Shown here one piece after another: positions 1-64,000 of a stretch of DNA of 64,000 nucleotides. The notes under the pieces are model-generated. The model made no database searches. It was not told the DNA's origin and saw only the letters and a list, made by a program, of their open reading frames with translations. The translations under genes and the position numbers were made by a program. Positions within the stretch are counted from its first letter, which is position 1, and each line of letters starts with the position of its first letter. The stretch is from assembly GCA_024639965.1 (NCBI GenBank), contig JAHEGC010000011.1, positions 12,263 through 76,262 of the forward strand. The letters run 5' to 3'. Origin of the DNA: Micrococcales bacterium. GTDB lineage: Bacteria; Actinomycetota; Actinomycetes; Actinomycetales; Microbacteriaceae.

Positions 1-430
1 GAGCAAGGCGGAGGCCGACGAAATCGTCGAGAAGTCACTCAAGAGCGCGAACCTCTGGAAAGAGGTGAAGGATCGACTCGACAAGCCGGGAGGCGGGCTC
101 TCGGGGGGTCAGCAGCAGCGTCTGTGTATCGCTCGCGCAATCGCGATCAAACCCCGCGTCCTTCTCATGGACGAGCCGACGTCGGCGCTCGACCCCATCT
201 CGACGCAGGCGATCGAAGATCTCGTGTCGCAGTTGAAGAAGGATTACACCATCGTCATCGTGACCCACAACATGCAGCAAGCCGCGCGCATCTCGGATCG
301 AACCGCGTTCTTCAACATCGCGGGGGCGGGCGAGCCGGGACGACTGATCGAGTTCGACACGACGTCGACCATCTTCTCCAACCCGAAGGAACGCAACACC
401 GAGGATTACATCTCCGGTCGTTTCGGCTAG
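1..430 (+). CDS. pstB: Phosphate ABC transporter ATP-binding protein PstB (5' end outside window)
   Basis: Frame is open from the window edge. ABC signature [14 protein letters not shown], Walker [13 protein letters not shown]-loop VTHNMQQA, and a PstB-type C-terminus EDYISGRFG. Confidence 0.9.
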
Positions 431-431
431 A

Positions 432-704
432 TCAGCGGGTCGTCAACTCGAGGAACTCGGGGTGACGACGGATGACGACGGGGACGAACGGACACACCCC
501 GACGATTCGGTAGTCGGTGTTGTCGCGGAACCATTCGAGCACACCGACCACGAGTTCGGTTCCCGCTCCCGTATTGCGCATCGTCGGCAAAACCTCGGTG
601 TGGTACAGCCGAGCGACACTGTCGCGAACCTCGAAATCGACCCACCCAGCGGCGACACCGTCACGGTAGCCCGTGGCGCGTTCCCCTTCGACGACGATGT
701 TCAT
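432..704 (-). CDS. Small GNAT-family N-acetyltransferase-like protein (about 90 aa)
   Basis: ORF 432..788. I chose the internal ATG at 704 (MNIVVEGE...) because the longer start overlaps the 3' end of the MFS gene. Resembles the short YjdJ-type GNAT proteins. Confidence 0.55.
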   Translation of the reverse strand: MNIVVEGERATGYRDGVAAGWVDFEVRDSVARLYHTEVLPTMRNTGAGTELVVGVLEWFRDNTDYRIVGVCPFVPVVIRRHPEFLELTTR

Positions 705-712
705 CGTGACTC

Positions 713-2347
713 CTAGTGAGCCGCCGCCGCGGCCGCAGCCTCTTGGTGGCCCGCCTTCTCGCGAAGTGGTTCGGCTTTGATGAACCACGACAGTGCGAAT
801 GCGATGACGGCGATGACGAGGGCGACCGCGTACACCGACTGTGCGGCGACCGCGAAGCCCTCGACGAACGGCGCTTTAAGCACGGAGGCTGCTCCGTTAA
901 GGAACGACGTGTTCCCTGTGAGCGAACCGCTCAGCGAACCCGGGTCGGCCGACGCGCTCGAGAACAGCTCGATGATGCCCTTGTTGGCAGGGTCGTTGGC
1001 GATCGTCGGGTCCTGGAGGGCCGCACCGATTGACTTCTGGGTCTCGGTGCGCGAGAACACGTCTTTGAGCACCTCGGGAATGCGCCCGAACAGAACGGAG
1101 AACAGCACCGCGGTTCCGAGAGTTCCACCGATCTGACGGAAGAAGGTCGCTCCGGCGGTCGCGACACCCATCTGGCGGGGCTCCACCGCGTTCTGGCTCG
1201 CGATCGTGAGGGTCTGCATCATGAGCCCCAATCCAAGACCGACCATAAGCATTCCGACCATAAGGAACATGAGGTCGGAATCCTTGTTGATTTGGATGAG
1301 CCACGAGAATGCGAGAACAAGAAGCCCCGTACCGATGATCGGGAGGATCTTGTATTTGCCCGTCTTCGAGATGATGCGGCCGCCCACCGCGGTGGCGGTC
1401 ATCATGCCGAGCACCATCGGGAGCATCTGCATTCCACTCTCGGTCGGGGTCGACCCTACGACGAGCTGGAGGAAGAGCGGGATCGTCATCATCGCGCCGA
1501 ACATCGCGAAACCGATGAGAACACCGAGGATCGTGATTTGGCTGAACGTGACTGACTTGAAGAGCGAGAGTGGGATGAGGGCGCTCTCCTTCATGCGTGC
1601 CTCAGCGATGATGAAACTGATGATTCCGAGGAGTCCGAGCGAGTACATGAGAATCGAATTCCACGACAGCCAGCCCCACTCACGACCCTGTTCGGCGACG
1701 AGGAGGAGAGGTACGACCGCGAGGATGACCGTGATGACGCCGAGCCAGTCGACCGCAACGTTGTGGCGAATCTGCGGAACGTGGAGGAATCGCCACACCA
1801 TGTACACCGCGACTGCGCCGATCGGGATGTTGATGAGGAACACCCAACGCCATCCGTCGATCCAGAAGATCTGGTCGGCACCGGCGAAGAAACCGCCGAC
1901 GAGCGGACCGAGCACGCTCGACGAGCCGAACACGGCGATGAAGAACCCCTGGTACTTCGCGCGCTCACGCGGCGCGACCATGTCGGCGATGATCGTGAAG
2001 GCGAGTGACATGAGCCCACCGCCACCGATTCCCTGAATTGCACGGAAGGCGGCGAGTGCCGGCATCGACCACGCAAAGCCCGAAGCGATGGATCCGAGAA
2101 GGAAGATGATGATCGACCACATGTAGATGGGACGACGTCCGTAGATGTCGGAGAGCTTGCCCGCAATGGGGGTGATGACCGTCGAGGTGATGAGGTATGC
2201 CGTGGTCACCCACGCCTGCATCGCCAAGCCATTGAGGTCGTCCGAAATGGTGCGCATCGCGGTTCCGACGACGGTTTGGTCGAGGGCGGAGAGGAACATT
2301 CCCGACATGAGGCCGACCAAAACAAGCCAAATTTCGCGGGGGTTCAT
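713..2347 (-). CDS. MFS transporter, DHA2 (EmrB/QacA-like, 14-TMS) family
   Basis: 544 aa from ATG 2347 (MNPREIWLVLVGL...). MFS motifs LSALDQTVVGTAMRTI and GKLSDIYGRRP, and many TM segments. The ORF-track extension to 3127 is antisense to the peptidase gene. Confidence 0.85.
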   Translation of the reverse strand: MNPREIWLVLVGLMSGMFLSALDQTVVGTAMRTISDDLNGLAMQAWVTTAYLITSTVITPIAGKLSDIYGRRPIYMWSIIIFLLGSIASGFAWSMPALAAFRAIQGIGGGGLMSLAFTIIADMVAPRERAKYQGFFIAVFGSSSVLGPLVGGFFAGADQIFWIDGWRWVFLINIPIGAVAVYMVWRFLHVPQIRHNVAVDWLGVITVILAVVPLLLVAEQGREWGWLSWNSILMYSLGLLGIISFIIAEARMKESALIPLSLFKSVTFSQITILGVLIGFAMFGAMMTIPLFLQLVVGSTPTESGMQMLPMVLGMMTATAVGGRIISKTGKYKILPIIGTGLLVLAFSWLIQINKDSDLMFLMVGMLMVGLGLGLMMQTLTIASQNAVEPRQMGVATAGATFFRQIGGTLGTAVLFSVLFGRIPEVLKDVFSRTETQKSIGAALQDPTIANDPANKGIIELFSSASADPGSLSGSLTGNTSFLNGAASVLKAPFVEGFAVAAQSVYAVALVIAVIAFALSWFIKAEPLREKAGHQEAAAAAAAH

Positions 2348-2425
2348 GGCTTCCGCGGAGTGGGAATTCTTCTTTGTCTCTGTTTTAGGCACGCCCGCAA
2401 TCCTACGCCCGCTACCCTTGTGGGA

Positions 2426-3193
2426 ATGACCACCCTTCGCCTTCTGCCACTCGCCGTTGCCGCTCTCCTGGCGGGATGCGTGGCGTCCCCCGCGCTCGAT
2501 ATTCCCGCACCAGTTCAGGAGTCCGCGGTCGCGGCGGAGACCCCGACGCCGACCCCGACGCCCGAGAGCGTGGACCCGCCCGCGTTCGACCGCACCCAAT
2601 ATTCGATCGATTCGGCCGACTCGATTTGGGTTGTCGCAAACAAGACGCGCCGACTCTCGCCGAAGAAGTTCGTCCCGTCGGACCTCGTCACGATGGACGT
2701 GCCGCACACCTACGACCCGACGCTCCGACGCGAGGCCGCGAAGTCCTACCGGACGATGCTCCGCGCGGCGACCCGCGATGGGAAGTCCCTCGTTGTCCAG
2801 AGCGCGTACCGCTCTTACGCGACGCAGGTCTCCGTCTATAACGGATGGGTCAACCAACTGGGTCGCCACGGCGCCGACCTTCAGAGCGCACGACCCGGCT
2901 ATTCCGAGCATCAGATCGGGCTTTCCGTGGACATCGCGGCGGCGTCGCGCGCGTGCACGATCCAGGCGTGTTTCTCCGACACCCCCGAGGGCAAGTGGCT
3001 CACCAAGCACGCGTGGGAGTACGGCTGGGTTCTCCGATACCCCAAGGGAAAGACCAACATCACCGGGTACAAATACGAACCGTGGCACTGGCGTTATGTG
3101 GGAATCCCGCTCGCCGAGCAGATCCACCTCATCGGCGCAAAAGAGACGCTCGAGGAGTTCTGGGAACTCCCCGCGGCTCCCGATTACCTCTAA
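2426..3193 (+). CDS. D-alanyl-D-alanine carboxypeptidase family (VanY/M15B) lipoprotein
   Basis: Start at ATG 2426 (MTTLRLLPLAVAALLAGC, lipobox LAGC). M15 zinc-peptidase motifs SAYRSY, SEHQIGLSVD and EPWHWRYVG. Confidence 0.85.
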   Translation: MTTLRLLPLAVAALLAGCVASPALDIPAPVQESAVAAETPTPTPTPESVDPPAFDRTQYSIDSADSIWVVANKTRRLSPKKFVPSDLVTMDVPHTYDPTLRREAAKSYRTMLRAATRDGKSLVVQSAYRSYATQVSVYNGWVNQLGRHGADLQSARPGYSEHQIGLSVDIAAASRACTIQACFSDTPEGKWLTKHAWEYGWVLRYPKGKTNITGYKYEPWHWRYVGIPLAEQIHLIGAKETLEEFWELPAAPDYL

Positions 3194-3256
3194 GTTCGGC
3201 TCTCCCGCGCCGATTCGGGCGATAGTCTGGAAATCCCGAAACGGAAAGGAGCCGCG

Positions 3257-4180
3257 ATGACCTACGCGTATTTAGGACCCGTCGGCACCTTTACGTGGAC
3301 CGCCCTCGGGCAGGTCGAGGAGGCCGCCGGTCGCGACTGGCTGGCCGTCAACAACGTCGGTGAGGCGCTCGCCGCGGTGTTCGACGGACGCGCCGAAGCG
3401 GCGATGATCGCGGTCGAAAACTCGGTCGAAGGTGGTGTTAGCGCGGCTCAGGACGCGCTCGCCGCTTCGACCGGCTTGCAAATCCTCGGCGAATACCTGG
3501 TACCCGTCAACTTCGACGTCGTCGTGCGACCGGGAACGGCGCTCGCGGACGTTCGCGTCGTCGTTGCGCACCCCGTCGCCTACGCCCAGTGCAGAGCGTG
3601 GCTCGATGCGAACCTGCCCAAGCACGAACACTTGCCGTCTACCTCCAACGTCGCCGCCGCCCGCGAGCTCATGGAGGGTGACCGAGGCGACGCGGCTATT
3701 GCACCCGCCGGTTTTGACGCGCACGCGGATCTCGACACCATCGCGGCTTCCATCGGAGACAACCCCACTGCGGTGACCCGTTTCGTTCTCATCGGCCGTC
3801 GTCGAGCGGTCGCTCCGCGCACGGGTACCGACAAGACGACCGTCATCGTGGAATTACCCGACGACCGACCCGGTGGCCTCCTCGAAATGCTCGAACAGTT
3901 CGCGACGCGCGGCGTCAACCTGTCGCTCCTCGAATCCCGTCCCATTGGCGATTCGCTCGGCCGGTACCGATTCGTCATCGACATCGACGGACATGTCGAC
4001 GACGAACGTGTCGCCGACGCCCTCCGCGGCCTTAAGCGATACAGCCCCGGCGTGCAGTTCCTCGGGTCGTACCGTCGTGCCGATGGCCACCGACCCGTAG
4101 TCCCCGTCCACTATTCGGACGAGGCGTTCGTCGATGCGCGTGAGTGGCTCGACCGTCTCGTCTCGGGAGCCGAGGAGTAA
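3257..4180 (+). CDS. pheA: Prephenate dehydratase
   Basis: PDT domain (YLGPVGTFT...) followed by a C-terminal ACT-like segment ([24 protein letters not shown]). Confidence 0.85.
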
Positions 4181-4182
4181 TC

Positions 4183-5448
4183 GTGATTGACCCTCAGATT
4201 CTTCGATCGAACCCGGATGTGGTGCGCGCGTCGCTTGCCGCCCGCCGGGACGACGAGTCCGTCGTCGATCGCGCCATTGCCGCCGATCTCGCCCGTCGTG
4301 ACGCCATCGCCGCGTTCGAGACGCTGCGCGCCGAACAGAACTCACACGGAAAACTCGTCGCGGCTGCTCCCAAGGAGGAGAAGGCGGCGCTCGTCGCCGC
4401 AGCGCAGGATCTCGCCGAGCGAGTAAAAGCCGCCGATCGCGCCGCGACCGACGCGGGCGAGGAATTCACCCGCATCGCCGGCGGCATCGGCAACGTCATC
4501 ATCGACGGTGTCCCCGCGGGTGGTGAAGAAGACTTCGTGACGCTGCGCGAGGTGGGAACCATTCCCACGTTCGACTTCGAACCGCGTGACCACCTCGAAC
4601 TGGGCGAAATGCTGGGCGCCATCGACATCGCTCGCGGAGTCAAGGTGTCGGGTTCGCGCTTTTACTTCCTGTCGGGTATCGGGGCACGCCTCGAAATCGC
4701 GCTCATGTCGCTCGCCCTCGACCGCGCACTCGCCGAGGGGTTCACGCCCCTCATCACGCCGACTCTCGTGAGCCCCGCGATCATGCAGGGAACGGGTTTC
4801 CTCGGCGCGCACTCCGACGAGATCTATTACCTTCCCGAAGACGAGTTGTATTTGACGGGCACAAGCGAGGTAGCTCTCGCCGGGTTCCACTCTGAGGAGA
4901 TCCTCGACCTCTCCGCCGGACCGAAACGTTACGCCGGCTGGTCGACCTGTTATCGCCGTGAGGCCGGGTCGTACGGCAAAGACACCCGCGGCATCCTCCG
5001 CGTTCACCAGTTCAACAAGCTCGAGATGTTCTCCTACTGCGCGCCGGCCGACGCCGAGGCAGAGCACGATCGTCTCGTCGGGTGGCAGGAGTCGATGTTG
5101 CAACTGCTTGGACTCAGTTACCGCGTTATTGATGTCGCCGCGGGCGACCTCGGTTCCTCGGCCGCACGCAAGTTCGACATCGAAGCGTGGATTCCGACCC
5201 AGGGCACGTACCGCGAGTTGACGTCGACCTCGAACTGCACCACGTTCCAGGCACGTCGACTCAACATCCGTCACCGTCCCGACGGTGGCGCGACGGAGAC
5301 GGTCGCGACGCTCAACGGAACCCTGGCGACGACGCGATGGCTCGTCGCATTACTCGAAACGCACCAGAACTCGGACGGCTCGGTCACGATCCCGGAGGCG
5401 TTGCGACCATACCTCGGCGGGCTCGCCGTGGCGGAACCCGTTTCGTGA
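4183..5448 (+). CDS. serS: Seryl-tRNA synthetase
   Basis: GTG 4183 gives the typical start [11 protein letters not shown]. Class II aaRS motifs follow ([33 protein letters not shown]). The 4144 start would overlap pheA. Confidence 0.93.
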
Positions 5449-6263
5449 CGGTGGGCGACATCGAACCCTGGCTCGTCGCGATCGACATCGACGGAACACT
5501 CATTTCCGATGAGGGGCACCTCAATCCTCGAACCGTTCACGAGGTGAATCGTCTGGTCGAACGGGGGCACGTTGTCACCATCGCAACGGGACGATCCGTT
5601 CCCTGGTCGATGCCCGTCATTGAGCAATTGGGTATCACGCCGGAATTCATCGTGTGCGCCAATGGCGCGATCATCATCCGCCGGGACGACGAATCCACCA
5701 CGGGATACGTTCGCGACACCGTGGAGGTGTTCAACCCCAACGAGATTTTGTTGGCGATGAATCGCACAATCCCGGACGCGCACTACGCGGTCGAAGATGT
5801 CGACGGAACGCTGCGGTACATCGGCTGGTTCCCCGAAGGAAACGTCCACGTTCACACGCAACGCGTTGACACGTTCGAGGAACTCTTGACGGACGAGGCG
5901 ACGCGCGTCGTCGTCATCGCGCCCAAGGCGCGCGAAGACTATTTCACCGACGTCGTCTCGATGCTGGGATTACACAAGGTGACCTATTCAATCGGTTACA
6001 CCTCGTGGCTCGACATCGGACCGGATGGCGTCAACAAGTCGACGGCACTGGAGAAGGTGCGCGACCGCCTCGGAATCCCGCGCGATCGCGTCATGGCGCT
6101 CGGTGACGGCCGCAACGACATCGACATGCTCGAATGGGCGAGTGAGTTCGGGCGCGGAATCGCGATGGGGCAAGCGCCCGAAGAGGTGCGCTTCGCGGCC
6201 AACGAAGTGACTCTCGACGAGGCCGACGGCGGTCTTCCCTCGGCACTCGCCACGCTCGACTGA
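5445..6263 (+). CDS. Cof-type HAD-IIB family hydrolase
   Basis: GTG 5445 overlaps the serS stop. HAD motif I is [10 protein letters not shown] and the C-terminal motif is [12 protein letters not shown]. Confidence 0.8.
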
Positions 6264-6294
6264 CGACCCCGTTTCCCTCGGGTAAACTATTGGC

Positions 6295-6379
6295 GGAGGG
6301 CTGTCCGAGCGGCCGATGGAGCTGGTCTTGAAAACCAGTGGGCAGCAATGTCTCGTGGGTTCGAATCCCACGCCCTCCG
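6295..6379 (+). tRNA. tRNA-Ser (anticodon TGA)
   Basis: Hand-folded cloverleaf. Acceptor GGAGGGC/GCCCTCC, anticodon arm CTGGT-cTTGAaa-ACCAG, long variable arm, T arm GTGGG-TTCGAAT-CCCAC, discriminator G. Confidence 0.85.
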
Positions 6380-6400
6380 CGCCAAAACCCGAGGAGAACT

Positions 6401-7627
6401 GTGGCCGAGAAGAAGATTCGCACCCCCCGCTTCACTAAGCGTGCTGAGGCGACCCCGTTGCCTCGCCACGCCGCGTCTTCGCCGCGTCGCCCCTGGGCGA
6501 CCATTCTCCGCGTGATCGGGTTGACACTCGCCGTCGTTCTCGTGTCGGCTACCGCCGTCGTGGGAATCACCGCGTGGAAGATTCGTTCCTCCATCGTGAC
6601 CGAGGCAATCGGTGGCGAGGTGGGAACCGACGAAGAGATTCGCCTCGCGTCCATCGGTGAAATGCAGGGTGCGTTCAACATTCTCATCGTCGGGACTGAC
6701 ACCCGTGACGGTCAGCGCTCCCGTTTCGGAGACCTCTCCTCGGCCCTCAACGACGTCAACATCGTGGTTCACGTCTCCGAAGATCACACCCGTGCGACCG
6801 CGGTGTCAATCCCGCGCGACATGGTCGTCCCGCTTCCTGCCTGTCCCCGCCCCGACGGTTCGTCGAGCGGTGCGGCATCGGGCCTCCCCATCAACACAGC
6901 GCTGTCCTACGGAGGCCTCAACTGTGTCGTCTTGACGGTTCAGCAGCTCACCGGTCTCAAGATCAAATACGCCGGACTCGTCACCTTTGGTGGCGTTGCC
7001 GCACTCTCCAACGCCATCGGCGGTGTCGAGGTGTGTGTCAATGCCCCCATTCACGACCAATACACCGGCCTCGACCTCCCCAAAGCAGGCAAGTACACGC
7101 TCGCAGGCTGGCGCGCGCTCGCATTCCTCCGCTCGCGCCACGGCGTTGGTGATGGTTCCGACCTCGGTCGAATTTCTTCGCAGCAGGTTTACCTCTCGTC
7201 ACTCGTTCGCAAGATCCAAGACGAGGGAGTCCTCCTCAACCCCGCGATGGTTTATGGGCTCGCGTCGACGGCAGCTCAGTCGATGACCCTCTCGCGTTCG
7301 CTCTCCAGCGTCGACACGATGGTTGCGATGGCACTCGTGCTCAAGGACATCCCTCGCGAGAACATCATTTTCGCGCAGTACCCCGGCACGACGGGCGTCG
7401 GTGGAATCTACACGGGCAAGGTGGCGCCGCTGACGGAGGTCGCGAATACGCTCTTCGCCGCGATTCGTAAGGACAAACCGTTCCGACTCGCCACCGATTC
7501 CACGGGACCCGGTTCGACCATCAAGGGCAAGCCTAAGGATGCCGAAAGCGCCAAGGGCCCCGTGATTCCGGGAGTTTTGGGCCAGAGCGCCGCACAGGAG
7601 ACCTGTTCGGTGGCGTACCACTACTAG
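6401..7627 (+). CDS. LCP (LytR-CpsA-Psr) family cell-wall glycopolymer ligase
   Basis: GTG 6401 is preceded by GAGGAG. N-terminal TM anchor, then the LCP core (NILIVGTDTR..., SIPRDMVV, WRALAFLRSRH, DLGRISSQQ). Confidence 0.85.
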   Translation: MAEKKIRTPRFTKRAEATPLPRHAASSPRRPWATILRVIGLTLAVVLVSATAVVGITAWKIRSSIVTEAIGGEVGTDEEIRLASIGEMQGAFNILIVGTDTRDGQRSRFGDLSSALNDVNIVVHVSEDHTRATAVSIPRDMVVPLPACPRPDGSSSGAASGLPINTALSYGGLNCVVLTVQQLTGLKIKYAGLVTFGGVAALSNAIGGVEVCVNAPIHDQYTGLDLPKAGKYTLAGWRALAFLRSRHGVGDGSDLGRISSQQVYLSSLVRKIQDEGVLLNPAMVYGLASTAAQSMTLSRSLSSVDTMVAMALVLKDIPRENIIFAQYPGTTGVGGIYTGKVAPLTEVANTLFAAIRKDKPFRLATDSTGPGSTIKGKPKDAESAKGPVIPGVLGQSAAQETCSVAYHY

Positions 7628-7635
7628 GAGCCACA

Positions 7636-8562
7636 ATCTCCGTTCGGATTGTTCTTCACATCGGCCCCATGAAGACGGGGACCGAGGCGCTCTCTGCGCG
7701 CTTCGTCGGCGCCGACCTGCCACCGTCGCTCATCGTTCCTCACGGGGACACCTGGACCCAGCCGCGCGCCGATGTGATCAAGCACCCCGAAATCATTCAC
7801 CTCGGAAAGCGCCGCGGTGCCGAAATTGATCGGCGCATCGGTGAAGTCGTTGCCGAAGCGCGAACGCGAAACCTGCCGAAGGTCACGATCCTGTTCATCG
7901 CCGAAGGCGTGAACGTGGTTCGGCAATCGTGGCGAATCGCCGAGCGTCTCGCGTCTCACGCCGATGAGGTCGAAATTGTGTTGTTCGCTCGCGGTCAGGT
8001 TTCCGCCGTTCCAAGTTGGATCGCACAGCGTGTTCAGTCGTGGAAAGAGACCAAGTTCGCCTCTCTAGACTTCGAACTCGATACCATCCCCGCCGGATCG
8101 AGTTATCGATACAACGAAATCGCCGCAGCATGGACCGGGCCGACCCACACCCTGACCGTCATCCCGCACCTCGAATCGGATCGCAAGGGCGATGCGCTCA
8201 TGGCCCGATTCGCGTCGTGGGCCAAAATCCCCGTACCGGACGATTCGGGTTCCCGCGTCAACGAGTCACTTGGGCGCGACGACCTTGTCGAACTGGCGGA
8301 ATTCAAGCGTCGATGGGCATGGGCTCGGGTTACTCCCGTTTCCAACGCAATCGCGACGGTGTTGTTCAACCGTATGCGTGCGCGATTCCGTCGCAACCCG
8401 AGGCCTCGCTGGGCGCTCACGCCCGCACAGAAGCGGGCAATCGCGGACTCTTATCTCGAATCGAATCGCGATCTCAAGAAGTTGCTCGGAAGCCAAGCCC
8501 GACGTGACGACTGGAAAGCGTGGTTCACCGAGGTCGAGAAATTCGCCTCGAATTCTCGATAA
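7636..8562 (+). CDS. Sulfotransferase-fold paralogue 1 (divergent family; start codon uncertain)
   Basis: Paralogue of 8719..9732 and 9732..10742. Has a degenerate PAPS 5'-phosphosulfate-loop-like HIGPMKTGTE and a 3'-phosphate-type R-x7-S (FARGQVSAVPS). The first canonical start (ATG 7669) lies inside the loop motif. AGGAG-N5-ATC at 7626..7638 would restore the conserved N-terminus. Confidence 0.5.
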   Translation: MSVRIVLHIGPMKTGTEALSARFVGADLPPSLIVPHGDTWTQPRADVIKHPEIIHLGKRRGAEIDRRIGEVVAEARTRNLPKVTILFIAEGVNVVRQSWRIAERLASHADEVEIVLFARGQVSAVPSWIAQRVQSWKETKFASLDFELDTIPAGSSYRYNEIAAAWTGPTHTLTVIPHLESDRKGDALMARFASWAKIPVPDDSGSRVNESLGRDDLVELAEFKRRWAWARVTPVSNAIATVLFNRMRARFRRNPRPRWALTPAQKRAIADSYLESNRDLKKLLGSQARRDDWKAWFTEVEKFASNSR

Positions 8563-8578
8563 CATGGAGTGTTGTACT

Positions 8579-8668
8579 GGAGACGTCGCATAGTTCGGCC
8601 TAGTGCACCACCCTGCTAAGGTGGAGTTCCTTTTTTGGGAACCGTGGGTTCAAATCCCACCGTCTCCG
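8579..8668 (+). tRNA. tRNA-Ser (anticodon GCT)
   Basis: Acceptor GGAGACG/CGTCTCC, anticodon arm CCACC-cTGCTaa-GGTGG, long variable arm, T arm GTGGG-TTCAAAT-CCCAC, discriminator G. Confidence 0.85.
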
Positions 8669-8718
8669 CTCGTCGGGCTGTTGAGCCCCACTCAATGTTC
8701 ATTTCGGGAGGACGGCCC

Positions 8719-9732
8719 ATGTCGAAGCCCAAGGCGATAATTCACATCGGACCCATGAAAACCGGAACCACGGCGTTGGGGTACTACTTTTCCGCTGCAA
8801 CCCGAGAGGGAATCCTTCCCGACAACGTGATTTATCCGTCCGGCGATTTGTGGTTCCCCGCTGCCGGAAAAATCGTCAAGCACAACGCGTTGTTCGATTT
8901 CATCTCCGACGAGACAAACACTCCGCGTTTCCGCAAGACAGCGGTTCAGACTCCTTCCGCCGTCGAAGAGAAGGTCCGCTTGGCCGCGGAATTCGCCGCC
9001 GGCCGTGGACGGGGCGCCACCGTCGTGTTCATCAGCGAGACACTCTCGGGTCGAAAGAACTCGCCGGAGCTCGTCACCATGATGTTGAAGTATTTCGAAT
9101 CGATCACGCTTGTTCTCAGCATCCGTTCATTCGCTGCGTCGGGGATGTCCTTCCTCGTTCACCGAATCAAGGATTGGCGCATCGAGCAACACGATCTGGA
9201 CCTTCTCGCCATGCTCCGCACGGGCGGAGAAAACTTCGGTGAGCGTTTCGTTTCCCGTATCGAACGATGGAAGGCGATTCCGAAAACCACTCTGGTTCTC
9301 GTTCCCTATTTCGAACAAGAGAACGATGGCTATTCCAGTGTCGATCGCTTTTACTCGCTGCTCACCGGTTCACCAGCGCCTCGCCTCGCCGAGGATTTCG
9401 GGTCCAAGCGTGTGCATCCCAGCCTGCCGCTCAATTCCCTCAAGCGGCTGATCAGCGTAAAACGCATCGGCCATCGCTTCGGTACACGCAGCCCTTTGGC
9501 GAAACTCGCACAGCTCCTCTTCATGCGAATCCTCGAACGAGACCGTTCGAAATCGATGTATTCGGGATTCGGCGAGCGGAACGCGGCCAAAGGCGACTGG
9601 GAGCTGACCGCCGCTGAGCGTGATGAAATTCGGCGCGCGTACGCACCGTCGTACGCCGCAATCAGGAAGCAACTGGGGTCAACGGCGAACTCCGACGAAT
9701 GGGAGCGGTGGTTCGCCGCCGAGGGCGTGTGA
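8719..9732 (+). CDS. Sulfotransferase-fold paralogue 2 (divergent family)
   Basis: ATG 8719 follows GGGAGGA; the ORF-track start 8635 overlaps the tRNA. Motifs: IIHIGPMKTGTT (compare HIPKTGGT[ST] of family-2 sulfotransferases), R-x7-S in LSIRSFAASGMS, and the C-terminal DEWERWF shared with the other paralogues. Confidence 0.55.
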   Translation: MSKPKAIIHIGPMKTGTTALGYYFSAATREGILPDNVIYPSGDLWFPAAGKIVKHNALFDFISDETNTPRFRKTAVQTPSAVEEKVRLAAEFAAGRGRGATVVFISETLSGRKNSPELVTMMLKYFESITLVLSIRSFAASGMSFLVHRIKDWRIEQHDLDLLAMLRTGGENFGERFVSRIERWKAIPKTTLVLVPYFEQENDGYSSVDRFYSLLTGSPAPRLAEDFGSKRVHPSLPLNSLKRLISVKRIGHRFGTRSPLAKLAQLLFMRILERDRSKSMYSGFGERNAAKGDWELTAAERDEIRRAYAPSYAAIRKQLGSTANSDEWERWFAAEGV

Positions 9733-10742
9733 TGGCAGGCTTCGCTCGAGTCGTCGTTCATCTCGGCCCCATGAAAACCGGGACCTCGGCGTTCGCCGCT
9801 CACCTTTCGATGGCGTCACTCGATGGCACGCTTCCACGAAACATCATTTATCCGGTCAACGACCACTGGTTCCCAGCGACCAGCAAAATCGTCAAGCACC
9901 ATGATCTCGTCGAAATTGCGCCATTCGTGCAGCCCGACGGCACCGTCCACGAGCGACGCACCACCGTCACTCCGGCGATGGTGGAGGAAAAATTGACCGA
10001 GGTGGCACATGAAGCGCGCCGCCGCGGCGACACAACAGTGATCCTCGTCTGTGAATTGGCCGACCAATTGGCCGATCCCGAGCAATTAGGCGCCCGATTG
10101 AGCGCAATCTTCGACAAAGTCGACTTCGTCATCGTGGCGCGACAGCAAGCGGAAGCTTTGCCGTCACTGCTGGGCCAGCAGGCGCGCATGTGGAAGCGCA
10201 AGCAGGTTCGTTCGCTCCGCATTGCACCGTTCCTTCGGTACCACCTCACACAACATTCCTATGACTACTCCTATTTGTGGTCGAAGTGGGCGCGCAAGGG
10301 TTCCACGTATGGCCTTCACTTTGTTCCCTACGTCAGCGGCTCCGGCGGGGGAAACGCACTGAGCCAGAACATTTTCGACCGACTCGGCTTGGGAACCTAC
10401 CCACTTCATCCAGAACTCGTGGCCGGCCCACGCATTCACACCTCGTTCTCGCGCCTCGGGATGCACATGTTGATTGGCGCCAAACGGCTGGAGCGTGCAA
10501 TCGGGTGGCTCCCCGGCGGATCGCGCCTCGCCGAGCGAGTCTTCGAGCGGTTCTTGGGCTTTTGCCACGCGCAACCCCGTCGTCAGGGCGATAAATTCGT
10601 TCCGTGGCGCCTGTCGCAGGGGGACCGTCGAAAGGTCGTTGACGCCTATCGGGGGTCCAACAGCCGTTTCCGGGTCTCCATGGGAACCGACGCGTCCACC
10701 CCCGACTGGACCGCTTGGTTCGACACGGTGGAGGCGTCATGA
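9732..10742 (+). CDS. Sulfotransferase-fold paralogue 3 (divergent family)
   Basis: ATG 9732 overlaps the upstream TGA (TGATG). Motifs: VVHLGPMKTGTS, VARQQAEALPS (R-x7-S) and C-terminal PDWTAWF. Confidence 0.55.
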   Translation: MAGFARVVVHLGPMKTGTSAFAAHLSMASLDGTLPRNIIYPVNDHWFPATSKIVKHHDLVEIAPFVQPDGTVHERRTTVTPAMVEEKLTEVAHEARRRGDTTVILVCELADQLADPEQLGARLSAIFDKVDFVIVARQQAEALPSLLGQQARMWKRKQVRSLRIAPFLRYHLTQHSYDYSYLWSKWARKGSTYGLHFVPYVSGSGGGNALSQNIFDRLGLGTYPLHPELVAGPRIHTSFSRLGMHMLIGAKRLERAIGWLPGGSRLAERVFERFLGFCHAQPRRQGDKFVPWRLSQGDRRKVVDAYRGSNSRFRVSMGTDASTPDWTAWFDTVEAS

Positions 10743-12076
10743 CTCGGTCACGGTCGTCGGTTCCCTTCGTCCTTGACGTGACGTCGGTTTCTGCACTCAA
10801 TTTCACGACCGGGGTCCAGCGCGTCGTTCGCGAATATCTCCGCGTCAACCGCACGGCGGTCGATCTAGTACAGTACGACCACAAGAGTGACACGTGGCGT
10901 GTGATTCCCGAACTTCCCACCTTGGTCACGCGCGAACGCGACGGCGCCGCCGCACGGGTTCGCGTTCTTGCGGAGAAATCCTCGAGCGCCATGGTGCGTG
11001 AGGTGATGCGCCCGCGATTGAAGGCGTTCCTCCGCGAGCTCCCATTCGCCCGTCGCGGATACGAGTGGTGGAAACAGGTCAATGCACGACACCTGCAGGC
11101 ACAGAAAGTCGTTCAAACCTACAAGTTGTCACAGCAGCCGGAATGGCAGCCGAAGGCGGGACAAACGTATGTGATGCTCGACTTGCCGTTGCGCAAAGAG
11201 CACGCGATGGCGATGGAGGATCTCTTCCGTCGGCCCGAGGTGAAGTCGATGGTGTATCTCCACGATCTTTTCCCACTGTCGCACCGCCACCTGTTCGATC
11301 GCGCGGGACATCAACGCGCGCGAACCCTGCACCTCATGTACCTCGACGCGGTCGCTCGAGCCGACGCGGTGGTCGCGAATTCGAAATTCACTCTCGGACA
11401 ATATCGAGATTTCTGCCGCGTTCTCGAAGAGAACTCTTACGAAACGCAAAAGACCGCGGTTGTGCACCTTCCTTGGCCGCACCTGGCGAAGTCGGGTGTT
11501 CCGAACCCCGGAATCGCGAACGTGATGTTCGGCTCGGCGGCGCTCGCGGTGCTGTTGATCGGTCAACTCGATAAGCGCAAGAACTTCCAGGTCGTCGTTC
11601 GAGCGGTCAAGACGTTGATCACCGAAGGTGTCGACGTCCGTCTCGGTATCCTCGCGGGGTACTCCACGCTGACTGACGACGTGCTTAAGGCGGAACTCGA
11701 CGAGTGCACCGACGAGCAACGATCGAGAATCTCAATCGAGGGTGTCGTCACCGATGAGGAACTCGTCGCGATATACGACGCCGCTCACGTGGTCGCTGTC
11801 CCGTCGGTCGCCGAAGGATTCGGACTTCCCGTGATCGAGGCGTTGAGTCGAGGCAAGCGTGTGGTGGCGTCCAGGGCGTCGGCACTGACTGAACTGGGCG
11901 ATGTCTTTGGACACGATGCTGTCACGGTCGTGGACCCCTACGATTCTGACGAATGGGCGAAGAAACTTCGTGCCACCGCGAAACGGGCACCACTCGCTCC
12001 GATGGGCATTCCCGCGTCGATCCCCTCCGATTGGGCGGATTTCCATGCGCGGCTTCTCGCCGTCGCGTCGAGCTAA
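10739..12076 (+). CDS. Glycosyltransferase family 4 (GT1-clan, retaining)
   Basis: ATG 10739 overlaps the upstream stop (ATGA). N-terminal FVLDVTSV...TGVQRVVRE and C-terminal VPSVAEGFGLPVIEAL (E-x7-E type). Confidence 0.8.
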   Translation: MTRSRSSVPFVLDVTSVSALNFTTGVQRVVREYLRVNRTAVDLVQYDHKSDTWRVIPELPTLVTRERDGAAARVRVLAEKSSSAMVREVMRPRLKAFLRELPFARRGYEWWKQVNARHLQAQKVVQTYKLSQQPEWQPKAGQTYVMLDLPLRKEHAMAMEDLFRRPEVKSMVYLHDLFPLSHRHLFDRAGHQRARTLHLMYLDAVARADAVVANSKFTLGQYRDFCRVLEENSYETQKTAVVHLPWPHLAKSGVPNPGIANVMFGSAALAVLLIGQLDKRKNFQVVVRAVKTLITEGVDVRLGILAGYSTLTDDVLKAELDECTDEQRSRISIEGVVTDEELVAIYDAAHVVAVPSVAEGFGLPVIEALSRGKRVVASRASALTELGDVFGHDAVTVVDPYDSDEWAKKLRATAKRAPLAPMGIPASIPSDWADFHARLLAVASS

Positions 12077-12987
12077 TCCTCTTCTTCGTCGGCGTCGAAC
12101 CCGTCCGGGCGCACCGCGCGGGCGGCCATGTTGGCGACAACCTCGGCGACCGTGATGAGTTTGAAGATCGATCGCATCGACAATGCCATGAGGACCAGCA
12201 GGAGCTTGTTGAACGCCTCGTCGACTCCCGACTCGACGTACATCCACGATTCGATGAACGCCGCACCGAGGGACAGAGGAAAGACGACGGCGAGGAGTGG
12301 CCAAATGATCGTGAATCGCTGCACGGGAAGCTTCGCGCGAAGGAGCATACGCTCGGTGTGTACGTGGATTTCGGTTTCCGCCTCGGCGTTACCCGCCGCC
12401 ATTAGTTCGTCGTGCATTTTGGCGTGAGCGACATCATTCTGTTCGAAAACCACGAGCCATTTCTTGACCGCTATGGCGAGATAGAACACGACCGACAGCA
12501 AGATAACCGAGATGATGATCGCCGACGGAATGTAGTTGTAGAGGAACAACGCGACGATGACTCCGAGCACGGTACCGACCGCCGTGGCAAGAAGCATCGT
12601 ACGGCCGAGCAGACGACCGCGCGCCATCATCTTCCACCGTCGTTGCTGATTCGTCATCGTGTCGGAGGACGTTCCGAGTTCGGCGAGCGAGATCTTTTTG
12701 AGGTTGAGGGTGTTGCGGCGTCGAAGGAAGTAGCGCAAGAGCCGCTGACCGTAGCCAGTGACCACCGCGGCGGACAATGCGATCAGCGCGAAGTCCCACG
12801 GCGGAAGCGCCCGCAACGCTCGGGAGAACGACAGCAGCCACGAGAACTGACGGATCCACTCCGGCACGTCGTTCGCTAGCAAAACACCGAGCAAGTAAAG
12901 GCCCGAAAAGCTCAACACGAACCCGATGAGGGTACGAATCGCAATCTCCCCGCCGAATCGGCGGGTGAGGAACAGTAGTTCGGGCAT
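12073..12987 (-). CDS. Hypothetical 6-TM membrane protein with acidic C-terminal tail
   Basis: 304 aa with about six hydrophobic helices, a charged central loop (KKISLAELGTSSDTMTNQQRRWK) and the tail DGFDADEEED. The ATG lies 5 nt downstream of the cysNC stop on the same strand. I recognise no family. Confidence 0.6.
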   Translation of the reverse strand: MPELLFLTRRFGGEIAIRTLIGFVLSFSGLYLLGVLLANDVPEWIRQFSWLLSFSRALRALPPWDFALIALSAAVVTGYGQRLLRYFLRRRNTLNLKKISLAELGTSSDTMTNQQRRWKMMARGRLLGRTMLLATAVGTVLGVIVALFLYNYIPSAIIISVILLSVVFYLAIAVKKWLVVFEQNDVAHAKMHDELMAAGNAEAETEIHVHTERMLLRAKLPVQRFTIIWPLLAVVFPLSLGAAFIESWMYVESGVDEAFNKLLLVLMALSMRSIFKLITVAEVVANMAARAVRPDGFDADEEED

Positions 12988-12992
12988 AGCGC

Positions 12993-14810
12993 TTAGATTC
13001 GACGGGCGAGAATCAGCCCGAGGAGCGTTTGCACGGACTCGTTCACGGGCTGTTCACCGTCGAGAGTGACGTCCGCGGCGAGCGGGGCTTCGTAACCCTG
13101 TCCGACACCCGTCATCTGCATCGTCGAATCCGCTTGGCTGCGGGCGTAAAGACCCTTCGGGTCGCGCTGCATGCAGACCTCGAGCGGAGTGTCAACGAAG
13201 ACCTCGAAGAAGTCGCCCTCGGCGAATCGTTCCTTCGCCATTTCGCGGTCTTCGCGGAACGGCGAGACGAGCGACACGATGACGACGAGTCCGGCTTCCA
13301 TCATGAGCTCGGCGACGCGCGCAACGCGACGCACGTTCTCTTTACGGTCTTCCGGCGAGAATCCGAGATCCTCGGAAAGGGTCGAGCGAACGGTGTCCCC
13401 GTCGAGGGTCGTCGAGCGAATGCCCATGGTCATGAGTGTCTTTTCGAGTTCGTCGGCGACGGTCGACTTTCCCGATCCGGGAAGTCCGGTGAGCCACAGA
13501 ACGCAGGAGCGGAGTCCGTTGAGTGCTTCGCGCTCGGCACGGCCGACAGCGAAGTCGTGCTTGACGACATCCGATTCACGAACGAGCGGGTGCTTCGACA
13601 TTCCCGCCGCGACGGTCATCGCGGTGAGTCGGTCAACGAGGATGAATCCGCCGGTGTGCATCGACTCCGCATACGGGTCGAGCAGAATGGGGCGGTCGGT
13701 GACAATCTCGACGCGACCAATCTCGTTCACCTCGAGGGCGTGGCCGCGGGCCTGCTCGCCGGTCGTGATGTCGCGAACGTAGCGAACGGTTTCTACGCGC
13801 GCGGGAACCTCGATCGGTCCGGCACGAAGAATGTACGACGCCTGGGGGTCGAGCGGCTTCGTATCAATCCACACCATGTCGGCGAGGTGAGCGCGCGACG
13901 AGGGCACCTCACCCTTCGCCCCGACGATGACGTCACCACGAGAGATGTCAACCTCGCGGTCGAGCGTGATGTGAACAGCTTGACCTTCGGCTGCATCCTT
14001 GGACTCGTTCGGAGCGTAGATCCCCTCGACGACGGCCTCGGTGAGGGCGGGCCACACGCGAATGGTGTCGCCAACCTTGACCGATCCGCGGGCGATGGTT
14101 CCCGAATACCAGCGGACGATGCCCGCCTTGGAAACAAACTGAACCGGGAGACGAAGCGATCCGTCGCCCGCCGAGTGGGAGAACGTGCGCTTCTGGTCGA
14201 GCGTGTCAAGAATCGTGACCTTGTCCGCCCACGCCATGTTCTCGGACGGACGGGTGACGTTGTCTCCCGTGAGTCCCGAAACGGGGATGAAAGTGAGATC
14301 CTCGAAGCCAAACTGGTCGAAGCGACGGGTCAGTTCCTCGACGATTCCGTCGAAGACACCCTTGTCGAAACCGACCGCGTCCATCTTGTTGACCGCGACG
14401 ATGATGTGCTTGACGCCCATGAGCGAGTTGATCGCGGCGTGACGGACCGACTGGTCGCGAACACCCTTCGCGGCATCGACGAGAAGAATTCCCATGTCGG
14501 CCTCACTCGCGGCCACGGCCATGTTGCGGGTGTATTGCTCGTGACCGGGCGAGTCGGCGAGAATCGCGCGGCGACCCGAGGGGAGATAGACGTGGCGGTG
14601 TGCCACATCGATCGTGATGCCCTGTTCGCGCTCGGATTCAAGACCGTCGGTCAGTTGCGAGAAGTCGACCTCGCCGTTCGACAGGCGACGGGTGTTGTCG
14701 ATCTCGTCGAGCGGGACCGAGTTGGTCTCGACGAGGAGTCGACCGAGCACGGTGGACTTTCCGTCGTCGACGGCTCCACAAACAACGATGCGAACGAGTG
14801 CGTCGGACAT
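12993..14810 (-). CDS. cysNC: Bifunctional sulfate adenylyltransferase subunit 1 / adenylylsulfate (APS) kinase
   Basis: N-terminal GTPase (GAVDDGKST, DSPGHEQY, NKMD). C-terminal APS kinase (LTGLPGSGKST, LDGDTVR, DLGFSPEDRKENVRR, DPKGLYA). Confidence 0.92.
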   Translation of the reverse strand: MSDALVRIVVCGAVDDGKSTVLGRLLVETNSVPLDEIDNTRRLSNGEVDFSQLTDGLESEREQGITIDVAHRHVYLPSGRRAILADSPGHEQYTRNMAVAASEADMGILLVDAAKGVRDQSVRHAAINSLMGVKHIIVAVNKMDAVGFDKGVFDGIVEELTRRFDQFGFEDLTFIPVSGLTGDNVTRPSENMAWADKVTILDTLDQKRTFSHSAGDGSLRLPVQFVSKAGIVRWYSGTIARGSVKVGDTIRVWPALTEAVVEGIYAPNESKDAAEGQAVHITLDREVDISRGDVIVGAKGEVPSSRAHLADMVWIDTKPLDPQASYILRAGPIEVPARVETVRYVRDITTGEQARGHALEVNEIGRVEIVTDRPILLDPYAESMHTGGFILVDRLTAMTVAAGMSKHPLVRESDVVKHDFAVGRAEREALNGLRSCVLWLTGLPGSGKSTVADELEKTLMTMGIRSTTLDGDTVRSTLSEDLGFSPEDRKENVRRVARVAELMMEAGLVVIVSLVSPFREDREMAKERFAEGDFFEVFVDTPLEVCMQRDPKGLYARSQADSTMQMTGVGQGYEAPLAADVTLDGEQPVNESVQTLLGLILARRI

Positions 14811-15784
14811 CAGAAATACCCCTCGTGCTTCTTGCGTTCCATGGACGAAGCGCCCTTGCCGTCGATGAGTCGACCGGCGCGCTCCGAGGTAGTTGACCGC
14901 GAGAGTTCGTCGATGATCTCGTCGAGCGAGCTCGCTTCACCTTCATCGGCCGCGGTGAGCGGGTAGCACCCGAGGGTGCGGAAACGGATGCGGCGCATGA
15001 CCGTCGACTCGCCCGGCTCGAGCGGGTAGCGGTCGTCATCGATCATGATGAGCTGGCCGTTGCGCTCGATGGTCGGGCGCTCCGCCGAGAAGTAGAGCGG
15101 GACGACTTCGAGATTCTCGCGACGGATGTACTTCCACACGTCGAGCTCGGTCCAGTTCGAGATGGGGAACGCGCGCATCGTCTGGTTCGGCTTGAGCGTC
15201 GAGTTGACGGTGTGCCAGAACTCCGGGCGCTGGCTCGACGGGTCCCAGGCGTGGCCGGGCTCGCGGAGGCTGAACATGCGCTCCTTGGCGCGCGAGCGCT
15301 CTTCGTCACGGCGAGCTCCACCGAGAGCGACGTCGTACCCGCCCGCATCGAGTGCGGCGCGGAGCGCGACGGTCTTCATCAGGCGGGTGTACTCGTCCGA
15401 ACCGTGAGTGAAGGGGGTGATTTTGTCGCCGCGACCGTCGGGGTTCGTGTACACGACCAAGTTGAGGTTGTTGTCGCGCGCAATGCGGTCGCGGAACTCG
15501 ATCATCTCGCGGAACTTCCACGTGGTGTCGATGTGGAGGACAGGGAAGGGAACGGGGGCGGGGGCGAAGGCCTTCACCGCGAGGTGAAGCAGAACTGTCG
15601 AATCCTTACCGATCGAGTAAAGAATGACGGGGTTCTGGAAAGCGCTGGCGGCCTCGCGAATGGCCCAAATCGCCTCGGCCTCGAGTGCGTCGAGGACGGC
15701 GTTTTCGTCGTTCGTGGTCTTGGCATTCACGGAATCAAGCCTACCGTCTCTGACCCTCGCCACCCGTTCCCCTCCATCAATCAT
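14810..15784 (-). CDS. cysD: Sulfate adenylyltransferase subunit 2
   Basis: PAPS-reductase-fold ATP sulfurylase small subunit (YSIGKDSTVLLHL, GARRDEERSRAKER, RFRTLGCYPLT). Its stop overlaps the cysNC start, and its start overlaps the permease stop by 8 nt. Confidence 0.9.
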   Translation of the reverse strand: MIDGGERVARVRDGRLDSVNAKTTNDENAVLDALEAEAIWAIREAASAFQNPVILYSIGKDSTVLLHLAVKAFAPAPVPFPVLHIDTTWKFREMIEFRDRIARDNNLNLVVYTNPDGRGDKITPFTHGSDEYTRLMKTVALRAALDAGGYDVALGGARRDEERSRAKERMFSLREPGHAWDPSSQRPEFWHTVNSTLKPNQTMRAFPISNWTELDVWKYIRRENLEVVPLYFSAERPTIERNGQLIMIDDDRYPLEPGESTVMRRIRFRTLGCYPLTAADEGEASSLDEIIDELSRSTTSERAGRLIDGKGASSMERKKHEGYF

Positions 15785-16601
15785 CGATCGCGAGACCGCG
15801 ATTTCGGCGAATTCGACGCGAAATCGACCCGAACACGCCGTCGACGATCATGCCGATGATGAGGATGACAATCATCGTGGCGATGAGCTCCGGAACCTTC
15901 GACATCTGACGAGCGAAGTCGAGCGTCGTACCGAGCGACGGCGTCTCGGCGATGATGACGAGAAGTTCACCCGCCATCAAGCTTCGCCACGCGAACGACC
16001 AACCCTGCACGAGCCCCGCGACGTAGGTGGGAAGCGCCGCGGGGAGAACAATGTCCCGGTACAGGGCGATGGGGCCAGCGCCGAGCACACGACCGAGCCG
16101 TGTGAAAGCCGGCGGCACGTGGTCGATTCCCGCGATGACGCCGTTCGCGATGGATGGCCCAGCGCCGAGCACAACGACGAAGAGGATTGCTTGCTCGTTG
16201 AGTCCGAACACGAGAATCGCGAGCGGGAACCACGCAATCGACGGCATGACCTGGAGTCCCGTGATGACGTTTCCCACGGCGAGGCGGAGCGGCTTCACGC
16301 GCGCGACCGCAATTCCGACGATGGATCCGAGAACGAGGGCCAGAATGAATCCGGTACCCGCGCGGGTCATCGTGGTTTTCACCGCGAGCCAGAAGCGTTC
16401 GGTTCCCACCATTTGATAGAGCGCTCCGAAGGTGTCACCCGGAGACGGCAACACGTAGCTCGGGCGCCAGCCGGAAAGAAAGAGCGCCTCCCACGCACCG
16501 ATGACCAGCGCGATGGCGAAGAGCTTCGGCCAACCCCACGACCAGGCGGCCGCGAGGCGTGCGCCGGCAGTGCGAGTGGCAGCGATGACGGTTTCGCTCA
16601 T
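15777..16601 (-). CDS. ABC transporter permease, NitT/TauT (aliphatic sulfonate/taurine-type) family
   Basis: 274 aa, about 6 TM, BPD_transp_1-like core. Overlaps the ATPase gene by 4 nt. Confidence 0.8.
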   Translation of the reverse strand: MSETVIAATRTAGARLAAAWSWGWPKLFAIALVIGAWEALFLSGWRPSYVLPSPGDTFGALYQMVGTERFWLAVKTTMTRAGTGFILALVLGSIVGIAVARVKPLRLAVGNVITGLQVMPSIAWFPLAILVFGLNEQAILFVVVLGAGPSIANGVIAGIDHVPPAFTRLGRVLGAGPIALYRDIVLPAALPTYVAGLVQGWSFAWRSLMAGELLVIIAETPSLGTTLDFARQMSKVPELIATMIVILIIGMIVDGVFGSISRRIRRNRGLAIDD

Positions 16602-17359
16602 GAGTCAGCTCCTTGAAGAACGGCCTGGCCGGCCTTGAGTCGGTTGGTGAGATCGGCGGCGCGCGTGGCGATGTCATTAGAGTCCATCTCGCGGGGTCGG
16701 GCCAGCGGAACGGACTGTTCGTGTACCACCCTCCCCGGCCGGCTTCCCATGAGAATGACGCGGTCGCCGAGGCGAACCGCTTCGCGCATGTTGTGCGTGA
16801 CGAACACGACCGTGAGGTTTTGGTCGCGCACGATGCTCTCGATCTCGTCGTGGAGATGATCGCGAGTCATCGCGTCGAGCGCTCCGAGCGGTTCATCCAT
16901 GAGAACAATGCGTGCACCTTGCGCAAGGCAACGCGCCAACGCGACGCGCTGCCGCATCCCACCCGAGAGTTCGTGCGGGCGTTTGTCGGCCCATTCGCCG
17001 AGGCGAACGATTGCGAGCAGTTCGTTGACACGTGTTTCACGGTCGGCGCGAGGAACTCCGGCGTAGGCGAGGGCGAGTTCGATGTTCTTGCGAGCGCTTA
17101 GCCACGGAAGCAAGGTCGCCTCCTGGAACATCAGTGCGACCTTGCCGTTGACGGTGATGGTTCCCGAGGTCGGCTTATCGAGCCCCGCGAACAGGTTGAG
17201 GAGCGTCGACTTGCCACAGCCCGATGCTCCAACGATGGTGACGAATTCTCCCGCGCGAATTGTCATGTCGACACCGGAGAGCGCGACGGTTGCCGCGCCC
17301 TCCGGGCCGAATGACTTGGTGACGCTATCCGCGCGGAGAATGATCTCCGCGTTAGCCAT
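16598..17359 (-). CDS. ABC transporter ATP-binding protein (SsuB/TauB-like)
   Basis: Walker A GASGCGKST, signature LSGGMRQRV, Walker B IVLMDEP, H-loop VTHNM. Confidence 0.88.
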   Translation of the reverse strand: MANAEIILRADSVTKSFGPEGAATVALSGVDMTIRAGEFVTIVGASGCGKSTLLNLFAGLDKPTSGTITVNGKVALMFQEATLLPWLSARKNIELALAYAGVPRADRETRVNELLAIVRLGEWADKRPHELSGGMRQRVALARCLAQGARIVLMDEPLGALDAMTRDHLHDEIESIVRDQNLTVVFVTHNMREAVRLGDRVILMGSRPGRVVHEQSVPLARPREMDSNDIATRAADLTNRLKAGQAVLQGADS

Positions 17360-18435
17360 TACTGAATCGCATCCTCTCCGCGCTCGGCACGAACCGCGTT
17401 GAGCAGGTCGAGCGAGTAGAGCGTTCCCGGCAAGCCGCCGGCGGCGTCGATGCCCGACTGCTCGAGGAGCCCAGCGGACACGGCGTGTTCGGCCGAGGTC
17501 ACGAGGGTGTCCTTGAGCGGGTCAGCGGTGAACGTCACGTTCTCCCACGCCGCGTCGAGAATGGCGGGGTCGATCGACGAGCCGGTGAGGCCGGCGAGGG
17601 CGAGGTTGACGGCGTCCTTGGCGGCCGCGGGGTCACTCGCGATGAGGTCGAGAGCGGCGAGGTGCCCCTTGATCAACGCGGTCACCGCGTCGGGGTGCTG
17701 GTCGATGAAGTCGGTGCGGCAGAGGATGACGGTCGTGACGAACTCACCGTTCGGCCACAGATCGGCTTCGTTCTGGAGAACGTGTGCACCGTTCGCGACG
17801 AACGACGACACCCAGGGCTCGGGAACCCACGCGCCGTCGATGTCCCCCGACGAGAACGCGGCGAGTGCGTCGGAGTTCGACTGGGGCTTGATGGAGACAT
17901 CTCCGCCCCCGTCGACGTCGGCGGTGAGTCCCTGATCGGTGAGCCAGTTCCGCGCCGCGACATCCTGAGTGTTCCCGAGTTGCGGTGTGGCGATGGTCAA
18001 GCCAGCAAGATCGGCGGCGGTGTTGACCCCGTCACGCACAACGAGGGCAGCCCCGCCCGAGGTGGAACCGGCAACAATTCGAACCGCCGCACCCTCGGAC
18101 TGAACGTACGCATTGATCGCGGGGTTCGGCCCGATGTATGAGCAATCGAGCGAATCGGCGAAGAGCGCGGTGACAACATCCGGACCAGCGTTGAACGCGG
18201 TCGGGGTAAGGGTGAGGTCGAGCGCCTTGAGCTCGGTCTTGAACAGACCCTTTTGTGTAGCGATGAGGCCCGGGGCGTGCGTGAGGTTGGGAAAGTACCC
18301 AAGGCGAACCGTGGTGATCTCTGGCACAGCGGGGGAGTCATTCGTGGTGGGTGAGGTCGTCGCACAACCGGCGACGGCAAGAGCGGCGACGGTCGCGAGT
18401 GCGATCGAAGCCCCAAGACGGGAGTTGTTTTTCAT
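17359..18435 (-). CDS. ABC transporter substrate-binding lipoprotein (SsuA/NMT1-like)
   Basis: Signal peptide with lipobox LAVAGC. The NMT1/THI5-like periplasmic binding fold is inferred from context and length. Confidence 0.75.
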   Translation of the reverse strand: MKNNSRLGASIALATVAALAVAGCATTSPTTNDSPAVPEITTVRLGYFPNLTHAPGLIATQKGLFKTELKALDLTLTPTAFNAGPDVVTALFADSLDCSYIGPNPAINAYVQSEGAAVRIVAGSTSGGAALVVRDGVNTAADLAGLTIATPQLGNTQDVAARNWLTDQGLTADVDGGGDVSIKPQSNSDALAAFSSGDIDGAWVPEPWVSSFVANGAHVLQNEADLWPNGEFVTTVILCRTDFIDQHPDAVTALIKGHLAALDLIASDPAAAKDAVNLALAGLTGSSIDPAILDAAWENVTFTADPLKDTLVTSAEHAVSAGLLEQSGIDAAGGLPGTLYSLDLLNAVRAERGEDAIQ

Positions 18436-18585
18436 GTTGTCCTTTCCGATAGTTTGTCTATCGTGTTAGTAGAGAATATAGACAAGATGGGGAAACGTGT
18501 CAAGTCGGCACGGACGGCGTGTGTCGGCGCGCCAGGTTGCCGTAACATTGAGGAGAAATTTCCCCTTCGAAAAAGGATTAGTAAC

Positions 18586-20856
18586 GTGGCCATGACAATC
18601 CGTTCGATCGCCGCCTTTATTGCTGCCGTTGCCCTCTCGTTCATTCCGACCGCCGCACAGGCTGTCGACGACCCGACGACGGTTGCCGTGACAGTGGGCG
18701 GCATCGCACCAACGTCGATTGAACAGGACGACCAACTTGACATCGTTACCCGTGGCCCGATCGCGCAGATCGGCTCGGCGATTCACACGCTGTCCACCGC
18801 GTGGAGCACGCAGAGCCTTCATCTCAAAGGAACGGGTAAATACGACGCCGTTTCCAACCCCGACGGCATCATCGTTCCTCAGGGATGGGCGTTGCAGTAT
18901 TCGACCGATGGAACAAACTTCTCGAACGATGTGCCCAGTGACCCCGACACGATCGTGGCGGTTCGCTCCCGCGGTGACGTGAAGACCAAGGCTCGTGGAC
19001 GATTCGAGACGACGACCACCGGTGAGGAAGTAGCGACGGTCGGGTCGTTCGGTGGCACGGCAGCGGGTGACGGGTTCAACGTTGCCTTCGGCGACGGCTT
19101 TCTGCTCAACTCGTGGCATCATGACCCTTCGGCGCTCAATGTTGAATGCCATTTGATCGACGGCTCAGAGTGCGCCGATTACATCTACACAGTGAGCGGT
19201 TATCAAACCGGGCAGGCGTCGAATCTTTATTTCGATAAGACGACGGACCGCGTTTACACCTACGTTCGCGAGGTTTCGTCGGGAGATATCGGAGTGTATT
19301 GCCTGGATTATTCCGATATCGGAAACGGAAACGTCTCGAACTGCCCGACGGCGTTCACGCCACTCGTGGATCTGGCTCCGGGCGGTACAGGCTTTAGTGT
19401 TCGCGGTTCCAACACATCGCGCTACGGCAACCGAATCTGGGCGCTCGATGTAAGCCAAGGCGACCTGCTGTGTTTCGACATCACCACCAATGCTGAATGT
19501 GGTGACGGGCTCAATGGGTTCAACGTGGGTGCCGCCGGACCGACGTCCGACGGACTGACGAAGGCCCGAGTTGCGGCATGGGGTGGCAGGGTTTACTTCA
19601 CCGTCAACAACAAAATGGGCTGTTTCGACCCGACGAGCACGCCCGCGTCATTGTGTGGTGAACCCGACAGCACCCCTATCGATATTCCTGCTGCTGTATA
19701 TGACACCACGTTCAACCGACACATTCCGCTTCCCGTGAAGAACACGGATGGAACCTTTTTCGGCACGTGTGACTTGAACTCGAGACTCTGCATTGACGCG
19801 AACGGCGCCACCGTGACGATGCCGACGGGTTTGTCGAGCTACCTCGTGGCACATCCCGCAAACAACAAAATCGCGGGTCAGAACGCTCAAGATTGGGCGA
19901 TTTCGGGAACGAAGATGTATTACCCCGGACCGCAGAGTTCAGCCGGTCAGAACCCCTATGGAACCGACTGGTCGTCGACAATCATCTGTTGGGACTACGC
20001 CACCGATGCGCTGTGTTCTTCGTGGGATGATTCGCCGGCCGGCATCTATCTCCCCTACACGGCTAATGTCGACCCCGACAACCCCAGCTGCGTGTGGGTC
20101 AACCAAGACAAGGGATGGGCTCCGTATCTCCCGACATATGCGGGAAAGATCATCCCGCTCAATGCCGCGACGGGCGAAGTGGGTTGTTCGTTTGGTGACC
20201 CCGTAATCGAGCTCCCCTACTCGAGTGTTGTTCCCCGAATGAGTTGCACGGGCGACGGTCGCGTGACCGCGTGGCAGGAAATGTTGCTCGAACTCGGCAC
20301 GCTCGACAACACTGACATTTCAGTAACTGTTTATGATTCCGACGATGTCGCCATTACCGGCTGGGAAGACCTCACGCCAGCGATAGACGGGACAATTGAC
20401 ATGTCGACGCTGTCGGTGGAAGACACCGGGCTGACCCCGTCGATTCAGATCACGGGACTTGGTGATGTCGCGATCGATGAACTTCTCGATGTCACGGGTG
20501 TTGTGACGTTCGATGCGGAAGAGCCGGAGATGTGTGTGAAGCTCGTCGCGGCAACGAATTGTCCTGATGCTGAGATGAATGTTCCCGGTGTCCCCGATGT
20601 TCCTGCGGGAATCGTTGAGGGTGCCAGTGTGACGACGCCGTTAGCTGCGGGAAGTGACGTGGGGAGCAACGAGCGCGTCACGATTGCGGGAACGAACACG
20701 GGGCATTTGTGTGCGGCGAGCATTATGGGTGATGCGACGAAGACTCCTGAGTTGGCGTCGACCGGTTTTGATCCGGGCGGGCTTGCGCTGGGTGGTTTCG
20801 GTGTTCTTGCTGCCGGATTGGGTGCGGTAGCCGCATCACGCCGGCGACGCGCCTAG
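18586..20856 (+). CDS. Sortase-anchored (LAxTG) secreted surface protein with repeated Cys-pair units
   Basis: GTG 18586 or ATG 18592 follows AAGGA. Signal peptide ends ...IPTAAQA|VDD. C-terminal sorting signal is LASTG, a hydrophobic segment and RRRRA. The central region carries about 7 spaced C-x(5-15)-C units. Confidence 0.75.
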   Translation: MAMTIRSIAAFIAAVALSFIPTAAQAVDDPTTVAVTVGGIAPTSIEQDDQLDIVTRGPIAQIGSAIHTLSTAWSTQSLHLKGTGKYDAVSNPDGIIVPQGWALQYSTDGTNFSNDVPSDPDTIVAVRSRGDVKTKARGRFETTTTGEEVATVGSFGGTAAGDGFNVAFGDGFLLNSWHHDPSALNVECHLIDGSECADYIYTVSGYQTGQASNLYFDKTTDRVYTYVREVSSGDIGVYCLDYSDIGNGNVSNCPTAFTPLVDLAPGGTGFSVRGSNTSRYGNRIWALDVSQGDLLCFDITTNAECGDGLNGFNVGAAGPTSDGLTKARVAAWGGRVYFTVNNKMGCFDPTSTPASLCGEPDSTPIDIPAAVYDTTFNRHIPLPVKNTDGTFFGTCDLNSRLCIDANGATVTMPTGLSSYLVAHPANNKIAGQNAQDWAISGTKMYYPGPQSSAGQNPYGTDWSSTIICWDYATDALCSSWDDSPAGIYLPYTANVDPDNPSCVWVNQDKGWAPYLPTYAGKIIPLNAATGEVGCSFGDPVIELPYSSVVPRMSCTGDGRVTAWQEMLLELGTLDNTDISVTVYDSDDVAITGWEDLTPAIDGTIDMSTLSVEDTGLTPSIQITGLGDVAIDELLDVTGVVTFDAEEPEMCVKLVAATNCPDAEMNVPGVPDVPAGIVEGASVTTPLAAGSDVGSNERVTIAGTNTGHLCAASIMGDATKTPELASTGFDPGGLALGGFGVLAAGLGAVAASRRRRA

Positions 20857-21239
20857 GCCTTGTAGGAATCGACCTCGATCTCGACGAGCATGTCGGGGTT
20901 GATGAAGACGAGGCCGGCGAGCATGGTCGCGGCGGGCTTGATGCCGCCGAACACTTCGCCGTGCGCGCGACCAACAGCATCCATGTCGGCTGAGTCTCGC
21001 AAATACATTCGTGTGCGCACCACATCGTCGAGAGAATGTCCCGCGTCGGTGAGCGCCTTCGCAATTACCCCGAGAGCCACTTTGGTCTGCCCGTAGGCGT
21101 CACCCGCGTGCTGGAGCTCACCGTCGATTGTGGCCGTCGAACCCGAAACGTGTACGTACGGGCCGGCGACAACAGCACGGGAGTATCCGATAATGTCCTC
21201 CCAGGGTCCACCGGAGGAGATTCGTCGATCCGCTGACAT
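20853..21239 (-). CDS. RidA/YjgF family protein
   Basis: 128 aa with typical RidA-family sequence (YSRAVVAGPYVHVSG...RTRMYL...EIEVD). Confidence 0.85.
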   Translation of the reverse strand: MSADRRISSGGPWEDIIGYSRAVVAGPYVHVSGSTATIDGELQHAGDAYGQTKVALGVIAKALTDAGHSLDDVVRTRMYLRDSADMDAVGRAHGEVFGGIKPAATMLAGLVFINPDMLVEIEVDSYKA

Positions 21240-21295
21240 GGTTATTCTCTTTCCATTCGGTCTACCCGTTGTGAAGTGGCTAGGGTGAATCCATT

Positions 21296-22693
21296 ATGGT
21301 TCACGAAGTCGTGGAGCGTGCCCGACGAGCACAGCGAGAGTGGTCTCGCGTATCCGTGAGTGAGCGCGCCGCGGTGATGCGTCGGTTGTCACGACTGATT
21401 TACCAACGCCAAGACGAAATCCTCGACACGATTCAGCGCGAAACCTCGAAGAACCGTGTCAGTGCCTTCGAGGAAGTCGCGGATTCCGCCCAGCTCGCGA
21501 ACTTCTACGGACGTCACGGCGCACGCCTCCTGCGACCACGCCGCCGCCGAGGCCTGCTTCCCGTTGTGACCAAGACCGTGGAACATCGCCGCCCGGTGGG
21601 AGTCGTTGCGGTCATTACCCCGTGGAACTATCCCTTCACCCTCCCCGCGACGGATGCTATTCCCGCCCTCCTCGCGGGCAACGCCGTGGTGCTTGTCCCC
21701 GACGCACTCACCAGTGCAACCGCCGATCTCGTCGTCGAACTTTTCCGTTCGGCCGGCATCCCCGACGGCGTGATCGACGTGGTGCATGGAGGTGGGCACG
21801 TCCACGGAGACGCGATCGTCGACGCGGTCGATTATGTGACATTCACTGGATCGACCGAAACGGGCCGACACGTCGCAACTCGAGCGGCACGCCGGTTGAT
21901 CGGTTTTTCTGGCGAACTGGGCGGAAAGAATCCGATGTTGGTCTTGGGCGACGCCGACGTGTCCCGAGCGGCCCGCGGCGCAGTGCGCTCCTGTTTTTCC
22001 AATTCCGGCCAGCTGTGCGTGAGCGTCGAGCGAATTTATGTTGTCGGTCGAAACTTTGAGCGATTCGTCGACGAATTCGCCGCGCACACCCGCGCAATGG
22101 TTTTGGGAAGCGGACCTGACTGGGCAATTGACATGGGGCCGCTCATCAGCGAATCTCACGCCGATCGAGTCATGGCGCATATCGATGACGCGGTATCCCA
22201 CGGTGCTACGGTCGTCGTGGGCGGACGCCGCCGTCCCGATCTTGCACCGACGTTCATCGAACCGACAATCCTGACGGATTTGCCCGATTCAGCGATGTCT
22301 TTTCGCAGCGAGACTTTCGGACCGGTGGTTGCTGTTTTCCCGGTAGCCGACGACGATGAGGCGTTCGCCCGAGCAAACGATTCCGAATTCGGGCTCAACG
22401 CGAGTGTGTGGACGCGGCATCCCAGCCGTATAGGTGCGCGACTTGATGCGGGAACAGTCACGATCAACGAAGGTTATTCGTCGAGTTGGGCATCACACGG
22501 TGCGCCGATGGGCGGTGTCAAACAATCGGGAATGGGGAGGCGTCACGGCGCCGAAGGGATTCTCAACTACACCGAGGCGCAGACGATTGCCGAGCAACGT
22601 GTGTTCGGAATTGCGCCTTTCCCGGGACAATCGAATCGCGGATTCGCCACCCTCATCGCCCGCGTCTTCGCCGCTCTCAATCGAATGCGGTGA
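21296..22693 (+). CDS. Aldehyde dehydrogenase family protein (short N-terminus, class-3-like architecture)
   Basis: Motifs ITPWNYPF, GELGGKNP and the catalytic Cys in NSGQLCVSVERIYV. An in-frame TAG at 21281 limits the N-terminus. Confidence 0.85.
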   Translation: MVHEVVERARRAQREWSRVSVSERAAVMRRLSRLIYQRQDEILDTIQRETSKNRVSAFEEVADSAQLANFYGRHGARLLRPRRRRGLLPVVTKTVEHRRPVGVVAVITPWNYPFTLPATDAIPALLAGNAVVLVPDALTSATADLVVELFRSAGIPDGVIDVVHGGGHVHGDAIVDAVDYVTFTGSTETGRHVATRAARRLIGFSGELGGKNPMLVLGDADVSRAARGAVRSCFSNSGQLCVSVERIYVVGRNFERFVDEFAAHTRAMVLGSGPDWAIDMGPLISESHADRVMAHIDDAVSHGATVVVGGRRRPDLAPTFIEPTILTDLPDSAMSFRSETFGPVVAVFPVADDDEAFARANDSEFGLNASVWTRHPSRIGARLDAGTVTINEGYSSSWASHGAPMGGVKQSGMGRRHGAEGILNYTEAQTIAEQRVFGIAPFPGQSNRGFATLIARVFAALNRMR

Positions 22694-22826
22694 ACTCGTC
22701 CCAACGCACGCCGCGCGACCCACGGTGTCTCGCCATCCGCATCAACGGGGACTCCACACGTGATGAGACAGTCGCGATAGGCTTGCGAGACAAGCTTTCT
22801 CTAAGCCCGATTGAGAAGAATGTGGC

Positions 22827-23900
22827 ATGACATCGATTTCCGTTCAAGTGATGAAGCCGGTACTCCCCGCGCTCGATGTCGTGACCCCTTATCTCGCCGA
22901 AGTCTACGAATCGGGTATCTTCTCTAACCACGGTCCCAAGGTTCGCGCCCTCGAGGAGCGCTACGCGACGTGGTTCAACGTGTCACCCGAGCAGGTCGTC
23001 GCGATCTCTAACGGAACTGTGGCCATCGCGGCCGCCGCGCTCTGGGAAGACAACCCCACATACCTCATCCCCGAATGGACTTTTCCCGCCACCGCGATGG
23101 GTCCTCTCGAGGTCGGTGCGACCATCGAGTTCCGCGACGTTCACCCGACCGAGTGGACACTCACCGTCACGGATGACGATCGCCGCAACGCCAATTCTGT
23201 TGTTCCCGTGGTCGTCGCACCGTTTGGACATCCGATCGACCTTGCAGAGTGGTCCGATTTCCCCCGCGGAATCGTCGATGCGGCGGCGTGCGCGGGTAAC
23301 CGACCCGACCTCTCCGGCATGGGGCCGGGGTGGAGCGCAACCATCTCACTGCACGCCACCAAGGTGCTCGGGTGCGGTGAGGGTGGCCTCGTGATTTTCG
23401 GAGATGTCGCCCGCGCGAAGATCGCCCGGGAATGGATCAACTTCGGTTTCTCCGGCACACGCGTGACGAACCGCGTCGGTACGAACGGGAAGATGTCGGA
23501 GTTCGCCGCATCGTTCGCGCTCGCGGCACTCGACGGAGCCGAGACCGAGCTCGCCGAATGGAAGTCGGTGCGCGAGCGCGCCACCGCAATCAACACCGAA
23601 CTCGGGTTCAACGGCGGACCGATGCCCGCCGACAGCCGCATCCCCTACTGGCTCGTCGCGGTGGACACTGCAGATGAGGCGGCACGCGTTGCCGAGTCGC
23701 TCGACGCAGCGGGAATCCAGACGCGCAAATGGTGGCCGGCGGCACTGACCTCGACGAAGCCGTTCCACGACATGACCACATCGGGCAACGCGGTGGCGAC
23801 CCACCTGGCGGACACCGTGCTGGGACTTCCGATGTTCCGCGAATTGTCGGACGCGCAGTTCGGTCACATCCGCACCACGCTCGCCGACCTTCGGAAGTAG
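22827..23900 (+). CDS. DegT/DnrJ/EryC1/StrS-family PLP-dependent (sugar) aminotransferase
   Basis: PLP Asp in IVDAAACAG, Schiff-base Lys in SLHATKVLGCGEGG, and family-typical length. Confidence 0.85.
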   Translation: MTSISVQVMKPVLPALDVVTPYLAEVYESGIFSNHGPKVRALEERYATWFNVSPEQVVAISNGTVAIAAAALWEDNPTYLIPEWTFPATAMGPLEVGATIEFRDVHPTEWTLTVTDDDRRNANSVVPVVVAPFGHPIDLAEWSDFPRGIVDAAACAGNRPDLSGMGPGWSATISLHATKVLGCGEGGLVIFGDVARAKIAREWINFGFSGTRVTNRVGTNGKMSEFAASFALAALDGAETELAEWKSVRERATAINTELGFNGGPMPADSRIPYWLVAVDTADEAARVAESLDAAGIQTRKWWPAALTSTKPFHDMTTSGNAVATHLADTVLGLPMFRELSDAQFGHIRTTLADLRK

Positions 23901-23907
23901 TTCGCCG

Positions 23908-24792
23908 GTGAGCCCCATTTTCCTTCTCGGATCACCGCGCTCGGGAACGACACTCCTTCGCTTGCTCCTCTCCGCGCACCCCGACCTCGTCATCGCCCCC
24001 GAATCGTCGTTCCTCACCTGGTTTCTCCCGACCTACGGTGATTGGACCGAAGCCGACTGCGACTCCCCTCGCCAAGAGGCGTTCGTCGCCGACTTGATGG
24101 AGGCGCGCAAGTTCGAGACGTGGGGCATCGGGGCACAGGAAATCGCAGCTCGCATCGCGTCCGACCGCCCGGTCTCTTATCGCGAGCTCGTCACAATCCC
24201 GTACCTGCTCTATTGCGACAGGGTCGGCAAGCCCAACGCCCGTTGGGGAGACAAGAACAACATCCACATGGAATTTGTGACCGAGATCGACGCGTTGTTT
24301 CCGTCGTGTGTGTTCCTGCACATCGTGCGGGACGTTCGTGATTGCTTCACCTCGGGGGCGGACATCCGGAAGCTCGACAGCGATTCACCCTACAAACCGC
24401 AACTCGCCGCCGACGCGACGGAATTTGCTTCGGGGTGGGACGACCAAAACCAGAACACGCTCACGTCACTGCGCGCGCTGCCCGACACTCGCTGGGCGTC
24501 GATCCGATACGAGGATCTCGTCGTCGATGCGCGCGCAACACTGACCCCCGTGCTCGAATCGTGGGGGCTCGGCTGGAATGATGCGATGCTTGCCTTCCAC
24601 GAGGAGAATCGTGCCAAGCAGCTCGAACCCACCGAAACTTCGGATTGGAAAAAGTTGGTGTCACAACCCATCACCTCGAGCCAGGTTGGCCGGTTCAGGG
24701 AACAATTGAGTGACTCAGACATCGCCGCGCTTGAGGGTGCGGGACGGGTGACGCTGACAGAATTTGACTATCTGGGTTCGACGGAGAGATGA
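23908..24792 (+). CDS. Sulfotransferase family protein (canonical PAPS motifs)
   Basis: GTG start. 5'-PSB loop LLGSPRSGTTLL and 3'-PB VRDVRDCFTS (R-x7-S). Confidence 0.82.
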   Translation: MSPIFLLGSPRSGTTLLRLLLSAHPDLVIAPESSFLTWFLPTYGDWTEADCDSPRQEAFVADLMEARKFETWGIGAQEIAARIASDRPVSYRELVTIPYLLYCDRVGKPNARWGDKNNIHMEFVTEIDALFPSCVFLHIVRDVRDCFTSGADIRKLDSDSPYKPQLAADATEFASGWDDQNQNTLTSLRALPDTRWASIRYEDLVVDARATLTPVLESWGLGWNDAMLAFHEENRAKQLEPTETSDWKKLVSQPITSSQVGRFREQLSDSDIAALEGAGRVTLTEFDYLGSTER

Positions 24793-25940
24793 CGATGACG
24801 CACGAACTGACCACCGCACCACGCCAATTTTTGGCGGACAAGATGTTCACTGGCCGAGTTTCCGCGCCCGGTGTCGAACTGGTGTGGAAATCGGACGAAC
24901 CGATCGAGGGAGGCGTTCTCGCCTCCGACCTTGCCTTCGTCAACGGCCGTTGGCTCGACCTCGAGCACTGGCGCTATTGGATTGGCAGCAAACGGCCTCG
25001 AAACAGCACCGAACTCATGGCACCCGAGGCGGTCATCAGCGTCAAAGAAGCATTTCTCGGCCCCGACAATCAAATCGTCACCGCGGGCGGCGTCACCGTC
25101 AATTCCCGCTTCTTCGGGTCGGGATTCTTCGACAAGCCGATTCCCGCGGCCAATGTCGTCGCGGAATATTCGGGAACCCACGGGAGCGCCATGCTCAACG
25201 CGCGCAACTACGGGCACTGGCTCCTGCAACGACTCCCGCGATTTGTGACACTTCACGAGCAATTCCCCGGAGTTCCCATCCTCAACTCGGTGTGGGGCGA
25301 CCAAGGGTTGCTGGCTGTCCTCGGGATCGATGAGTCGCAGATTCGCCGGTTCCCCACCAAGGACCGTGGCGAATTCGTCTACGTCGACGAACTTCTCGTT
25401 CCCACGCATCTCTCCCGCCCCGGTCTCAAGCGCGTTCAGGACAAGCACCGGATGGAGCGCATGGTGCGCTCGTACACCGCGGGGATTTCGGACGACCCGA
25501 CCCTTCCCGAATTGCTCTATGTCGCGCGACGCCCCGACGACAAACGATCCGGTGCATCGAACAAGGACGAGTTGCAGGAGTATCTCGAATCACTGGGATT
25601 CGTTACGTGGTACCCCATTGACGATTCGATCGAACGCCAGATCCAACATTTCCGAGCAGCGCGCGTGGTGGTATCGGAAATCGGTAGCCAAGCGCTCACG
25701 TCGATGTTCGCCGGATCCGACACGACCGTCATCATTCTCACCCCGGAGAAATCGAAGGGATGGGGAACGCAGCGCCAGTTCCAGCCGAAGTGGCGCCAGT
25801 GGCAGCGCGTCGTGTGCGAGGCGAGGGGCCAGCACTACGCCCAGATCGTCGCCGCGAGCGACACCGCATACCGCGCTTTCGAGCTCGACATGACGACCGT
25901 GCGACAGGCTCTCGACACCTATCCGTTGCGCACGTGGTGA
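24789..25940 (+). CDS. Glycosyltransferase family 61 (DUF563-type)
   Basis: ATGA overlap with the sulfotransferase stop. Signature NYGHWLLQRLPR, and a C-terminal segment (ARVVVSEIGSQALTSMF) typical of GT61. Confidence 0.65.
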   Translation: MTMTHELTTAPRQFLADKMFTGRVSAPGVELVWKSDEPIEGGVLASDLAFVNGRWLDLEHWRYWIGSKRPRNSTELMAPEAVISVKEAFLGPDNQIVTAGGVTVNSRFFGSGFFDKPIPAANVVAEYSGTHGSAMLNARNYGHWLLQRLPRFVTLHEQFPGVPILNSVWGDQGLLAVLGIDESQIRRFPTKDRGEFVYVDELLVPTHLSRPGLKRVQDKHRMERMVRSYTAGISDDPTLPELLYVARRPDDKRSGASNKDELQEYLESLGFVTWYPIDDSIERQIQHFRAARVVVSEIGSQALTSMFAGSDTTVIILTPEKSKGWGTQRQFQPKWRQWQRVVCEARGQHYAQIVAASDTAYRAFELDMTTVRQALDTYPLRTW

Positions 25941-26007
25941 GCCACGGCCCAGTTTTGGGGCGCCTGCCGCAGGATGCTAGACTCGTCAAGTTGTCGCGAG
26001 ATGACGT

Positions 26008-26080
26008 GCGCCCGTAGCTCAACGGATAGAGTATCTGACTACGGATCAGACGGTTGGGGGTTCGAATCCCTCCGGGCGCG
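26008..26080 (+). tRNA. tRNA-Arg (anticodon ACG)
   Basis: Acceptor GCGCCCG/CGGGCGC, D arm AGCTCAACGGATAGAG, anticodon loop cTACGGa, T loop TTCGAAT. Confidence 0.9.
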
Positions 26081-26082
26081 CT

Positions 26083-27934
26083 CTAGATTCCCGGACGTTG
26101 TGAGCTAAGTCCCTCGTCCATTCGCTTTCGGGCGTCTCGCACGGTGGCACGGTCCGATAGTTCGGGAACACCAACCTGCCAGAATGCACCGCCTTCGGTG
26201 AAGTCGTTGGCGCGCACTTTCGTGACGATCACCGCGGTCTTGTCGGACTTACGCGCGGCGGCGAGGGCACTGGCGAACTGCGACAGACTTTCTACCTCGA
26301 ACGTTTCCGCGCCCATCGACGCGGCATGGGCGGCAAAATTGACCCGTTCGTGTGTACCTGTGCCGTTTGAGTCCGCGAGCATGTTGTTGTAGGACGCACC
26401 ACCTTGGTTCACTTGCAAGCGCTCGATGACCGCATAACCCTTCATTGTCACAAACGACGAGAATCATTTTGTGGCCGGAAAGTACGGACGCATAGATTTC
26501 AGAATTCATCATGAGGTACGAGCCATCCCCGACCATCGCGTAGACATTTCCGGATGGGCGTCCCATCGCGGCGCCCCACGCTCCCGCGATTTCATAGCCC
26601 ATGCACGAAAATCCGTATTCACAGTCGAAGGTCGCTATGCCTTTGCTCATCCAGTTGATGTTGAGTTCGCCGGGTAGTCCGCCTGCCGCTGTGAGGACGT
26701 AGTCCTCCGCTGTCGCGGATTCGTTGACCAACCCCACCAATTGCCCGTAACTGGGAGGCCAAGCCCCGTCGTCGGCGATTCGGGAGTTGACGAATTCGGC
26801 CAGATTCTCCCGCTGCTGGGCGGAACGCGAAGTCCACGCTGGATCGGCACTCCACTCACCGAGCGAAGAGCTCAATTCTTTGAGGGACTCCCGCGCATCC
26901 CCGACGACGGGGAGGGACCGGTGCTTGTGGGCATCGAATCGTGCTGCATTGATTCCAATTATCTGTGCATCGTGCGCGAAGAGAGTCCATGACCCCGTGG
27001 TGAAGTCTTCAAGTCGCGAGCCTACGGCGACCACAACATCGGCCTCGGCGACGACGGTGTTCGCCGCGGCGGCACCGGTCACGCCAAGGGGACCGGAATA
27101 CCGGGGGTGGCTCGCGAGCATCGAGGACTTGCCAGCGACGGTCTCGACAACCGGGATGCCGTGCTTCTCGGCAAAGGTCGCGAGTTCAGATTCGGCGAGC
27201 GAATAGTGAACACCTCCGCCTGCAATGATCACCGGCCGCTTCGCGTCGCGAAGTGCGTCCATCGCGCGCGCGAGTTGGCCTTGGTCAGCGCGGGGCCGCG
27301 GTCGTTCATGTACCGTTACCGCGAAGAACTCTTCGGGGTAGTCAAAAGCATCGGCGGCGATGTCCTGCGGGAGCCCGATGAATGCAGGCCCGCAATCTCC
27401 GGGGTCGAGCATCGTGGCGACCGCCTGCGGCAACGAACTGAGAAGCTGTGCGGGGTGGGTGATGCGATCCCAGTAGCGCACAACAGGGTGAAACGCGTCG
27501 TTCACGGTGATGGAGGGGACACCGAAGTGTTCGACCTGCTGAAGGACGGGATCCGGAAGCCGGGAGACGAAGGTGTCTCCTGCAATGAAGAGCACGGGAA
27601 GGCGATTCGCCATCGCTACCCCTGCCGCGGTGACCATGTTGGTCGCCCCTGGTCCGATAGACGAGGTGCAGACCATGATTTGTTGCCGCCGCGTCGCTTT
27701 CGCAAACGCTGCTGCCGCGAGACCCATCCCCTGCTCGTTCTGGCCACGCCAGACCGGAAGCTCCTCGCGATGCGTTTCCAATGAGTGTCCGAGACTGGTG
27801 ACGTTCCCGTGGCCAAAGATTCCGTAAACTCCCGGGAAAAGTGGAACGGTCACGCCGTCAACGACGGTTCGCTGTGCGATGAGGAATCGAACAAGAGCCT
27901 CCGCAGTCGTGAGTCGAATTGATTTATTTTTCAC
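26083..27934 (-). pseudogene. iolD: iolD, 3D-(3,5/4)-trihydroxycyclohexane-1,2-dione acylhydrolase, interrupted by a +1 frameshift
   Basis: ThDP enzyme. The N-terminal 498 codons (GTG 27934, VKNKSIRLTTAEALV...VVCDNEG) continue in another frame as ...YAVIERLQVNQGGASYNN... (ORF 26083..26451). Span is 1852 nt = 3n+1, and the junction is at the CCC run 26438..26440. Confidence 0.85.
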
Positions 27935-29108
27935 GAATTTCTCCCGCCAGGTCGACAACAGTTTCCCACGTCTTGGAATCCCATGAATCGATGAGTGCTT
28001 GCTGGACATTGACGACGTTGACTGCCTCACGGAAACTGGGAGAGAACGGAGCGTCCGTTGCAACGGCTTCCAGGAAGGAAAAGTCTTCGATTGCCACGAG
28101 GTCTTCGAGCCCAATCGGGTTTGCCTGGCCGGGTGAAAACGCACCGTGGAAGGGGAAACGCTCCCCACCGAAAATGGTCGTGTATCCAGAGCTGGGGTCG
28201 TCGGTCAGCTTGTAGTACTGCAACTCGTTCATTTTTTCGAGGTTCCAGGCGAGAGCGCCCTTTGTTCCGTAAACCTCGAAGGCGTTCTGACTCTCCGGGC
28301 CAACCATCGTTCGACTCACCTCGAAAGTCCCGGTTGCACCGTTCGCGAAGTTGCACAACATGGAGGCGAAATCCTCGTTTTCGACCTCACCCTTAGGGTC
28401 CTCGGGACGACCGCGTCCGTAGTGGCTCGCCGCACCCGTGGGGAGTGGCCGCTTCGGAATGGTGATGTTCTTCATGCCCACCACGTCAGTGATATCTCCG
28501 ACCAGGAATTGGGCGAGCGAAACCGAGTGACTCAAGATATCGCTCGTCACTCCATAGCCGGCTTGATCGAGGATGAATCGCCAGGTCAATAGCCCGAGCT
28601 CGTCACTTCCATACATGGATACAAAACGACCGCGGTAGTGCGTAATATCTCCCAACGCACCAGAGGCAATCAGATGACGTGCGTGGAGTACGAGCGGCGC
28701 CCACAGGTAGTTGTATCCGACGGCCGACCGCACGCCGGCCGTCGCGGCGGCTTTGTACGCCGCGACAGTTTGTTCGGGCTTTCCCCCAATCGGCTTTTCA
28801 CTGAAAACCGCTTTTCCCGCGGCGCACGCCGCTTCAATCATCGGGATGTGCAGCATGTTGGGCGCAGTGACCCAAACCACGTCCACGTCGTCGGAGTTGA
28901 TCGCGTCATGCCAATCGGCCACCGCGCGTTCAAATCCGAAATCTCGCACCGCGCGCTCGCGACGATCCTCTTCGGTGTCCGCGCAAACAACGAGTACCGG
29001 GTCGAACGACCGCTCGGGGAAGAGTGACGGAATGCGAAGCATCGACCGAGCGTGTGACTGCCCCATCCAGCCCAAGCCCAACACGGCAACGCCAATACGA
29101 CGGTTCAT
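27924..29108 (-). CDS. Gfo/Idh/MocA-family oxidoreductase (inositol dehydrogenase-like)
   Basis: ATG 29108 (MNRRIGVAVLGLGWMG, Rossmann motif) forms an ATGA overlap with the iolB stop. Lies within the iol operon. Confidence 0.75.
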   Translation of the reverse strand: MNRRIGVAVLGLGWMGQSHARSMLRIPSLFPERSFDPVLVVCADTEEDRRERAVRDFGFERAVADWHDAINSDDVDVVWVTAPNMLHIPMIEAACAAGKAVFSEKPIGGKPEQTVAAYKAAATAGVRSAVGYNYLWAPLVLHARHLIASGALGDITHYRGRFVSMYGSDELGLLTWRFILDQAGYGVTSDILSHSVSLAQFLVGDITDVVGMKNITIPKRPLPTGAASHYGRGRPEDPKGEVENEDFASMLCNFANGATGTFEVSRTMVGPESQNAFEVYGTKGALAWNLEKMNELQYYKLTDDPSSGYTTIFGGERFPFHGAFSPGQANPIGLEDLVAIEDFSFLEAVATDAPFSPSFREAVNVVNVQQALIDSWDSKTWETVVDLAGEIREK

Positions 29109-30004
29109 CGATCGCCCTTTCTGGTTCGCCCGCTCGCCGAGGTCCACGGCAATCGGGGGTCTTGCGTTTGTGTGCTCCACGAATCACGAATCCAATGGTG
29201 GCCGGGGTCATCACAGAATGCCATCGTGCGGTCTGCCGCGGGCCCGGCGAGAACGTTGAGGAAGTACATCGGGTATTCGGGTGGTGCCACAGTCGGCCCG
29301 TGGTAACCCTGAGGAACGACATACACATCGCCGTCATGAAGTGTCACGGTTTCATCAACGGTTCCGTCAACCGTGTAAACACGGAACAATCCCGTTCCGA
29401 GAGGATTCCCGTGTGGCTCTTCCTCGCGCCCGATTCGAAAATAGTAGATCTCTTCGTTATTCGTGGGACAGTCACCGATTCCGTCGTGGCGATGTGGTGG
29501 CCAGGACGACAGATTTCCGCCGGGTGTGATCACTTCACAAACGTTAATCTTGTGCGCGTTCGTGAACGACCCCGGTGTAGCAATGTTTGTGACCTGACGC
29601 GTGGCACGCCCCGCGCCTCGAACTTCGACCTGGACGTCGGCGGCGGGAATGTGAGCGACGGGGTAGACCTCGGTCGCACGCGCCGTGCAGATCGCCACTT
29701 CCCCCGAATCGCCTCGAAGTGTCACTGAGGATCCGACGGGCGCGTAAATCCAGTCAGATACCGAGTCGAACACTCCAGACCGACCCTCTAGAGTGAACTC
29801 GCGTCCGTCGATGGTGACTCGAACATCTCGTGCTGACAGCGGTATGACGACACCTTCTTCACTATCAAGTGTCAGGCTCACCGACCTATCTGAATGGAGG
29901 GTGTAAACACGGAGTCCGCTGTATTCCCACCCGGCGTTCTCGGGTGTGACATCCACATCGGCATCGCCGTTGTTCAACGAACCGGCAGGGTGAAACCACG
30001 TCAT
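29105..30004 (-). CDS. iolB: 5-deoxy-glucuronate isomerase
   Basis: IolB-like cupin sequence (GWEYSGLRVYTL..., YYFR, PQGYHGP). ATGA overlap with the upstream gene. Confidence 0.8.
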   Translation of the reverse strand: MTWFHPAGSLNNGDADVDVTPENAGWEYSGLRVYTLHSDRSVSLTLDSEEGVVIPLSARDVRVTIDGREFTLEGRSGVFDSVSDWIYAPVGSSVTLRGDSGEVAICTARATEVYPVAHIPAADVQVEVRGAGRATRQVTNIATPGSFTNAHKINVCEVITPGGNLSSWPPHRHDGIGDCPTNNEEIYYFRIGREEEPHGNPLGTGLFRVYTVDGTVDETVTLHDGDVYVVPQGYHGPTVAPPEYPMYFLNVLAGPAADRTMAFCDDPGHHWIRDSWSTQTQDPRLPWTSASGRTRKGDR

Positions 30005-30918
30005 GTCAAGCCTTTCGTACTGTGTGAAGTGTTCGGTCGAATGATCTCTGCAGCACGAGTCACAGCGCTTTCGGGGTCACCCGTTGTGGGGTACAACAGC
30101 GTTCGACCCGCCACTAAGCCACGCACATTGGGCTCGGACATCGCTGTTGCCCACAAGTCAAAAATCGAATCGGGACTCCCGCTCGGTTCGCCCCCAAGCA
30201 TGAGGATAGGCAAGGTCGTCGCGCCCGCGACTTCCGCCATTCTCACGCTCGCCGGCACCTTGAGCCACGTATACGCCGACGAGGATCCCAGCCCCGATGC
30301 GATTGCCACGACTTTGACTAGTGCGTCGTCCGAAGTGTCGAGAGTCGGAATTCCGCTTGTTCCCGTCAAATAGGGGAGTGGCTCGATGAGGGACATGATT
30401 TTGCGATCCGCCAATTCGGTAGAAATTCGAGCGACCGACTCGATCGTTCTCGCGACGCCGGGGTCCGTGGGGTCGATGCGAATAAGGGTCTTGCCGCCAT
30501 CGAGTCCCATGGATTCGACATGATCAACGTCGTACGCAGTCACACGATCGTCCAGTTCCCACGTCGCCCCGATGATTCCGCCGCGGTTTATTGTGCCGAT
30601 GGCGAGTTTGCCATCGAGCGCGCCGAGCCATGCCAACTCTTCGAGTACGTCGGAACTCCCCAAAACACCGTCAACCTCGGGCATAGCAAGACAACGCACG
30701 AGCCGATCGAGAAGAGTGTATCGATCGGCCATCGCGAGCGGTTCCGTGCCGAGCGAGATTTTCCCCCGCGCGGTGTGGTCGGCAGCCAAGATGAGTAGGC
30801 GTCCGTCCTGACCGGAAACGGAACGGCGGCGTCGTGAGACGAGTGCAGAGCCGAGCGACTCCGGCTCAAAAACCCTTGCGTCCAGAAGCGATCGGTAGGT
30901 GTCAATGTCCAGCGTCAC
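30001..30918 (-). CDS. Class I aldolase-like (beta/alpha)8 protein of actinobacterial iol clusters (probable 5-dehydro-2-deoxyphosphogluconate aldolase)
   Basis: GTG start overlaps the iolC stop. DhnA/Cgl0159-like sequence (LILAADHTARG...). Function is assigned from operon position. Confidence 0.55.
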   Translation of the reverse strand: MTLDIDTYRSLLDARVFEPESLGSALVSRRRRSVSGQDGRLLILAADHTARGKISLGTEPLAMADRYTLLDRLVRCLAMPEVDGVLGSSDVLEELAWLGALDGKLAIGTINRGGIIGATWELDDRVTAYDVDHVESMGLDGGKTLIRIDPTDPGVARTIESVARISTELADRKIMSLIEPLPYLTGTSGIPTLDTSDDALVKVVAIASGLGSSSAYTWLKVPASVRMAEVAGATTLPILMLGGEPSGSPDSIFDLWATAMSEPNVRGLVAGRTLLYPTTGDPESAVTRAAEIIRPNTSHSTKGLT

Positions 30919-31868
30919 GCGGCACTCCCCATCATCGCATCGAGTTCCGCTACATCGGGCATGGCATCTGCGCAGGTGAGTCGAGTGGACACCAACGCAC
31001 CAGCAGCATTGGCGAGTCGACCAATGTGCTCAATGTCCCATCCGTTCAACAGTCCATGGCACAGCGCTCCACCGAATGCGTCGCCTGCTCCGAGGCCACA
31101 CACAAGGTTGATGGGGATGGCAGGGATTCGAATTCGCTCGGTCGATGTCGCAAGCAGCGCACCCTCCGCCCCGAGTTTCACGATGGCGAGTCGGACACCA
31201 GTGCTGAGGAGCAGATCCGCCGCGTGATCAGGATCGTTCGTTCCCACGGCGACTTCACATTCCTCACGGTTGCCCACCACAATTGACGCTTGCGATATCG
31301 CACGTGACGCCATATCGCGGGCGGATTCGACTGTGTTCCAGAGCGAGGGCCGGTAGTCGAGGTCGAGGATGGTGTGTTGGTCATTGGTCCGCCAGCTCAT
31401 CCACTGAAGGCAGGTCTCGGCAGTTGAACCTTGCGACAGTGACGCCTGACTAATCCACAAAATCTTTGATTCGCGGACAACTTCCCCGGGAACGTCCTCA
31501 CTAACCAGGGTGGTGTCGGGTGCTGCGGTTCCACGATAGAAAATCACGGTCGGTGATTCAGGTGGAGTGAGTGCGGCGAGGGCGAGTGGCGTTTGGGAGT
31601 GAGGTTGGGATAAGACGAATTCGGTAGATACTCCCCAGGTGGCGAGTCGCGCGCGGATGTACTCTCCGAATCCGTCATCACCGACTTTGGTCGCGAGAGC
31701 AACTCGGTGACCAAGCCTGGCGGCAGCCACCGCTACGTTAGTGGGGCTTCCGCCCACAGACTTCTGAAACGTTTGTTGTCCGTTGAAACCGACATTCGGT
31801 TCCATCGCGTACAAGTCGACGCTGATGCGCCCAACGCTGAGAACCTCGAATGGAACCACGTCGATCAT
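30915..31868 (-). CDS. iolC: 5-dehydro-2-deoxygluconokinase (PfkB family)
   Basis: ATG 31868 (MIDVVPFEVLSVGRISVDLY) overlaps the upstream stop. PfkB motifs GGSPTNVAV and GAGDAFGGAL. Confidence 0.8.
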   Translation of the reverse strand: MIDVVPFEVLSVGRISVDLYAMEPNVGFNGQQTFQKSVGGSPTNVAVAAARLGHRVALATKVGDDGFGEYIRARLATWGVSTEFVLSQPHSQTPLALAALTPPESPTVIFYRGTAAPDTTLVSEDVPGEVVRESKILWISQASLSQGSTAETCLQWMSWRTNDQHTILDLDYRPSLWNTVESARDMASRAISQASIVVGNREECEVAVGTNDPDHAADLLLSTGVRLAIVKLGAEGALLATSTERIRIPAIPINLVCGLGAGDAFGGALCHGLLNGWDIEHIGRLANAAGALVSTRLTCADAMPDVAELDAMMGSAA

Positions 31869-32767
31869 CCGAGGGTTGGGGCGACGACGTCGGTGAGGTA
31901 TTGGAGGGAGGCGGCAACGTGCGTGACGGGACCTTCCCCGTCGGCGGGGAATCCTCCGGTGATTGCAGTGTCTTGCTCGATCACATACCAACCCTGATAA
32001 CCCGACGATTCAAGGGTTTGGACAACACCCAGGATGTCAACGTCTCCTTGGCCGAGAGTGGTGAAGACGCCAGCTTGAGTCGCCGACATCAGGGACACTT
32101 CGCGTCGAAGAACGGCGGGAGCCATGTCGAGACGAACGTCCTTGAGGTGGACATGGCCGACGCGGTCGAACGCGGCCTTCGCGAACTCGACGGGGTCTTG
32201 TCCCCCGAACGCCATATGTCCAGTGTCGAGACAGAAGTGCACATCACACGAGTCGAGAACTCGCTGAATGTCGTCCCTCGTTTCGACGAGCGTCTGAACG
32301 TGGGGGTGAAGAACCTGTTGGAGACCGTATTCACCACAAATTTCGTCGATGACCCCGAACATCTCGGCCATATGCTTCTGTTCCGACGGCGAAAGTGAGT
32401 GGGGATAAGACCACGACATGTCCCGTACGACAGAAGAGACAAATTTTGTCGCCCCCGCCTGTTCGAACAACCGCGCCGTTGCGGTCGCGCTGGCAATGGT
32501 CGCATCCCGCTCGGCAGGATCGTGAAGGATGACGGGGGTGAACCCTCCAAGCAGGGACATCCCGAATTCTGCGAGCTTCGACTTGAGCAATTCCGGATCG
32601 TCAGGGAGGAATCCCGGTGCGCCGAGTTCCGTCGCGGTGAATCCGAGCCCCGCCATCTCCCCGAGCACTCGGTCAATCGGTAGCATCGCCCCCCAATCGG
32701 GAACCTCACAAATGCCCCACGAAATCGGGGCAGACGCGACGCGGGAGATAAAGTCAGCCATTGACAT
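31865..32767 (-). CDS. iolE: Inosose dehydratase-like sugar-phosphate isomerase/epimerase (xylose-isomerase TIM barrel)
   Basis: Motifs APISWGICEV..., HPHVQTLVET, DTGHMAFGG, HVHLKDV and WYVIEQD resemble IolE. First gene of the operon. Confidence 0.65.
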   Translation of the reverse strand: MSMADFISRVASAPISWGICEVPDWGAMLPIDRVLGEMAGLGFTATELGAPGFLPDDPELLKSKLAEFGMSLLGGFTPVILHDPAERDATIASATATARLFEQAGATKFVSSVVRDMSWSYPHSLSPSEQKHMAEMFGVIDEICGEYGLQQVLHPHVQTLVETRDDIQRVLDSCDVHFCLDTGHMAFGGQDPVEFAKAAFDRVGHVHLKDVRLDMAPAVLRREVSLMSATQAGVFTTLGQGDVDILGVVQTLESSGYQGWYVIEQDTAITGGFPADGEGPVTHVAASLQYLTDVVAPTLG

Positions 32768-32793
32768 TCTTTCGTTGAAACGGTGGAATTAGT

Positions 32794-32813
32794 ATGTCAG
32801 AACATAATGACAT
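32794..32813. promoter_or_regulatory. Inverted repeat in the iolE/iolG divergent promoter region (candidate repressor operator)
   Basis: ATGTCA-N8-TGACAT within the 84-bp AT-rich intergenic region. A further TTGACAT lies at 32761. Confidence 0.35.
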
Positions 32814-32851
32814 TCCGCAACATTCGTCCCCAACCGTAAGAGAGGTCGCCC

Positions 32852-33844
32852 GTGAGAGTTCTGGTGATTGGAGCAGGGCGAATGGGAGCAATTCGCGTGG
32901 AAGATCTCGTCGGCGATGACCGTGTCGACGAGGTGCTCATCGCCAATCGAAACGGTCAGCGCGCAGACGACCTGGCGGCGAGGTGGGGGGCATCATCAGT
33001 TCCCTGGGAGGGCATCACAGCAGTTTCCGTCGATGCAGTCGTGGTCGCTGTCGGCACCGACGCCCACGAACAGACACTGCTCGATGTGCTTCCACGGGGA
33101 ATCCCGGTGCTGTGCGAGAAGCCAATCGCGATGACTCTCGCTCAAACCGAATCTGCCATCGAACTTGCGGAAAAAAGCGGTTCACGTCTGCAGATTGGGT
33201 TCCAGCGTCGATTCGACGAGTCGATCCGCGCCGTTCACGACATCATCGAGCACGGAGAGATCGGCACGCTCTACTCGCTGAGCATGACCGCACGTGACCA
33301 TGCACCGAGTGCTCGCGAATTCATTGCGGGAAGTGGTGGGATTTTCCGAGATCTTCATGTCCATGACTTCGACCTCGTGCGCTGGCTCACGGGAAGCGAA
33401 GTCGAGACTGTCTACGCAACCACCGCCGTCCGCGAGCACAGGGATTACTCCGACTTTGACGATGCAGACGTGAGCTCGGTTATCGCCGTGACGACATCGG
33501 GAGTTCAAGTGACAATTGGCGGTGCTCGCCACGATGCTCGAGGGCACGACGTTCGTCTCGAGGCTTTCGGATCAAAGGACTCCGTTTCCGCTGGCCTCAA
33601 CCCGCGCACTCCACTTCGACCGTTAGAAGGCGGTTTCGCCTTGTCGAACGACCCGTATCGAGGGTTTGTTGATCGCTTTCGGGAGGCGTTTAGAACTGAG
33701 ACGCAGACGTTTGTCTCTTTTGCTCGCAACGAAATCGACAACCCGTGCCCGCCGGACGCGGCTCTGGAGAGTCTCCGAATTGCGATCGCGTGTGAGAAAT
33801 CCCTTGCGACGCGGGCTTCCGTAAGGGTTTCCGACGTTCGTTAG
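32852..33844 (+). CDS. iolG: Inositol 2-dehydrogenase-like Gfo/Idh/MocA oxidoreductase
   Basis: GTG 32852 follows AAGAGAGG. Rossmann motif VLVIGAGRMG, and EKPIA. Divergent from the iol operon. Confidence 0.7.
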   Translation: MRVLVIGAGRMGAIRVEDLVGDDRVDEVLIANRNGQRADDLAARWGASSVPWEGITAVSVDAVVVAVGTDAHEQTLLDVLPRGIPVLCEKPIAMTLAQTESAIELAEKSGSRLQIGFQRRFDESIRAVHDIIEHGEIGTLYSLSMTARDHAPSAREFIAGSGGIFRDLHVHDFDLVRWLTGSEVETVYATTAVREHRDYSDFDDADVSSVIAVTTSGVQVTIGGARHDARGHDVRLEAFGSKDSVSAGLNPRTPLRPLEGGFALSNDPYRGFVDRFREAFRTETQTFVSFARNEIDNPCPPDAALESLRIAIACEKSLATRASVRVSDVR

Positions 33845-35703
33845 GCCGTCGATGCCGTCGCCCAGGACCGGAACCAGTCGAGGACTTCCGGGTTCGACAC
33901 GGACGACGTGTCTCGTTCCGCTCGTCCGGACACGATGTCCGCAATCGCCAGCTCCATCAACTTTCCGCTTCGGGTCATGGGTAATCCGGGCGCCGAAACA
34001 ATCAATGTGGGAACGTGTCGAGGACTCGCTTGAGTGCGAAGCATCATCCGAATTCGTTCCTCCAATTCTTCGGTCAACGCTTCGTCCGTGATGACAAAAA
34101 GCACAATTCGAGAGTCGTCGTGGAAGGGCTGTTCCACGGCCATCGCGCCGACCACTCCGGGAACTGCGAGGACTACTCGGTAAATTTCCGCCGTACCGAT
34201 TCGAACACCTTTGACGTTGAGCGTTGCGTCGAGACGACCGAGAATTTCGAAACCACCCGTTACTGTTCGACGCGCGAAATCGCCGTGCGCCCACAGGCCG
34301 GGGAATCGAGTGAAATACGCGTCGTGCCGCCGGAAACCGTCCGTGTCACCCCAGAAGCGGATCGGCACCGAGGGAAAAGGCGTCCGACACACCAACTCGC
34401 CGTCCTCTCCGTTCGGCGCCGTCGTGCCATCAGATCGGAGCACGGTGACGTCAAGACCGAGTGCAGGGCCCTGGATTTCACCCGGTACGACGACTTCCGT
34501 CGCAACACCCAAAACAAGACATCCGCACAAATCCGTTCCGCCTGCGATGGAGGCAACGGATACACGGGGCGAGATCTCACGCGAAACCCAGTCGTATCCA
34601 CTCGCGGCGAGTGGTGAACCGGTCGACGCGATGGTGCGGAGCGAACCAAGGTCGAGCGAATCACCCGGTCGCAATCCTTCACGTCGCCAGACGTCGATCA
34701 GGGCGGCCGAAACTCCAAGGAAAGTGAGGCGCTCCTCCTCGGCGATCCCCCACAAGCGGTCAACGGTGGGGTAGCCGGGGCTTCCATCCACCAACACGAT
34801 CGTCGCCCGTCGTCCTAGTGCGCACACAAGCCAATTCCACATCATCCAGCCACACGTGGTCATGTACATGACTCGATCGCCCGGCTTCACATCGAGGTGG
34901 TAACCCTGTTCGCTGAGCACCTTGAGAAGAACTCCCCCCGCGGAATGGACGATGCACTTCGGGCGGCCTGTTGTTCCGCTCGAGAACAAGATGAAACCCG
35001 GGTGGTCGAACGGCAGGGCCTCCACACGGAGGGGAACACCGCGGTGCGGAGCCAGCCACGATTCCCACGACGAGTGGCCTTTGCTTCGTCCGAGCACCAC
35101 CACCGTGCTCACGCTGGGGAGTGAGCGGGTCACCTCGTCAATCGCCGCAGTCAGCGTGAAATTCTTGCCCCCGTATTGATAGTTTGACGCGACGAGGAGG
35201 ACCGTTGGTTCAATTTGCCCGAAACGATCAATCAACGCCGCTGGCCCGAAGTCGGTTGATGCGGTACTGACAACTGCGCCAATGGAAAGTGCTCCGAGCG
35301 CGAAAATTACGGTTTCCACAACGTTGGGTGTCCACGCGGCTACGCGATCGCCCTTGGACACGCCACAATCACGAAGAGCCGAAGCACAAGCCGCAACTTC
35401 CGCGATCAGCTCGGATCGAGTCACTGCACTTCGCGAACGATTCTCCGAAACGGAGACGATGACCTCATCATCTGGTTCCCCTGCGAGAAGAGTCTCGACG
35501 ATATTGAGTGTCGCATCCGGAAACCAGCGTTTTTCTTCGAATCCGCTCCCCTCGGATTTCCGCACGCCAGGATCGCCCACGATTCCGAGATCGACCCACG
35601 CCTCAGCCCAAAACAAATCGGGATTTCCTATCGACCACGCGTGGAGTTCTCGAAAGTTCGCGAAAGCGTGTCGATCAATGAGCGCCTGCATCAGCATTCG
35701 CAC
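33841..35703 (-). CDS. Acetoacetate-CoA ligase (acetoacetyl-CoA synthetase)
   Basis: AMP-binding motif FSSGTTGRPKCIVH and AacS-like N-terminus (LFWAEAW..., RWFPDATLNIVETLL). Confidence 0.75.
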   Translation of the reverse strand: MRMLMQALIDRHAFANFRELHAWSIGNPDLFWAEAWVDLGIVGDPGVRKSEGSGFEEKRWFPDATLNIVETLLAGEPDDEVIVSVSENRSRSAVTRSELIAEVAACASALRDCGVSKGDRVAAWTPNVVETVIFALGALSIGAVVSTASTDFGPAALIDRFGQIEPTVLLVASNYQYGGKNFTLTAAIDEVTRSLPSVSTVVVLGRSKGHSSWESWLAPHRGVPLRVEALPFDHPGFILFSSGTTGRPKCIVHSAGGVLLKVLSEQGYHLDVKPGDRVMYMTTCGWMMWNWLVCALGRRATIVLVDGSPGYPTVDRLWGIAEEERLTFLGVSAALIDVWRREGLRPGDSLDLGSLRTIASTGSPLAASGYDWVSREISPRVSVASIAGGTDLCGCLVLGVATEVVVPGEIQGPALGLDVTVLRSDGTTAPNGEDGELVCRTPFPSVPIRFWGDTDGFRRHDAYFTRFPGLWAHGDFARRTVTGGFEILGRLDATLNVKGVRIGTAEIYRVVLAVPGVVGAMAVEQPFHDDSRIVLFVITDEALTEELEERIRMMLRTQASPRHVPTLIVSAPGLPMTRSGKLMELAIADIVSGRAERDTSSVSNPEVLDWFRSWATASTA

Positions 35704-35729
35704 ATCCTAGCCGTGGGGCGAATCGCCAC

Positions 35730-37406
35730 TCATTCTGCTGGCGGAACGGGCGTGGGGCAGGCGTAGACCGATTCGATCGTGAAGGTCGTCCATAAGTACG
35801 GCCGAACAACCGACGCAATCGCCGGACCACACGGCGCTTTGGGCTTCTGGCGGGTTCGACTGGACGGGAACTGAACCACCGTGTCGGCCGGCAACGTGGG
35901 TTGGCCAACCGGAGTGGCGGCGTCAAACGCGTCGGGGAATTCTGACGTGGCGGGGCAATTCGTGGTGCACGCTTCACGTTCCTCGAGAGTCAATTGCGAC
36001 CACAATTCGCCCGTCGCGAGCTTTCGGGCGAAGATGTCCCATCGCCCGTCAACACCGGTCGCAACTGTGGTCGGGTTGAAGTAACTGAATTGGTAGGGGA
36101 AGATCTGCACCTGGATCACGGTCGTCATGACCGTGGAAGCAACAAGGAAACCCACGACAGTCGGCCACAGCGCCTTGATTCGGCGCACTGCCGGAGCGGT
36201 CGACGCCAGGAAGAGGATGATCATGAGGAGCATCACGAGGCCGGGGAAGAGGAACGTAAATTGACGCAATCCGCCGTAGACCGTTGATTTCAGCAGGATC
36301 GCTGCGAGAGGGAACGCCGCAAACTGTGCGAACGTCACGACGATAGCGGGGATGGCGAAATCCCGCGCGGTGGAGTTTGAGCGGAACAGGCGGGAGAGAA
36401 CCAACCACACCGCGATGGGCGCGATGACGATTGTCAGAGCGACGACGACCTCAGGGAGTTGAGCGGCCGCCCACTTGGGCAGGTAGTACCAGGGCGGCGG
36501 GGTGCCGAGAAGTTCACCATCGGTGAGGATGTACGTGTCGTGCGGGAAAGCCGCCGTCTCCTTGAAACTCATGAACAGCAACTTCACCGGGTTGATGAAC
36601 GCCGCGGGATAGATCGCGAGCATCGTGAGATACGACGCGGCCACAGCACCGACCGGTGCGACAAGGGTTTTGACCGTCGCCCACGGGTGGGCGAAGTTCG
36701 CGAATCGAAGTCGGATGAGAAGAATTCCGGCGAATGCCAAAGCGATGGCCACCCACGTACCTGGACGGACTCCCCAAAGGATGAGTGTGCCGAAATAGAC
36801 CGCGACGAATCCTTCGATTCGACGTCGCGAATTGCTCCACGCCGCGGGCAGCGTGAGGGCGATGCATCCACTCGTGAAGAGCGTGTAGCCCGCAGCGATC
36901 GGGATGTCCTTGACGTTGAAAATCGCCGAACCCGTCCACATCGGGATTGACATGAGGAGTGCGGAGGTTGCAAGGCCCCACACTCGCGATCGGGTGACGA
37001 GGGCGACTCCCCATCCCGCCGCCGCAACACCGAGGAAGGAGAAGGCGATGACGACAAAGTGGCGGGCGGCAAATGCGGCGTCGGTTGCAGCGATGGAACC
37101 CCAGGCTTCTGCTCCCGTTGCTACGGCGACAAGATGCCCGATCAGGGAGAACAGCGGCCCATAGGAATAGGGGTATCCATTTGCCGAAGAGATGTCGAAA
37201 CCGGTGGAAGACGCCGGTGCGAGCGCGTAGACCCCGTAGGTCAGAAAAGTCTGAATCTTTTCGATGTGAATAATCTCGTCGCCGTAAAAACTGAGTCGTC
37301 CGACCCCCGCAACAGTGAGGACGGCCATTCCGGCGAGGTAGAGCCACAGCAGAGGCTCGACGGCGCGAGTCCAGCGTGACGGTAACGAGGAGTTGCGGGT
37401 GCTCAT
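35730..37406 (-). CDS. GT-C fold polyprenyl-phosphate-sugar-dependent glycosyltransferase, paralogue 1
   Basis: About 12 TM. First-loop acidic motif YGDEIIHIEK, and a C-terminal Cys-containing extracytoplasmic tail. Start is ATG 37406 or GTG 37442. Confidence 0.7.
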   Translation of the reverse strand: MSTRNSSLPSRWTRAVEPLLWLYLAGMAVLTVAGVGRLSFYGDEIIHIEKIQTFLTYGVYALAPASSTGFDISSANGYPYSYGPLFSLIGHLVAVATGAEAWGSIAATDAAFAARHFVVIAFSFLGVAAAGWGVALVTRSRVWGLATSALLMSIPMWTGSAIFNVKDIPIAAGYTLFTSGCIALTLPAAWSNSRRRIEGFVAVYFGTLILWGVRPGTWVAIALAFAGILLIRLRFANFAHPWATVKTLVAPVGAVAASYLTMLAIYPAAFINPVKLLFMSFKETAAFPHDTYILTDGELLGTPPPWYYLPKWAAAQLPEVVVALTIVIAPIAVWLVLSRLFRSNSTARDFAIPAIVVTFAQFAAFPLAAILLKSTVYGGLRQFTFLFPGLVMLLMIILFLASTAPAVRRIKALWPTVVGFLVASTVMTTVIQVQIFPYQFSYFNPTTVATGVDGRWDIFARKLATGELWSQLTLEEREACTTNCPATSEFPDAFDAATPVGQPTLPADTVVQFPSSRTRQKPKAPCGPAIASVVRPYLWTTFTIESVYACPTPVPPAE

Positions 37407-37416
37407 TTCAGACACG

Positions 37417-39486
37417 TTATCGAATCGCCGCACTCGAAACACCCGCGAAATGGATGTCGCTGACGTGAAGAGTGTTGGTTACGGGCGCACCGGCATCGTC
37501 GGAGAGCACAAACTCGATGACGACGCTCGACGTTGACGAACGCGAGATAACGCTGGCCGGGAAGGTGACGACGAAATCGGTCACCATGTCGGCGTCGATC
37601 ACGTCTGTGACCACGGTCTCCCCATTGACCGTGGCAGACACGACGACCGATTCCGCTGAACCACTGCTGACACGGACCTCGAACGTTGCCGAACGCGCGG
37701 GCTCGCCCGAGTCGACCGTGTCACTCCACGCGATTGCGGCGGGTGAACCGGCGGCGGTTGAGACGCCGTCCTCGTTGGCAAGTTGCCAACCCCAATGAAC
37801 GAGTTTGCGCCACCAGCTGGTCGAGCGCGGAGATGAAACGGCATCGGCCGATTCGAGTGGTTCGCCAGTGACGGGGCAATCGAACACATAAATGAGGTCG
37901 AGTGAACTCCAGAGATAGGGTCGCGACACCGAATGAACCTTGTCGCAGTGGCTCCAGTGTTTGGTCGTCGGACCGCGCGACAGGGAGATGCCATGATCGA
38001 ACGGCATCACGGTTCCACCAGTGGGGGCCACGAGATACCGGTCGGGGTAATCCTTGACGTTGCAGTTCTCGCAGTGTTCGCGTTCACTCGCGCTGAGCTG
38101 ACCGTAGGCTTCCCCCTCGACGAGCTCCCATCGATCGACCTCCCAGCGCCCCTCGATACCGCGCGAAAAGGTCGTCGGGTTGAAGTAATTCATCTGGTAC
38201 GGGAAGAGTTGAATCTGGATGACCGTGGTCACGGCGGTCGACGCGACGACGAGACCGACGATGGCGGGCCACACAAAACGGAAGCGACGCACGTTCCACG
38301 CGGAGACGAGGAGGAACAGGAACAGCGTCACCAGCATCGCCGTCGCGGGGATCACGAAAAGGAACTGCCGCAGCCCCGACGTGATTTTCGCACGAAGGAG
38401 AATGGCGGCGAGGGGGAATGCTGCGAATTGCAGGAAGATGAACACGATCGCCGGAAGGGCAAAGTCGAGTTTGTGCGGCGCCGATGAGAAAACACGCTTG
38501 AGGACGAGCCACACGCTTACCGCGGCCGCCGCAATGGCGAGAATGAGGATCACTTCGGGGAGCTGCGCCGCCGCCCACTTGGGGAGGAAATCCCACGACG
38601 GCGGTGCCGTCGGCCATTCGCCGTCCGTGATGCTGCCGCGACGGGTGGCGAAATCGGAGGTGTCGGCGAAGCTCTTGTAGAGAAGCCGGACGGGGTCGAG
38701 GAACACGACCGGGTAAACGATCATCATCGTGGCGTAGGCAGCGAGGAATGCGCTCACGGGCATCACCATCACCCGAGCGGTCGTCTTCCACTCGGTGAAG
38801 TTCGCGAGTCGCGCGTGAATGAGTGCAATCGCCATGAACGCAATCGCAATCGCGGGCCAGAGGCCGGGGCGAACGCCCAACATCACCAGCGAGCCGCCGT
38901 ACAGCGCAAACCACCCACCGAGTCGCGTTCGCTCACCTCGGTGGTCGGCGGGAAGCGTGAGCGCGATGCAGCCGGCGGTGAAGAGCGTGAATCCGGTGGC
39001 GGCGGGCATGTCCTTGATGTTGAACATCGAGAACCCGGTCCACATCGGAATCGACACGAGCATCGCACTCGCGGCCAAACCCCAGGTGCGCGAACGAGTC
39101 ACGATTGAGATTGCCCAGCCGGCAGCGAAGACGCCGATAAAAGAGAAGAGCGCGACGGCGATGTGTCGGGCGACGAACGCGGTGTCCGTTGTTGCGACCG
39201 TGCCCCAGGTTTCAGCTCCCATCGCGACCGCGATCGCGTGTCCGACGAGAGAGAAGATGGGGCCGTAGACGTAGACAAATCCGGCGACGTTGACGGGGGC
39301 GCCGCTGTCGTCCACGGTGACGATGCGGGAATAGAGGCCGTGATCGAGGTAGTTCTGGAGCTTGTCAATGTGCACGTACTCGTCGAGATAGTGGCTCTGA
39401 AGCCCGACGCCCGAGAGGGACATCGCAAACATCGCGAGGATGTAGGCGAGAAGCACCCACGGAATAAATTTGGCCAGTCGAGTCAT
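37417..39486 (-). CDS. GT-C fold glycosyltransferase, paralogue 2, with an extra C-terminal domain of about 146 aa
   Basis: Roughly 60% identical by eye to paralogue 1 across the TM core (YLDEYVHIDK, FNIKDMPAATGFTLFTAGCIALTLPA). Start is ATG 39486, or alternatively 39513. Confidence 0.7.
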   Translation of the reverse strand: MTRLAKFIPWVLLAYILAMFAMSLSGVGLQSHYLDEYVHIDKLQNYLDHGLYSRIVTVDDSGAPVNVAGFVYVYGPIFSLVGHAIAVAMGAETWGTVATTDTAFVARHIAVALFSFIGVFAAGWAISIVTRSRTWGLAASAMLVSIPMWTGFSMFNIKDMPAATGFTLFTAGCIALTLPADHRGERTRLGGWFALYGGSLVMLGVRPGLWPAIAIAFMAIALIHARLANFTEWKTTARVMVMPVSAFLAAYATMMIVYPVVFLDPVRLLYKSFADTSDFATRRGSITDGEWPTAPPSWDFLPKWAAAQLPEVILILAIAAAAVSVWLVLKRVFSSAPHKLDFALPAIVFIFLQFAAFPLAAILLRAKITSGLRQFLFVIPATAMLVTLFLFLLVSAWNVRRFRFVWPAIVGLVVASTAVTTVIQIQLFPYQMNYFNPTTFSRGIEGRWEVDRWELVEGEAYGQLSASEREHCENCNVKDYPDRYLVAPTGGTVMPFDHGISLSRGPTTKHWSHCDKVHSVSRPYLWSSLDLIYVFDCPVTGEPLESADAVSSPRSTSWWRKLVHWGWQLANEDGVSTAAGSPAAIAWSDTVDSGEPARSATFEVRVSSGSAESVVVSATVNGETVVTDVIDADMVTDFVVTFPASVISRSSTSSVVIEFVLSDDAGAPVTNTLHVSDIHFAGVSSAAIR

Positions 39487-39550
39487 CGGATCGCTCTTTC
39501 GGGTTGCGGGCATCGAACGAACGGGATGCAACTCATCGTGCCGTGAAACG

Positions 39551-40525
39551 TCACTTGATGGGTCGCGTGCGAACCTCAACCGAACGGTTGCGCTGGAACA
39601 CCTGGAGTTCGGCGAGAAGGCCGAAGACGAGAAGTTGAATGCCGACCACGGTGAGGAGAACTCCGATGGTCAGAATCGGTCGATTGCCGATCGTTTCGTC
39701 GAGGAAGATGCGGAGAATCGACACGTAGACGAGTATTCCGACTCCGCCGAGGAGCGAAAGAACACCGAACGCACCAATGAGATGCGAGGGGCGGCTCTCG
39801 TAGGCAAGAAGAAAGCGAATCGTGACGAGGTCGATGAAACCGCGCCAAAAGCGCGCGAGACCGTACTTGCTCTTGCCGAGAAGGCGCTTGCGGTGGGTGA
39901 CGTGCACCTCGGTGATGCGGTAGCCGAACCACGACGCGATGACGGTGAGGTAACGGTGCATCTCGCCGTACATCATCGAACCGACGGCCTGCGCAACGGA
40001 AAGGCGCATTACCTTGAATCCAGAGTTGAAATCTTTGCCCTTGACACCCGAGATGGCCGAGGTCGTGGCGTTGTAGAGCTTCGACGTCGTGCGCTTGATG
40101 AAACGGTCGTTGCGGGTGTACCGCGCACCGGTCACGAGGTCATAACCCGAGTCGAGCGTGGCGATGAGCGCCTCGAGCTCGGCGGGGTCGTCTTGCCCGT
40201 CCGCGTCCATCATGATGACGATCTGCCCACCGCGCTCCTCCGCGAGAGCGAAACCGCGCTTGAGGGCGGCCGCCTTGCCCAGGTTGCGGGGCATCGATTC
40301 GCCGATGATTTGGGGGTGCTTCTTCGCGAGTTGGGCGATCGCATCGACGGTGCCATCGGTCGAACCGTCGTCGATGATGATGATTTGGAACTTCGAGTCG
40401 ATTTTCGAGATGTACGAGATGATCTCGGGGACGACGTGGCCGAGGTTTTCCGCCTCGTTATAGGCAGGAATGACGATGACGCAATGACGAGGCTTAGCCA
40501 AAGTAGAATCCAATCTAAGAATCAC
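39551..40525 (-). CDS. Polyprenyl-phosphate glycosyltransferase (GT2; GtrB/ArnC/Dpm1-like)
   Basis: Motifs VIVIPAYNE, IIIDDGSTDGT and DADGQDD (DXD), plus two C-terminal TM helices. The start may be TTG 40501 rather than GTG 40525, because the first 8 codons are AT-rich. Confidence 0.85.
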   Translation of the reverse strand: MILRLDSTLAKPRHCVIVIPAYNEAENLGHVVPEIISYISKIDSKFQIIIIDDGSTDGTVDAIAQLAKKHPQIIGESMPRNLGKAAALKRGFALAEERGGQIVIMMDADGQDDPAELEALIATLDSGYDLVTGARYTRNDRFIKRTTSKLYNATTSAISGVKGKDFNSGFKVMRLSVAQAVGSMMYGEMHRYLTVIASWFGYRITEVHVTHRKRLLGKSKYGLARFWRGFIDLVTIRFLLAYESRPSHLIGAFGVLSLLGGVGILVYVSILRIFLDETIGNRPILTIGVLLTVVGIQLLVFGLLAELQVFQRNRSVEVRTRPIK

Positions 40526-40743
40526 GCCGTGGCATCACGACGTGCCAAATATAGCACTTGGGCGTTGTGCCGGCGGGGATGTCTCGTCGCCATATCGGGC
40601 ACTGGTGCGGGAATTGACGAAAGTTGAGCACGGTCATGGTGTCTCTCAGTGCGCTCGCGTGGCGATCGGGAATTTGGGCTCCCGCCTACCGTCTCGGGGC
40701 GCCGTGGCGTATTCCCGGCCGCTCGAACGACGGCATCCTTCCG

Positions 40744-41472
40744 ATGTTCTCGATCTCTGGTTGCGGGCACGGCGGCACCACCCTTCTCGCGACGATTCTC
40801 GGCGCACACCCCAGCACCCACCTTTTCGACCGTGAGACGAAGTGGTTCCTCGGGCTCGGGCCACTCGCGGTTCTGCGAGAGAACAAGGCGCGAGCAGCGA
40901 TGGCAGCAAAGAATTTCTCGGATGAGACACGCGTCATCATCGAGAAGACTCCCCGCCACGTCTTCCGTATTCCGTACATTCGCCGCATCATGCCCGGCAC
41001 GCGATTTGTCGTAATGGTGCGCGACCCGCGTGACCTCGTCGCCTCGATCGCGAAGCGCATCTCCGATTGGCGTGGTGCCATGGTGCGCGTGCGCCTTGAT
41101 TTCCTTGCCATCAACCGCGTGAAGAACGACAAGGATGTGCTCGTCATCCGCTACGAAGATTTGGTGCGCAACTTCGAGCCAACGATGAGCAAAATCTCGG
41201 AGCACCTCGGCATCGAGTTCGACCAGCGGATGGCGAACCACACCGAGTTCGCCCCGACCTGGTTCAACGCGGACACGGTCGAAGAGACGGATGGCGCGGG
41301 CAAGAAGGCGCACGTTTCCCGCCGAGCCTGGCAGGTTCAGCAACCGTTGTACGACGGGAGTGGACGTTACCGCACCGATCTCACACCGGAACAGATTCGC
41401 GAAGTCGAAGACGCGTTCAGCCCGCTGGTCGCCGACTTCTACCCCGAAGTAGTTCGGCACGAACCCGTCTAA
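40744..41472 (+). CDS. Sulfotransferase family protein (atypical 5'-PSB loop)
   Basis: ATG 40744 (MFSISGCGHGGTTLLATIL). 3'-PB is VRDPRDLVAS (R-x7-S). The antisense 312-aa ORF is rejected. Confidence 0.75.
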   Translation: MFSISGCGHGGTTLLATILGAHPSTHLFDRETKWFLGLGPLAVLRENKARAAMAAKNFSDETRVIIEKTPRHVFRIPYIRRIMPGTRFVVMVRDPRDLVASIAKRISDWRGAMVRVRLDFLAINRVKNDKDVLVIRYEDLVRNFEPTMSKISEHLGIEFDQRMANHTEFAPTWFNADTVEETDGAGKKAHVSRRAWQVQQPLYDGSGRYRTDLTPEQIREVEDAFSPLVADFYPEVVRHEPV

Positions 41473-42419
41473 GGTCGGCGGCGCAACCGCAGACGCATCG
41501 CCCCGTAGAGGGCGGCGACGATTCCGTCGGCAAAGGTGGAATACAGTCGCACGACGATTGAAATCGTGATTGCGTCGACCACGCTGACCCCGAGAGCCGA
41601 CACGATGGCGACGAACGCCGCCTCACGAACACCGATTCCGCTCGGCACGAAAACTGCCCAAACGCCGATGGCGCTCGCGATTGTGTAGGCGGCCGCGATG
41701 GTCACGAGATCCCAGAACGTCGTTCCCGCGGGCAGAATCGACACCGCGAGGAATCCCACGCCAACCCCGTTGACGACGCGCGGCAGGGTGTAGCCACCGA
41801 CAAGGCGCGCGATGGCGACGAGGGACATGTGGGGGAGCGACCGAACGTCGTCCATCTTCCGCATTTTTGCGATCTTTGTGACGACGGGGTTGACCAGATA
41901 TCGAATCGCGACGAGACCCGCTACGGCGGCGAGCACAAGAAGCCCGCCATAGACGACGAGCGATTCGTTGGTGATGAGTTCGGCACGGGCGATGACAATC
42001 GCGACGATGGCACCGAGAATCGAACCGGTCTGCATGAGCGCAAACTCGTAGAAGAAGGCGAGGAATCCCACGGAGGTGCGCACGCCCTCCTTGGACGCCC
42101 AGTTCACCTTGAACAGGGGCTGCGCGACGCTGGGGATGTAACGCACCACCCACGAGCCGAGGTGCGCCGCCGTCGCCGACCACCAACCGATGTGGCGCTC
42201 GCCGAGGGCGCGGAGCACGAGCTGCCACAGCCAACCGGACACCACGACCGATCCCGCGAAGAAGAACAGCGACGACACTTCGGCTGGGCCGACCCGAAGG
42301 TCGTAGCCCTGCACGCGTTCCCAGTTGGAGGCGAGGGTCGACGCGAAGAAGTAGCCGACGGCACCAACGAGAGCGACCATCAACGTCAGGCGTAGAGCCT
42401 TGCGGAGCGTGGGGGACAT
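41469..42419 (-). CDS. Flippase-like membrane protein (UPF0104 / lysyl-PG-synthase TM-region family)
   Basis: 316 aa, about 8 TM, basic C-terminus. This family commonly accompanies GT2 polyprenyl-phosphate glycosyltransferases. Confidence 0.6.
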   Translation of the reverse strand: MSPTLRKALRLTLMVALVGAVGYFFASTLASNWERVQGYDLRVGPAEVSSLFFFAGSVVVSGWLWQLVLRALGERHIGWWSATAAHLGSWVVRYIPSVAQPLFKVNWASKEGVRTSVGFLAFFYEFALMQTGSILGAIVAIVIARAELITNESLVVYGGLLVLAAVAGLVAIRYLVNPVVTKIAKMRKMDDVRSLPHMSLVAIARLVGGYTLPRVVNGVGVGFLAVSILPAGTTFWDLVTIAAAYTIASAIGVWAVFVPSGIGVREAAFVAIVSALGVSVVDAITISIVVRLYSTFADGIVAALYGAMRLRLRRRP

Positions 42420-42515
42420 GTCGAAGCCTCGATTTCGGGAGTGGGGCGCAACGACCCCGACCGATTCAGAATACCGAGAAGCGAACGTCGGACCCGTGGC
42501 GCGAAAGAGCGAGTG

Positions 42516-42839
42516 TCAGAGGAAGGGTCGCAATTCGACACGGCGGTTGCACGCGCGCGAACCCGCTTCGGCGAGCCCCCGAGCTTCATCGGCCGATTCG
42601 ACGTCGATGATCCAGAATCCGCTGTAGAAATCAGGTCCGTCGAACAGTGAACCGGCTCTCGAATCATCGTGTCCGTCGCGATTATCGATCAACGTTGCGG
42701 TGGACGGTGCGCCAATTCCGGCCGCCATCACCCACTGCCCATCGCGCTGAAGCCGATCATTGAAAGCATCGATCGCTGAGATTTCCGCGCCGGTACCGGA
42801 GTTCGAGATGGAATCGATGACGTAGATGACGTAGCGCAT
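42516..42839 (-). CDS. YciI-family protein
   Basis: 107 aa with a YCII-related pattern (MRYVIYV..., GPDFYSGFWIIDVES..EA). Confidence 0.7.
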   Translation of the reverse strand: MRYVIYVIDSISNSGTGAEISAIDAFNDRLQRDGQWVMAAGIGAPSTATLIDNRDGHDDSRAGSLFDGPDFYSGFWIIDVESADEARGLAEAGSRACNRRVELRPFL

Positions 42840-42849
42840 CGGTGGAAAT

Positions 42850-43017
42850 CTATTGCTCGTCGTTGGATTCGGGCACTTCGCCGCGCAGCTCGTCGACCTG
42901 GCGTTCGAACATCTTCGCGAGCTGATCCATCGCCTCGTATTCGGGTGAGCCGGGGCCGGGCATTGCGGTGCGCTGGTATTCGGGCTTGTCGCCGTCGGGC
43001 TGGTCGGTGTCGCTCAT
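42850..43017 (-). CDS. Small acidic hypothetical protein (55 aa)
   Basis: ATG 43017 is preceded by GGGAG that overlaps the upstream stop. No recognisable family. Confidence 0.4.
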   Translation of the reverse strand: MSDTDQPDGDKPEYQRTAMPGPGSPEYEAMDQLAKMFERQVDELRGEVPESNDEQ

Positions 43018-43027
43018 GCTCTGCTCC

Positions 43028-44086
43028 CTAGATGGTCGAGTTGTCGATGACAAAACGGAATTTCACGTCGCCGGCAACGACGCGGTCGAACGCGGCGTTG
43101 ATGCCGTCCGCGTCGATGAGTTCGATGTCACTGACGATGTTGTGCTCGGCGCAGAAATCGAGCATCTCCTGGGTCTCACGCAGTGAACCGATCTGCGACC
43201 CCGCGATGGAACGGTGGCGGCGCATGAGGTTGTACGACGCGAACGGTTCGGTCATCATTCCGACGGCTCCGACGATGACGTAGCTGCCGTTGATGCCGAG
43301 AAGGTTGAGGTACGGGTTCATGTCGTGATCACCGGGGAGTGTTGACACGATGAGGTCGAAGCGCTCGGCGGCCGCCTTCATCGCCTCGGCGTTGGTCGAC
43401 ACGATCACCTCGTCCGCGCCGAGTTCCTTACACATCGCGACCTTCTCGGGGCTCGTCGTGAACGCGACGGTGTGGGCGCCAAGTGCCTTGGCAAATTTCA
43501 CCCCCATGTGTCCGAGACCGCCGATTCCGACGATTCCGACGGTCTTTCCGGGGCCGGCCCCCCAGTTCTTGAGAGGCGAATAGAGTGTGATTCCCGCGCA
43601 GAGAAGCGGCGCGGCGGCGGCCTTGTCGAGTGCATCGGGAACGCGCACCACCATCGACTGGGTCACGACAATTTCCTGAGAATACCCACCCTGCGTCGTC
43701 CAGCCCGGGGTGAAGGGGTCCGGCTCCGAGTACGTGAGAATCGGGTGGCCGGGCGCCTGGCAGAAGTGGTCGTCGCCGCTGCGGCAGTTGGTGCACTCGC
43801 CGCACGACTTGATGAGGCAGCCGACTCCGACGGTGTCGCCGACTGAATACTTCGCCACGTTCGCTCCGACCTCAACCACAGTTCCGACGATTTCGTGACC
43901 GACGACGAGTGGGTAGGGAACCCCGCCCCAGTCGCCGCGGACGGTGTGAATGTCGGAGTGGCAGACGCCACAGAATTCGATGGCAATGCGGACGTCGTCG
44001 GGCAGCACGTTGCGACGCTCGATCGTCATCCTCTCGAGCGGAGCGTTCTCGGCGGGAGCGCCAACGGCGCGAACCTCGTGGGTCAT
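43028..44086 (-). CDS. Zn-dependent NAD(P) alcohol dehydrogenase (cinnamyl-alcohol/YahK-like)
   Basis: Motifs GVCHSDIH, GHEIVG and GIGGLGHMG. ATG 44086 follows GAGAGGA. Confidence 0.85.
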   Translation of the reverse strand: MTHEVRAVGAPAENAPLERMTIERRNVLPDDVRIAIEFCGVCHSDIHTVRGDWGGVPYPLVVGHEIVGTVVEVGANVAKYSVGDTVGVGCLIKSCGECTNCRSGDDHFCQAPGHPILTYSEPDPFTPGWTTQGGYSQEIVVTQSMVVRVPDALDKAAAAPLLCAGITLYSPLKNWGAGPGKTVGIVGIGGLGHMGVKFAKALGAHTVAFTTSPEKVAMCKELGADEVIVSTNAEAMKAAAERFDLIVSTLPGDHDMNPYLNLLGINGSYVIVGAVGMMTEPFASYNLMRRHRSIAGSQIGSLRETQEMLDFCAEHNIVSDIELIDADGINAAFDRVVAGDVKFRFVIDNSTI

Positions 44087-44128
44087 GCGATTCCTCTCAT
44101 CAACGGCGGGCACGGGATTGCCACGACG

Positions 44129-45349
44129 TCACTCCGGCTCGAAGTTCAAGCCCACCTTATTGCGGTACGACATGACCTTCTGGCGCATGCCGATTCCGCA
44201 GACGCCGACCATCTTTCCGTCACGGTAGTAGCCGTAGAGGCAGTCCCCACCAACCTCGCCCTCGAGGAGACGAACGTCCTCGCCCTGGTCGAGCAGACCG
44301 TAGGCGAGAAGGGACACCTCGAACTGGTCGCTCCAGAACGACGGGATGGGGGTGAACTCTTTCGCCATTTCGGCGGCGTGGGCCTCGGCATCGTCGCCGT
44401 GTTCGAGCGCGATCTGGCGGCCGACCTTGCGGGCCATCTCGGTGGGGATGTTCCAGTGTTCTACGCGCCGGGTTTTCGGGTCGAACTGGGGGATGGGGAA
44501 CCGCGCGACGTCCCCGATTGCGTAAACGTTCGCCCACGGTTCGCCGTTGGCGTGCAGCGCGTGCAGCGTGTCGTTGACGTGAATTCCCGATTCGATGTCG
44601 ATGTCGTTACCCTCGAGGAACTCGACGTTGGGGAGTGACCCGACCGCTTCGATGAGGACGTCACACTCGAGGGTCTGCCCATTGTCGAGCTCAACACCCG
44701 TGAGGTGGTCGTCACCGAGGATTCGCACGATGCGGGTGTTGTTGAGGAACGTCACTCCGTGCGCTTCGTGACGGCGCTGGATGTCTTCGGCGAGTTGGCG
44801 GCCGAGCGGACGCAGCATGGGCACCTCGCCTTTGCCGACGACGGTGACGGTCGCACCGAGCTTCGTCGCGGTGGCGGCCGTTTCGCATCCGATGAAGCCC
44901 GCGCCGTAGACAACCACTCGCGCGCCGGGATTCAGTTCCGCGCGCAACGCCATGGCGTCGTCGAGGGTGCGAATCGCGTGGACCCCCGTCGCGGGCCGCC
45001 CGAGTTCGTCGAGTCGACGCGGACGTAAACCCGTCGCGATGATGAGCGTGCCGTAATCGACAACCCGTCCGCTGGCGAGGGTGATGGTGTGGTGATCGAG
45101 ATTGGTGGCGACCACAGCGTCGCCGAGAATCCACTGAACGTCGTCGAGGATCTCGCCGAGGGGGAACGCCACAGCAGCGTGGTCGACGTGCTCCGCGAGC
45201 ACCTCCTTGGAGAGGGGCGGCCGGTTGTACGGGGCGTGCGGTTCGTCTCCGATGACGATCAGCTCACCGGCGTATCCGGTCTTCCGAAGCGTCTCCGCCG
45301 CGCGGAGTCCGCCCATCGACGCACCGACGATGACGACGGGATTGGTCAC
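44129..45349 (-). CDS. FAD-dependent ferredoxin-NAD(P)+ reductase (P450/oxygenase redox partner type)
   Basis: FAD motif VIVGASMGG, NAD motif VVVYGAGFIGCE, and GDV.. near the C-terminal FAD motif. Confidence 0.8.
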   Translation of the reverse strand: MTNPVVIVGASMGGLRAAETLRKTGYAGELIVIGDEPHAPYNRPPLSKEVLAEHVDHAAVAFPLGEILDDVQWILGDAVVATNLDHHTITLASGRVVDYGTLIIATGLRPRRLDELGRPATGVHAIRTLDDAMALRAELNPGARVVVYGAGFIGCETAATATKLGATVTVVGKGEVPMLRPLGRQLAEDIQRRHEAHGVTFLNNTRIVRILGDDHLTGVELDNGQTLECDVLIEAVGSLPNVEFLEGNDIDIESGIHVNDTLHALHANGEPWANVYAIGDVARFPIPQFDPKTRRVEHWNIPTEMARKVGRQIALEHGDDAEAHAAEMAKEFTPIPSFWSDQFEVSLLAYGLLDQGEDVRLLEGEVGGDCLYGYYRDGKMVGVCGIGMRQKVMSYRNKVGLNFEPE

Positions 45350-45356
45350 GACGGGA

Positions 45357-45551
45357 TTATTCGACGAACTTGATCGCCTGCATCGGACAGATGTCGATGG
45401 CGAGCTGGATGTTGTCGCGTTCGCTGTCGTCCGCGGTCGATTCGTATTCGAGCTTGTCGTCCTCGTTGAGGCGGAAGACAGTGGGGGCGTCGAATACGCA
45501 CTGACCGTAGTGCTGGCACTTCTCCATGTCGACGTGGATCTTGAGAGTCAT
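45357..45551 (-). CDS. Small Fe-S ferredoxin (actinobacterial P450-partner type, 64 aa)
   Basis: ATG 45551 follows AGGAGA. Cluster ligands are CQHYGQC...CP. TAATG overlap with the upstream FAH gene. Confidence 0.8.
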   Translation of the reverse strand: MTLKIHVDMEKCQHYGQCVFDAPTVFRLNEDDKLEYESTADDSERDNIQLAIDICPMQAIKFVE

Positions 45552-46426
45552 TATTTCTCCTCGATTGTTGATGGGTAAAGGTCCTTCGACGGAGTGCGAA
45601 TACCGCGGTACTCCCAATCTCCACCCAAGGCGGTTGACACGACCTCTTCGCTTTCCGTCGGCTGGGCGCCGACGTCGGTGCGAATCGGTGTGGGCCCTTC
45701 GACGATGTGGTTGGTGAGGCGGCCGAGTCCTTCGACCTCCACCTCCACGATGTCACCGGGCTGAACGGGTCGCGAGAACGCGGGCGTTCCCGAGAAGAGC
45801 AGGTCGCCGGGTACGAGCGTGATGGTGCGCGCGATGTCGGCCACGAGGTAATGCATGTCCCACTCCATGTTGTCGGTGTTGTCCTCCTGCTTGACCTCAC
45901 CGTTCACATACGTGCGAATCATCTTGTTGCGGAAATCCCAGTCGGTCACCACCCCGGGTCCGACGGGGGCGAGCGTGTCCGACCCCTTGACGCGCAGCAT
46001 CGAGCCGGCGTCGGTGTCGCGGAAGTCGTGCAGCCCGTAGTCGTTGCCCACCGTGTAGCCGGCGATGTATTCCCCCGCGTCCGCCGGTGAGATGTTGCGG
46101 CAGGTCTTGCCGATGACGATGACAATCTCACCCTCGTAGTTGAGCCACTTGCACCCCGCGGGGCGAACGACCGCCGCGTTGTGCGAGTTGAGCGCCGTGA
46201 TGGGTTTGTGGAAGTACGTCGGCGCATCCGGGAGTTTGGTCATGAACTCCTTGGTGCGGCTGTCGTAATTGAGGTGAACGGCGATGATTTTGGTCGGCTC
46301 CACCGGCGGCAGGTGATGAGCGTCGGAGATGGCGACGACACGACCGTCGGCGGCAACGAGGTTCTCCCCGTCGCGCTCGACCTGCGTCGGGTATCCGTCG
46401 AGAAGGATGCGGCGATACTCAGTCAC
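45551..46426 (-). CDS. Fumarylacetoacetate-hydrolase-family enzyme (HpaG/HpcE-like isomerase/decarboxylase)
   Basis: GTG 46426 overlaps the hpaD stop by 8 nt. FAH-domain sequence (NYEGEIVIVIGK, GTPAF..V.PGD). Confidence 0.7.
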   Translation of the reverse strand: MTEYRRILLDGYPTQVERDGENLVAADGRVVAISDAHHLPPVEPTKIIAVHLNYDSRTKEFMTKLPDAPTYFHKPITALNSHNAAVVRPAGCKWLNYEGEIVIVIGKTCRNISPADAGEYIAGYTVGNDYGLHDFRDTDAGSMLRVKGSDTLAPVGPGVVTDWDFRNKMIRTYVNGEVKQEDNTDNMEWDMHYLVADIARTITLVPGDLLFSGTPAFSRPVQPGDIVEVEVEGLGRLTNHIVEGPTPIRTDVGAQPTESEEVVSTALGGDWEYRGIRTPSKDLYPSTIEEK

Positions 46427-47330
46427 GCGAGAGCACCAGATCCTTCGGTCGCGGGAATCCGCCCTCGGGCTTGGGGAACCACACGTGAACCTGACCGGTT
46501 CCGATGGAGTTCTCATATTCGCTGTAGAGCTCACCCGGCGCGGTGAGCGCCTCTTCACCGAGGGCGCCGGCGAGCGCGAGGTAGTGGAAGAACCCCGCCT
46601 CCGGCTTGTACTTCCGGAAGGTGTCGAAGTCGTCGAGGATCGCCTTGTGGTCGCCCGCCTTCATCCACTCGAGCACCTTGAGGTCGTACTGGTAGGCCTC
46701 CGGTGTGTAGATGTGCTTGGGGTCGCTCGCCTCGTGCTTGCGCAGGTCGCGAAGTTTGTGGAACGTGTGCGACAGCGCGCCCGAGCCGAGGATGAGCACC
46801 TTGCGGTCGGAGTCGCGAATCGCTTCCCCGAGAGCACGTCCCGCGCGAATGAAGTCCTCCGGAGTCGCGGTCTGGCACACCGACATCGAGATCCACGCCT
46901 TTTCGTCGAGACCGCGGCCGAGGTAGTGCCACAGATTGACGGTCGCGTAGAAGATGGGGAGGTGCGGGTCGGCGATGGGGGTCACCCACGTGCCATTCTT
47001 TTCGTCGTAGTTCGCGACGGCTTTGGCGAGTTCGGGGTCACCCTTGATCGCATAGGGAATTTGGGTCATGCCGCGGGGGAGTTCCTCCGAGGTGAACAGG
47101 CCACTGCGCTCGGCGGCCGAGGTGATGACGAATTCGACGGTCGTCGCCCAGTGCGAGTCGAGCACAACGACGGTGTCGTAATCGAGGGTTTCGAAGACGT
47201 CCTTGCGAAGTTTCTTGAGCCCCGGTACGAGCGAAAGTTCCTTGCCGTCGTTGAGGTCTTTACGAACCGCCTCCGGCAACATGATCGTGGGCACGTGAGC
47301 CAGAATGGCGGCTCCGACAACTTCTCCCAT
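46419..47330 (-). CDS. hpaD: 3,4-dihydroxyphenylacetate (homoprotocatechuate) 2,3-dioxygenase, LigB-type extradiol dioxygenase
   Basis: Resembles E. coli HpaD/HpcB along its length (AHVPTIML, VVLDSHWATT, SGALSHTF, SIGTGQVHVWFP). Confidence 0.78.
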   Translation of the reverse strand: MGEVVGAAILAHVPTIMLPEAVRKDLNDGKELSLVPGLKKLRKDVFETLDYDTVVVLDSHWATTVEFVITSAAERSGLFTSEELPRGMTQIPYAIKGDPELAKAVANYDEKNGTWVTPIADPHLPIFYATVNLWHYLGRGLDEKAWISMSVCQTATPEDFIRAGRALGEAIRDSDRKVLILGSGALSHTFHKLRDLRKHEASDPKHIYTPEAYQYDLKVLEWMKAGDHKAILDDFDTFRKYKPEAGFFHYLALAGALGEEALTAPGELYSEYENSIGTGQVHVWFPKPEGGFPRPKDLVLSRD

Positions 47331-47333
47331 GGG

Positions 47334-48797
47334 TTACTCCTTCCATCCGTTCGGTGAAATGACAGTGTTCTTGACATCGGCGTAAAAGTCGAACGACCAA
47401 ATCCCGCCGTCACGGCCGATTCCCGATTTCTTGGAACCGCCGAAGGGGGCGCGGAGGTCGCGCACGAAGAAGCAGTTGACCCAGATGGTGCCCGCGACGA
47501 GTTCGTTCGTGATGCGCGCCGCGTGGTCGCGGTCGCCCGAGACGACGACGGCGGCGAGCCCGAATTCGGTGCCGTTTGCCATCGCGATGACCTCGTCGTC
47601 GGTGGAGAAGGTTTGCATCACCAGCACGGGGCCGAAGATTTCACTCGTGACGATTTCACTGCCGGGGGCCGGGTTCATGACGAGGGTCGGAGTGAAGTAG
47701 AGCCCGCCGAGTTCGGCGTTCGGTTCGCCACCCCAAACGATGTTGTGACCCTCGGCGATGGCGCGGTCGACGAACCCCTTGATGCGGTCGAAGTGGACCT
47801 GGTGGATTTGTGGGCCGATATCGGTCGCGGGGTCGCGCGGGTCACCCTGAGTGAGCGCCGCCGCCTTCTCTCGGAATTTCTCGGCGAATGCGTCGGCGAT
47901 CGATTCGTGCACGAGGATGCGCGTACCCGAGAGGCACACCTGACCGGCGTTGTCGTATTGTTCGACGGCGATCTCGGCTGCGAGGTCGAGGTCGGCGTCG
48001 GCGAGCACGATGCACGGGCTCTTTCCGCCGAGTTCAAACGACACGGGCGTGAGGTTGTCGGCCGCGGCGTGGGCGATGATCTTCGCCGTCGGGACTGAGC
48101 CGGTGAACGAGATTCGGGCGATTCCGGGGTGCGCGGTGAGCGCCGAGCCCGCCTCCTTACCGTATCCGTTGACGACGTTGAAGACGCCGTCGGGGATGCC
48201 CGCCTGCTTGGTGAGGTCGGCGAAGTACGAGGCGGTGAGCGGCGTCCATTCCGCCGGCTTGAGAACGACGGTGTCGCCCGCGGCGAGGGCCGGGCCGATT
48301 TTCCAGGTCGCGAGCATGAGCGGTGCGTTCCACGGCGTGATGAGCGCGGCGACGCCTGACGGATCCCAGGAGACGTTGTTGGTGTGGCCACGAGTCTCAA
48401 ACACATCGTGCTTGAGTTCGTTCATTGCGAAGTCGGCGAAGAACCGAATGTTCATGGCGACGCGAGGCATGACGCCGCGCAGGTGTGAACGGAGGAGTGC
48501 GCCGTTATCGAGCGTCTCAATGTTGGCGAGGGTCTCGATGTTGGCCTCAACGAGGTCGGCGAGTTTGTTGAGCAGTTCGCCCCGTTTGTGGGGGCCGAGC
48601 TTCGACCAGGCGGGGAACGCGGCGCGAGCGGCCCGAACGGCGAGATCGATTTCGGCTTCGCCTCCGCGGGCGATGTCACCGAGGAAGGTTCCGTCGATGG
48701 GCGAGGTGTTGACGTAGGTCTCCGCCGAGGCGACGCGCTGGCCATTGATGTAGTGGCGCGTGTCGACCGCGACACCGGCGACGTCGATGGTGCTCAT
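47334..48797 (-). CDS. hpaE: 5-carboxymethyl-2-hydroxymuconate semialdehyde dehydrogenase
   Basis: ALDH motifs (ITPWNAPL, ELGGKSP, catalytic Cys in NAGQVCLSGTR) and HpaE-like N- and C-termini. ATG 48797 follows GAGG. Confidence 0.75.
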   Translation of the reverse strand: MSTIDVAGVAVDTRHYINGQRVASAETYVNTSPIDGTFLGDIARGGEAEIDLAVRAARAAFPAWSKLGPHKRGELLNKLADLVEANIETLANIETLDNGALLRSHLRGVMPRVAMNIRFFADFAMNELKHDVFETRGHTNNVSWDPSGVAALITPWNAPLMLATWKIGPALAAGDTVVLKPAEWTPLTASYFADLTKQAGIPDGVFNVVNGYGKEAGSALTAHPGIARISFTGSVPTAKIIAHAAADNLTPVSFELGGKSPCIVLADADLDLAAEIAVEQYDNAGQVCLSGTRILVHESIADAFAEKFREKAAALTQGDPRDPATDIGPQIHQVHFDRIKGFVDRAIAEGHNIVWGGEPNAELGGLYFTPTLVMNPAPGSEIVTSEIFGPVLVMQTFSTDDEVIAMANGTEFGLAAVVVSGDRDHAARITNELVAGTIWVNCFFVRDLRAPFGGSKKSGIGRDGGIWSFDFYADVKNTVISPNGWKE

Positions 48798-48909
48798 CGG
48801 GTCCAACCTCACTTCATCGGGAGAAAGATAATCATTCGCATACTAACGATTGTTTCCCTGATATAAAAGTCCTGTTGCAATCTTTTTTGCGAATCCCGAA
48901 AGGCTCACC

Positions 48910-49608
48910 ATGACGCACGCACCCCGTCCGCGAATCGCCATTCTCGCGCGCTTCGCCGAGAGCACCTCGGCGACTCGTTACGCGGCGATTGTGACGGCTC
49001 GCCGTCTCGCCGAACTCGTCTGGGCTGCCGGTGGCGAACCCCTGACGATGCTCCCCGTCGCGGGTGCGGATTGGTCCGATCGCCTCCGTGGAATTGATGG
49101 CGTGCTCATGCCGGGAGGCGCCGACATCAACCCGCGAACCTACGGACAAGAAATTGCCTCCGACCACGTTTACGACGTGGACGACCTCGCCGACGAGGCG
49201 GACATCGCACTCGTGAAGCACGCGCTCGCCTCGGGCCTCCCCTATCTCGCGATTTGCCGTGGGCTCCAGATCACCAATGTCGCCCTCGGTGGAACACTTG
49301 TTCAACACATGGAGCAGCCGCATCAACACCACGTGGCGCCTGTCACATTCGAAAGCCACGTCGACGAGCTCGGCCTCTCGACCGCCACGGTTCAGGCGTC
49401 GTGTTACCACCACCAAATGATCGACGAGGTCGCCCCCGGCATCGAGGTCATCGCCCGGTCGGCCGAAGGGCACGTCGAAGCGGCGAAGATCCCGGCGAAG
49501 GGATGGGCGTTCGGAGTGCAGTGGCACCCCGAGGACAACTACGACACCAACGCCCCACAGCTCGAGCTCGTGACGCGGTTCGTTGCCGAGGCGAAGGCGC
49601 GCGCCTAG
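48910..49608 (+). CDS. Gamma-glutamyl-GABA hydrolase family (PuuD-like, peptidase C26 class-I amidotransferase)
   Basis: Nucleophile elbow AICRGLQ, plus HHQ and GVQWHPE. Confidence 0.8.
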   Translation: MTHAPRPRIAILARFAESTSATRYAAIVTARRLAELVWAAGGEPLTMLPVAGADWSDRLRGIDGVLMPGGADINPRTYGQEIASDHVYDVDDLADEADIALVKHALASGLPYLAICRGLQITNVALGGTLVQHMEQPHQHHVAPVTFESHVDELGLSTATVQASCYHHQMIDEVAPGIEVIARSAEGHVEAAKIPAKGWAFGVQWHPEDNYDTNAPQLELVTRFVAEAKARA

Positions 49609-50099
49609 CCCTCGATCTTCGCTGTAATCGCGCGGAGCATGTCAGCGAGGTCCGTGCGCTTGCCGTCCGGAATCGCCGAGACAACGTCGATCTCCTGCTT
49701 GTTGAACGCGGGGAAAAGATTCTCCATCAGTTTGTGACCCGCGGGGAGCAGCGTCACGATGACAAGTCGCCCGTCTGACGCGCTGCGCGAGCGCTTCGCG
49801 AGTCCCATTTTTTCGAGCGTCGTGAGTACACCCGTGAGCGTCGCTTTGGAGATGCTCGCCTCGGCCGCGATCTCGCGTGTTTCGGCCGGCTCCCAAATCC
49901 ACGTCACCCACAGCACGACGAACGCCGTCCAGGAAAGACCGGATGCGGCGAGAACGGTGCGCTCGAAGTTGTTGCGAACGGCGCTCGCTGCGCGAAAAAG
50001 ATTGGAGGACACCGCCATCGCCTCGAAATCGAGGGTCATGTGGCTCAACCGGTTGGCGACGCGCGCTTCGGTCTCCGCGAGGGTGTGGCTGCCAGTCAT
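49605..50099 (-). CDS. MarR-family transcriptional regulator
   Basis: 164 aa with a winged-helix core (LTGVLTTLEKMGLAKRSRSASDGR). Divergent from the P450 gene. Confidence 0.8.
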   Translation of the reverse strand: MTGSHTLAETEARVANRLSHMTLDFEAMAVSSNLFRAASAVRNNFERTVLAASGLSWTAFVVLWVTWIWEPAETREIAAEASISKATLTGVLTTLEKMGLAKRSRSASDGRLVIVTLLPAGHKLMENLFPAFNKQEIDVVSAIPDGKRTDLADMLRAITAKIEG

Positions 50100-50107
50100 T
50101 TGTATCC

Positions 50108-50132
50108 TAAGAATCGGTTTTCCCTATTCTTA
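50108..50132. promoter_or_regulatory. Inverted repeat between marR and the P450 gene (candidate MarR operator)
   Basis: TAAGAAT-N11-ATTCTTA, starting 9 nt upstream of the marR start codon. Confidence 0.4.
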
Positions 50133-50182
50133 TGCACCCTCTTGACGGGCATACGGGGTTTGGTATTAGTATTGTTTATATT

Positions 50183-50195
50183 ATTCGTACCCGAA
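50183..50195. promoter_or_regulatory. ATTCGTACCCGAA box upstream of the P450 gene (copy 1 of 2)
   Basis: Same 13-mer as at 54630..54642. It ends 21 nt before the P450 ATG. Confidence 0.35.
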
Positions 50196-50216
50196 CAATC
50201 TCAACGAGGAGAAATC

Positions 50217-51455
50217 ATGGCGACGCAATCACTCGCAGATCTTGATCTGTTTGACAAGGGCGCACCGTGGGACGTCTTCGCGGAACTCCGTGAGAAGGCC
50301 CCCATCAACTGGAGCGACGAGACCGACGGCGGCTCGGGATTCTGGTCGGTCATGAAGTACCACGACATCGTCAACGTTCTCCGCGATCCCGCGACGTTCA
50401 CGAGCGAACACTTCACCAACCTCGAGGAACTCGAACCCGACCAAGAAGAAGCGCGTCGCTCGCTCATCGACACCGACGGCACGCGTCACCGCGCACTGCG
50501 CCGTCTCCTCCAGGGGGAGTTCACGCCCAACAACGTCGCCAAGTACGAGACGTTCCTCCGTGGTCTGACCGCGACGACCCTCGACCAAGCGTTCGCGAAG
50601 GGCGAATTCGACTTCCTCCAGGATGTCGCCGCCGACTTCCCCATCCGCGTGCTCTCACGACTTCTCGATGTGCCCGACACCGACATCGACGACATCATCC
50701 GGTGGGGAAACGCGATGATCGGAAACTCCGACCCCGAACTCTCGTCGATGCTTCCGACCGACCCGGAGAGCGAGAAGTTCCGCCTCGTTCCGTTCCGTTC
50801 GCCGGCCGCCCTCGAGGTGTTCGCCTACGGTGACGAGCTCAAGCGCCAGCGCCTCGGGCACAACGGTGTCGACCTCGTGTCGAAGATGATCAACCAGACG
50901 CCGATGGACGGAACCCCGCTCAGCGATCGCGACTTCCACACCAACTTCCTGCTGCTCATCGTTGCGGGTCACGAGACGACGCGTCAGACGATCGCGCACA
51001 CGATGAACAACCTCATCGACAACCCGCAGGTCATCGAGTATCTCCAGCAGAACCCGCAGGACATCCCGTGGGCGGTCGAAGAGTTCCTTCGCTTGGCGAG
51101 CCCCGTTTACCACTTCCGCCGAACCGCGACGAAGGACGTCGACTTCAAGGGTCAGCACATCGAGAAGGGCCAGAAGGTCGTCGTGTGGTTCGCGTCGGGA
51201 AACCGCGACCCCGAGATCTTCAAGGACCCCAACGCGATGAACCCGACCCGTATGCCGAACGAGCACATGTCGTTCGGTCGCGGCGGACCCCACCTCTGTC
51301 TCGGAAACGCGCTCGCGCGTATCGAGCTCATCATCATGTTCGAAGACCTCATCGGCCGTATTTCGTCGATGGAACGCACCGCACCGATCGAGTACCTTCA
51401 CTCAAACTTCGTGCACGGCGTCAAGGGGATGCCCGTCAAGGTGACCCTGCGCTAA
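50217..51455 (+). CDS. Cytochrome P450
   Basis: ATG 50217 follows GAGGAGA. I-helix AGHETT, EEFLR (ExxR), heme loop FGRGGPHLCLGNALAR. The 50040 start would overlap marR. Confidence 0.9.
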   Translation: MATQSLADLDLFDKGAPWDVFAELREKAPINWSDETDGGSGFWSVMKYHDIVNVLRDPATFTSEHFTNLEELEPDQEEARRSLIDTDGTRHRALRRLLQGEFTPNNVAKYETFLRGLTATTLDQAFAKGEFDFLQDVAADFPIRVLSRLLDVPDTDIDDIIRWGNAMIGNSDPELSSMLPTDPESEKFRLVPFRSPAALEVFAYGDELKRQRLGHNGVDLVSKMINQTPMDGTPLSDRDFHTNFLLLIVAGHETTRQTIAHTMNNLIDNPQVIEYLQQNPQDIPWAVEEFLRLASPVYHFRRTATKDVDFKGQHIEKGQKVVVWFASGNRDPEIFKDPNAMNPTRMPNEHMSFGRGGPHLCLGNALARIELIIMFEDLIGRISSMERTAPIEYLHSNFVHGVKGMPVKVTLR

Positions 51456-51506
51456 AAAAAGCGTGCCGGGCCGGCCTCGTGGTGGAGTCGGCCCCGTACC
51501 CATACA

Positions 51507-51534
51507 GAACGGCCCCGCAGAAGCGGGGCCGTTC
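51507..51534. terminator. Bidirectional stem-loop between convergent P450 and amidotransferase genes
   Basis: Perfect 12-bp stem GAACGGCCCCGC-agaa-GCGGGGCCGTTC. Confidence 0.7.
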
Positions 51535-51552
51535 TCACGTTGAGAGGGGGAT

Positions 51553-52260
51553 CTAGATGAGCTTCGCGACGCGGTGGAGGAACGCGTCGATGAGTTTGTA
51601 GGTTCGCGCCTCGCCCGCCGCATCCTCGGCGATCGTTTGCGCGAGCATCACGTCGGGGTCTTGGTTGTCCTTGATGACGAGCGGAACCCCGCCCTCGTCG
51701 AGCCACCCCTTGAGAGCGGCCGAGTCGAGTTCGGGGTGGAACTGCACCGCGAGCGAGCGGTTGATGACGAACGCTTGCGACGCGACCGGGTTGCGCGCGA
51801 TCTCCGTCGCTCCGGGCGGCACCTGCCAGCGGTCGTAGTGGAACTGGAACCACGGACCGTTTCCGACGAGGTCGTGGTCGTCGCTCCAAATGTTGGTCCA
51901 CCCGATCTCGGGGTGCTCTCCGGGGGCGACCGAGCCACCCATCGCGCGGGCCATCAGTTGACCGCCGAAGCAGATTCCGAGAACGGGCCGGTCCGCGGCG
52001 ACGAGGTCGCGGCACATCTCGAGTTCCGGGGTGAGCCAGTTCCCAATACACGCGTCATCCCACGCACCCCAGGGCGCTCCGAGAAAGACGACGAGGTCGA
52101 ATTGCGTCGGGTCGGGGAAGTCGACGGCGACGTTCGGTTCACGGAACGACGTCTCGGGGACAACGAGGAATTCGGTGATATCGAAACCGTGGTGTTCGAG
52201 ACGTTTGCCGACTGGGCCTGTGGGGCTCACGTGGTCGTGCTGAATGACGAGGGCTTTCAT
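51553..52260 (-). CDS. Class I glutamine amidotransferase-like protein (probable gamma-glutamyl-amide hydrolase)
   Basis: Nucleophile elbow GICFGGQ and QFHPE. Paralogue of 60433..61152. Confidence 0.75.
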   Translation of the reverse strand: MKALVIQHDHVSPTGPVGKRLEHHGFDITEFLVVPETSFREPNVAVDFPDPTQFDLVVFLGAPWGAWDDACIGNWLTPELEMCRDLVAADRPVLGICFGGQLMARAMGGSVAPGEHPEIGWTNIWSDDHDLVGNGPWFQFHYDRWQVPPGATEIARNPVASQAFVINRSLAVQFHPELDSAALKGWLDEGGVPLVIKDNQDPDVMLAQTIAEDAAGEARTYKLIDAFLHRVAKLI

Positions 52261-52338
52261 GAACTTCTCCTTAGGAGCGGCGATGCTCCACGACTATTGT
52301 GACTCAGAAGGGCGATTCGATACAATTCATTTGCCCCC

Positions 52339-52352
52339 TAACGATATCGTTA
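52339..52352. promoter_or_regulatory. Perfect 14-bp palindrome upstream of the GS-like gene
   Basis: TAACGATATCGTTA, ending 30 nt upstream of ATG 52383. Confidence 0.4.
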
Positions 52353-52382
52353 CCTCAACAGACTTGCCACAAAGGAGTAGCA

Positions 52383-53735
52383 ATGGTCAAGGATCTCGCC
52401 AAACTGCGCGACGACCTCGGAGAGCGTGGAATCGATGTGCTTCGCGTGATGTATGCGGACGTTCTCGGCATCGCACGCTCGAAGGACATCCTCGTCAGCC
52501 AGCTCGACAAGGCGGCCCACAACGGTCCGGCATTCAGTCAGGGCGTGTGGACGACGACGACGGGCGGAGAGTTCCACGAGGCAAACGGCATCGCGAACGA
52601 CGGGTTGCAGGACTTCCTCACAAAGATCCTCCCCAGTTCGATCTCACCGCTCGCCTGGGAACCCGGTGTCGCCTACGTGATCGGTGATGCGTTCAACCCG
52701 AACGGCAAACCCAACATGATGTCGCCGCGTTCGGTGCTCCAGAAGGTCCTCGAAAGCTACAAGAACCTCGGGCTCCACCCCGTCGTCGGACCGGAACTCG
52801 AGTTCTACATTTCGACTCAGGACGAGCACGGCACCTACCACCGCTTCGCCAAGGAGACGGGTCGCGTGTACACGACCGGAACGCAGGTCGACCCCGACGG
52901 CGACTTCCTCTATCTCATGCGCATGCTCGACAACCTCAACATCGGCGCGTTCGCGGGCAACCACGAGTTCAGCCCGAGCCAGTACGAAATCAACCTCTGG
53001 CACTCCGAAGCGCTGGATGCGGCCGACCGCACCTTCTTCTTCAAGACGGCGGTCAAGGACATCATCGCCAAGCGGGGTAAGCACGCGACCTTCCTCGGCA
53101 AGCCGTGGAGCGACGAGGGCGGCTCCGGCTTCCACCTTCACTTCTCCATCACCGACGCCGACGGCATCAACCAGATGCACGACGGCCGCGGGCGGCTTTC
53201 TGATGCGGCGAAGATGCTGATCGCGGGAATCGTCAAAAATGCGAACGCCCTCACCGCGTTCACCAATCCGACCGTCAACGCGTTCAAGCGACTCGGCCCC
53301 GACACCCTCGCGCCCTACCGGTCGAACTGGGGTTACGACAACCGTTCGTGCATGGTGCGCATTCCTCCGGAGCGCGGCCAGGGCACTCGACTCGAAATTC
53401 GCGTCGGCGACGGTGCGGCGAACCCCTACCTCGTCATCGCGGGAATTCTCGCGGCGGGTCTCGACGGAATCGTCAATGAACTCGAATGCCCGCCCGACGC
53501 CGTCGGCATGGCCTATGACAACGAGGGCGCCGAGGTGCTCCCGCAGTCGTTCACCGAAGCGCTCGATGCGCTCGAGGCGAACGACGCCCTTCGTACTCAG
53601 ATGTCGCAGGAGCTCATCAACGTGTTCATGGTTCTCAAGCGCGACGAAATCGCGCGCTACGAAGCCGAAGTCTCCGACCCCACGACCCGCGAGGTTACCG
53701 ATTGGGAGATCAAGGAATACGGCTCCGCCTACTAG
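52383..53735 (+). CDS. Glutamine synthetase family protein (GlnA-like gamma-glutamyl-amine synthetase)
   Basis: ATG 52383 follows AAGGAG. GS catalytic motifs PELEFY, NHEFSPSQYEIN, GSGFHLHFS and RVGDGAANPYL. Confidence 0.85.
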   Translation: MVKDLAKLRDDLGERGIDVLRVMYADVLGIARSKDILVSQLDKAAHNGPAFSQGVWTTTTGGEFHEANGIANDGLQDFLTKILPSSISPLAWEPGVAYVIGDAFNPNGKPNMMSPRSVLQKVLESYKNLGLHPVVGPELEFYISTQDEHGTYHRFAKETGRVYTTGTQVDPDGDFLYLMRMLDNLNIGAFAGNHEFSPSQYEINLWHSEALDAADRTFFFKTAVKDIIAKRGKHATFLGKPWSDEGGSGFHLHFSITDADGINQMHDGRGRLSDAAKMLIAGIVKNANALTAFTNPTVNAFKRLGPDTLAPYRSNWGYDNRSCMVRIPPERGQGTRLEIRVGDGAANPYLVIAGILAAGLDGIVNELECPPDAVGMAYDNEGAEVLPQSFTEALDALEANDALRTQMSQELINVFMVLKRDEIARYEAEVSDPTTREVTDWEIKEYGSAY

Positions 53736-53744
53736 GCCAGATAC

Positions 53745-53784
53745 GAACGACGCCCGCCAACCGATCGGTTGACGGGCGTCGTTC
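53745..53784. terminator. Bidirectional stem-loop between convergent GS-like and ADC-like genes
   Basis: Stem GAACGACGCCCG...CGGGCGTCGTTC with an inner palindrome CAACCGATCGGTTG. Confidence 0.65.
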
Positions 53785-53793
53785 GTTCAATGA

Positions 53794-54609
53794 TTAGATC
53801 GAGGGGTTGGATCCGAGGTCGGCGACGAGCGTTCCGCCGTTGAAGGTGGTTCCTACCTCGCGGAAGTAACCGCCGAGAATCTCCTTCACCGGAAGGATCG
53901 AGCCGAGCTCGTCCCATTGCGAATCGCTCAGGGTCAGTTCCGCGGTGCCACCCCACGCCGGACCGAGATCGAGGTCGACGCCACCCATCGTGATGAGCTG
54001 GTCGAGGGAGTTGCCCTTGCCGGGGGTGATCGACGGAACCCAGCGGTTGTGGAGCATTTTGTGACCGTTGACGAAACCGTTGCTCTCAACGGGACCTGTG
54101 AGGGTCACCTTCGCCGACGCGAGGCGGTGGTCGTACGCCGCGAGGCTCGCACCAAACTTCGCGCCTTTCTCGAGGCGGGGTGTTGCCTTGCCACGGTTGT
54201 ACACACGCGTCGCGTGCATCGAACCCAGCTTCTTCGGGTAGCCCTGGAACCAACCGCGCGCCATGGCGAAATCCTTGGTCACCCAGATCGCGACACAACG
54301 GCTGTACGTAACGCCGTCGTACTTGCAGCGAACAACGACGAACGTCTCCATATATTGTGAACGATCGGGATCGAGCAACTCCTCGAAGTCGTCACTACAC
54401 GACTGCCAGTCGGCCCAGATGAGCGCGACCGCGCCCGGCTGCTCGTCGGCGAGATCGAGTTCGGCGGGCAGGATAGCGCGGACGTTCGCCGGGTCGGTGA
54501 GGTACTCCACGGTGAGTAGTGTGCCCGAATAGTGCCACGGCATCTCGGGGATAACGGCGCTCTTCCCCGACGGGGTCTTGGGCGCAAGAAAGCCTTTAAG
54601 TTCGCTCAT
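53794..54609 (-). CDS. Acetoacetate decarboxylase (ADC) family protein
   Basis: 271 aa with an N-terminal MPWHYSGTLLTVEYLTD-type pattern and a length typical of the ADC/MppR-like family. Confidence 0.6.
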   Translation of the reverse strand: MSELKGFLAPKTPSGKSAVIPEMPWHYSGTLLTVEYLTDPANVRAILPAELDLADEQPGAVALIWADWQSCSDDFEELLDPDRSQYMETFVVVRCKYDGVTYSRCVAIWVTKDFAMARGWFQGYPKKLGSMHATRVYNRGKATPRLEKGAKFGASLAAYDHRLASAKVTLTGPVESNGFVNGHKMLHNRWVPSITPGKGNSLDQLITMGGVDLDLGPAWGGTAELTLSDSQWDELGSILPVKEILGGYFREVGTTFNGGTLVADLGSNPSI

Positions 54610-54629
54610 GAGTCCCGAGTGTAGCGGTC

Positions 54630-54643
54630 ATTCGTACCCGAAT
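54630..54643. promoter_or_regulatory. ATTCGTACCCGAAT box upstream of the ADC-like gene (copy 2 of 2)
   Basis: Palindromic arms ATTCG/CGAAT. It begins 20 nt upstream of the ADC-like start codon at 54609. Confidence 0.35.
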
Positions 54644-54714
54644 AAATAGTCGCGGCTGATTTCCGTCGGAAAAAATATTCCATATTAAGTGCTTGCGTTC
54701 GCGCTCAATTTTTG

Positions 54715-54748
54715 AAACGATAGGGGTAATCGTTTACCCCCAAACGAT
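54715..54748. promoter_or_regulatory. AAACGAT inverted repeat plus a third half-site upstream of the permease gene
   Basis: AAACGAT-N7-ATCGTTT (54715..54735) and another AAACGAT at 54742..54748. Confidence 0.35.
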
Positions 54749-54776
54749 TTTCATGAACTCAATGAGGAGATCAGAT

Positions 54777-56270
54777 ATGTCGTCGACTAAAGAGAAGAAG
54801 AGCGAAGGGCTCCGTAAAGGACGCCTCGGCATCGCCGGCATCGCCTTCTTCGTCGTGGCCGCTTCGGCGCCCATGGCGGGAATGACGGGTACAGTCCCCG
54901 TCGCATCAGTACTTGGTAATGGAACGGCCGTCCCCGGCGCATTCGTTGCCGTCGGACTCATCCTTTTGGTGTTCAGCGTGGGCTTCACCGCGATGAGCCA
55001 CAAGGTCACCAACGCCGGAGCGTTTTTCGCTTACGTCGGTAAGGGCCTCGGAACCAACATGGGCGTCGGCTCGGCATTCGTGTCGATTCTTTCGTACCTG
55101 ACGGTTCAGCTCGCCGTCTACGGCTTCTTCGGTGCCATCGCCAACGCATTCTTCACGCCGATCGTCGGCGACTGGGGCTGGCTCACCTGGTGTGCCATCG
55201 CGTGGGCGGCCGTCACCGCACTGTCGCTGCTGACGGTCGATGTCGGTGCGAAGTTCCTCGGAATTCTCACCTCGCTCGAGATTCTCTCGCTCGTCGTGAC
55301 GGGAGTTGCGATTCTCGCCAAGGGCGGCCCGGAGGGGTACAACTTCCAGGCCTCGTTCGACCCGTCGCTCATCTTCGCGGGAGGCTTCGCCGGTACTGCC
55401 GGTATCGCCCTCTCGTTCGCGTTCGCGTCCTTCATCGGATTCGAATCGACGGCGATCTATGGCGAAGAAGCAAAAGACCCGAAGAACACCGTTCGTCGCG
55501 CCACCTACGTCGCCGTGAGCGTCATCGCCGGTCTCTTCACCCTCGTGAGCTTCGCGATGGTCACTGGCCTCGGAGCGAGCACGTACATCGACCAGACGCT
55601 CGCGCTCTCGGAAGGACTCGTCAACCCCGCCGGAGTTCTCTTCTCGCTCGCGAGTGACGCGGTTGGACCGTGGATGGCCGACGCCATGAACGTCTTCCTC
55701 ATCACGTCGATGTTCGCTGGTCTTCTCGCGTTCCAGAACGCCGCGTCACGATACTTCTTCGCGATGGGCCGCGGTGGAGTTCTCCCCCGCGCACTCGCCG
55801 CGACGAACCGTCGTGGAGCCCCTCAGGGTGGTGTCATCGCTACCTCGGTCATTGCCATGATCGTTATGGTGCTGTTCTTCGTGAACGCTCTTGACCCGGT
55901 TCTCCACCTGTTCTACTGGACCAGCACGATTGCCGTGCTCGCAATTACCCTCGTCGAGATCTTCGTCTCGATCGCGGTTATCGCGTACTTCCGCAAGAAC
56001 AAGGGTGCAAGCCTTTGGCAGGGAACGATCGCCCCGGCGCTCGCCACCCTCGGAATGGCGCTCGCGATGTACCTCATCATCGCGCGCTTCAACCTCCTCG
56101 CGGGCACCGTGGCCGATAACGTCGACCCGACCCTCCCGGAGAGCGCATTTGCGTTGAGCCCGTTCGGTTGGTTCCTCGTGGCGCTGCCCTTCATCTTCTT
56201 CGTGATCGGCCTCGTCAGCGGCGTGGTCAACAAGAAGGAGAACTCGTCGCTCGTTTCGGACATGTCCTAA
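54777..56270 (+). CDS. APC-superfamily amino acid/amine permease
   Basis: ATG 54777 follows GAGGAGA. About 12 TM, with an APC-like N-terminal segment (GIAGIAFFVVAASAPMAG). Confidence 0.8.
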   Translation: MSSTKEKKSEGLRKGRLGIAGIAFFVVAASAPMAGMTGTVPVASVLGNGTAVPGAFVAVGLILLVFSVGFTAMSHKVTNAGAFFAYVGKGLGTNMGVGSAFVSILSYLTVQLAVYGFFGAIANAFFTPIVGDWGWLTWCAIAWAAVTALSLLTVDVGAKFLGILTSLEILSLVVTGVAILAKGGPEGYNFQASFDPSLIFAGGFAGTAGIALSFAFASFIGFESTAIYGEEAKDPKNTVRRATYVAVSVIAGLFTLVSFAMVTGLGASTYIDQTLALSEGLVNPAGVLFSLASDAVGPWMADAMNVFLITSMFAGLLAFQNAASRYFFAMGRGGVLPRALAATNRRGAPQGGVIATSVIAMIVMVLFFVNALDPVLHLFYWTSTIAVLAITLVEIFVSIAVIAYFRKNKGASLWQGTIAPALATLGMALAMYLIIARFNLLAGTVADNVDPTLPESAFALSPFGWFLVALPFIFFVIGLVSGVVNKKENSSLVSDMS

Positions 56271-56286
56271 ACATCACGCGCAACGC

Positions 56287-56316
56287 GAAGGCCCCCGTCG
56301 ATCGGCGGGGGCCTTC
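56287..56316. terminator. Stem-loop downstream of the permease gene
   Basis: Stem GAAGGCCCCCG-tcgatcgg-CGGGGGCCTTC, starting 17 nt after the stop. Confidence 0.65.
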
Positions 56317-56369
56317 GTCATTCCCCCACCCCACTCCTGATTCTGCAGACTTCTCCGCTAGATCAGATA

Positions 56370-56437
56370 GTTTCTGCAGACATTTGCGCACAAACTGCGG
56401 ATTTGCGCCCCACAAGGGGCCGAATGTCTGCAGAAAC
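56370..56437. repeat. 68-bp element bounded by perfect 15-bp inverted repeats in a convergent intergenic region
   Basis: GTTTCTGCAGACATT (56370..56384) and AATGTCTGCAGAAAC (56423..56437). A third TTCTGCAGAC copy lies at 56341..56350. Confidence 0.6.
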
Positions 56438-56446
56438 AGGTGGGGG

Positions 56447-57955
56447 TCAGAGCTTGATGTAGGTCGTCTTGAGTTCGGTGTACTTCTCGAGAGCGTGACG
56501 CGACTTGTCGCGACCGTTGCCCGACATCTTGAAGCCACCGAACGGTACGGTGAGGTCGCCCTCTTCGTAGCAGTTGACCCACACGGTGCCGGCACGAATG
56601 CGGCGGGCGAGACGGTGAACGGTGGAGACGTTTGCGGTCCACAGACCGGCAGCGAGGCCGTAATCGGTGTTGTTCGCGACGCGAATCGCTTCGTCTTCGT
56701 CCTTCACCGTGGTGACCGAGAGCACGGGGCCGAAGACCTCGTTTTGGGCCAACGACGAGTCGGGCGCGACGTTGGTGAACACGGTCGGCTGATAATACGC
56801 ACCGCCCGCGAGGACGCCCTCGAGGTCAATCGCGCCACCGCCGATTTCGAGCGTCGAGCCATCGGCCAGTGCGCGATCGACGTGCGCTTGAACCTCGGCA
56901 CGGCGCGACATCGATGCGAGCGGGCCCATCGTGGTGGAGTCATCGAACGGGTCGCCGGGGGCGTATTTCTTCGCCGCGGCGAGCACGCCCGCGATGACCT
57001 CGTCGGCGACGTCCTGGTGCACGATGAGTCGTGACGGGGCGGTGCACATCTGACCCGTGTTGAAGAAGATGCCCCACGCGGCCGTGTCGATCGCGGTCTG
57101 CAGGTCGGGTGCGTCGGGGAGGATGATGTTCGGCGACTTGCCGCCGAGCTCGAGCCAAACCCGCTTGAGGTTCGACTGTGCTGCGTATTCCATGTAAGCG
57201 CGTCCCACCTCGGTGGAGCCGGTGAATGCGAGCGAGTCGACGGCCTTGTGAAGACCGAGACCCTTACCGATTACCGAGCCGCGACCGGGGAGCACGTTGA
57301 GAACGCCGGCAGGGATTCCCGCCTCGAGGGCGAGCTCCGCGATGCGCACCGCGGTGAGAGGGGTGAGGTCGGCCGGCTTGTGCACGACGGTGCAGCCGAC
57401 CGCGAGCGCGGGTGCAATCTTCCACGCGGACAGCGTCAGCGGGAAGTTCCACGGGGTGACGACTGCCACGACTCCGACGGGTTCGCGGGTGATGAGCGCA
57501 AGATCGTCGTCGCCGACGGGCGACACCTCGTCGAGTTCCTTGTCCGCCATCTCGGCGTACCAGCGGTACGAGTTGATGAGCGCGCGAAGCTCGATGCCCC
57601 ACGCGTCGGCGATGGGCTTGCCCATTTCGACGGACAGCATCGTGGCGAGTTCGGTGCGGTGCTCCTCCATCAACGCAACCCAGGCGAGCATGAGTTCCTT
57701 GCGCTGCTTCGGCGCCATGCGCGGCCACGGACCCTCGTCGAAGGCCTTTCGTGCGGCGGCGACGGCGAGCTCGAGTTCGTCCTCGGTGGCGTAGGGCACG
57801 GTCGTCACGACCGAGCCATCACGAGGGGTAACGAGGTCGACGCGCGCTTCGTCCTTGCCGGCACGGTGCTTCCCGTCGATGACCATTGCTTCGGGCCAGG
57901 TGAGCGACTCCGCGTAGGCGGTCCATTCGGCGACGGATTTGGTGGGGAAGTTCAT
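56447..57955 (-). CDS. Aldehyde dehydrogenase (PuuC-like gamma-glutamyl-aminoaldehyde dehydrogenase candidate)
   Basis: Motifs VTPWNFP, ELGGKSP and the catalytic Cys in NTGQMCTAPSR. Confidence 0.8.
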   Translation of the reverse strand: MNFPTKSVAEWTAYAESLTWPEAMVIDGKHRAGKDEARVDLVTPRDGSVVTTVPYATEDELELAVAAARKAFDEGPWPRMAPKQRKELMLAWVALMEEHRTELATMLSVEMGKPIADAWGIELRALINSYRWYAEMADKELDEVSPVGDDDLALITREPVGVVAVVTPWNFPLTLSAWKIAPALAVGCTVVHKPADLTPLTAVRIAELALEAGIPAGVLNVLPGRGSVIGKGLGLHKAVDSLAFTGSTEVGRAYMEYAAQSNLKRVWLELGGKSPNIILPDAPDLQTAIDTAAWGIFFNTGQMCTAPSRLIVHQDVADEVIAGVLAAAKKYAPGDPFDDSTTMGPLASMSRRAEVQAHVDRALADGSTLEIGGGAIDLEGVLAGGAYYQPTVFTNVAPDSSLAQNEVFGPVLSVTTVKDEDEAIRVANNTDYGLAAGLWTANVSTVHRLARRIRAGTVWVNCYEEGDLTVPFGGFKMSGNGRDKSRHALEKYTELKTTYIKL

Positions 57956-57996
57956 GGTGCTGCTTTCGGTGTTGCCGACGATCAGGTCGTTCGGGT

Positions 57997-58956
57997 CTAA
58001 ACGGTTAGGACTACTCGACCACGAATCTCTCCGCGGCGCAAGCGATCGAGTGCTTCTTGTGCGTCGGCGAGAGGCATCGTTTCGACGAGGTGTTCGACGC
58101 CCTCGGCGCGCACGAAGTCGAGAAGTTCGCGGAGTTCATCCAGTCCTCCCCAAATCGAACTCGTGAGGACCGCTTCGCTCGGGATGATGCCGACGCCGAA
58201 TTCGAGTCGACCCCCGGCGAGCCCGACCACCGCGATGATCCCTTGGCGTTGGACGTGTGCTCCCGCGACGGCGAGCGTAGCGTTCGCCCCGACGAAGTCG
58301 ATGATCGCGTCGTAGCGGACACCTTCGGGGAGTTTCTTGACCGCGTGGTCAGCCCCCAACTTGAGCGCGGCCTCGAGCTTGTCGTCGGCCATGTCGAGTA
58401 CCGTCAGTTCGACGTCGGCAAGCTTCTTGAGGAATTGAACGGCGAACTGTCCAAGCCCACCCGCTCCGATGACGACTGCCGTGGCGCCCTTGTGCGCGAG
58501 GTGGGGTAAAACGCGCTTCGTCGCGCGGAAAGCGGTGAGTCCGCCGCACGCGAGCGGTGCGGTGTTGACGGGGTCGAGGTCGCCAATGGGGAAGAGGTAG
58601 TCGCGGCTCGGCACGCGCATGTATTCCTGATATCCGCCGTCGTCGACGACGCCCGCCTCGTGACTGTTTGCACAAATCATTTCGAGCCCGGCAGCACACT
58701 GGCGACAATCAGGCTTGCGGCATCCCCACGGCGCGTAAACGAGGACGCGGCCGAGTTCGGGGTGCTCGCCCACGACCTCGTGGCCCAGCACGATCGGCAA
58801 CGGCCCGCCGAAGTGTCCGTCTGCGACGTGAATGTCGGAATGGCACACGCCACAGGCGATCACCTTGATGACTTCTTCACCCGGTCCGGCAACGGGGATG
58901 TTCCGTTCCTCGGCGACGAGTGGCTCGGTGACGTTGACGAGAACTAGGGATTTCAC
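57997..58956 (-). CDS. Zn-dependent alcohol dehydrogenase
   Basis: GTG 58956 follows GGAGG. Motifs GVCHSDIH, GHEVVG and GAGGLGQFAVQ. Confidence 0.8.
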   Translation of the reverse strand: MKSLVLVNVTEPLVAEERNIPVAGPGEEVIKVIACGVCHSDIHVADGHFGGPLPIVLGHEVVGEHPELGRVLVYAPWGCRKPDCRQCAAGLEMICANSHEAGVVDDGGYQEYMRVPSRDYLFPIGDLDPVNTAPLACGGLTAFRATKRVLPHLAHKGATAVVIGAGGLGQFAVQFLKKLADVELTVLDMADDKLEAALKLGADHAVKKLPEGVRYDAIIDFVGANATLAVAGAHVQRQGIIAVVGLAGGRLEFGVGIIPSEAVLTSSIWGGLDELRELLDFVRAEGVEHLVETMPLADAQEALDRLRRGEIRGRVVLTV

Positions 58957-59068
58957 GGTACCTCCACGATGAGATTTCGGAGAGTAGTTGCCGGCGATGA
59001 AAGCCTCGGTTACTCTATAAAATATTGTATATCCGATTTGCGGATTCGACACTCAAAGATGAGGAACC

Positions 59069-60412
59069 ATGGCAGCGAGCACCAGACAAGCGCCCGTCAC
59101 GATGGCGGATTGCGCCGCAATCATTGCAGCGAACGACATCCACACCGTCGAATGTATCTTCACCGACACCTGGGGCATGCCTCGCGGTAAGCGACTCCCG
59201 GTCGACCAGTTCCTCACCGGTGCCGGCTTCGCGATCTCGGCCGTTGCGTTCTCGTGGAACTTCCGCTCCGACGTCGAGGCGACCCCGTGGTTCGAGCGCG
59301 ACATGGGCGCACCCGACATGAAGGCGGTTCCCGACCTCGGGTCGTTCCGCATTGCGGGGTGGGACGAGGGCATGGCCACCGTCATGTGCGACATGGTCGA
59401 CGGCCACACCGGCGAACCCATCACGATGGACGGCCGCGGCATGCTCAAAAAAACCATCGCCGAATACCGCGACATGGGCTACCTCATCAACATGGCGACG
59501 GAACTCGAGTTCCACCTGTTCGACGAGAACTGGAACCCAATCAGCGACCAGGCGTACTGCTATTCGATGGACCGAGCCGACGAACTCGAGGGAGTGATCG
59601 GCGGTATTCGTCACGCGTTGCACCGCACGGGCATCGCCGTCGAAGCGAGCAACGTCGAATACGGGCCGTCCCAGATCGAGATCAACGTCGCCTACGACGA
59701 CGCCCTGACAATGATGGACAAGACCATCCTTTTCCGTCACATTGTCCGTCGTGTGGCGCGACAGAACGGGCTCCACGCCACGTTCATGGCGAAGCCCATC
59801 AACGGTGGCTCGGGTTCGGGCATGCACGTGCACCAGAGCCTCACCGATCTCAAGGGGACGAACGTCTTCGCCGCCGAGGACAGCGACCACGCGGTTCACT
59901 CCGACGTAATGCGCAAGTACCTGGCGGGCGTGCTCAAGCACAACCTCGAGTTGCAGATCATCGCTCAGCCCACCATTAACGACTACAAGCGCATCGTCGA
60001 CTACTCCTTCTCGCCCACGCAGGTGTGCTGGGGGCTCGATAACCGCATGGTCGGAGTTCGCTGCATCACCCACCAGGGTCCGGGCACACGCATCGAGGTT
60101 CGCTGGGCGGCCGCCGACTCGAACCCGTACCTCGTCGCACAGGGCTACCTCCAGGCCGGTCTCGACGGGCTGCGCAACGACTTCCCGCTCCAGCCACAGT
60201 CGATCGGCGACCCACACGTCGACGAGAGCCTCCCGCGGTTCGCCACGGCAATGCGCGACTCGCTCGACAACTTCTCGTCGAGCGACTGGAGCCGCACGGT
60301 CTACGGCGACGACTTCGTCGAAAACTTCACCATCATGCAGAAGAACGAGATGGCGGCGTTTGCCGGATGGGTCACCGACTGGGAAACTCAGCGTTACCGC
60401 GACGTCATCTGA
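59069..60412 (+). CDS. Glutamine synthetase family protein (second GlnA-like gamma-glutamyl-amine synthetase)
   Basis: Motifs ELEFHLF, NVEYGPSQIEIN, GSGSGMHVHQS and RWAAADSNPYL. Confidence 0.85.
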   Translation: MAASTRQAPVTMADCAAIIAANDIHTVECIFTDTWGMPRGKRLPVDQFLTGAGFAISAVAFSWNFRSDVEATPWFERDMGAPDMKAVPDLGSFRIAGWDEGMATVMCDMVDGHTGEPITMDGRGMLKKTIAEYRDMGYLINMATELEFHLFDENWNPISDQAYCYSMDRADELEGVIGGIRHALHRTGIAVEASNVEYGPSQIEINVAYDDALTMMDKTILFRHIVRRVARQNGLHATFMAKPINGGSGSGMHVHQSLTDLKGTNVFAAEDSDHAVHSDVMRKYLAGVLKHNLELQIIAQPTINDYKRIVDYSFSPTQVCWGLDNRMVGVRCITHQGPGTRIEVRWAAADSNPYLVAQGYLQAGLDGLRNDFPLQPQSIGDPHVDESLPRFATAMRDSLDNFSSSDWSRTVYGDDFVENFTIMQKNEMAAFAGWVTDWETQRYRDVI

Positions 60413-60432
60413 ACCGAGAGAAGAACACCACC

Positions 60433-61152
60433 GTGCCCAAAACCATCCTCCTCGTCACGCACGAGGAGACCGTCGCCACCGACTACGGCTACATTGCCGG
60501 TTACCTCGAGGAACTCGGTCACACGATCGTGCACCACACCGTGCTCGAAGCAACACCGGCTCACGACGGGTTCCTTCCCGCCAACGTCGACTTCCCGTCG
60601 CTCGATGGAATCGACTCGGTCATTATTTTCGGGTCATTCACCCACGCCTACGACGAACGCACGCGTGCGTGGGTGGAGCGAGAGATGGATTTCATCCGCG
60701 AGATCCGTGACCGCGGCATCCCCTATCTCGGCATCTGCTTTGGTGCTCAGTTGCTCGCCGAGGTGCTCGGCGGCAAGACGGTCAAGGCGGAGAAGCTCGA
60801 GGCGGGCATGATTGATTTCCAGGCGACCCCCTCGTGCCCCGTCGCTGCCGGCCCGTGGTTCTCGTGGCACAACGACAAGGTCGAACTTCCCGCCGACGTC
60901 GAGGTGCTCGCCGAGAACGAAATCGCGCCGCAGGTCTTCAAGTCGGGCAACTCACTCGGAGTGCAGTTCCACCCCGAGGTCACGACCGAACTCATGGAGG
61001 AGTGGCTCCGCGTGGGCGGCGACGAGCTCGTCGGCAAACTCAACCCCGACGAATTTCGACGACAGTGGAACGAGGGCGGTCAGACCGCCCAGCGTCACGG
61101 TCGTGAATTGCTCGATTGGTTCCTCGCGGTCGAGCCCGTCGCACACGCGTAA
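60433..61152 (+). CDS. Class I glutamine amidotransferase-like protein (probable gamma-glutamyl-amide hydrolase)
   Basis: GTG 60433 lies 21 nt after the GS-like stop. Motifs GICFGAQ and QFHPE. Confidence 0.75.
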   Translation: MPKTILLVTHEETVATDYGYIAGYLEELGHTIVHHTVLEATPAHDGFLPANVDFPSLDGIDSVIIFGSFTHAYDERTRAWVEREMDFIREIRDRGIPYLGICFGAQLLAEVLGGKTVKAEKLEAGMIDFQATPSCPVAAGPWFSWHNDKVELPADVEVLAENEIAPQVFKSGNSLGVQFHPEVTTELMEEWLRVGGDELVGKLNPDEFRRQWNEGGQTAQRHGRELLDWFLAVEPVAHA

Positions 61153-61166
61153 TCGTTAAACGTGAG

Positions 61167-61193
61167 CGGCCGGTACCCGAGGGTGCCCGGCCG
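61167..61193. terminator. Stem-loop between convergent amidotransferase and gabD genes
   Basis: 7-bp GC stem CGGCCGG...CCGGCCG. Confidence 0.45.
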
Positions 61194-61207
61194 TTGACGT
61201 TGGTGCT

Positions 61208-62686
61208 TTAAACGGTCTCGCGACGCTTCATCGTGAAGTAGCGAATCTCCTGGTACTCGTCGAGTCCCTCGGCGCCGCCCTCACGACCCGTCCCCGAGGA
61301 CTTGACGCCTCCGAACGGCGCGGCGATGTTCGAGAGTAGCCCGTTGTTGATTCCGACCATTCCCGTCTCGAGTGACTCGGCGACGTTGATCGCCCGGTCG
61401 AGGTCCTGGGTGAACACGAACGCGGCGAGACCGAACTCGGTGTCGTTCGCCTTCTCGACGGCTTCGGCCTGGGTCGTGAATCGGGTGATGGCCGCGACGG
61501 GACCAAAAATCTCGGTCGTCGCGATGTCAGCATTCGCCGGCACGTTGTCGAGCACGGTCGGCTCAAAGTAGTGCCCCTTGCGGTCGGGCGACTTCCCTCC
61601 GGTGAGGAGCGTGGCACCCTTGGCCACGGCATCGTCGACGAGGTGTTGGAGGCGTTGCACCGCGCGGTCATCGATGACGGGCCCGAGGGTCACCTCTTTG
61701 TTCATCGCATTTCCCAACTTGTGGGCGGCCATCGCGGCGGTGAACTTCTCGACGAACGCGTCGGCGATGCCCTCCTGCACGAACATACGGTTTGCCGCAA
61801 CACAGGTTTGGCCGCCGTTGCGCATCTTGGCCAGAATCGCCCCTTCGACCGCGCGGTCGAGGTCGGCGTCGTCGAAAACGAGCAGCGGTGCGTTTCCGCC
61901 GAGCTCCATCGAACTCTTGACGATGTTCTGTGCGGCGAGCGCCATGAGCGTGCTGCCGACGGGGGTGGATCCCGTGAACGAGATCTTGCGCACGCGCTGG
62001 TCGGCGAGCAGCGTGCTGGAGAAGCCCGATGCGTTGGTCGTCGTGATGACCTGAACGAGGTCCTCGGGAACACCCGCCTGGATCATGAGGTCGAGCACGA
62101 TGACGGTCGTGAGAGGGGTCAGGGCGGCCGGTTTGACGACGCAGGCACAGCCCGCGGCGAGCGCGGGGGCGATCTTGCGCGTCGCCATCGCCATCGGGAA
62201 GTTCCACGGGGCGATGAGCACCGCGTTGCCGATGGGGCTGCGACGAACGAGGATTGTTGCGTCGCCGGCGGGCGAGTCGCGATAGAGGCCCTGCGATCGC
62301 AACGCCTCCTCGGCGAACCAGCGCACGTAGTCAGCGGAGTATTGCACTTCGGCGTAGCCTTCGGCGAGTGGCTTGCCCATCTCGCGCGAGATGACGTACG
62401 CGAGCGTGTCCTTGTTGTCGATGAGCGTTCGGTACACCGCGTGCAGCACGTCGGAGCGGTGGCGCGGACTCGTCTTCGCCCATGCCTTACCCGCCGCATC
62501 CGCCTTGGTCAAGGCTTCGAGTGCGTGCTCGGGCGTGTGGTCGGGGAGAGAGCCGATGACCTCTTCGGTCGCAGGGTCGTGAATGTCGAAGGTCGTTGCG
62601 GCTTTGAGCAGGCGGCCGACGTTGACGCTGGCGAGTGCCTTGTTTGAGGCGGCGAGCAGGTCGGCATCGGGTTCGAAATACGACAT
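61208..62686 (-). CDS. gabD: NAD(P)-dependent succinate-semialdehyde dehydrogenase
   Basis: GabD-like ALDH with IAPWNFP, ELGGNAP and the catalytic Cys in NGGQTCVAANR. Confidence 0.78.
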   Translation of the reverse strand: MSYFEPDADLLAASNKALASVNVGRLLKAATTFDIHDPATEEVIGSLPDHTPEHALEALTKADAAGKAWAKTSPRHRSDVLHAVYRTLIDNKDTLAYVISREMGKPLAEGYAEVQYSADYVRWFAEEALRSQGLYRDSPAGDATILVRRSPIGNAVLIAPWNFPMAMATRKIAPALAAGCACVVKPAALTPLTTVIVLDLMIQAGVPEDLVQVITTTNASGFSSTLLADQRVRKISFTGSTPVGSTLMALAAQNIVKSSMELGGNAPLLVFDDADLDRAVEGAILAKMRNGGQTCVAANRMFVQEGIADAFVEKFTAAMAAHKLGNAMNKEVTLGPVIDDRAVQRLQHLVDDAVAKGATLLTGGKSPDRKGHYFEPTVLDNVPANADIATTEIFGPVAAITRFTTQAEAVEKANDTEFGLAAFVFTQDLDRAINVAESLETGMVGINNGLLSNIAAPFGGVKSSGTGREGGAEGLDEYQEIRYFTMKRRETV

Positions 62687-62713
62687 TGTGTTTCCTTGCG
62701 TTGTGTGGGTGGT

Positions 62714-63868
62714 TTACAGTCCGCCGCGCGCGACGAGTTGAGCGGCGATGACGTTCTTCTGGATCTCGTTGGTTCCCTCACCGACGATCATGAGTGGGGC
62801 ATCACGGTAATAACGTTCGACGTCGTACTCGGTCGAGTAGCCGTATCCGCCGTGAATGCGGATCGCGTTGAGCGATATTTCCTGAGCGACCTCGGAAGCG
62901 AACAGTTTGGCCATGCCCGCCTCCATGTCGCAGCGCTCGCCGCTTTCGTACTTCTCGCCCGCAAACAGAGTGAGCTGACGAGCGGCGGTGAGCTTGGTCG
63001 CCATCTCTGCCAGGTAGTTGCCAATCGATTGGTGCTTCCAGATGGGTTTGCCGAAGGTTTCGCGCTCCTGGGCGTAGCGGAGTGAATCCTCGAGTGCCGC
63101 GGTGGCAACGCCCAGCGAGCGGGCGGCGACCTGGATGCGCCCAACCTCGAGCCCCTTCATGAACTGCGAGAAGCCCTTGCCCGCTTCGCCACCGAGGATC
63201 TGCGCCTTCGGCGTGCGGTAGTTATCAAATGAGATTTCGCAGGACTCCACGCCCTTGTAGCCGAGTTTGGGCAGGTCGCGCGAGATGCTGAACCCGTCAC
63301 CCGGCTCGACGAGAACGATGGACATCCCCGTGTGCCGCGGCTCGGCGTTGGGGTCGGTCTTGACGAGAAGCGCGATGAGGCCGCTGCGACGCACGTTGGA
63401 GATCCACGTCTTCGATCCGTTGATGACGAGGTCGTCGCCGTCGGTTTTTGCCGTCGTCGTGATCGCCTGGAGGTCGGAGCCGCCGTTGGGTTCGGTGAGC
63501 GCCATCGTTGCGCGAAGCTCGCCCGTCGCCATGAGGGGTAGGTACTTCTGCTTCTGCTCGTCGGTGCCGTACATCGTGAGGAGTTTGGCGACGACGGTGT
63601 GACCGCCCATTGCCCCGGAGAGGCTCATCCACCCGCGAGCGAGTTCTTCGGTGACGCGAATGTAGGCGGGCATCGAGACGGGGAGGCCGTCGTATTCTTC
63701 GGGGACCGCGAGTCCAAAGATGCCCATCTCCTTCATCGCCTCGATCCACGCTTCGGGGTATTCGTTCGCGTGCTCGACTTCGTTGACGGTGGGCTTGACG
63801 TCGCGGTCGATGAACGCTCGGACGGTGTCGACGAGCATCTGTTCTTCGTCGCTGAGAAGACTGGTCAT
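62714..63868 (-). CDS. Acyl-CoA dehydrogenase
   Basis: Three-domain ACAD sequence (LTEPNGGSD, catalytic region ...YRDAPLMIVGEGTNEIQ). Confidence 0.85.
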   Translation of the reverse strand: MTSLLSDEEQMLVDTVRAFIDRDVKPTVNEVEHANEYPEAWIEAMKEMGIFGLAVPEEYDGLPVSMPAYIRVTEELARGWMSLSGAMGGHTVVAKLLTMYGTDEQKQKYLPLMATGELRATMALTEPNGGSDLQAITTTAKTDGDDLVINGSKTWISNVRRSGLIALLVKTDPNAEPRHTGMSIVLVEPGDGFSISRDLPKLGYKGVESCEISFDNYRTPKAQILGGEAGKGFSQFMKGLEVGRIQVAARSLGVATAALEDSLRYAQERETFGKPIWKHQSIGNYLAEMATKLTAARQLTLFAGEKYESGERCDMEAGMAKLFASEVAQEISLNAIRIHGGYGYSTEYDVERYYRDAPLMIVGEGTNEIQKNVIAAQLVARGGL

Positions 63869-64000
63869 AAATACATAATATATGGCTCACGGTGCTCGCC
63901 GGCAAGAGCAACGATCACTCCCATCCGGTGCCCGCTTCCGCATATTATGTACAATGCACGCGGTTCGCCGAGCGTGTTTCCCTTTTCGAACCAGGCAACG

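Follow-up and report, generated by a model that had tools for sequence, protein, structure and literature searches.

Three neighbouring genes in the 64,000-nucleotide stretch of Microbacteriaceae DNA analysed here (the window) encode proteins that have in common an H-x-G-P-M-K-T-G-T loop, a paired Arg and Ser (R-x7-S) and a C-terminus rich in Trp. The question they raise is whether these proteins are sulfotransferases and, if so, what they act upon. The original prediction had taken them for a little-described lineage with the sulfotransferase fold. Profile comparisons now place them as very distant members of the sulfotransferase superfamily, in an unannotated lineage and with a predicted activity.

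Organisation of the locus

The features of the window that bear on this question are as follows.

6295–6380, + strand: tRNA-Ser(TGA) (ARAGORN), a conserved upstream marker whose position related loci share
6401–7627, + strand: LytR-CpsA-Psr (LCP) protein (Pfam LytR_cpsA_psr, E = 6.1e-34)
7636–8562, + strand: paralogue 1, sulfotransferase-like, 308 aa; loop HIGPMKTGTE
8579–8669, + strand: tRNA-Ser(GCT) (ARAGORN), between paralogues 1 and 2
8719–9732, + strand: paralogue 2, sulfotransferase-like, 337 aa; ATG start with GGGAGG 7 nt upstream
9732–10742, + strand: paralogue 3, sulfotransferase-like, 336 aa; the protein modelled
10739–12076, + strand: GT4-family glycosyltransferase (Pfam Glyco_trans_1_4, E = 1.9e-17; Glycos_transf_1, E = 6.6e-15)
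12073–12987, − strand: conserved 304-aa all-helical membrane protein (AF2 and Foldseek)
12993–14810, − strand: CysN-CysC fusion (Pfam GTP_EFTU, E = 1.1e-38; APS_kinase, E = 4.1e-59)
14810–15784, − strand: CysD, ATP sulfurylase small subunit (Pfam PAPS_reduct domain, E = 4.6e-52)
23908–24792, + strand: canonical Sulfotransfer_3 protein (E = 1.2e-30), PSB loop GSPRSGTT, VRDVRDCFTS; comparator
40624–41472, + strand: canonical Sulfotransfer_3/_1 protein (Sulfotransfer_3, E = 3.1e-20), VRDPRDLVAS; comparator

The start that mechanical ORF listing gives for LytR overlaps tRNA-Ser(TGA); the real start of the LCP gene must lie 3′ of this tRNA, and position 6401 is an estimate. The stop codon of the LCP gene, TAG, overlaps the AGGAG ahead of paralogue 1. 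The paralogues had been described as consecutive and as translationally coupled to the GT4 gene. Both descriptions hold from paralogue 2 onwards: its TGA stop and the ATG of paralogue 3 have one base in common (TGATG, 9730–9734), and the GT4 start overlaps the end of paralogue 3 (ATGA, 10739–10742; GGAGG 4 nt upstream). Neither extends to paralogue 1, which is separated from paralogue 2 by tRNA-Ser(GCT), a position conserved in 12 related loci. The suggested preference for A/T-ending codons is likewise real but small: GC3 is 0.69–0.72 in the paralogues and the GT4 gene as against 0.77–0.83 in cysNC and cysD, a dip that is only modest because other genes in the window reach 0.655.

From its domains, the CysN-CysC fusion is identified as the GTPase subunit of ATP sulfurylase joined to an APS kinase, the maker of PAPS. 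Both canonical sulfotransferases named in the original prediction were recovered as Sulfotransfer_3 proteins. The one at 23908–24792 lies between genes for a DegT aminotransferase and a GT61, and possibly belongs to the same pathway as the paralogues.

In 13 related Microbacteriaceae genomes, the module comprises two to four paralogues, the GT4 gene, a membrane protein of about 304 aa, CysNC and CysD, with the membrane protein syntenic in 11 of the 13. It is also found, membrane protein included and with TauE added, on one more distant actinobacterial contig (L018), where three unrelated genes stand between LytR and the cassette while the GT4, membrane protein and cysNC/D genes remain attached. 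The block evolves far faster than its flanking genes. The GT4 protein matches Pfam 'GT4-conflict', and an anti-phage defence role was therefore considered; against the PADLOC models, the paralogues, the GT4 and the membrane protein gave no match. The 304-aa protein has no Pfam or NCBIfam match; its AF2 model (pLDDT 76.6) returned ABC exporters for all of the best 50 Foldseek matches (TM 0.34–0.55). As modelled, it looks like the membrane-spanning part of type IV ABC exporters (MsbA, PCAT1, IrtAB) without their ATPase domain. It is a candidate for flipping or exporting the product.

Conserved motifs and evolution of the paralogues

Six-frame translation of the window finds GPMKTGT exactly three times, at 7663, 8749 and 9765, and the R-x7-S strings lie at 7984–8016, 9118–9150 and 10134–10166. 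Pairwise identity is 28–30%, and the 51 invariant columns of the MAFFT alignment include the H, G, P, M, K, T, G and T of the loop, the Arg and Ser of R-x7-S and the C-terminal W..WF, so that the three motifs originally claimed as common to these proteins are all present. The proposed Pro-Met insertion in the loop is not: GSPRSGTT in the window and GAAKCGTS in the solved sulfotransferase 3rnl space G-x-x-K/R exactly as GPMKTGTS does. Conservation was assessed over 45 proteins (the window plus the 13 related genomes, four paralogue groups), with the numbering of paralogue 3. Invariant in all 45 are G12, P13, K15, T16, G17, T18, P41, W46, E108, R137, S145, P199, K251, W292, W326 and W329, and H10 is present in 44. 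K55-H56 is lost in the fourth paralogue group, which occurs in other genomes and is missing from the window, and paralogue 1 has Glu in place of Thr/Ser directly after KTGT.

Identity is 60–64% within three of the orthologous groups and 76% within the fourth, but 21–28% between groups, and dN/dS is 0.07–0.18. The copies thus represent ancient orthologous groups under purifying selection; the three-fold amplification originally proposed stands as three paralogues but not as a recent event. Paralogue 1 (dN/dS 0.13–0.18) is like the others in this respect, and is missing from two of the loci (L006 and L007).

The start of paralogue 1 is unusual. No ATG, GTG or TTG is found 5′ of its first strand, and mechanical ORF calling begins the gene at the Met inside the motif (7669). 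Judging from codon conservation, translation probably starts at a conserved non-canonical ATC at 7636: orthologues have ATG or TTG at the homologous codon, and the nine codons 5′ of the motif Gly differ by synonymous changes while the protein sequence is conserved. Among public gene calls for paralogue 1, 13 of 19 begin with the Met that lies within the PAPS-binding loop, and those database proteins consequently lack the first strand. A conserved AUC start would be a rarity, only two non-canonical starts having been confirmed in E. coli (10.1101/063800).

Relationship to recognised sulfotransferases

Searches of Pfam, NCBIfam and PDB sequences gave no direct significant match, either with the proteins or with their family profile. 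At E values up to 1, paralogues 1 and 2 match no Pfam family and paralogue 3 gives only a chance CBM39 match; the gathering thresholds of Sulfotransfer_3 and Sulfotransfer_1 are not reached. With hhalign, the comparison to the two canonical sulfotransferases of the window is not significant.

The connection is made through more distant relatives. The window family profile (A2) was compared with an alignment of a wider "HIGxxKTGT[ST]xxQ" family recruited by exhaustive HMM search (A3); the two align with an hhalign probability of 100% (E = 4.8e-40, 288 columns), with KTGT, E108 and R..S in register. Among 76 members of the wider family scanned against Pfam, 14 match Sulfotransfer_3 (best E = 2.9e-9), 10 Sulfotransfer_1 and six Sulfotransfer_4, and no kinase/NTPase or other non-sulfotransferase family recurs. 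A bridging protein, P0149, matches the window family profile (hhalign 95.4%, E = 1.9e-8) over the same residues, 7–220, with which it exceeds the Sulfotransfer_1 gathering score (27.3 versus 22 bits). Against solved structures, the wider-family profile finds 3rnl best (E = 2.4e-12), followed by SULT2A8, SULT2B1 and 3-OSTs, and sulfotransferases make up 26 of the 28 matches listed. Its 'ylRrqdealeS' aligns with 'LRNPVDRAFS' of 3rnl and 'IRNPRDVLVS' of SULT2A8, the classical 3′-phosphate motif, and the paralogue loop aligns, through the wider family, with the KTGTT loops of relatives and the KCGTS loop of 3rnl. Lys, Arg and Ser are in register between the wider family and Sulfotransfer_1, _3 and _4 as well as the solved sulfotransferases. 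These correspond to the features by which the fold is defined, a 5′-phosphosulfate-binding (PSB) strand-loop-helix with conserved Gly and Lys and a 3′-phosphate-binding strand-turn-helix with Arg and Ser (PMC11625862).

The significant profile relation to recognised sulfotransferases is therefore a transitive one, from the window family to the wider family and on to Pfam and 3rnl, and the profile check that had been proposed succeeds by this route where the direct one fails. No profile placed the family in a kinase-type P-loop class, the outcome named beforehand as telling against the original prediction. The paralogues are assigned on these alignments to the superfamily, not to Pfam Sulfotransfer_3 (PF13469) or Sulfotransfer_1 (PF00685), and would represent a new, divergent subfamily of an already known kind of enzyme. 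Pfam, NCBIfam and the source databases are blind to the family, whose close homologues are all named 'hypothetical protein', so genome surveys overlook this capacity for sulfation. Building a profile from the present sequences would fill this annotation gap.

Predicted structure of paralogue 3

In the AF2 model of paralogue 3 (pLDDT 91.2), GPMKTGT lies between a strand (residues 5–10) and a helix (18–31), R137 is at the end of strand 129–136 with S145 inside helix 139–152, and E108, which has its counterpart in a near-invariant 'SSE' in the wider family, is at the end of strand 101–106. The highest Foldseek TM scores belong to sulfotransferases, namely 3rnl (0.38/0.50, probability 1.00, E = 3.1e-3) and NDST1 (0.40), with Teg14 at 0.30. 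No match falls below E = 1e-3, and the lowest E values include a zeta-toxin kinase (1.4e-3), MeaB and adenylate kinase, interleaved with sulfotransferases. The model thus bears out the expected placement of the motifs, but the Foldseek search by itself is ambiguous between a sulfotransferase and a P-loop kinase.

Proposed function and alternative explanations

Taken as a whole, the explanation that we consider likely is that the products of the three genes are PAPS-dependent sulfotransferases of the cytoplasm. They would form a very divergent, Microbacteriaceae-restricted subfamily within the larger 'H-I-G-x-x-K-T-G-T-[ST]-x-x-Q' sulfotransferase family, which has hardly any annotation. The strand-loop-helix H10-x-G12-P-M-K15-T-G-T18 would grip the 5′-phosphosulfate, with K15 stabilising the leaving phosphate, and the strand-turn-helix with R137 and S145 would grip the 3′-phosphate. 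The catalytic base, in this superfamily a His or Glu beside the PAPS site, is probably the invariant E108, with which the neighbouring strand ends. PAPS would come from the neighbouring CysD and CysN-CysC, whose conserved adjacency indirectly supports its use by the paralogues. Actinobacterial sulfur assimilation runs through APS, and their APS kinase would for that reason mainly serve sulfotransferases. The sugar acceptor would be built by the overlapping GT4 enzyme, and each paralogue may sulfate a different position or residue of it. Possible acceptors are a glycolipid and a lipid-linked glycopolymer of the wall, the wall polymer being only one option since the L018 cassette has no LCP gene next to it. 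The adjacent MsbA-like membrane protein may carry the sulfated product outward. Because these distant sulfotransferases sit beside a sugar-adding enzyme and PAPS genes, freshwater Microbacteriaceae probably put several sulfate groups on an envelope sugar compound.

That the paralogues are instead P-loop kinases or NTPases (zeta-toxin-like sugar/polymer kinases or nucleoside-monophosphate kinases), phosphorylating a glycan instead of sulfating it, seems very improbable. The Foldseek E values lean this way, and a hydrophobic strand that runs into the invariant E108 resembles a Walker B motif. However, the loop G12-PMKT-G17-T18-S19 departs from the Walker A pattern GxxxxGK[ST], with Thr at the Lys position in 45 of 45 proteins, and its K-T-G-T-S fits the sulfotransferase K-[ST]-G-T-[ST]. 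Kinase TM scores (0.22–0.30) are below those of sulfotransferases (0.38–0.40), kinase and NTPase families are absent among the 76 relatives and the PDB profile matches, the paralogues themselves give nothing in Pfam or NCBIfam of this kind beyond one chance 13-bit match, and the conserved neighbours make PAPS. Within the sulfotransferase fold, at least one copy might not be a catalytic PAPS-dependent O-sulfotransferase but a scaffold, a pseudo-enzyme or an enzyme with another donor or chemistry, and paralogue 1 might be decaying. The missing canonical start and the Glu after KTGT in paralogue 1, the loss of K55-H56 in the fourth group, and copies that appear individually dispensable (paralogue 1 in L006 and L007, paralogue 4 in the window) would fit. 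We nonetheless consider it unlikely: K15, E108, R137 and S145 are retained in all four groups, and for paralogue 1 the selective constraint, the conserved N-terminal codons and the ATG or TTG of its orthologues argue against decay.

A less easily dismissed reading, though still doubtful in our judgement, accepts true sulfotransferases but makes the acceptor a small glycolipid or soluble metabolite, with the LCP neighbour a coincidence of synteny. Mycobacterial sulfolipid-1, made by Stf0, is an example of such an acceptor, and glycolipid synthesis is also among the activities of GT4 enzymes. The synteny of serS, HAD, tRNA and LytR is of a housekeeping kind, the cassette is otherwise intact in L018 with LytR three genes away, and MsbA-type domains flip lipids. 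Against it, three or four distinct sulfotransferases per GT4 suggest a multiply sulfated glycan, the window also has two further sulfotransferases and GT61, GT2 and DegT genes of the sort usual in polymer synthesis, and the block outpaces its flanks, as surface-polymer loci often do; none of these points is decisive. Returning to PAPS-dependent sulfation of an envelope sugar, we would venture, with somewhat more doubt than belief, that the coat of abundant freshwater planktonic Microbacteriaceae is a multiply sulfated envelope glycan or glycolipid. It would be made by a small, fast-evolving cassette of three or four regiospecific sulfotransferases from an unrecognised subfamily, a single GT4, a flippase that is MsbA-like but has no ATPase, and a PAPS supply of its own. 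In this cassette, paralogue 1 would be throttled through its conserved AUC start, coupled to termination of the LCP gene. If true, this would be an experimentally tractable example of envelope sulfation among Gram-positive heterotrophs, a group in which such polysaccharides are considered rare. Recent papers describe these polymers as uncommon in bacteria beyond cyanobacteria and as merely suspected in actinomycetes (PMC13390465; PMC8205485). The conserved combination of sulfotransferases, GT4 and PAPS genes in freshwater Microbacteriaceae is a concrete and testable candidate for sulfation.

Comparison with known systems

The best structural match by TM, 3rnl, is an Alicyclobacillus acidocaldarius sulfotransferase from a structural-genomics entry, for which no published function was found in the literature. 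It has the same loop, G-x-x-K-x-G-T-[ST] (VGAAKCGTSS), and strand-R-x7-S (LRNPVDRAFS), but is out of direct reach of the window family's profile. Compared with it, the window family has about 70 more residues separating helix 1 from the E108 strand and a long C-terminal helical region with the invariant W292, W326 and W329. Some sources name proteins of the wider family 'sulfotransferase domain-containing protein'. With Sulfotransfer_3 and _1, the paralogues have in common the PAPS-binding strand-loop-helix and strand-turn-helix, an equal R-x7-S spacing and an identical G-x-x-K/R spacing (GSPRSGTT in the canonical window protein, GPMKTGTS here), whereas their Pro is one position earlier, a His precedes the loop and the C-terminal domain is different.

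In Mycobacterium tuberculosis, a CysN-CysC fusion (CysDNC) feeds PAPS to dedicated cytoplasmic carbohydrate sulfotransferases (Stf) in the sulfolipid-1 pathway, and the product is exported to the envelope. The likeness is an actinobacterial CysN-CysC fusion alongside sulfotransferases; unlike there, the sulfotransferases of the window are clustered with cysDNC as three or four paralogues of a different subfamily with a GT4 gene, and are accompanied by an ATPase-less ABC-exporter-like membrane protein, not MmpL8, Pks2 and PapA. Several sulfotransferases, paralogous or distinct, acting on one glycan backbone, itself made by associated glycosyltransferases, are known from animal heparan sulfate (NST, 2-OST, 3-OST and 6-OST) and from the cyanobacterial synechan xss cluster (PMC8205485). 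Those systems use other subfamilies and other export routes, and regiospecificity in the window is a prediction. A parallel comes from Pontimonas salivibrio, a streamlined marine member of the same bacterial family, in which sulfate activation has been read as serving PAPS-dependent sulfation of the wall, not amino-acid synthesis (PMC6106888); the sulfotransferases there are annotated ones, and in both cases the function is a prediction.

Organization of the locus

The three sulfotransferase-like genes (paralogues 1–3; residue numbers below are those of paralogue 3) and their neighbours are arranged as follows:

6295–6380, +, tRNA-Ser(TGA)
ending at 7627, +, LCP (LytR-CpsA-Psr) gene
7636–8562, +, paralogue 1
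8579–8669, +, tRNA-Ser(GCT), between paralogues 1 and 2
8719–9732, +, paralogue 2
9732–10742, +, paralogue 3
10739–12076, +, GT4 glycosyltransferase
12073–12987, −, 304-aa membrane protein, converging on GT4
12993–14810, −, cysN-cysC (CysN fused to APS kinase)
14810–15784, −, cysD

The motifs quoted in the original prediction were found exactly where it placed them, and the rest of the window's six-frame translation contains no further GPMKTGT. The three proteins are related (28–30% mutual identity, 51 invariant columns). Both quoted overlaps were confirmed: TGATG joins paralogues 2 and 3, and ATGA joins paralogue 3 to GT4, whose ATG has a GGAGG 4 nt before it. Paralogues 1 and 2, described as consecutive, are separated by tRNA-Ser(GCT), an arrangement kept in 12 loci. 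Paralogue 1 is missing in two related genomes; in loci L006 and L007, which lack it, this tRNA gene has the LCP gene immediately on one side and paralogue 2 on the other. Scanning for promoters and terminators gave nothing above chance. The mechanically called start of the LCP ORF (GTG at 6338) falls inside tRNA-Ser(TGA), and the real start must be 3′ of that gene, at about 6401.

Relationship to known sulfotransferases

Pfam and NCBIfam searches with the single proteins returned nothing relevant at E values up to 1, and PDB sequences were reached neither by the three-sequence alignment nor by a 46-sequence family profile. Comparison of the family by hhalign with the window's two canonical sulfotransferases, taken as single sequences, was not significant; within this overall non-significant result, the top alignment to the first of them paired both R-x7-S segments. 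A word-indexed search recovered 65 orthologues of paralogue 3, all unnamed or “hypothetical” and none with a Pfam domain. When the profile of the paralogue family (A2) was searched exhaustively by HMM against 1.84 billion representatives, only 266 proteins reached E ≤1e-3, and 34 reached E ≤1e-30. The weaker matches make up a wider family whose N-termini carry the signature L-H-I-G-x-x-K-T-G-T-[ST]-x-x-Q, some members of which are named “sulfotransferase domain-containing protein” in UniRef/NCBI. Among the 76 members scanned, Pfam matches were to Sulfotransfer_3 (14/76), Sulfotransfer_1 (10/76) and Sulfotransfer_4 (6/76), and no other family recurred. The single-domain bridging protein P0149 scores above the Sulfotransfer_1 gathering threshold across residues 7–220 and aligns with A2 over residues 2–185 at 95.4% probability. 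A2 and the alignment of the wider relatives (A3) match each other at 100% probability (E 4.8e-40, 288 columns). Against the PDB, the A3 profile found 3rnl, a sulfotransferase of Alicyclobacillus acidocaldarius (E 2.4e-12), then SULT2A8, SULT2B1, SULT4A1 and 3-O-sulfotransferases; 26 of the 28 matches listed are sulfotransferases. The wider family thus supplies the bridge to sulfotransferases that direct matches do not.

The register obtained through these alignments places K15-T-G-T of paralogue 3 on K-C-G-T-S of 3rnl, and V-A-R137-x7-S145 on L-R-N-P-V-D-R-A-F-S of 3rnl and I-R-N-P-R-D-V-L-V-S of the cytosolic enzymes, the classical 3′-phosphate motif. The Pro-Met insertion proposed for the loop does not exist: G-S-P-R-S-G-T-T (the window's Sulfotransfer_3 protein) and G-A-A-K-C-G-T-S (3rnl) have two residues between Gly and Lys/Arg, as G-P-M-K-T-G-T-S does. 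The Pro alone has moved, by one position, and the Met position is variable in close relatives (I, V, T, E, Q, N, H, A).

In a confident AlphaFold2 model of paralogue 3 (pLDDT 91.2, pTM 0.89), GPMKTGT lies between strand 5–10 and helix 18–31, R137 ends strand 129–136, and S145 is within helix 139–152. These modelled elements are the predicted counterparts of the strand-loop-helix and strand-turn-helix that define the sulfotransferase fold (PMC11625862). A Foldseek search of the PDB was weak, with no match below E 1e-3 and with P-loop kinases (zeta toxin, MeaB, adenylate kinase) mixed among sulfotransferases; the search alone did not separate the two classes, and the best TM scores in this mixed list were those of sulfotransferases (0.38/0.50 for 3rnl and 0.40 for NDST1). 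A P-loop kinase is contradicted by the sequence, the position of the Walker A Lys being Thr in 45/45 family members, whereas K-T-G-T-[ST] is the sulfotransferase pattern. A defence system was also considered and had no PADLOC match.

Start codon of paralogue 1

No ATG, GTG or TTG is present between the upstream stop and the motif-internal Met of paralogue 1. In the segment 7625–7638, an AGGAG overlapping the LCP gene's TAG stop is followed at a distance of 5 nt by an ATC (7636), nine codons before the motif Gly. ATC occupies the same codon in 9/9 orthologues from related genomes. In three of these loci (L003–L005) an in-frame stop lies three codons 5′ of the ATC, which excludes a canonical start there. 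Two further orthologues have TTG (L023, 2990–3003) or ATG (L025, 990–1003) at exactly that codon, and the distance from AGGA(G) to the start is 5–8 nt across the window and these two loci. That the nine codons are translated follows from their conservation as I-G-V-R-I-V-[LV]-H-I alongside synonymous changes. Counted back from the motif Gly, the starts of the other paralogues lie one or two codons farther 5′. On this comparison of sequences, paralogue 1 probably initiates at AUC, perhaps aided by re-initiation once the LCP gene has terminated. In E. coli, AUC has 1–2% of the activity of AUG, and only two non-canonical starts are confirmed (10.1101/063800).

Two other ways of translating the region were rejected. 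A LytR–paralogue 1 fusion by stop-codon readthrough fails because the TAG, although in frame with paralogue 1 in L003–L005, is not so in the window or in L023. A CTG or TTG start 20 codons 5′ of the motif lies in a conserved stretch, but the conservation is that of the LytR C-terminus, and the in-frame stop intervenes in L003–L005. Of the public gene calls for paralogue 1 (P0293–P0310), 13/19 start at the internal Met of GPMKTGT, so that the first beta strand and half the PAPS-binding loop are missing from these database entries.

Conservation and divergence of the cassette

Thirteen related genomes, each a freshwater or environmental MAG with the label Microbacteriaceae or Actinomycetota, share the order serS, HAD, tRNA, LCP, paralogues, GT4, (GT61), membrane protein, cysNC, cysD. 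In one of these loci (L001) a distant GT61 (28% identical) directly follows GT4. On a more distant actinobacterial contig (L018), two paralogues remain together with GT4, the membrane protein, TauE, cysNC and cysD, and the LCP gene is three genes away. Protein identities to the window copies are far higher in the flanking genes than in the block:

4144–5448, serS, 85–95% (the top value from a partial match)
7636–12987, paralogues 1–3, GT4 and membrane protein, 43–62%
12993–15784, cysNC and cysD, 86–90%

The cassette is thus evolving fast within conserved surroundings, a pattern typical of loci for exposed surface structures.

The three-fold amplification that was proposed is not recent. Together with the window, the 13 genomes contain four orthologous groups, with 60–76% identity within and 21–28% between groups, and dN/dS is 0.07–0.18 in all of them, indicating purifying selection. 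The fourth paralogue is approximately 355 aa long, reads HLGP[IV]KTGTT and lacks the K55-H56 pair. Nine relatives carry it between paralogue 3 and GT4 (L001, 10972–12042; equivalents in L006, L007, L009–L011 and L013–L015), and it is missing from the window. The lower GC3 noted by eye holds against the cys genes (0.69–0.72 in paralogues 1–3 and GT4 vs 0.77–0.83 in cysNC and cysD) but is modest, three other window genes having about 0.655. A recently acquired tRNA-associated island was rejected: no integrase is present, the block is found in all 13 related genomes, and its GC3 is a mere 5–10 points below that of the cys genes and inside the window's range.

Other candidate envelope and sulfur genes in the window

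An ABC importer (BPD_transp_1 permease, ATPase and NMT1/TauA-type binding protein; 15777–18435, −) lies between cysD and an 800-aa protein and may supply sulfonate or sulfate; it is missing at that place in L003 and L007, where the 800-aa protein is kept beside cysD. This protein (18454–20856, +) has no Pfam match; its C-terminal LASTG, followed by a hydrophobic stretch and then RRRRA, resembles a sorting signal for sortase. Genes for a DegT aminotransferase, a Sulfotransfer_3 protein and GT61 (22827–25940, +) form a second small sulfation/glycosylation group, followed by tRNA-Arg (26008–26081). The second canonical sulfotransferase (Sulfotransfer_3/_1; 40624–41472, +) has the loop G-C-G-H-G-G-T-T, without Lys/Arg at the usual position, and is overlapped on the opposite strand by a 312-aa ORF (40522–41460) with no family match. 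Two large ORFs of 570 and 720 aa (35730–39579, −), without Pfam match, adjoin GT2, an LPG_synthase_TM-like protein and the second sulfotransferase, and may be further envelope-glycan machinery.

Proposed pathway and comparison with known systems

Actinobacteria mainly use PAPS as the donor for sulfotransferases and not for assimilation. Because the paralogues open directly with their first strand, lacking any signal peptide or membrane segment, they should act in the cytoplasm, the site of PAPS synthesis. Homology, conservation and synteny are what is observed here; acceptor, regiospecificity and export step are inferred. In the likeliest scheme, GT4 and other transferases would build a lipid-linked saccharide or glycolipid, each of the three paralogues would add sulfate from PAPS at a different position, and the MsbA-like membrane protein would translocate the sulfated product, which an LCP enzyme may then attach to the wall. 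The literature on 3rnl and on sulfated wall polymers of actinobacteria yielded no characterised family member. The sulfotransferase family represents an annotation gap, missed by databases, and the locus would be a clean, conserved sulfation cassette in a bacterial group where sulfated envelope polymers are unproven (PMC13390465). Its exporter-like partner without an ATPase and its conserved AUC start are of further interest.

No family match was obtained for the 304-aa membrane protein, and the only structures that its model (pLDDT 76.6) resembles are transmembrane domains of MsbA, PCAT1, IrtAB and CydDC-type ABC exporters; unlike type IV ABC exporters, it lacks an ATPase domain. It accompanies the sulfotransferases, GT4 and cysNC in 11/13 related genomes and in L018. 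For the related Pontimonas salivibrio, a genome paper came to a similar view of PAPS-dependent wall sulfation by that organism's annotated sulfotransferases (PMC6106888). The enzymes described here are new, unannotated members of the known superfamily and would share its expected mechanism.

Follow-up and report, generated by a model that had tools for sequence, protein, structure and literature searches.

A sulfate-activation operon in a probable wall-glycopolymer locus

The 64-kb stretch of DNA analysed here (the window) probably carries a sulfate-activation (PAPS-supply) operon within a fast-evolving, tRNA-bracketed wall-glycopolymer locus of an uncultured Microbacteriaceae lineage, and we consider it likely that this operon is a dedicated source of PAPS for the sulfation of a wall-linked glycan. 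The window was compared with three related metagenomic genomes, L084, L086 and L091. Six tightly packed, co-directional genes span positions 12073-18435 on the minus strand in the order SsuA-family lipoprotein, ABC ATPase, permease, CysD, CysN-CysC fusion and a 6-TM protein (TM304); the initial annotation gave the number as seven, although its own list names six. It also described 0-8 nt overlaps or a 5-nt gap between the genes. This was correct for the junctions other than permease/CysD (overlaps of 1, 4 and 1 nt and a 5-nt gap), but an 8-nt overlap between permease and CysD requires CysD to start at ATG 15784. The CysD start is ambiguous: the protein is called in the relatives with 306 aa from a GTG equivalent to 15730, leaving a 46-nt gap to the permease, and a further GTG at 15763 has GGAGG 7 nt upstream and leaves a 13-nt gap. 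A sigma-70-like promoter, TTGACA-17-TATATT (18475-18503, minus strand; 11/12 match), lies upstream of ssuA as the sole promoter-like site in 7 kb and is followed by a conserved palindromic block. Its -35 and -10 elements and the next ~30 nt are kept in L091 while the flanks diverge, and this one promoter may drive all six genes.

The small subunit of sulfate adenylyltransferase, CysD (14810-15730 with the GTG 15730 start, minus strand), scored 441.5 bits against TIGR02039 (cut-off 396.6). The fusion protein of the CysN GTPase subunit and the CysC APS kinase (12993-14810, minus strand) matched TIGR02034 (417 bits) and TIGR00455 (219 bits, cut-off 138.7), and is 40-46% identical to alphaproteobacterial CysNC and NodQ-like proteins. 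The CysN part contains the G motifs GAVDDGKS (G1), DSPGH (G3) and NKMD (G4), read from the sequence; the APS_kinase domain (PF01583, residues 434-584, 4e-59) contains GLPGSGKST at 442, LDGD at 469 and DPKGLY at 550. Among the relatives all motifs of the kinase domain are intact and its dN/dS is 0.023-0.055, revealing strong purifying selection. CysD and CysN would be expected to produce APS from sulfate and ATP, hydrolysing GTP in the process, and the fused CysC domain to phosphorylate APS to PAPS. Pfam scans of all plausibly coding ORFs of at least 180 aa in the 64 kb identified no CysH, sulfite reductase, CysK or CysE, and a tblastn search of the window with CysD (E ≤ 10) returned only CysD itself, in agreement with the earlier claim that these reductive and cysteine-synthesis genes are missing from the window.

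The first operon gene (17359-18435, minus strand) encodes an SsuA-family (NMT1_2) substrate-binding lipoprotein (PF13379, 2.4e-36) with the lipobox ...LAVAGC (Cys24) in its signal peptide. It is followed by an importer ATPase of the NitT/TauT/Ssu type (16598-17359, minus strand; PF00005, 1e-31), for which the best NCBIfam matches (SaoA, NtrCD and SsuB-like) all fell under their equivalog cut-offs, and by a permease (15777-16601, minus strand; PF00528 (BPD_transp_1), 1.2e-17). The lipoprotein and permease have orthologues in L091 with 81% (same position) and 87% identity, respectively. Since the SsuABC importer is missing from the corresponding site in the other two relatives, it is an optional front end and not a fixed part of the system. 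The SsuABC-type importer would take up a sulfur source; as the window encodes no sulfonate monooxygenase, sulfate is the simplest candidate. The binding protein itself scores as an aliphatic-sulfonate binder (TIGR01728, 172.6 bits, cut-off 163.5) and not as a sulfate binder, which counts against sulfate supply.

Sulfotransferase-like genes and their glycosyltransferase neighbours

Exactly five sulfotransferase-like genes were counted in the window, as initially annotated, and their placement beside glycosyltransferases was also borne out. Only two gave Pfam matches (Sulfotransfer_3, 1e-30 and 3e-20). The first (23908-24792; PF13469, 1.2e-30) lies between a DegT-family sugar aminotransferase (PF01041, 3.7e-32) and a GT61 glycosyltransferase (24789-25940; PF04577, 1.7e-15) in a plus-strand set at 22827-25940 joined by a 7-nt gap and then a 4-nt overlap. 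A tRNA-Arg(ACG) gene (26008-26081, plus strand), conserved at the L084 end, marks the far edge of this variable glycan/sulfation island. The second (40744-41472, plus strand; PF13469, 3.1e-20; PF00685, 3.2e-9) is divergent from a GtrB/ArnC-like GT2 gene (39551-40525, minus strand; PF00535, 1.2e-29; best NCBIfam matches ArnC and PgfS).

The other three form a cluster of orphan sulfotransferase-like (STL) paralogues at 7636-10742 on the plus strand. STL1 (7636-8562) has an inferred AUC start: in all four genomes the codons 5' of its first ATG encode conserved amino acids, and AGGAG lies 6-7 nt 5' of the ATC/ATA codon in three of the four, with a weaker AGG in L086. A tRNA-Ser(GCT) gene (8579-8669, plus strand; 93% conserved in L086) separates it from STL2 (8719-9732; ATG 8719, GGGAGG upstream), which shares 29% identity and motifs with STL3 (9732-10742). 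The STL3 stop overlaps, as ATGA, the start of a GT4 glycosyltransferase gene (10739-12076, plus strand; PF13692, 1.9e-17; PF00534, 6.8e-15), which is convergent on the TM304 gene with a 4-nt overlap.

The STLs had no sequence match in Pfam, NCBIfam or the PDB, and this orphan family is tied to sulfotransferases only via motifs, predicted fold and transitive profile matches. They might instead be P-loop kinase-like proteins such as glycan or sugar kinases, leaving the two Sulfotransfer_3 enzymes as the only users of PAPS. The AlphaFold2 model of STL3 (pLDDT 91.7) had sulfotransferases (3rnl, 8cd0) as its top matches by TM-score, but P-loop kinases and GTPases ranked beside them in Foldseek, where the best E-value was weak (5.6e-4) and the top E-values belonged to MeaB and zeta-toxin kinases. 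The kinase matches, however, reached TM-scores of just 0.22-0.27 compared with 0.39-0.51 for sulfotransferases. Sulfotransferases carry a 5'-PSB motif, K-x-G-T-T, and a 3'-PB motif with Arg and Ser eight residues apart. The invariant residues of STL3, K15-T16-G17-T18 and R137...S145 (R-x7-S), agree with both, and the lysine of its G-P-M-K-T-G-T-S loop lies outside the Walker-A GK[ST] position. Among 79 distant matches to the STL profile, 13 carried Sulfotransfer_3, 10 Sulfotransfer_1 and 5 Sulfotransfer_4 domains, with no competing family; P0204 and P0183 have a single domain, and in both the profile match falls on the region of the Pfam domain. A kinase identity for the STLs is very improbable.

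The operon and glycan genes are linked across related genomes

In L084 and L086, the order VanY-PheA-SerS-HAD-LCP-STLx3/4-GT4-(GT61) runs against TM304-CysNC-CysD; in L091, the full six-gene operon is convergent on GT4-STLx3-LCP. LCP-STLx3/4-GT4 is thus convergent on TM304-CysNC-CysD in all three relatives, and because the arrangement of operon and STL genes recurs in three other genomes it is not due to chance. The encoded proteins fell into a slow class (CysNC 86-93% identity, CysD 88-94%, SsuABC 81-87%, SerS/PheA 83-89%) and a fast class (STL1 41-45%, STL2 45-61%, STL3 46-93%, GT4 49-92%, TM304 46-84%), with linkage kept even where the glycan genes are down to 41-49% identity. The portions of the relatives' loci that were retrieved contain no homologue of either Sulfotransfer_3 gene. 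The initial proposal that the operon feeds all five sulfotransferases consequently stands for the STL cluster, given its linkage in three relatives and the intact kinase domain, while the two distant genes are tentatively connected to the operon by proximity. Overall, the conserved linkage and the intact kinase domain under purifying selection strongly support CysD/CysNC as the predicted supplier of PAPS to adjoining sulfotransferases that act on a cell-envelope glycan.

An unlikely alternative is that the operon serves plain or dual-use assimilation as the sole sulfate uptake and activation system, with CysH elsewhere reducing APS or PAPS and sulfotransferase proximity being secondary. CysD, CysNC and SsuABC evolve at the pace of housekeeping genes, and more distant SsuABC/SBP homologues adjoin an Rrf2-type regulator, which suggests general sulfur acquisition. 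The view covers 64 kb of the genome, and a reductase elsewhere would mean a dual role as in Mycobacterium tuberculosis, where CysDNC serves both branches and also feeds the APS reductase CysH (PMC3141025). In contrast, four genomes preserve the linkage to the STL, GT4 and LCP genes despite turnover of the surrounding glycan genes. The fused kinase is strongly conserved, yet organisms with an APS reductase need no CysC for Cys or Met; as the initial annotation had assumed, APS is the branch point in M. tuberculosis and PAPS is used only by sulfotransferases (PMC3141025). Moreover, Pontimonas salivibrio, a related marine species with CysD-CysNC and five clustered sulfotransferases, has neither a PAPS reductase nor a sulfite reductase and depends on Cys and Met in culture, and other representative Microbacteriaceae are reported to lack sulfate assimilation (PMC6106888). 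We infer that the operon is used mainly, or even exclusively, for the sulfation branch.

TM304 is predicted to resemble the membrane domain of ABC exporters

TM304 (12073-12987, minus strand; 304 aa) follows CysNC in all genomes seen. It had no match to a curated family (Pfam, NCBIfam) and no significant sequence match to solved structures, and its family comprises just 61 clusters in 5.8e9 proteins. The AlphaFold2 model (pLDDT 77.6, pTM 0.74) predicted six long helices extending into the cytoplasm, and its top 50 Foldseek matches in the PDB were all ABC-exporter membrane domains (prob 0.97-1.0, TMq 0.29-0.53); weak PF00664 matches were found in 5 of 31 family members (best 4e-4). TM304 thus models as a type-IV ABC-exporter membrane domain but, unlike those exporters, without a nucleotide-binding domain (NBD), and two relatives that lack SsuB offer no partner NBD. 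Type-IV ABC exporters include MsbA, PglK, IrtAB and CydDC, of which MsbA and PglK flip lipid-linked glycans. SbmA/BacA transporters have no NBD, and SbmA demonstrates that such a fold can function in the absence of an ATPase; the top 50 structural matches of TM304 did not include SbmA. The divergence of TM304 tracks that of STL3 and GT4 in each genome. TM304 would be part of a variable cassette specific to the glycan, and its most likely function is to move a glycan intermediate across the membrane; a role in sulfate uptake is less likely. The window showed neither a CysQ (PAP phosphatase) nor an initiating phosphoglycosyl transferase, and no flippase could be recognised in it.

Candidate target of sulfation

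Upstream of STL1 lies a gene for a LytR-CpsA-Psr (LCP) glycopolymer-to-peptidoglycan ligase (6401-7627, plus strand; PF03816, 6e-34), with its start placed 3' of a tRNA-Ser gene (6295-6380). The STL1 AGGAG overlaps the LCP stop codon in the window, and in all four genomes translational coupling of LCP and STL1 is predicted. In the proposed pathway, soluble cytoplasmic sulfotransferases (three old STL paralogues and two Sulfotransfer_3 enzymes) would place sulfate on sugars of a lipid-linked glycan that the neighbouring GT4, GT61 and GT2 enzymes assemble, and LCP would attach the polymer to peptidoglycan. It is considerably less probable that the product is instead a secreted exopolysaccharide, glycolipid, small molecule or surface protein. 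The stretch from the operon to the second sulfotransferase cluster includes a gene for an 800-aa LAxTG sortase-substrate protein; M. tuberculosis sulfotransferases act on trehalose lipids and menaquinone, and RaxST sulfates a peptide. The LCP-STL1 coupling argues for a wall-linked product, as does the glycosyltransferase adjoining every sulfotransferase gene. The relatives that retain the module do not have the LAxTG protein, and genes for PKS, NRPS or lipid assembly are missing from the surroundings.

Comparison with known sulfation systems

By analogy, NodPQ/NodH, RaxPQ/RaxST and the M. tuberculosis sulfation branch are functional precedents. In rhizobia, NodP (a CysD homologue) and NodQ (a CysN-CysC fusion) are encoded in one cluster with NodH, a PAPS-dependent carbohydrate sulfotransferase, and the PAPS they make is reserved for the sulfation of a glycoconjugate. 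NodPQ exists as an additional copy beside housekeeping cysDN, and the NodH acceptor is a secreted lipochitooligosaccharide of a Gram-negative symbiont; we know of no linked importer, LCP or TM304 in that system, unlike the window. In M. tuberculosis, the sulfotransferase genes are dispersed across the genome, and sulfate enters via SubI-CysTWA in place of an SsuABC-type importer. Its CysD and fused CysNC, acting with Stf0-3, resemble the actinobacterial proteins of the window (PMC3141025).

The statement that envelope sulfation is largely uncharacterised outside mycobacteria proved overstated. A comparable case is the wps-1 exopolysaccharide cluster of the actinomycete Actinoplanes missouriensis (AEM 2026), in which two sulfotransferase genes and an adjacent sulfate adenylyltransferase/APS-kinase gene accompany polysaccharide genes, as in the window; mutants in the sulfation genes have a phenotype and a sulfated polysaccharide was proposed (PMC13390465). 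However, wps-1 directs a Wzx/Wzy-dependent exopolysaccharide of the sporangium matrix, the sulfotransferases of the cluster fall into recognised InterPro families, unlike the STLs, and its description mentions neither LCP coupling nor SsuABC or TM304 (PMC13390465). The idea of a sulfated wall glycan was itself already proposed, from genome sequence, for P. salivibrio CL-TW6 (genes C3B54_118-1110 and C3B54_1118-1125; BMC Genomics 2018, PMC6106888). Here, too, a member of the Microbacteriaceae encodes CysD and a CysN-CysC fusion beside a membrane protein, with the five sulfotransferases clustered with glycosyltransferases. The P. salivibrio membrane partner, however, is of the TauE/SafE family as opposed to TM304 or SsuABC, its CysD has an extra N-terminal domain, and the genes lie at another chromosomal site and not at the pheA-serS-tRNA-LCP site.

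A six-gene operon carries the predicted enzymes of PAPS synthesis

Analysis of the minus strand between 12073 and 18435 revealed six open reading frames, one fewer than the seven co-directional genes counted in the initial annotation. In order of transcription, these encode an SsuA-family lipoprotein (17359-18435; TIGR01728 172.6 bits, cut-off 163.5; PF13379 2.4e-36; lipobox Cys24), an ABC ATPase (16598-17359), a BPD_transp_1 permease (15777-16601), CysD (ending at 14810; TIGR02039 441.5 bits, cut-off 396.6; NF009214 439.5 bits, cut-off 413), a CysN-CysC fusion (CysNC, 12993-14810; TIGR02034 417 bits, cut-off 336; TIGR00455 219 bits, cut-off 138.7) and TM304, a 304-aa protein with six hydrophobic segments (12073-12987). 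The coding status of all genes, TM304 included, was supported by a GC3 of 0.66-0.85. CysD cleared the curated threshold for the small subunit of the GTP-dependent heterodimeric ATP sulfurylase CysD/CysN. The CysN part scored above threshold as an EF-Tu-like GTPase, and its G1 (GAVDDGKS), G3 (DSPGH) and G4 (NKMD) motifs were read from the translation. The APS-kinase domain spans residues 434-584 of CysNC (PF01583 4e-59) and carries the P-loop GxxGxGKST and the LDGD magnesium site, with the motifs at 442, 469 and 550 identical in three genomes. The dN/dS of this domain was 0.023-0.055 at near-saturated synonymous divergence, with the motifs unaltered; this purifying selection supports the predicted function of the CysC domain in converting APS to PAPS.

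The genes are tightly packed. Four junctions consist of three overlaps (1, 4 and 1 nt) and one gap of 5 nt. The 8-nt overlap reported for permease and CysD proved to depend on the choice of start codon. It requires that CysD begin at ATG 15784. Nucleotide homology with a transporter-less relative ends at 15749/15750, the CysD start in that relative is a GTG equivalent to 15730, and an alternative GTG at 15763 is preceded by GGAGG 7 nt upstream. Because the CysD start is ambiguous, the junction is either an 8-nt overlap or a gap of 13 or 46 nt.

The sole promoter-like site in 7 kb was a near-consensus TTGACA-17-TATATT (18503-18475), some 40 nt upstream of ssuA. Together with the palindromic block that follows, it is kept in L091, a related metagenomic locus whose flanks have diverged. 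This block of about 30 nt (within 18440-18503, minus strand) contains the inverted repeats GTCTAT...ATAGAC and GATAG-N5-CTATC and overlaps the -10 box and leader of the promoter; the same block is present in L091 at 9925-10000. Its conservation between diverged flanks makes it a candidate operator for a repressor. No regulator is encoded next to it in the window. An Rfam scan identified no riboswitch upstream of the operon, the three tRNAs of the window being the only matches, and a terminator scan remained at background level.

No reductive branch is encoded in the window

A Pfam scan of all plausibly coding window ORFs of at least 180 aa found no CysH, sulfite reductase, CysK or CysE, in agreement with the initial annotation. 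No CysD paralogue was found in the window either: with CysD as tblastn query (E ≤ 10), the only match was CysD itself. The remainder of the window encodes pheA, serS, a HAD hydrolase, the LCP ligase described below, an inositol catabolism cluster and genes for aromatic and aldehyde catabolism. The absence of reductive genes therefore holds within the 64-kb window only, and with 64 kb of the genome visible we give even odds that the whole genome is devoid of this branch.

In Mycobacterium tuberculosis, the pathway branches at APS, and sulfation is the only use of PAPS (PMC3141025), so the premise from which the operon was originally interpreted is correct. The core of that interpretation, PAPS supply, is well supported by our analysis; the claim that supply is exclusive to sulfation is not. 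The observation itself was essentially right, and the operon probably does supply PAPS to the sulfotransferases encoded around it.

Three of the five sulfotransferase-like genes belong to a family that has no curated model

All five sulfotransferase-fold genes listed initially were retained, and each adjoins a glycosyltransferase gene (GT4, GT61 or GT2), as had been claimed. Two were recognized directly as Sulfotransfer_3 enzymes, at 23908-24792 (PF13469 107.9 bits, cut-off 27, 1e-30) and 40744-41472 (PF13469 73.8 bits, cut-off 27, 3e-20). The other three, STL1-3 (sulfotransferase-like, 7636-10742, plus strand), form a tandem array with 26-29% identity among themselves. These proteins gave no match to Pfam even at E ≤ 5 among 43 family members, and no NCBIfam or PDB sequence match. 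The family comprises 59 clusters among 5.8 billion proteins, all annotated as hypothetical.

Comparison of 43-48 STL sequences revealed an invariant K15-T16-G17-T18 directly after the first strand and an invariant S145, with R137, eight residues before it, conserved in at least 90%. We take the K-T-G-T element to be the 5'-PSB loop (K-x-G-T-T/S after beta-1) and the R...S pair to be the 3'-PB PAPS-binding motif; the loop lysine lies outside the Walker-A position. In structural searches with an AlphaFold model (pLDDT 91.7, pTM 0.89), the top TM-scores were to sulfotransferases (3rnl, TMt 0.51; NDST1, TMq 0.41), with weak E-values. TPST2 and Teg14 were also among the matches, and P-loop kinases and GTPases scored a TM of 0.22-0.27. 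A profile search of 1.84 billion representatives returned 249 proteins. Among 79 distant matches, Sulfotransfer_3 was found in 13, Sulfotransfer_1 in 10 and Sulfotransfer_4 in 5, and no competing family recurred; their consensus was LHIGxxKTGTTxxQ...RxQxxxxxSxY. In two single-domain proteins, P0204 and P0183, the Pfam sulfotransferase domain and the STL-profile match covered the same residues (27.3 bits in P0204, gathering score 22). On the basis of motifs, predicted fold and transitive homology, we place the STLs in the sulfotransferase superfamily and accept STL1-3 as putative sulfotransferase-fold genes that have no direct match to a curated model.

A fourth STL paralogue (356 aa) was identified at 10972-12042 in the related genome L086 (GCA_024639935.1), which also has an extra GT61 between GT4 and TM304; STL copy number thus varies among genomes.

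STL1 is coupled to the LCP ligase gene

Upstream of STL1 lies a gene for a LytR-CpsA-Psr (LCP) glycopolymer-to-peptidoglycan ligase (6401-7627, plus strand). Its TAG stop (7625-7627) forms part of an AGGAG, and an AUC codon at 7636 lies 6 nt downstream. Automated gene calls shorten STL1 to a start at 'MKTGT'. The 11 codons before this first ATG encode a conserved peptide, I-(S/G)-V-R-I-(V/I)-L-H-(I/L)-G-P, with synonymous changes in four genomes (window 7621-7671; L084 ~7900-7935; L091 ~20754-20800, minus strand; L086 ~7880-7935), and this peptide corresponds to the beta-1 strand and the beginning of the PAPS loop. AGGAG stands 6-7 nt upstream of the AUC or AUA codon, with a weaker AGG alone in L086. 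Given this conservation with synonymous changes, translation of STL1 appears to start at a non-canonical codon, AUC in the window and AUA or AUC in the relatives. The translational coupling of LCP and STL1 strengthens the link between the ligase and the sulfation genes.

A conserved, probable PAPS-supply core within a variable glycan locus

The window derives from an uncultured actinobacterium, probably of the Microbacteriaceae; a taxonomic name, 'MAG: Microbacteriaceae bacterium', was attached to a single family member. Contigs identical to the window were present in Logan assemblies SRR12825408-14. Three related loci were also compared: L084 (an ENA metagenome scaffold; SerS 89% identical to the window), L086 (an NCBI assembly; SerS 86% identical) and L091 (an ENA scaffold). 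In all three, LCP, three or four STLs and GT4 (10739-12076 in the window, plus strand) converge on TM304, CysNC and CysD, so that CysD/CysNC are genetically linked to sulfotransferase and acceptor-building genes in four genomes. In L091, SsuA, the ATPase and the permease lie directly upstream of CysD, matching the window; the transporter is missing from this site in L084 and L086.

Identity to the window fell into two classes. The slow class comprised CysNC (86-93%), CysD (88-94%), SsuABC (81-87%) and SerS/PheA (83-89%), and the fast class STL1 (41-45%), STL2 (45-61%), STL3 (46-93%), GT4 (49-92%) and TM304 (46-84%), with the divergence of TM304 tracking that of STL3 and GT4 in each genome. A search of genome contigs with CysNC gave at least 600 matches, which rest on a conserved HEQYTRNM pattern and give no reliable measure of the rarity of this lineage; among the matches listed, relatives had at most 51% identity and none had STL, TM304 or sulfotransferase neighbours.

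Three tRNA genes, tRNA-Ser(TGA) at 6295-6380, tRNA-Ser(GCT) at 8579-8669 and tRNA-Arg(ACG) at 26008-26081, bracket and split the glycan/sulfation locus. Between tRNA-Ser(GCT) and tRNA-Arg, gene content varies in the four genomes and involves SsuABC, an LAxTG protein, a DegT-sulfotransferase-GT61 set, an epimerase and an extra STL. This layout resembles a hypervariable surface-glycan island, flanked by tRNAs, in which the PAPS-supply core is conserved.

The LAxTG protein (18454-20856, plus strand; 800 aa) is secreted, and its C-terminus combines a LASTG sortase signal with a hydrophobic anchor and an RRRRA tail. Its gene has the ssuA promoter on one side and the second sulfotransferase cluster on the other. 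It gave no Pfam or NCBIfam match and was not found at this position in any of the three relatives.

The gene calls of a sister scaffold, L085 (ERZ18640674), lacked CysNC; this apparent loss was rejected, as tblastn found CysNC residues 1-549 intact. A net deletion of about 250 nt crosses the CysNC/TM304 junction (12345-14825). The APS-kinase domain loses its final ~56 residues and TM304 its initial ~59, and CysNC is then not called. The deletion may be an assembly artefact or a loss-of-function variant that occurs in nature.

An SsuABC-type importer precedes the sulfate-activation genes

The binding protein passed the SsuA-family threshold, and the ATPase and permease scored under the SsuB and SsuC equivalog cut-offs. 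SsuD and SsuE, the FMNH2-dependent monooxygenase and its reductase, were found neither in the window nor beside the homologues in L091 and in L092 and L093, two loci with more distant SsuABC homologues (62-63% identity) that are followed by an Rrf2 regulator. No compositional anomaly marked the SsuABC insertion (GC3 0.73-0.80, neighbours alike). Sulfonate breakdown yields sulfite, and ATP sulfurylase requires sulfate. From the co-transcription of ssuABC and cysD, the predicted cargo is therefore sulfate or a sulfate-yielding compound.

TM304 resembles the membrane domain of ABC exporters

TM304 belongs to a family of 61 clusters and matched no curated family (Pfam, NCBIfam) and no PDB sequence. 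Its predicted model consists of long helices (pLDDT 77.6, pTM 0.74). The best 50 PDB structural matches (Foldseek) were type-IV ABC-exporter membrane domains (probability 0.97-1.0, TMq 0.29-0.53), including IrtAB, PCAT1, MsbA, CydDC, TmrAB and McjD, and weak PF00664 matches were obtained for 5 of 31 family members (best 4e-4). By this model, TM304 has the six-long-helix membrane domain of the type-IV exporters. No fused or adjacent nucleotide-binding domain (NBD) was identified, and the operons of L084 and L086 are free of any ABC ATPase.

A role in sulfate uptake as a CysZ/TauE-type permease was considered and rejected: TM304 gave no match to such a family, has another fold, and its divergence keeps pace with that of the glycan genes. 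Because it has no NBD, is ATPase-less in two relatives and varies with the glycan genes and not with CysDNC, we favour a role in glycan handling, in which TM304 would flip or export a lipid-linked glycan intermediate.

A proposed route to a sulfated wall glycopolymer and its precedents

In the proposed route, a sulfur source would be imported, CysD and CysN would form APS using GTP, and CysC would convert APS to PAPS. The STLs and Sulfotransfer_3 enzymes would then sulfate a lipid-linked glycan in the cytoplasm, the glycan would cross the membrane with TM304 as the candidate carrier, and LCP would attach it to peptidoglycan. That the sulfated product is a wall-linked glycopolymer is, by a narrow margin, the outcome we expect.

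Among dedicated PAPS modules, rhizobial NodPQ/NodH and Xanthomonas RaxPQ/RaxST are the classical cases, and the window module is like them in linking CysD/CysNC to sulfotransferase and acceptor-building genes. The closest precedent is the genome paper on Pontimonas salivibrio, a member of the Microbacteriaceae, the probable family of the window organism. P. salivibrio encodes CysD, CysNC, a TauE/SafE-family membrane protein and five clustered sulfotransferases beside glycosyltransferases, lacks both PAPS reductase and sulfite reductase, and requires Cys and Met in culture; its authors explicitly concluded that sulfate is activated for sulfating cell-wall components (PMC6106888). Sulfated cell-envelope glycoconjugates had initially been presented as largely uncharacterised outside the mycobacterial sulfolipids, which is overstated since the same idea was anticipated there. 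In Actinoplanes missouriensis, a sulfated EPS has been proposed, still unverified, to which a 2026 study ties sulfotransferases and a neighbouring ATP-sulfurylase/APS-kinase gene; the same paper describes bacterial sulfated polysaccharides as known from cyanobacteria only (PMC13390465). The concept is thus not new, being preceded by NodPQ/NodH, the M. tuberculosis sulfation branch and the Pontimonas paper. New here are the STL family, TM304, the SsuABC front end and the LCP-coupled, tRNA-bracketed setting.

No chemically proven sulfated wall polymer from Microbacteriaceae was found in the literature searched, and none from any Gram-positive bacterium in the searchable literature. The locus offers a compact testable set that unites PAPS supply with an LCP ligase, an unusual membrane protein and five candidate sulfotransferases, of which three come from a family that has no curated model; several environmental genomes keep this set. 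If the proposal is borne out, sulfate esters would join the anionic groups known from Gram-positive walls. It would further explain why organisms unable to assimilate sulfate retain ATP sulfurylase and APS kinase, and would be a source of new polysaccharide sulfotransferases. A bolder reading, which we consider improbable, is that a planktonic Microbacteriaceae lineage has no assimilatory sulfate reduction and activates sulfate solely for a sulfated peptidoglycan-linked polymer, whose sulfate esters would replace teichoic-acid phosphate as the anionic charge of the wall; the STLs would be a previously unrecognised sulfotransferase family that builds it, and TM304 a new NBD-less handler of ABC-exporter fold, genetically coupled to the sulfate-activating complex. 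Sulfate in place of phosphate would then save phosphorus in P-poor waters.

Other gene sets in the window

At 22827-25940 (plus strand), genes for a DegT-family sugar aminotransferase, a Sulfotransfer_3 enzyme and a GT61 follow one another, joined by a gap of 7 nt and an overlap of 4 nt. The trio points to an amino or deoxyamino sugar unit as the target of sulfation; it was not found in the fetched regions of the relatives. The aldehyde dehydrogenase at 21296-22693 was rejected as a glycan gene, being a succinate-semialdehyde dehydrogenase (NF006916 659 bits, cut-off 521).

In the segment 47334-62686, glutamine-synthetase-like genes (Gln-synt_C) recur several times, accompanied by genes for class-I amidotransferase/Peptidase_C26 and aldehyde dehydrogenase and by an amino-acid permease; these sets resemble multiple gamma-glutamyl-amine (Puu-like) catabolic sets. 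The segment 35730-42419 looks like a second envelope-glycan module. It encodes two polytopic membrane proteins of 570 and 720 aa (8-9 TM, no family match) that might be GT-C-like, a GtrB/ArnC/PgfS-like polyprenyl-phosphate GT2 with two C-terminal TM helices, the divergent Sulfotransfer_3 gene and an LPG_synthase_TM protein; the two large genes have a strong AT skew (0.19).

Follow-up and report, generated by a model that had tools for sequence, protein, structure and literature searches.

Five genes occupy positions 35730–42419 of the window, the whole 64,000-nucleotide stretch of DNA analysed here, and all of their open reading frames are present on the strands given in an earlier note on this sequence. 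Three form a series on the minus strand: a polyprenyl-phosphate GT2 of the ArnC/GtrB/DPMS type (39551–40525; 324 aa), followed by two GT-C-like membrane proteins, the long P2 (37417–39486; 689 aa) and the short P1 (35730–37406; 558 aa). The coordinates bear out the 10-nt gap previously reported between the P2 and P1 genes. The 64-nt gap reported between GT2 and P2 holds if P2 begins at Met32 of its open reading frame but shrinks to 37 nt if it begins at Met23. A type-A PAPS-type sulfotransferase (40636–41472, plus strand; 278 aa) is oriented divergently from GT2 and converges on a stand-alone PF03706 (LPG_synthase_TM/UPF0104) membrane protein, a proposed flippase (41469–42419, minus strand; 316 aa). 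This five-gene grouping is not a product of chance, because the same families adjoin one another in dozens of independent metagenomic loci. Taken as a whole, the locus is probably a cassette for extracytoplasmic glycosylation that includes a tailoring step in the cytoplasm.

The GT2 matches PF00535 (E = 1.2e-29) and, in a full-length alignment of 308 aa, shares 29% identity with E. coli ArnC (E = 2e-42). Its best solved relatives are ArnC (7e-36), GtrB sll0501 (8e-28), and DPMS (3e-15). The translation contains the DXD-like sequence MDADGQDD, as well as two hydrophobic C-terminal segments at residues ~246–277 and 281–311. The catalytic domain, the two C-terminal TM segments, and the closest relatives are those of an ArnC/GtrB/DPMS-type enzyme, in agreement with the initial description of a GtrB/ArnC-like GT2. 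Against the ArnC equivalog model NF007986, the protein scores far below the cutoff (136.8 vs 529 bits).

P1 and P2 align over 541 aa with 49% identity (E = 6e-169). In P1, ~11 TM helices, the first of which is followed by a DE motif, lead to an extracytoplasmic tail that contains Cys residues; P2 has the same core with a C-terminal extension. The motifs after TM1 read YLDEYVHIDK in P2 and YGDEIIHIEK in P1, and the tails harbor four cysteines that are conserved across the family; both the acidic motifs and the cysteines, already remarked upon, are present in the translations. Neither protein has a Pfam (E ≤ 0.01), NCBIfam, or PDB sequence match. A cutoff of E ≤ 1e-10 yields 959 representatives of their family, and those that have a name are all called “hypothetical protein”. 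A large branch of GT-C enzymes thus seems to escape present annotation altogether.

The long type, represented by P2, is the paralogue that adjoins GT2 in relatives; its members follow GT2 in L002, L009, L010, L015, L016, L018, and other related loci. P1 clusters with short orthologues (64–66% identity) that are located elsewhere in relatives, and many short members of the family stand alone, with no GT2 or PF03706 gene nearby. Of the duplicated GT-C pair that had been suggested, the paralogy stands. A recent tandem duplication is rejected, as the nearest kin of P1 are the short orthologues at other sites; judging from these sequence relationships, P1 and P2 are old paralogues that were brought together secondarily.

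The AF2 model of P1 (pLDDT 75.9, pTM 0.83) contains ~11 long helices, with helices 42–57 and 84–96 located in the loop after TM1. When this model is compared to the PDB with Foldseek, the ten best matches are all GT-C enzymes (STT3, ArnT, DPY19, AglB, AftB, ALG12, and PglB), with probabilities of 0.98–1.00 and E-values of 2e-4 to 5e-2, and all lower matches fall below a probability of 0.4. The TM-scores to the GT-C enzymes are modest (0.33–0.43). In HHalign, the family profile matches P0266 with 99.6% probability (E = 9e-24) and the PMT_2-related P0265 with 99.9% (E = 1.9e-33); P0266 itself carries PMT_2 (46.7 bits vs a cutoff of 26.1). The P0265 alignment spans the DE motif, such that D43/E44 of P1 align with WDEP of P0265. 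P1 and P2 themselves do not match PMT_2 (PF13231) or PMT (GT39, GT83) at E ≤ 0.01, and PMT_2 is absent from the 25 Pfam families listed for 63 members at E ≤ 1; by these alignments, their link to PMT_2 is transitive only, via P0266 and P0265.

Across 63 sequences with 21–67% (mostly 23–30%) identity to P1, conservation is 90% or higher at both D43 and E44. Also conserved across the 23–30% identical members are R115/H116 and the motifs WTG..FN.KD, G.RPG, PPPW.YLP, and G.RQ. The conserved polar motifs fall in predicted outward-facing loops, and K/R-rich loops alternate on the inner side; the N-terminus of P1 has three K/R and no D/E residues, and its first loop has one K/R and five D/E. P1 and P2 are placed in the GT-C superfamily on the basis of the Foldseek top ten, the HHalign matches to PMT_2 bearers, and the outer-face polar motifs; their topology, the acidic residues after TM1, and the structural likeness to solved GT-C enzymes agree with the fold. 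The GT-C identity of both paralogues, originally read from the translations, thus gains support from fold, remote homology, and gene context, with HMM and structure searches finding the GT-C fold and matching no curated family. A polyprenyl-phosphate-linked donor is proposed for both, and the gene context, with an ArnC/GtrB-type GT2 directly upstream, speaks for it. Membership in the housekeeping Emb/Aft family, which the earlier note had named as the result that would count against its reading, is rejected: P1 and P2 have no Pfam or NCBIfam match to Arabinose_trans, AftA, or related Emb/Aft models, and AftB is only a weak Foldseek match of P1 (rank 7; E = 1.5e-2, TM 0.36). GtrII (Glucos_trans_II, PF14264) gives weak matches in 7/63 members (best E = 0.0025, below the gathering score) and none in P1.

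The C-terminal extension of P2 ends in a β-sandwich (residues ~567–689; 37420–37788, minus strand). An AF2 model of the last 258 aa (pLDDT 82.5) retrieves CBM36, CBM16, CBM28, Cry toxin domain III, and BcsB in Foldseek at E about 1e-4; TM-scores normalised to the target reach 0.55. As modelled, the domain resembles a carbohydrate-binding module; P1 does not harbor such a CBM-like domain.

The sulfotransferase matches PF13469 (E = 2.8e-20; 73.9 bits vs a cutoff of 27), and its orthologues conserve GCGHGGTT and RDPRD..S, the 5′-phosphosulfate-binding loop and the 3′-phosphate-binding motif, respectively. By its HMM score and both binding motifs, it is a predicted PAPS-dependent enzyme; no TM segment is found, and the protein is described as soluble. 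Its start is probably at 40636 (gene 40636–41472) rather than at 40744, because orthologues conserve ~36 further N-terminal residues, forming a W/R-rich extension, an ATG is available at 40636, and the nearest database relatives are called at 278 aa with 100% coverage. The divergent arrangement with GT2 therefore stands, but the spacer is 110 bp (40526–40635) and not 218 bp as first given. This spacer is the presumed promoter region; a consensus promoter scan of it yields nothing above the shuffled background. At the other end, the 4-nt convergent overlap with the PF03706 gene is confirmed (41472 vs 41469). Since the sulfotransferase is convergent with the PF03706 gene and divergent from the GT2 operon, co-expression is not guaranteed.

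The multi-TM PF03706 protein matches its family over residues 15–297 (E = 6.3e-12; 46 bits vs a cutoff of 33.4). PF03706 is the sole domain of its 316 aa, and there is no aminoacyl-PG synthase domain. Assignment as a bifunctional MprF is rejected, as the fused C-terminal synthase domain is missing. In archaea, a PF03706 protein located beside an AglD-like GT2 and a PMT/STT3-like protein is a predicted glycosylation flippase (PMC5898192).

The trio of GT2, GT-C-like, and PF03706 genes recurs among about 80 related loci, often with 4-nt gene overlaps, and is accompanied by a variable slot that holds a methyltransferase, a pyruvyltransferase, or a sulfotransferase. Of 23 loci whose flanks extend 1.5 kb or more in both directions, 11 have a PF03706 gene no further than 4 kb from the GT-C-like gene; in another 2, the distance is slightly greater. 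Where GT2 and PF03706 are both nearby, a tailoring gene is always present (11/11). L016 and L018 have GT2, one or two copies of the GT-C-like gene, Methyltransf_24, and PF03706 with 4-nt overlaps, and about 15 further loci show the same gene-family order. Variants in the Microbacteriaceae carry a pyruvyltransferase (PS_pyruv_trans) or a sulfotransferase in the slot, while L054 carries a GT1–methyltransferase fusion. Absence of the sulfotransferase and flippase-like genes from all relatives had been named as evidence against the original reading; with conservation of the five-gene neighbourhood now checked, both are recurrent neighbours. The pairing with a PAPS enzyme, which had been called unusual, does exist but is not a one-off, the sulfotransferase being one of several exchangeable slot enzymes.

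A satellite module on the plus strand (22827–25940) encodes, by Pfam, a DegT aminotransferase (22827–23900), a type-B sulfotransferase (23908–24792), and a GT61 protein (24789–25940). It directly adjoins the GT-C-like genes in L001, L006, and L009; in the window, an inositol-catabolism operon separates the two. The GT2 proteins of the related loci are 70–98% identical whatever the modifier, and the PF03706 proteins form clades that are only 32–36% identical and mostly follow the modifier type. This association may reflect co-inheritance of adjacent genes and not substrate specificity. The window itself breaks the association, as it pairs a sulfotransferase with a PF03706 protein from the pyruvyl-type clade (56–59% identity).

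We infer the catalytic activities, the order of the steps, and the kinds of sugar and acceptor as follows. The ArnC/GtrB-type GT2 would use a nucleotide sugar to glycosylate polyprenyl phosphate at the inner membrane face, and the soluble PAPS sulfotransferase would modify the lipid-linked sugar. The PF03706 protein, similar to the flippase domain of MprF, would carry the lipid-linked sugar to the outer leaflet, where P2 and P1 would pass it to an extracellular acceptor. For P2, the target is probably a wall polysaccharide bound via the CBM-like domain, while P1 may serve a second acceptor or a second linkage. The three-component logic of a GT2, a flippase, and a GT-C enzyme acting outside the membrane, as put forward in the earlier note, is backed by gene context, fold, and remote homology. 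Sulfation of the lipid-linked donor before export is suggested by analogy: in Halobacterium, glycans are sulfated and methylated while linked to dolichol phosphate (PMC4335974), and CsaB pyruvylates a lipid-linked disaccharide, not the UDP-sugar (PMC6030368). We tentatively envisage a four-part cassette, found mainly in Actinomycetota, in which a polyprenyl-phosphate monosaccharide would be pre-decorated in the cytoplasm, with sulfate here and with pyruvate or methyl in relatives, flipped by the PF03706 protein, and transferred ready-made to the surface.

Alternatively, the trio may work as proposed while the sulfotransferase acts on the acceptor glycan or on another lipid-linked oligosaccharide before export. 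The methyl- and pyruvyltransferases of relatives would then act likewise, and co-location would stem from a shared surface polymer. We regard this as possible, if rather doubtful. A larger glycan-building locus is indicated by further genes that share the neighbourhood in relatives, namely those for another sulfotransferase, a DegT aminotransferase, and a GT61 protein, from a family of transferases that depend on nucleotide sugars. The orientation of the window sulfotransferase, which is not co-transcribed with the other four genes, and its pairing with a pyruvyl-type PF03706 protein are likewise in favor of this view. However, distant loci wedge the tailoring gene between the GT-C-like and PF03706 genes with 4-nt overlaps, and the flanks available for them contain no other glycan-assembly genes. 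Moreover, bacterial type-A orthologues occur only beside GT2 and PF03706 genes, and it is the PF03706 clades, not GT2, that mostly track the modifier type. Decoration of the lipid-linked sugar before export accommodates these last observations.

The sulfotransferase could also be a TPST/RaxST-like enzyme acting on protein or peptide tyrosine, or on a small molecule, and share no mechanism with its neighbours. The solved proteins nearest to it are indeed protein tyrosine sulfotransferases, human TPST1 and TPST2 (E = 1.3e-5 to 1e-4), and PF13469 is a broad family with homologues at 37–39% identity in phage-like contigs that lack the trio. The TPST similarity is weak and confined to ~110 residues, though, and the type-A gene adjoins GT2 and PF03706 genes in 5/5 bacterial loci with known context (the window, L001, L006, L015, and L095), in a slot that in relatives holds sugar-modifying families such as PS_pyruv_trans; this option is very improbable. 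Nearly as improbable is that P1 and P2 are not glycosyltransferases but polymerase- or ligase-like enzymes, transporters, or scaffolds with a general multi-helix likeness. The low TM-scores and the failure of any curated model to recognise either protein are what would be expected in that case. Against it stand the exclusively GT-C composition of the ten best structural matches with the sharp score drop after them, HHalign probabilities of 99.6–99.9% to PMT_2-bearing proteins, the DE motif after TM1, the tight coupling to a polyprenyl-phosphate GT2, and the CBM-like domain of P2, as in Emb, AftD, and GT136.

If donor decoration before export is correct, the use of a polyprenyl-phosphate sugar sulfate as glycosyl donor would represent chemistry new to bacteria, and the locus would provide the first demonstrated role of PF03706 in bacterial glycan decoration. 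That stand-alone PF03706 proteins flip lipid-linked sugars is a long-standing prediction, which this locus allows to be tested in bacteria; it also affords concrete targets for asking whether bacteria have sulfated lipid-linked monosaccharides. Three-component glycosylation creates much of the surface diversity recognised by phages, predators, and immune systems. A slot for sulfate, pyruvate, or methyl would give the abundant Actinomycetota of fresh water and soil a simple genetic means of altering their surface charge.

The Arn pathway (ArnB/ArnC/ArnD/ArnE-F/ArnT), which attaches aminoarabinose to lipid A in E. coli and Salmonella, also employs a polyprenyl-phosphate GT2, ArnC being the closest solved relative of the window GT2. 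As proposed here, a cytoplasmic enzyme alters the lipid-linked sugar prior to flipping, after which a flippase and a GT-C enzyme act; in Arn, this tailoring enzyme is the deformylase ArnD. A DegT-family aminotransferase, the family of ArnB, lies near the cassette in relatives. In contrast to Arn, the flippase is a PF03706 rather than an SMR-type ArnE/F protein, and the predicted tailoring is sulfation rather than deformylation. The window GT-C proteins are not ArnT: they have no PF02366 or PF13231 match, and HHalign of the family against the single E. coli ArnT sequence gives nothing (0.75%). PMT/PMT_2 proteins (GT39, GT83-like) are remote but significant homologues of P1 and P2 via the PMT_2-carrying intermediates and share the DE pair of the first outer loop that typifies protein O-mannosyltransferases. 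P1 and P2 differ in remaining below the PMT_2 threshold, in lacking MIR domains, and in having their own Cys-containing C-terminal domain.

The archaeal neighbourhood of AglD-type GT2, UPF0104, and PMT/STT3-like arCOG00563 genes (Makarova et al. 2015, PMC5898192) contains the same three classes of protein, the flippase role falling to PF03706 by prediction; arCOG00563 is likened to P1 and P2 at the level of protein class. The cooperation of the archaeal proteins is a prediction about protein N-glycosylation (PMC5898192). The genes described here are bacterial, mostly from Actinomycetota; the PF03706 protein and GT2 are unfused, and a tailoring gene of variable type accompanies them. GT136 (Citrobacter youngae ORF12) is a recently recognised GT-C enzyme that ends in a CBM and adds to a completed polysaccharide, drawing on a polyprenyl-phosphate donor (PMC11127046). 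A polyprenyl phosphoribose synthase makes this donor from PRPP, and a MATE protein flips it (PMC11127046). P2 is likened to the GT-C enzyme of this pentofuranose side-chain system by its C-terminal CBM-like domain, and the window GT2 and PF03706 protein would take the place of the phosphoribose synthase and the MATE protein.

In three-component systems, a GT2 makes an Und-P-sugar, a flippase moves the sugar, and a GT-C enzyme decorates a polymer outside the membrane (PMC11127046). O-antigen glucosylation by GtrA/GtrB/Gtr* and the Gram-positive CsbB/GtcA/YfhO and GacI/J/L systems follow the same logic, and weak GtrII matches occur in a few P1/P2 family members. The window genes differ from these systems in having another GT-C family and an extra tailoring enzyme and in lacking the GtrA family, no GtrA-family flippase being present among the five genes and the two small upstream ORFs that were scanned. 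One of these two small ORFs is YCII-like.

All five open reading frames of the cluster at 35730-42419 are present as the earlier note described them. Three lie on the minus strand: a GT2-family glycosyltransferase gene (39551-40525; Pfam Glycos_transf_2, E 1.2e-29), the gene for the long membrane protein P2 (37417-39486), and the gene for its short paralogue P1 (35730-37406). GT2 and P2 are separated by 64 nt, or 37 nt if an earlier Met is the P2 start, and P2 and P1 by 10 nt. The plus strand carries a sulfotransferase gene (Sulfotransfer_3, E 2.8e-20), whose stop overlaps by 4 nt that of a minus-strand gene for an LPG_synthase_TM (PF03706) protein (41469-42419; E 6.3e-12, above the gathering score). 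Although the sulfotransferase frame stands, the Met previously chosen as its start does not: orthologues keep a W/R-rich stretch N-terminal to that Met, the closest relatives in databases have an annotated length of 278 aa, and an ATG is present at 40636. On these sequence grounds, the gene most likely spans 40636-41472, which reduces the divergent spacer to GT2 to 110 bp. A promoter and terminator scan found none above the shuffled background. Upstream of the PF03706 gene is a small YCII-related ORF (42516-42839, minus strand; PF03795, E 3e-6), in whose place relatives carry a nitroreductase-family gene.

The GT2 is assigned to the polyprenyl-phosphate glycosyltransferase type because it shares 29% identity with Escherichia coli ArnC over the whole length, has ArnC, the GtrB homologue sll0501, and archaeal DPMS as best solved relatives, and ends in two hydrophobic helices. 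It was rejected as an ArnC orthologue, with a score of 136.8 bits where 529 is required. The PF03706 protein is a stand-alone, polytopic protein of 316 aa that does not have the MprF synthase domain. The sulfotransferase (type A) keeps both PAPS-binding motifs, and no TM segment was found in it. Its W/R-rich N-terminal stretch (about 36 residues, beginning MVSLSALAWRSGIWAPAYRLGAPWR, 40636-40743) is conserved among type-A enzymes and absent from phage homologues and from those of type B; speculatively, this stretch might anchor the enzyme at the membrane interface, fitting a lipid-linked substrate. Homologues without the N-terminal extension (37-39% identity; L093:5697-6395 and L094:7001-7711) occur on two phage-like contigs with many small ORFs and matches to Phage_VG64, HNH, and Pyr_excise. 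The genes around the L093 homologue encode GT1, GT2, and GT25 proteins and methyltransferases, a setting that suggests that phages carry genes for modifying surface glycans.

P1 (558 aa) and P2 (689 aa) match no Pfam or NCBIfam model. PDB sequence searches (phmmer, hmmsearch) returned nothing for P1 or the family profile and one chance-level match for P2 (E 0.55), and the profile, when aligned by HHalign with one E. coli ArnT sequence, showed no signal (0.75%). The AlphaFold model of P1, built with 35 homologues in the alignment, has a pTM of 0.83; the top ten PDB structures that Foldseek matched to it comprise STT3, ArnT, DPY19, AglB, AftB, ALG12, and PglB, all with a probability of about 1 and TM-scores of just 0.33-0.43, followed by a sharp fall. 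The profile of 63 diverse members matches P0266, a protein with a bona fide PMT_2 domain, at 99.6% probability and the related P0265 at 99.9% across 404 columns that take in the DE motif. Weak GtrII matches occur in seven members. Conserved at 23-30% identity are D43/E44 after TM1, YxYGP, R115/H116, P.WTG..FN.KD, G.RPG, PPPW.YLP, G.RQ, and four tail cysteines; given an N-terminus inside (positive-inside rule), all conserved positions are predicted on the outer face. On model and profile evidence, P1 and P2 are predicted GT-C-like proteins, such that the placement sought by HMM and structure searches holds for fold and remote homology but not for a curated family. The extra C-terminal part of P2 is a predicted beta-sandwich matching CBM36, CBM16, CBM28, and similar sugar-binding modules, and parallels the CBMs of Emb, AftD, and GT136 (PMC11127046). 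This predicted domain favours a polysaccharide acceptor; the DE motif, which is PMT-like, would also be compatible with O-glycosylation of proteins.

An exhaustive profile search retrieved 2451 representatives at E<=1e-3, of which 959 reached E<=1e-10 and 228 reached E<=1e-30. Every member tested lacks a Pfam model for the family core, and all source-given names are "hypothetical protein". The named taxa are freshwater Microbacteriaceae MAGs, Gulosibacter, Pontimonas, Candidatus Nanopelagicales, Nocardioides, and one Flavobacterium MAG, with locus GC contents of 36-77%. Some members (P0054, P0063, P0064, P0067, and P0078) have N-terminal extensions of 200-240 aa (e.g., L018:1432-2100), for which fused GT2 domains were rejected as no Pfam match was obtained. 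C-terminal additions also differ (Laminin_G_3 in P0096, DUF7024 in P0076, pentapeptide repeats in P0252), and this diversity at both ends suggests that acceptor-binding modules vary among members.

About 80 related loci were gathered, with a DNA pattern for P.WTG...FN.KD among the means of collection, and mapped with local HMMs. The most frequent order in distant loci is GT2, one or two GT-C-like copies, Methyltransf_24, and PF03706; consecutive genes overlap by 4 nt in L016 and L018. Microbacteriaceae show two layouts: nitroreductase, PF03706, PS_pyruv_trans, GT2, and GT-C-like (L002, L009, L010, L072), or a sulfotransferase and PF03706 divergent from GT2 and GT-C-like (L001, L006, L015, L095). 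A GT1-type glycosyltransferase/class I methyltransferase fusion (L054:4912-6795), placed directly before PF03706, GT2, and GT-C-like, is an additional type of tailoring gene. In the 23 loci whose flanks extend 1.5 kb or more in both directions, GT2 lies within 4 kb in 17, and both GT2 and PF03706 in 11 (slightly past that limit in two more); a tailoring gene accompanies the pair in all 11. Stand-alone family members are of the short type; their recurrent uncharacterised neighbours have no Pfam matches and may be spurious ORFs.

PAPS, SAM, and PEP are cytoplasmic cofactors; therefore, the tailoring enzyme must work before export. GT2 proteins are nearly invariant (70-98% identity) whatever the tailoring gene, which argues that GT2 handles the same unmodified sugar, and PF03706 proteins are deeply split, mostly by modifier type, with the window as the exception. 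In the most economical order, GT2 would act first, on the unmodified sugar, the tailoring enzyme would then modify the product in the cytoplasm, the PF03706 protein would flip it, and GT-C transfer would come last, an argument drawn from a small, phylogenetically non-independent sample of adjacent, co-inherited genes. Among precedents, ArnD works on Und-P-Ara4FN. Sulfation and transient methylation take place on dolichol-phosphate-linked glycans in Halobacterium (PMC4335974), and CsaB pyruvylates a lipid-linked, not a nucleotide-linked, sugar (PMC6030368).

These precedents concern lipid-linked sugars; that the sulfotransferase instead modifies the acceptor or another intermediate is a less probable but serious alternative. 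The nearest solved relatives of the enzyme, weakly similar, are tyrosylprotein sulfotransferases; set beside the recurrent tailoring slot, a protein or small-molecule enzyme sharing no mechanism with the glycosylation genes is very improbable. It is likewise very improbable, given the fold and profile matches, that P1 and P2 are not transferases. With the order GT2, tailoring, flipping, and transfer, the cassette would operate on the same principle as Arn, Gtr, and the trio that Makarova et al. predicted in archaea (PMC5898192). Three features set it apart: no curated family model accepts its GT-C proteins, PF03706 takes the place of GtrA, SMR, MATE, or Wzx as candidate flippase, and its tailoring slot is interchangeable.

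The earlier note regarded the module as duplicated. The paralogy stands (49% identity between P1 and P2, E 6e-169), but a recent tandem duplication is rejected by tree and synteny. P1 clusters with short orthologues (64-66% identity) that in relatives stand by themselves behind the inositol operon, some 11 kb away from the cluster, and P2 falls in the long clade, whose members come after GT2; the tandem pair is best read as two old paralogues that became neighbours secondarily. In relatives, the GT-C-like gene is flanked by a TetR-like gene, with KatG beyond it; the former was not found beside the window cluster, and the latter has neither a counterpart nor room in the stretch from P1 to the acetoacetate-CoA ligase gene. 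No remnants of the relatives' nitroreductase, pyruvyltransferase, or methyltransferase genes were found in the window. The window GT2 shares 88-89% identity with those of sulfotransferase-type loci, but its PF03706 protein is a diverged member of the pyruvyl-type clade (56-59%; L002, L009, L010, L072), with just 32-35% identity to those usually accompanying type-A sulfotransferases (L001, L006, L015). By these comparisons, the locus is a mosaic and looks like a recombinant of two cassette types, which fits the odd convergent arrangement of the sulfotransferase and PF03706 genes.

Elsewhere in the window, an 800-aa ORF (18454-20856, plus strand) has no Pfam match at E<=0.001. A second glycan module, at 22827-25940, encodes a DegT aminotransferase, the type-B sulfotransferase, and a GT61 protein. 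In L001, L006, and L009 it directly adjoins the GT-C-like genes; in the window, the inositol-catabolism operon (26249-33844) separates it from the cluster. A sulfated amino sugar is hinted at by the presence of DegT together with a sulfotransferase.
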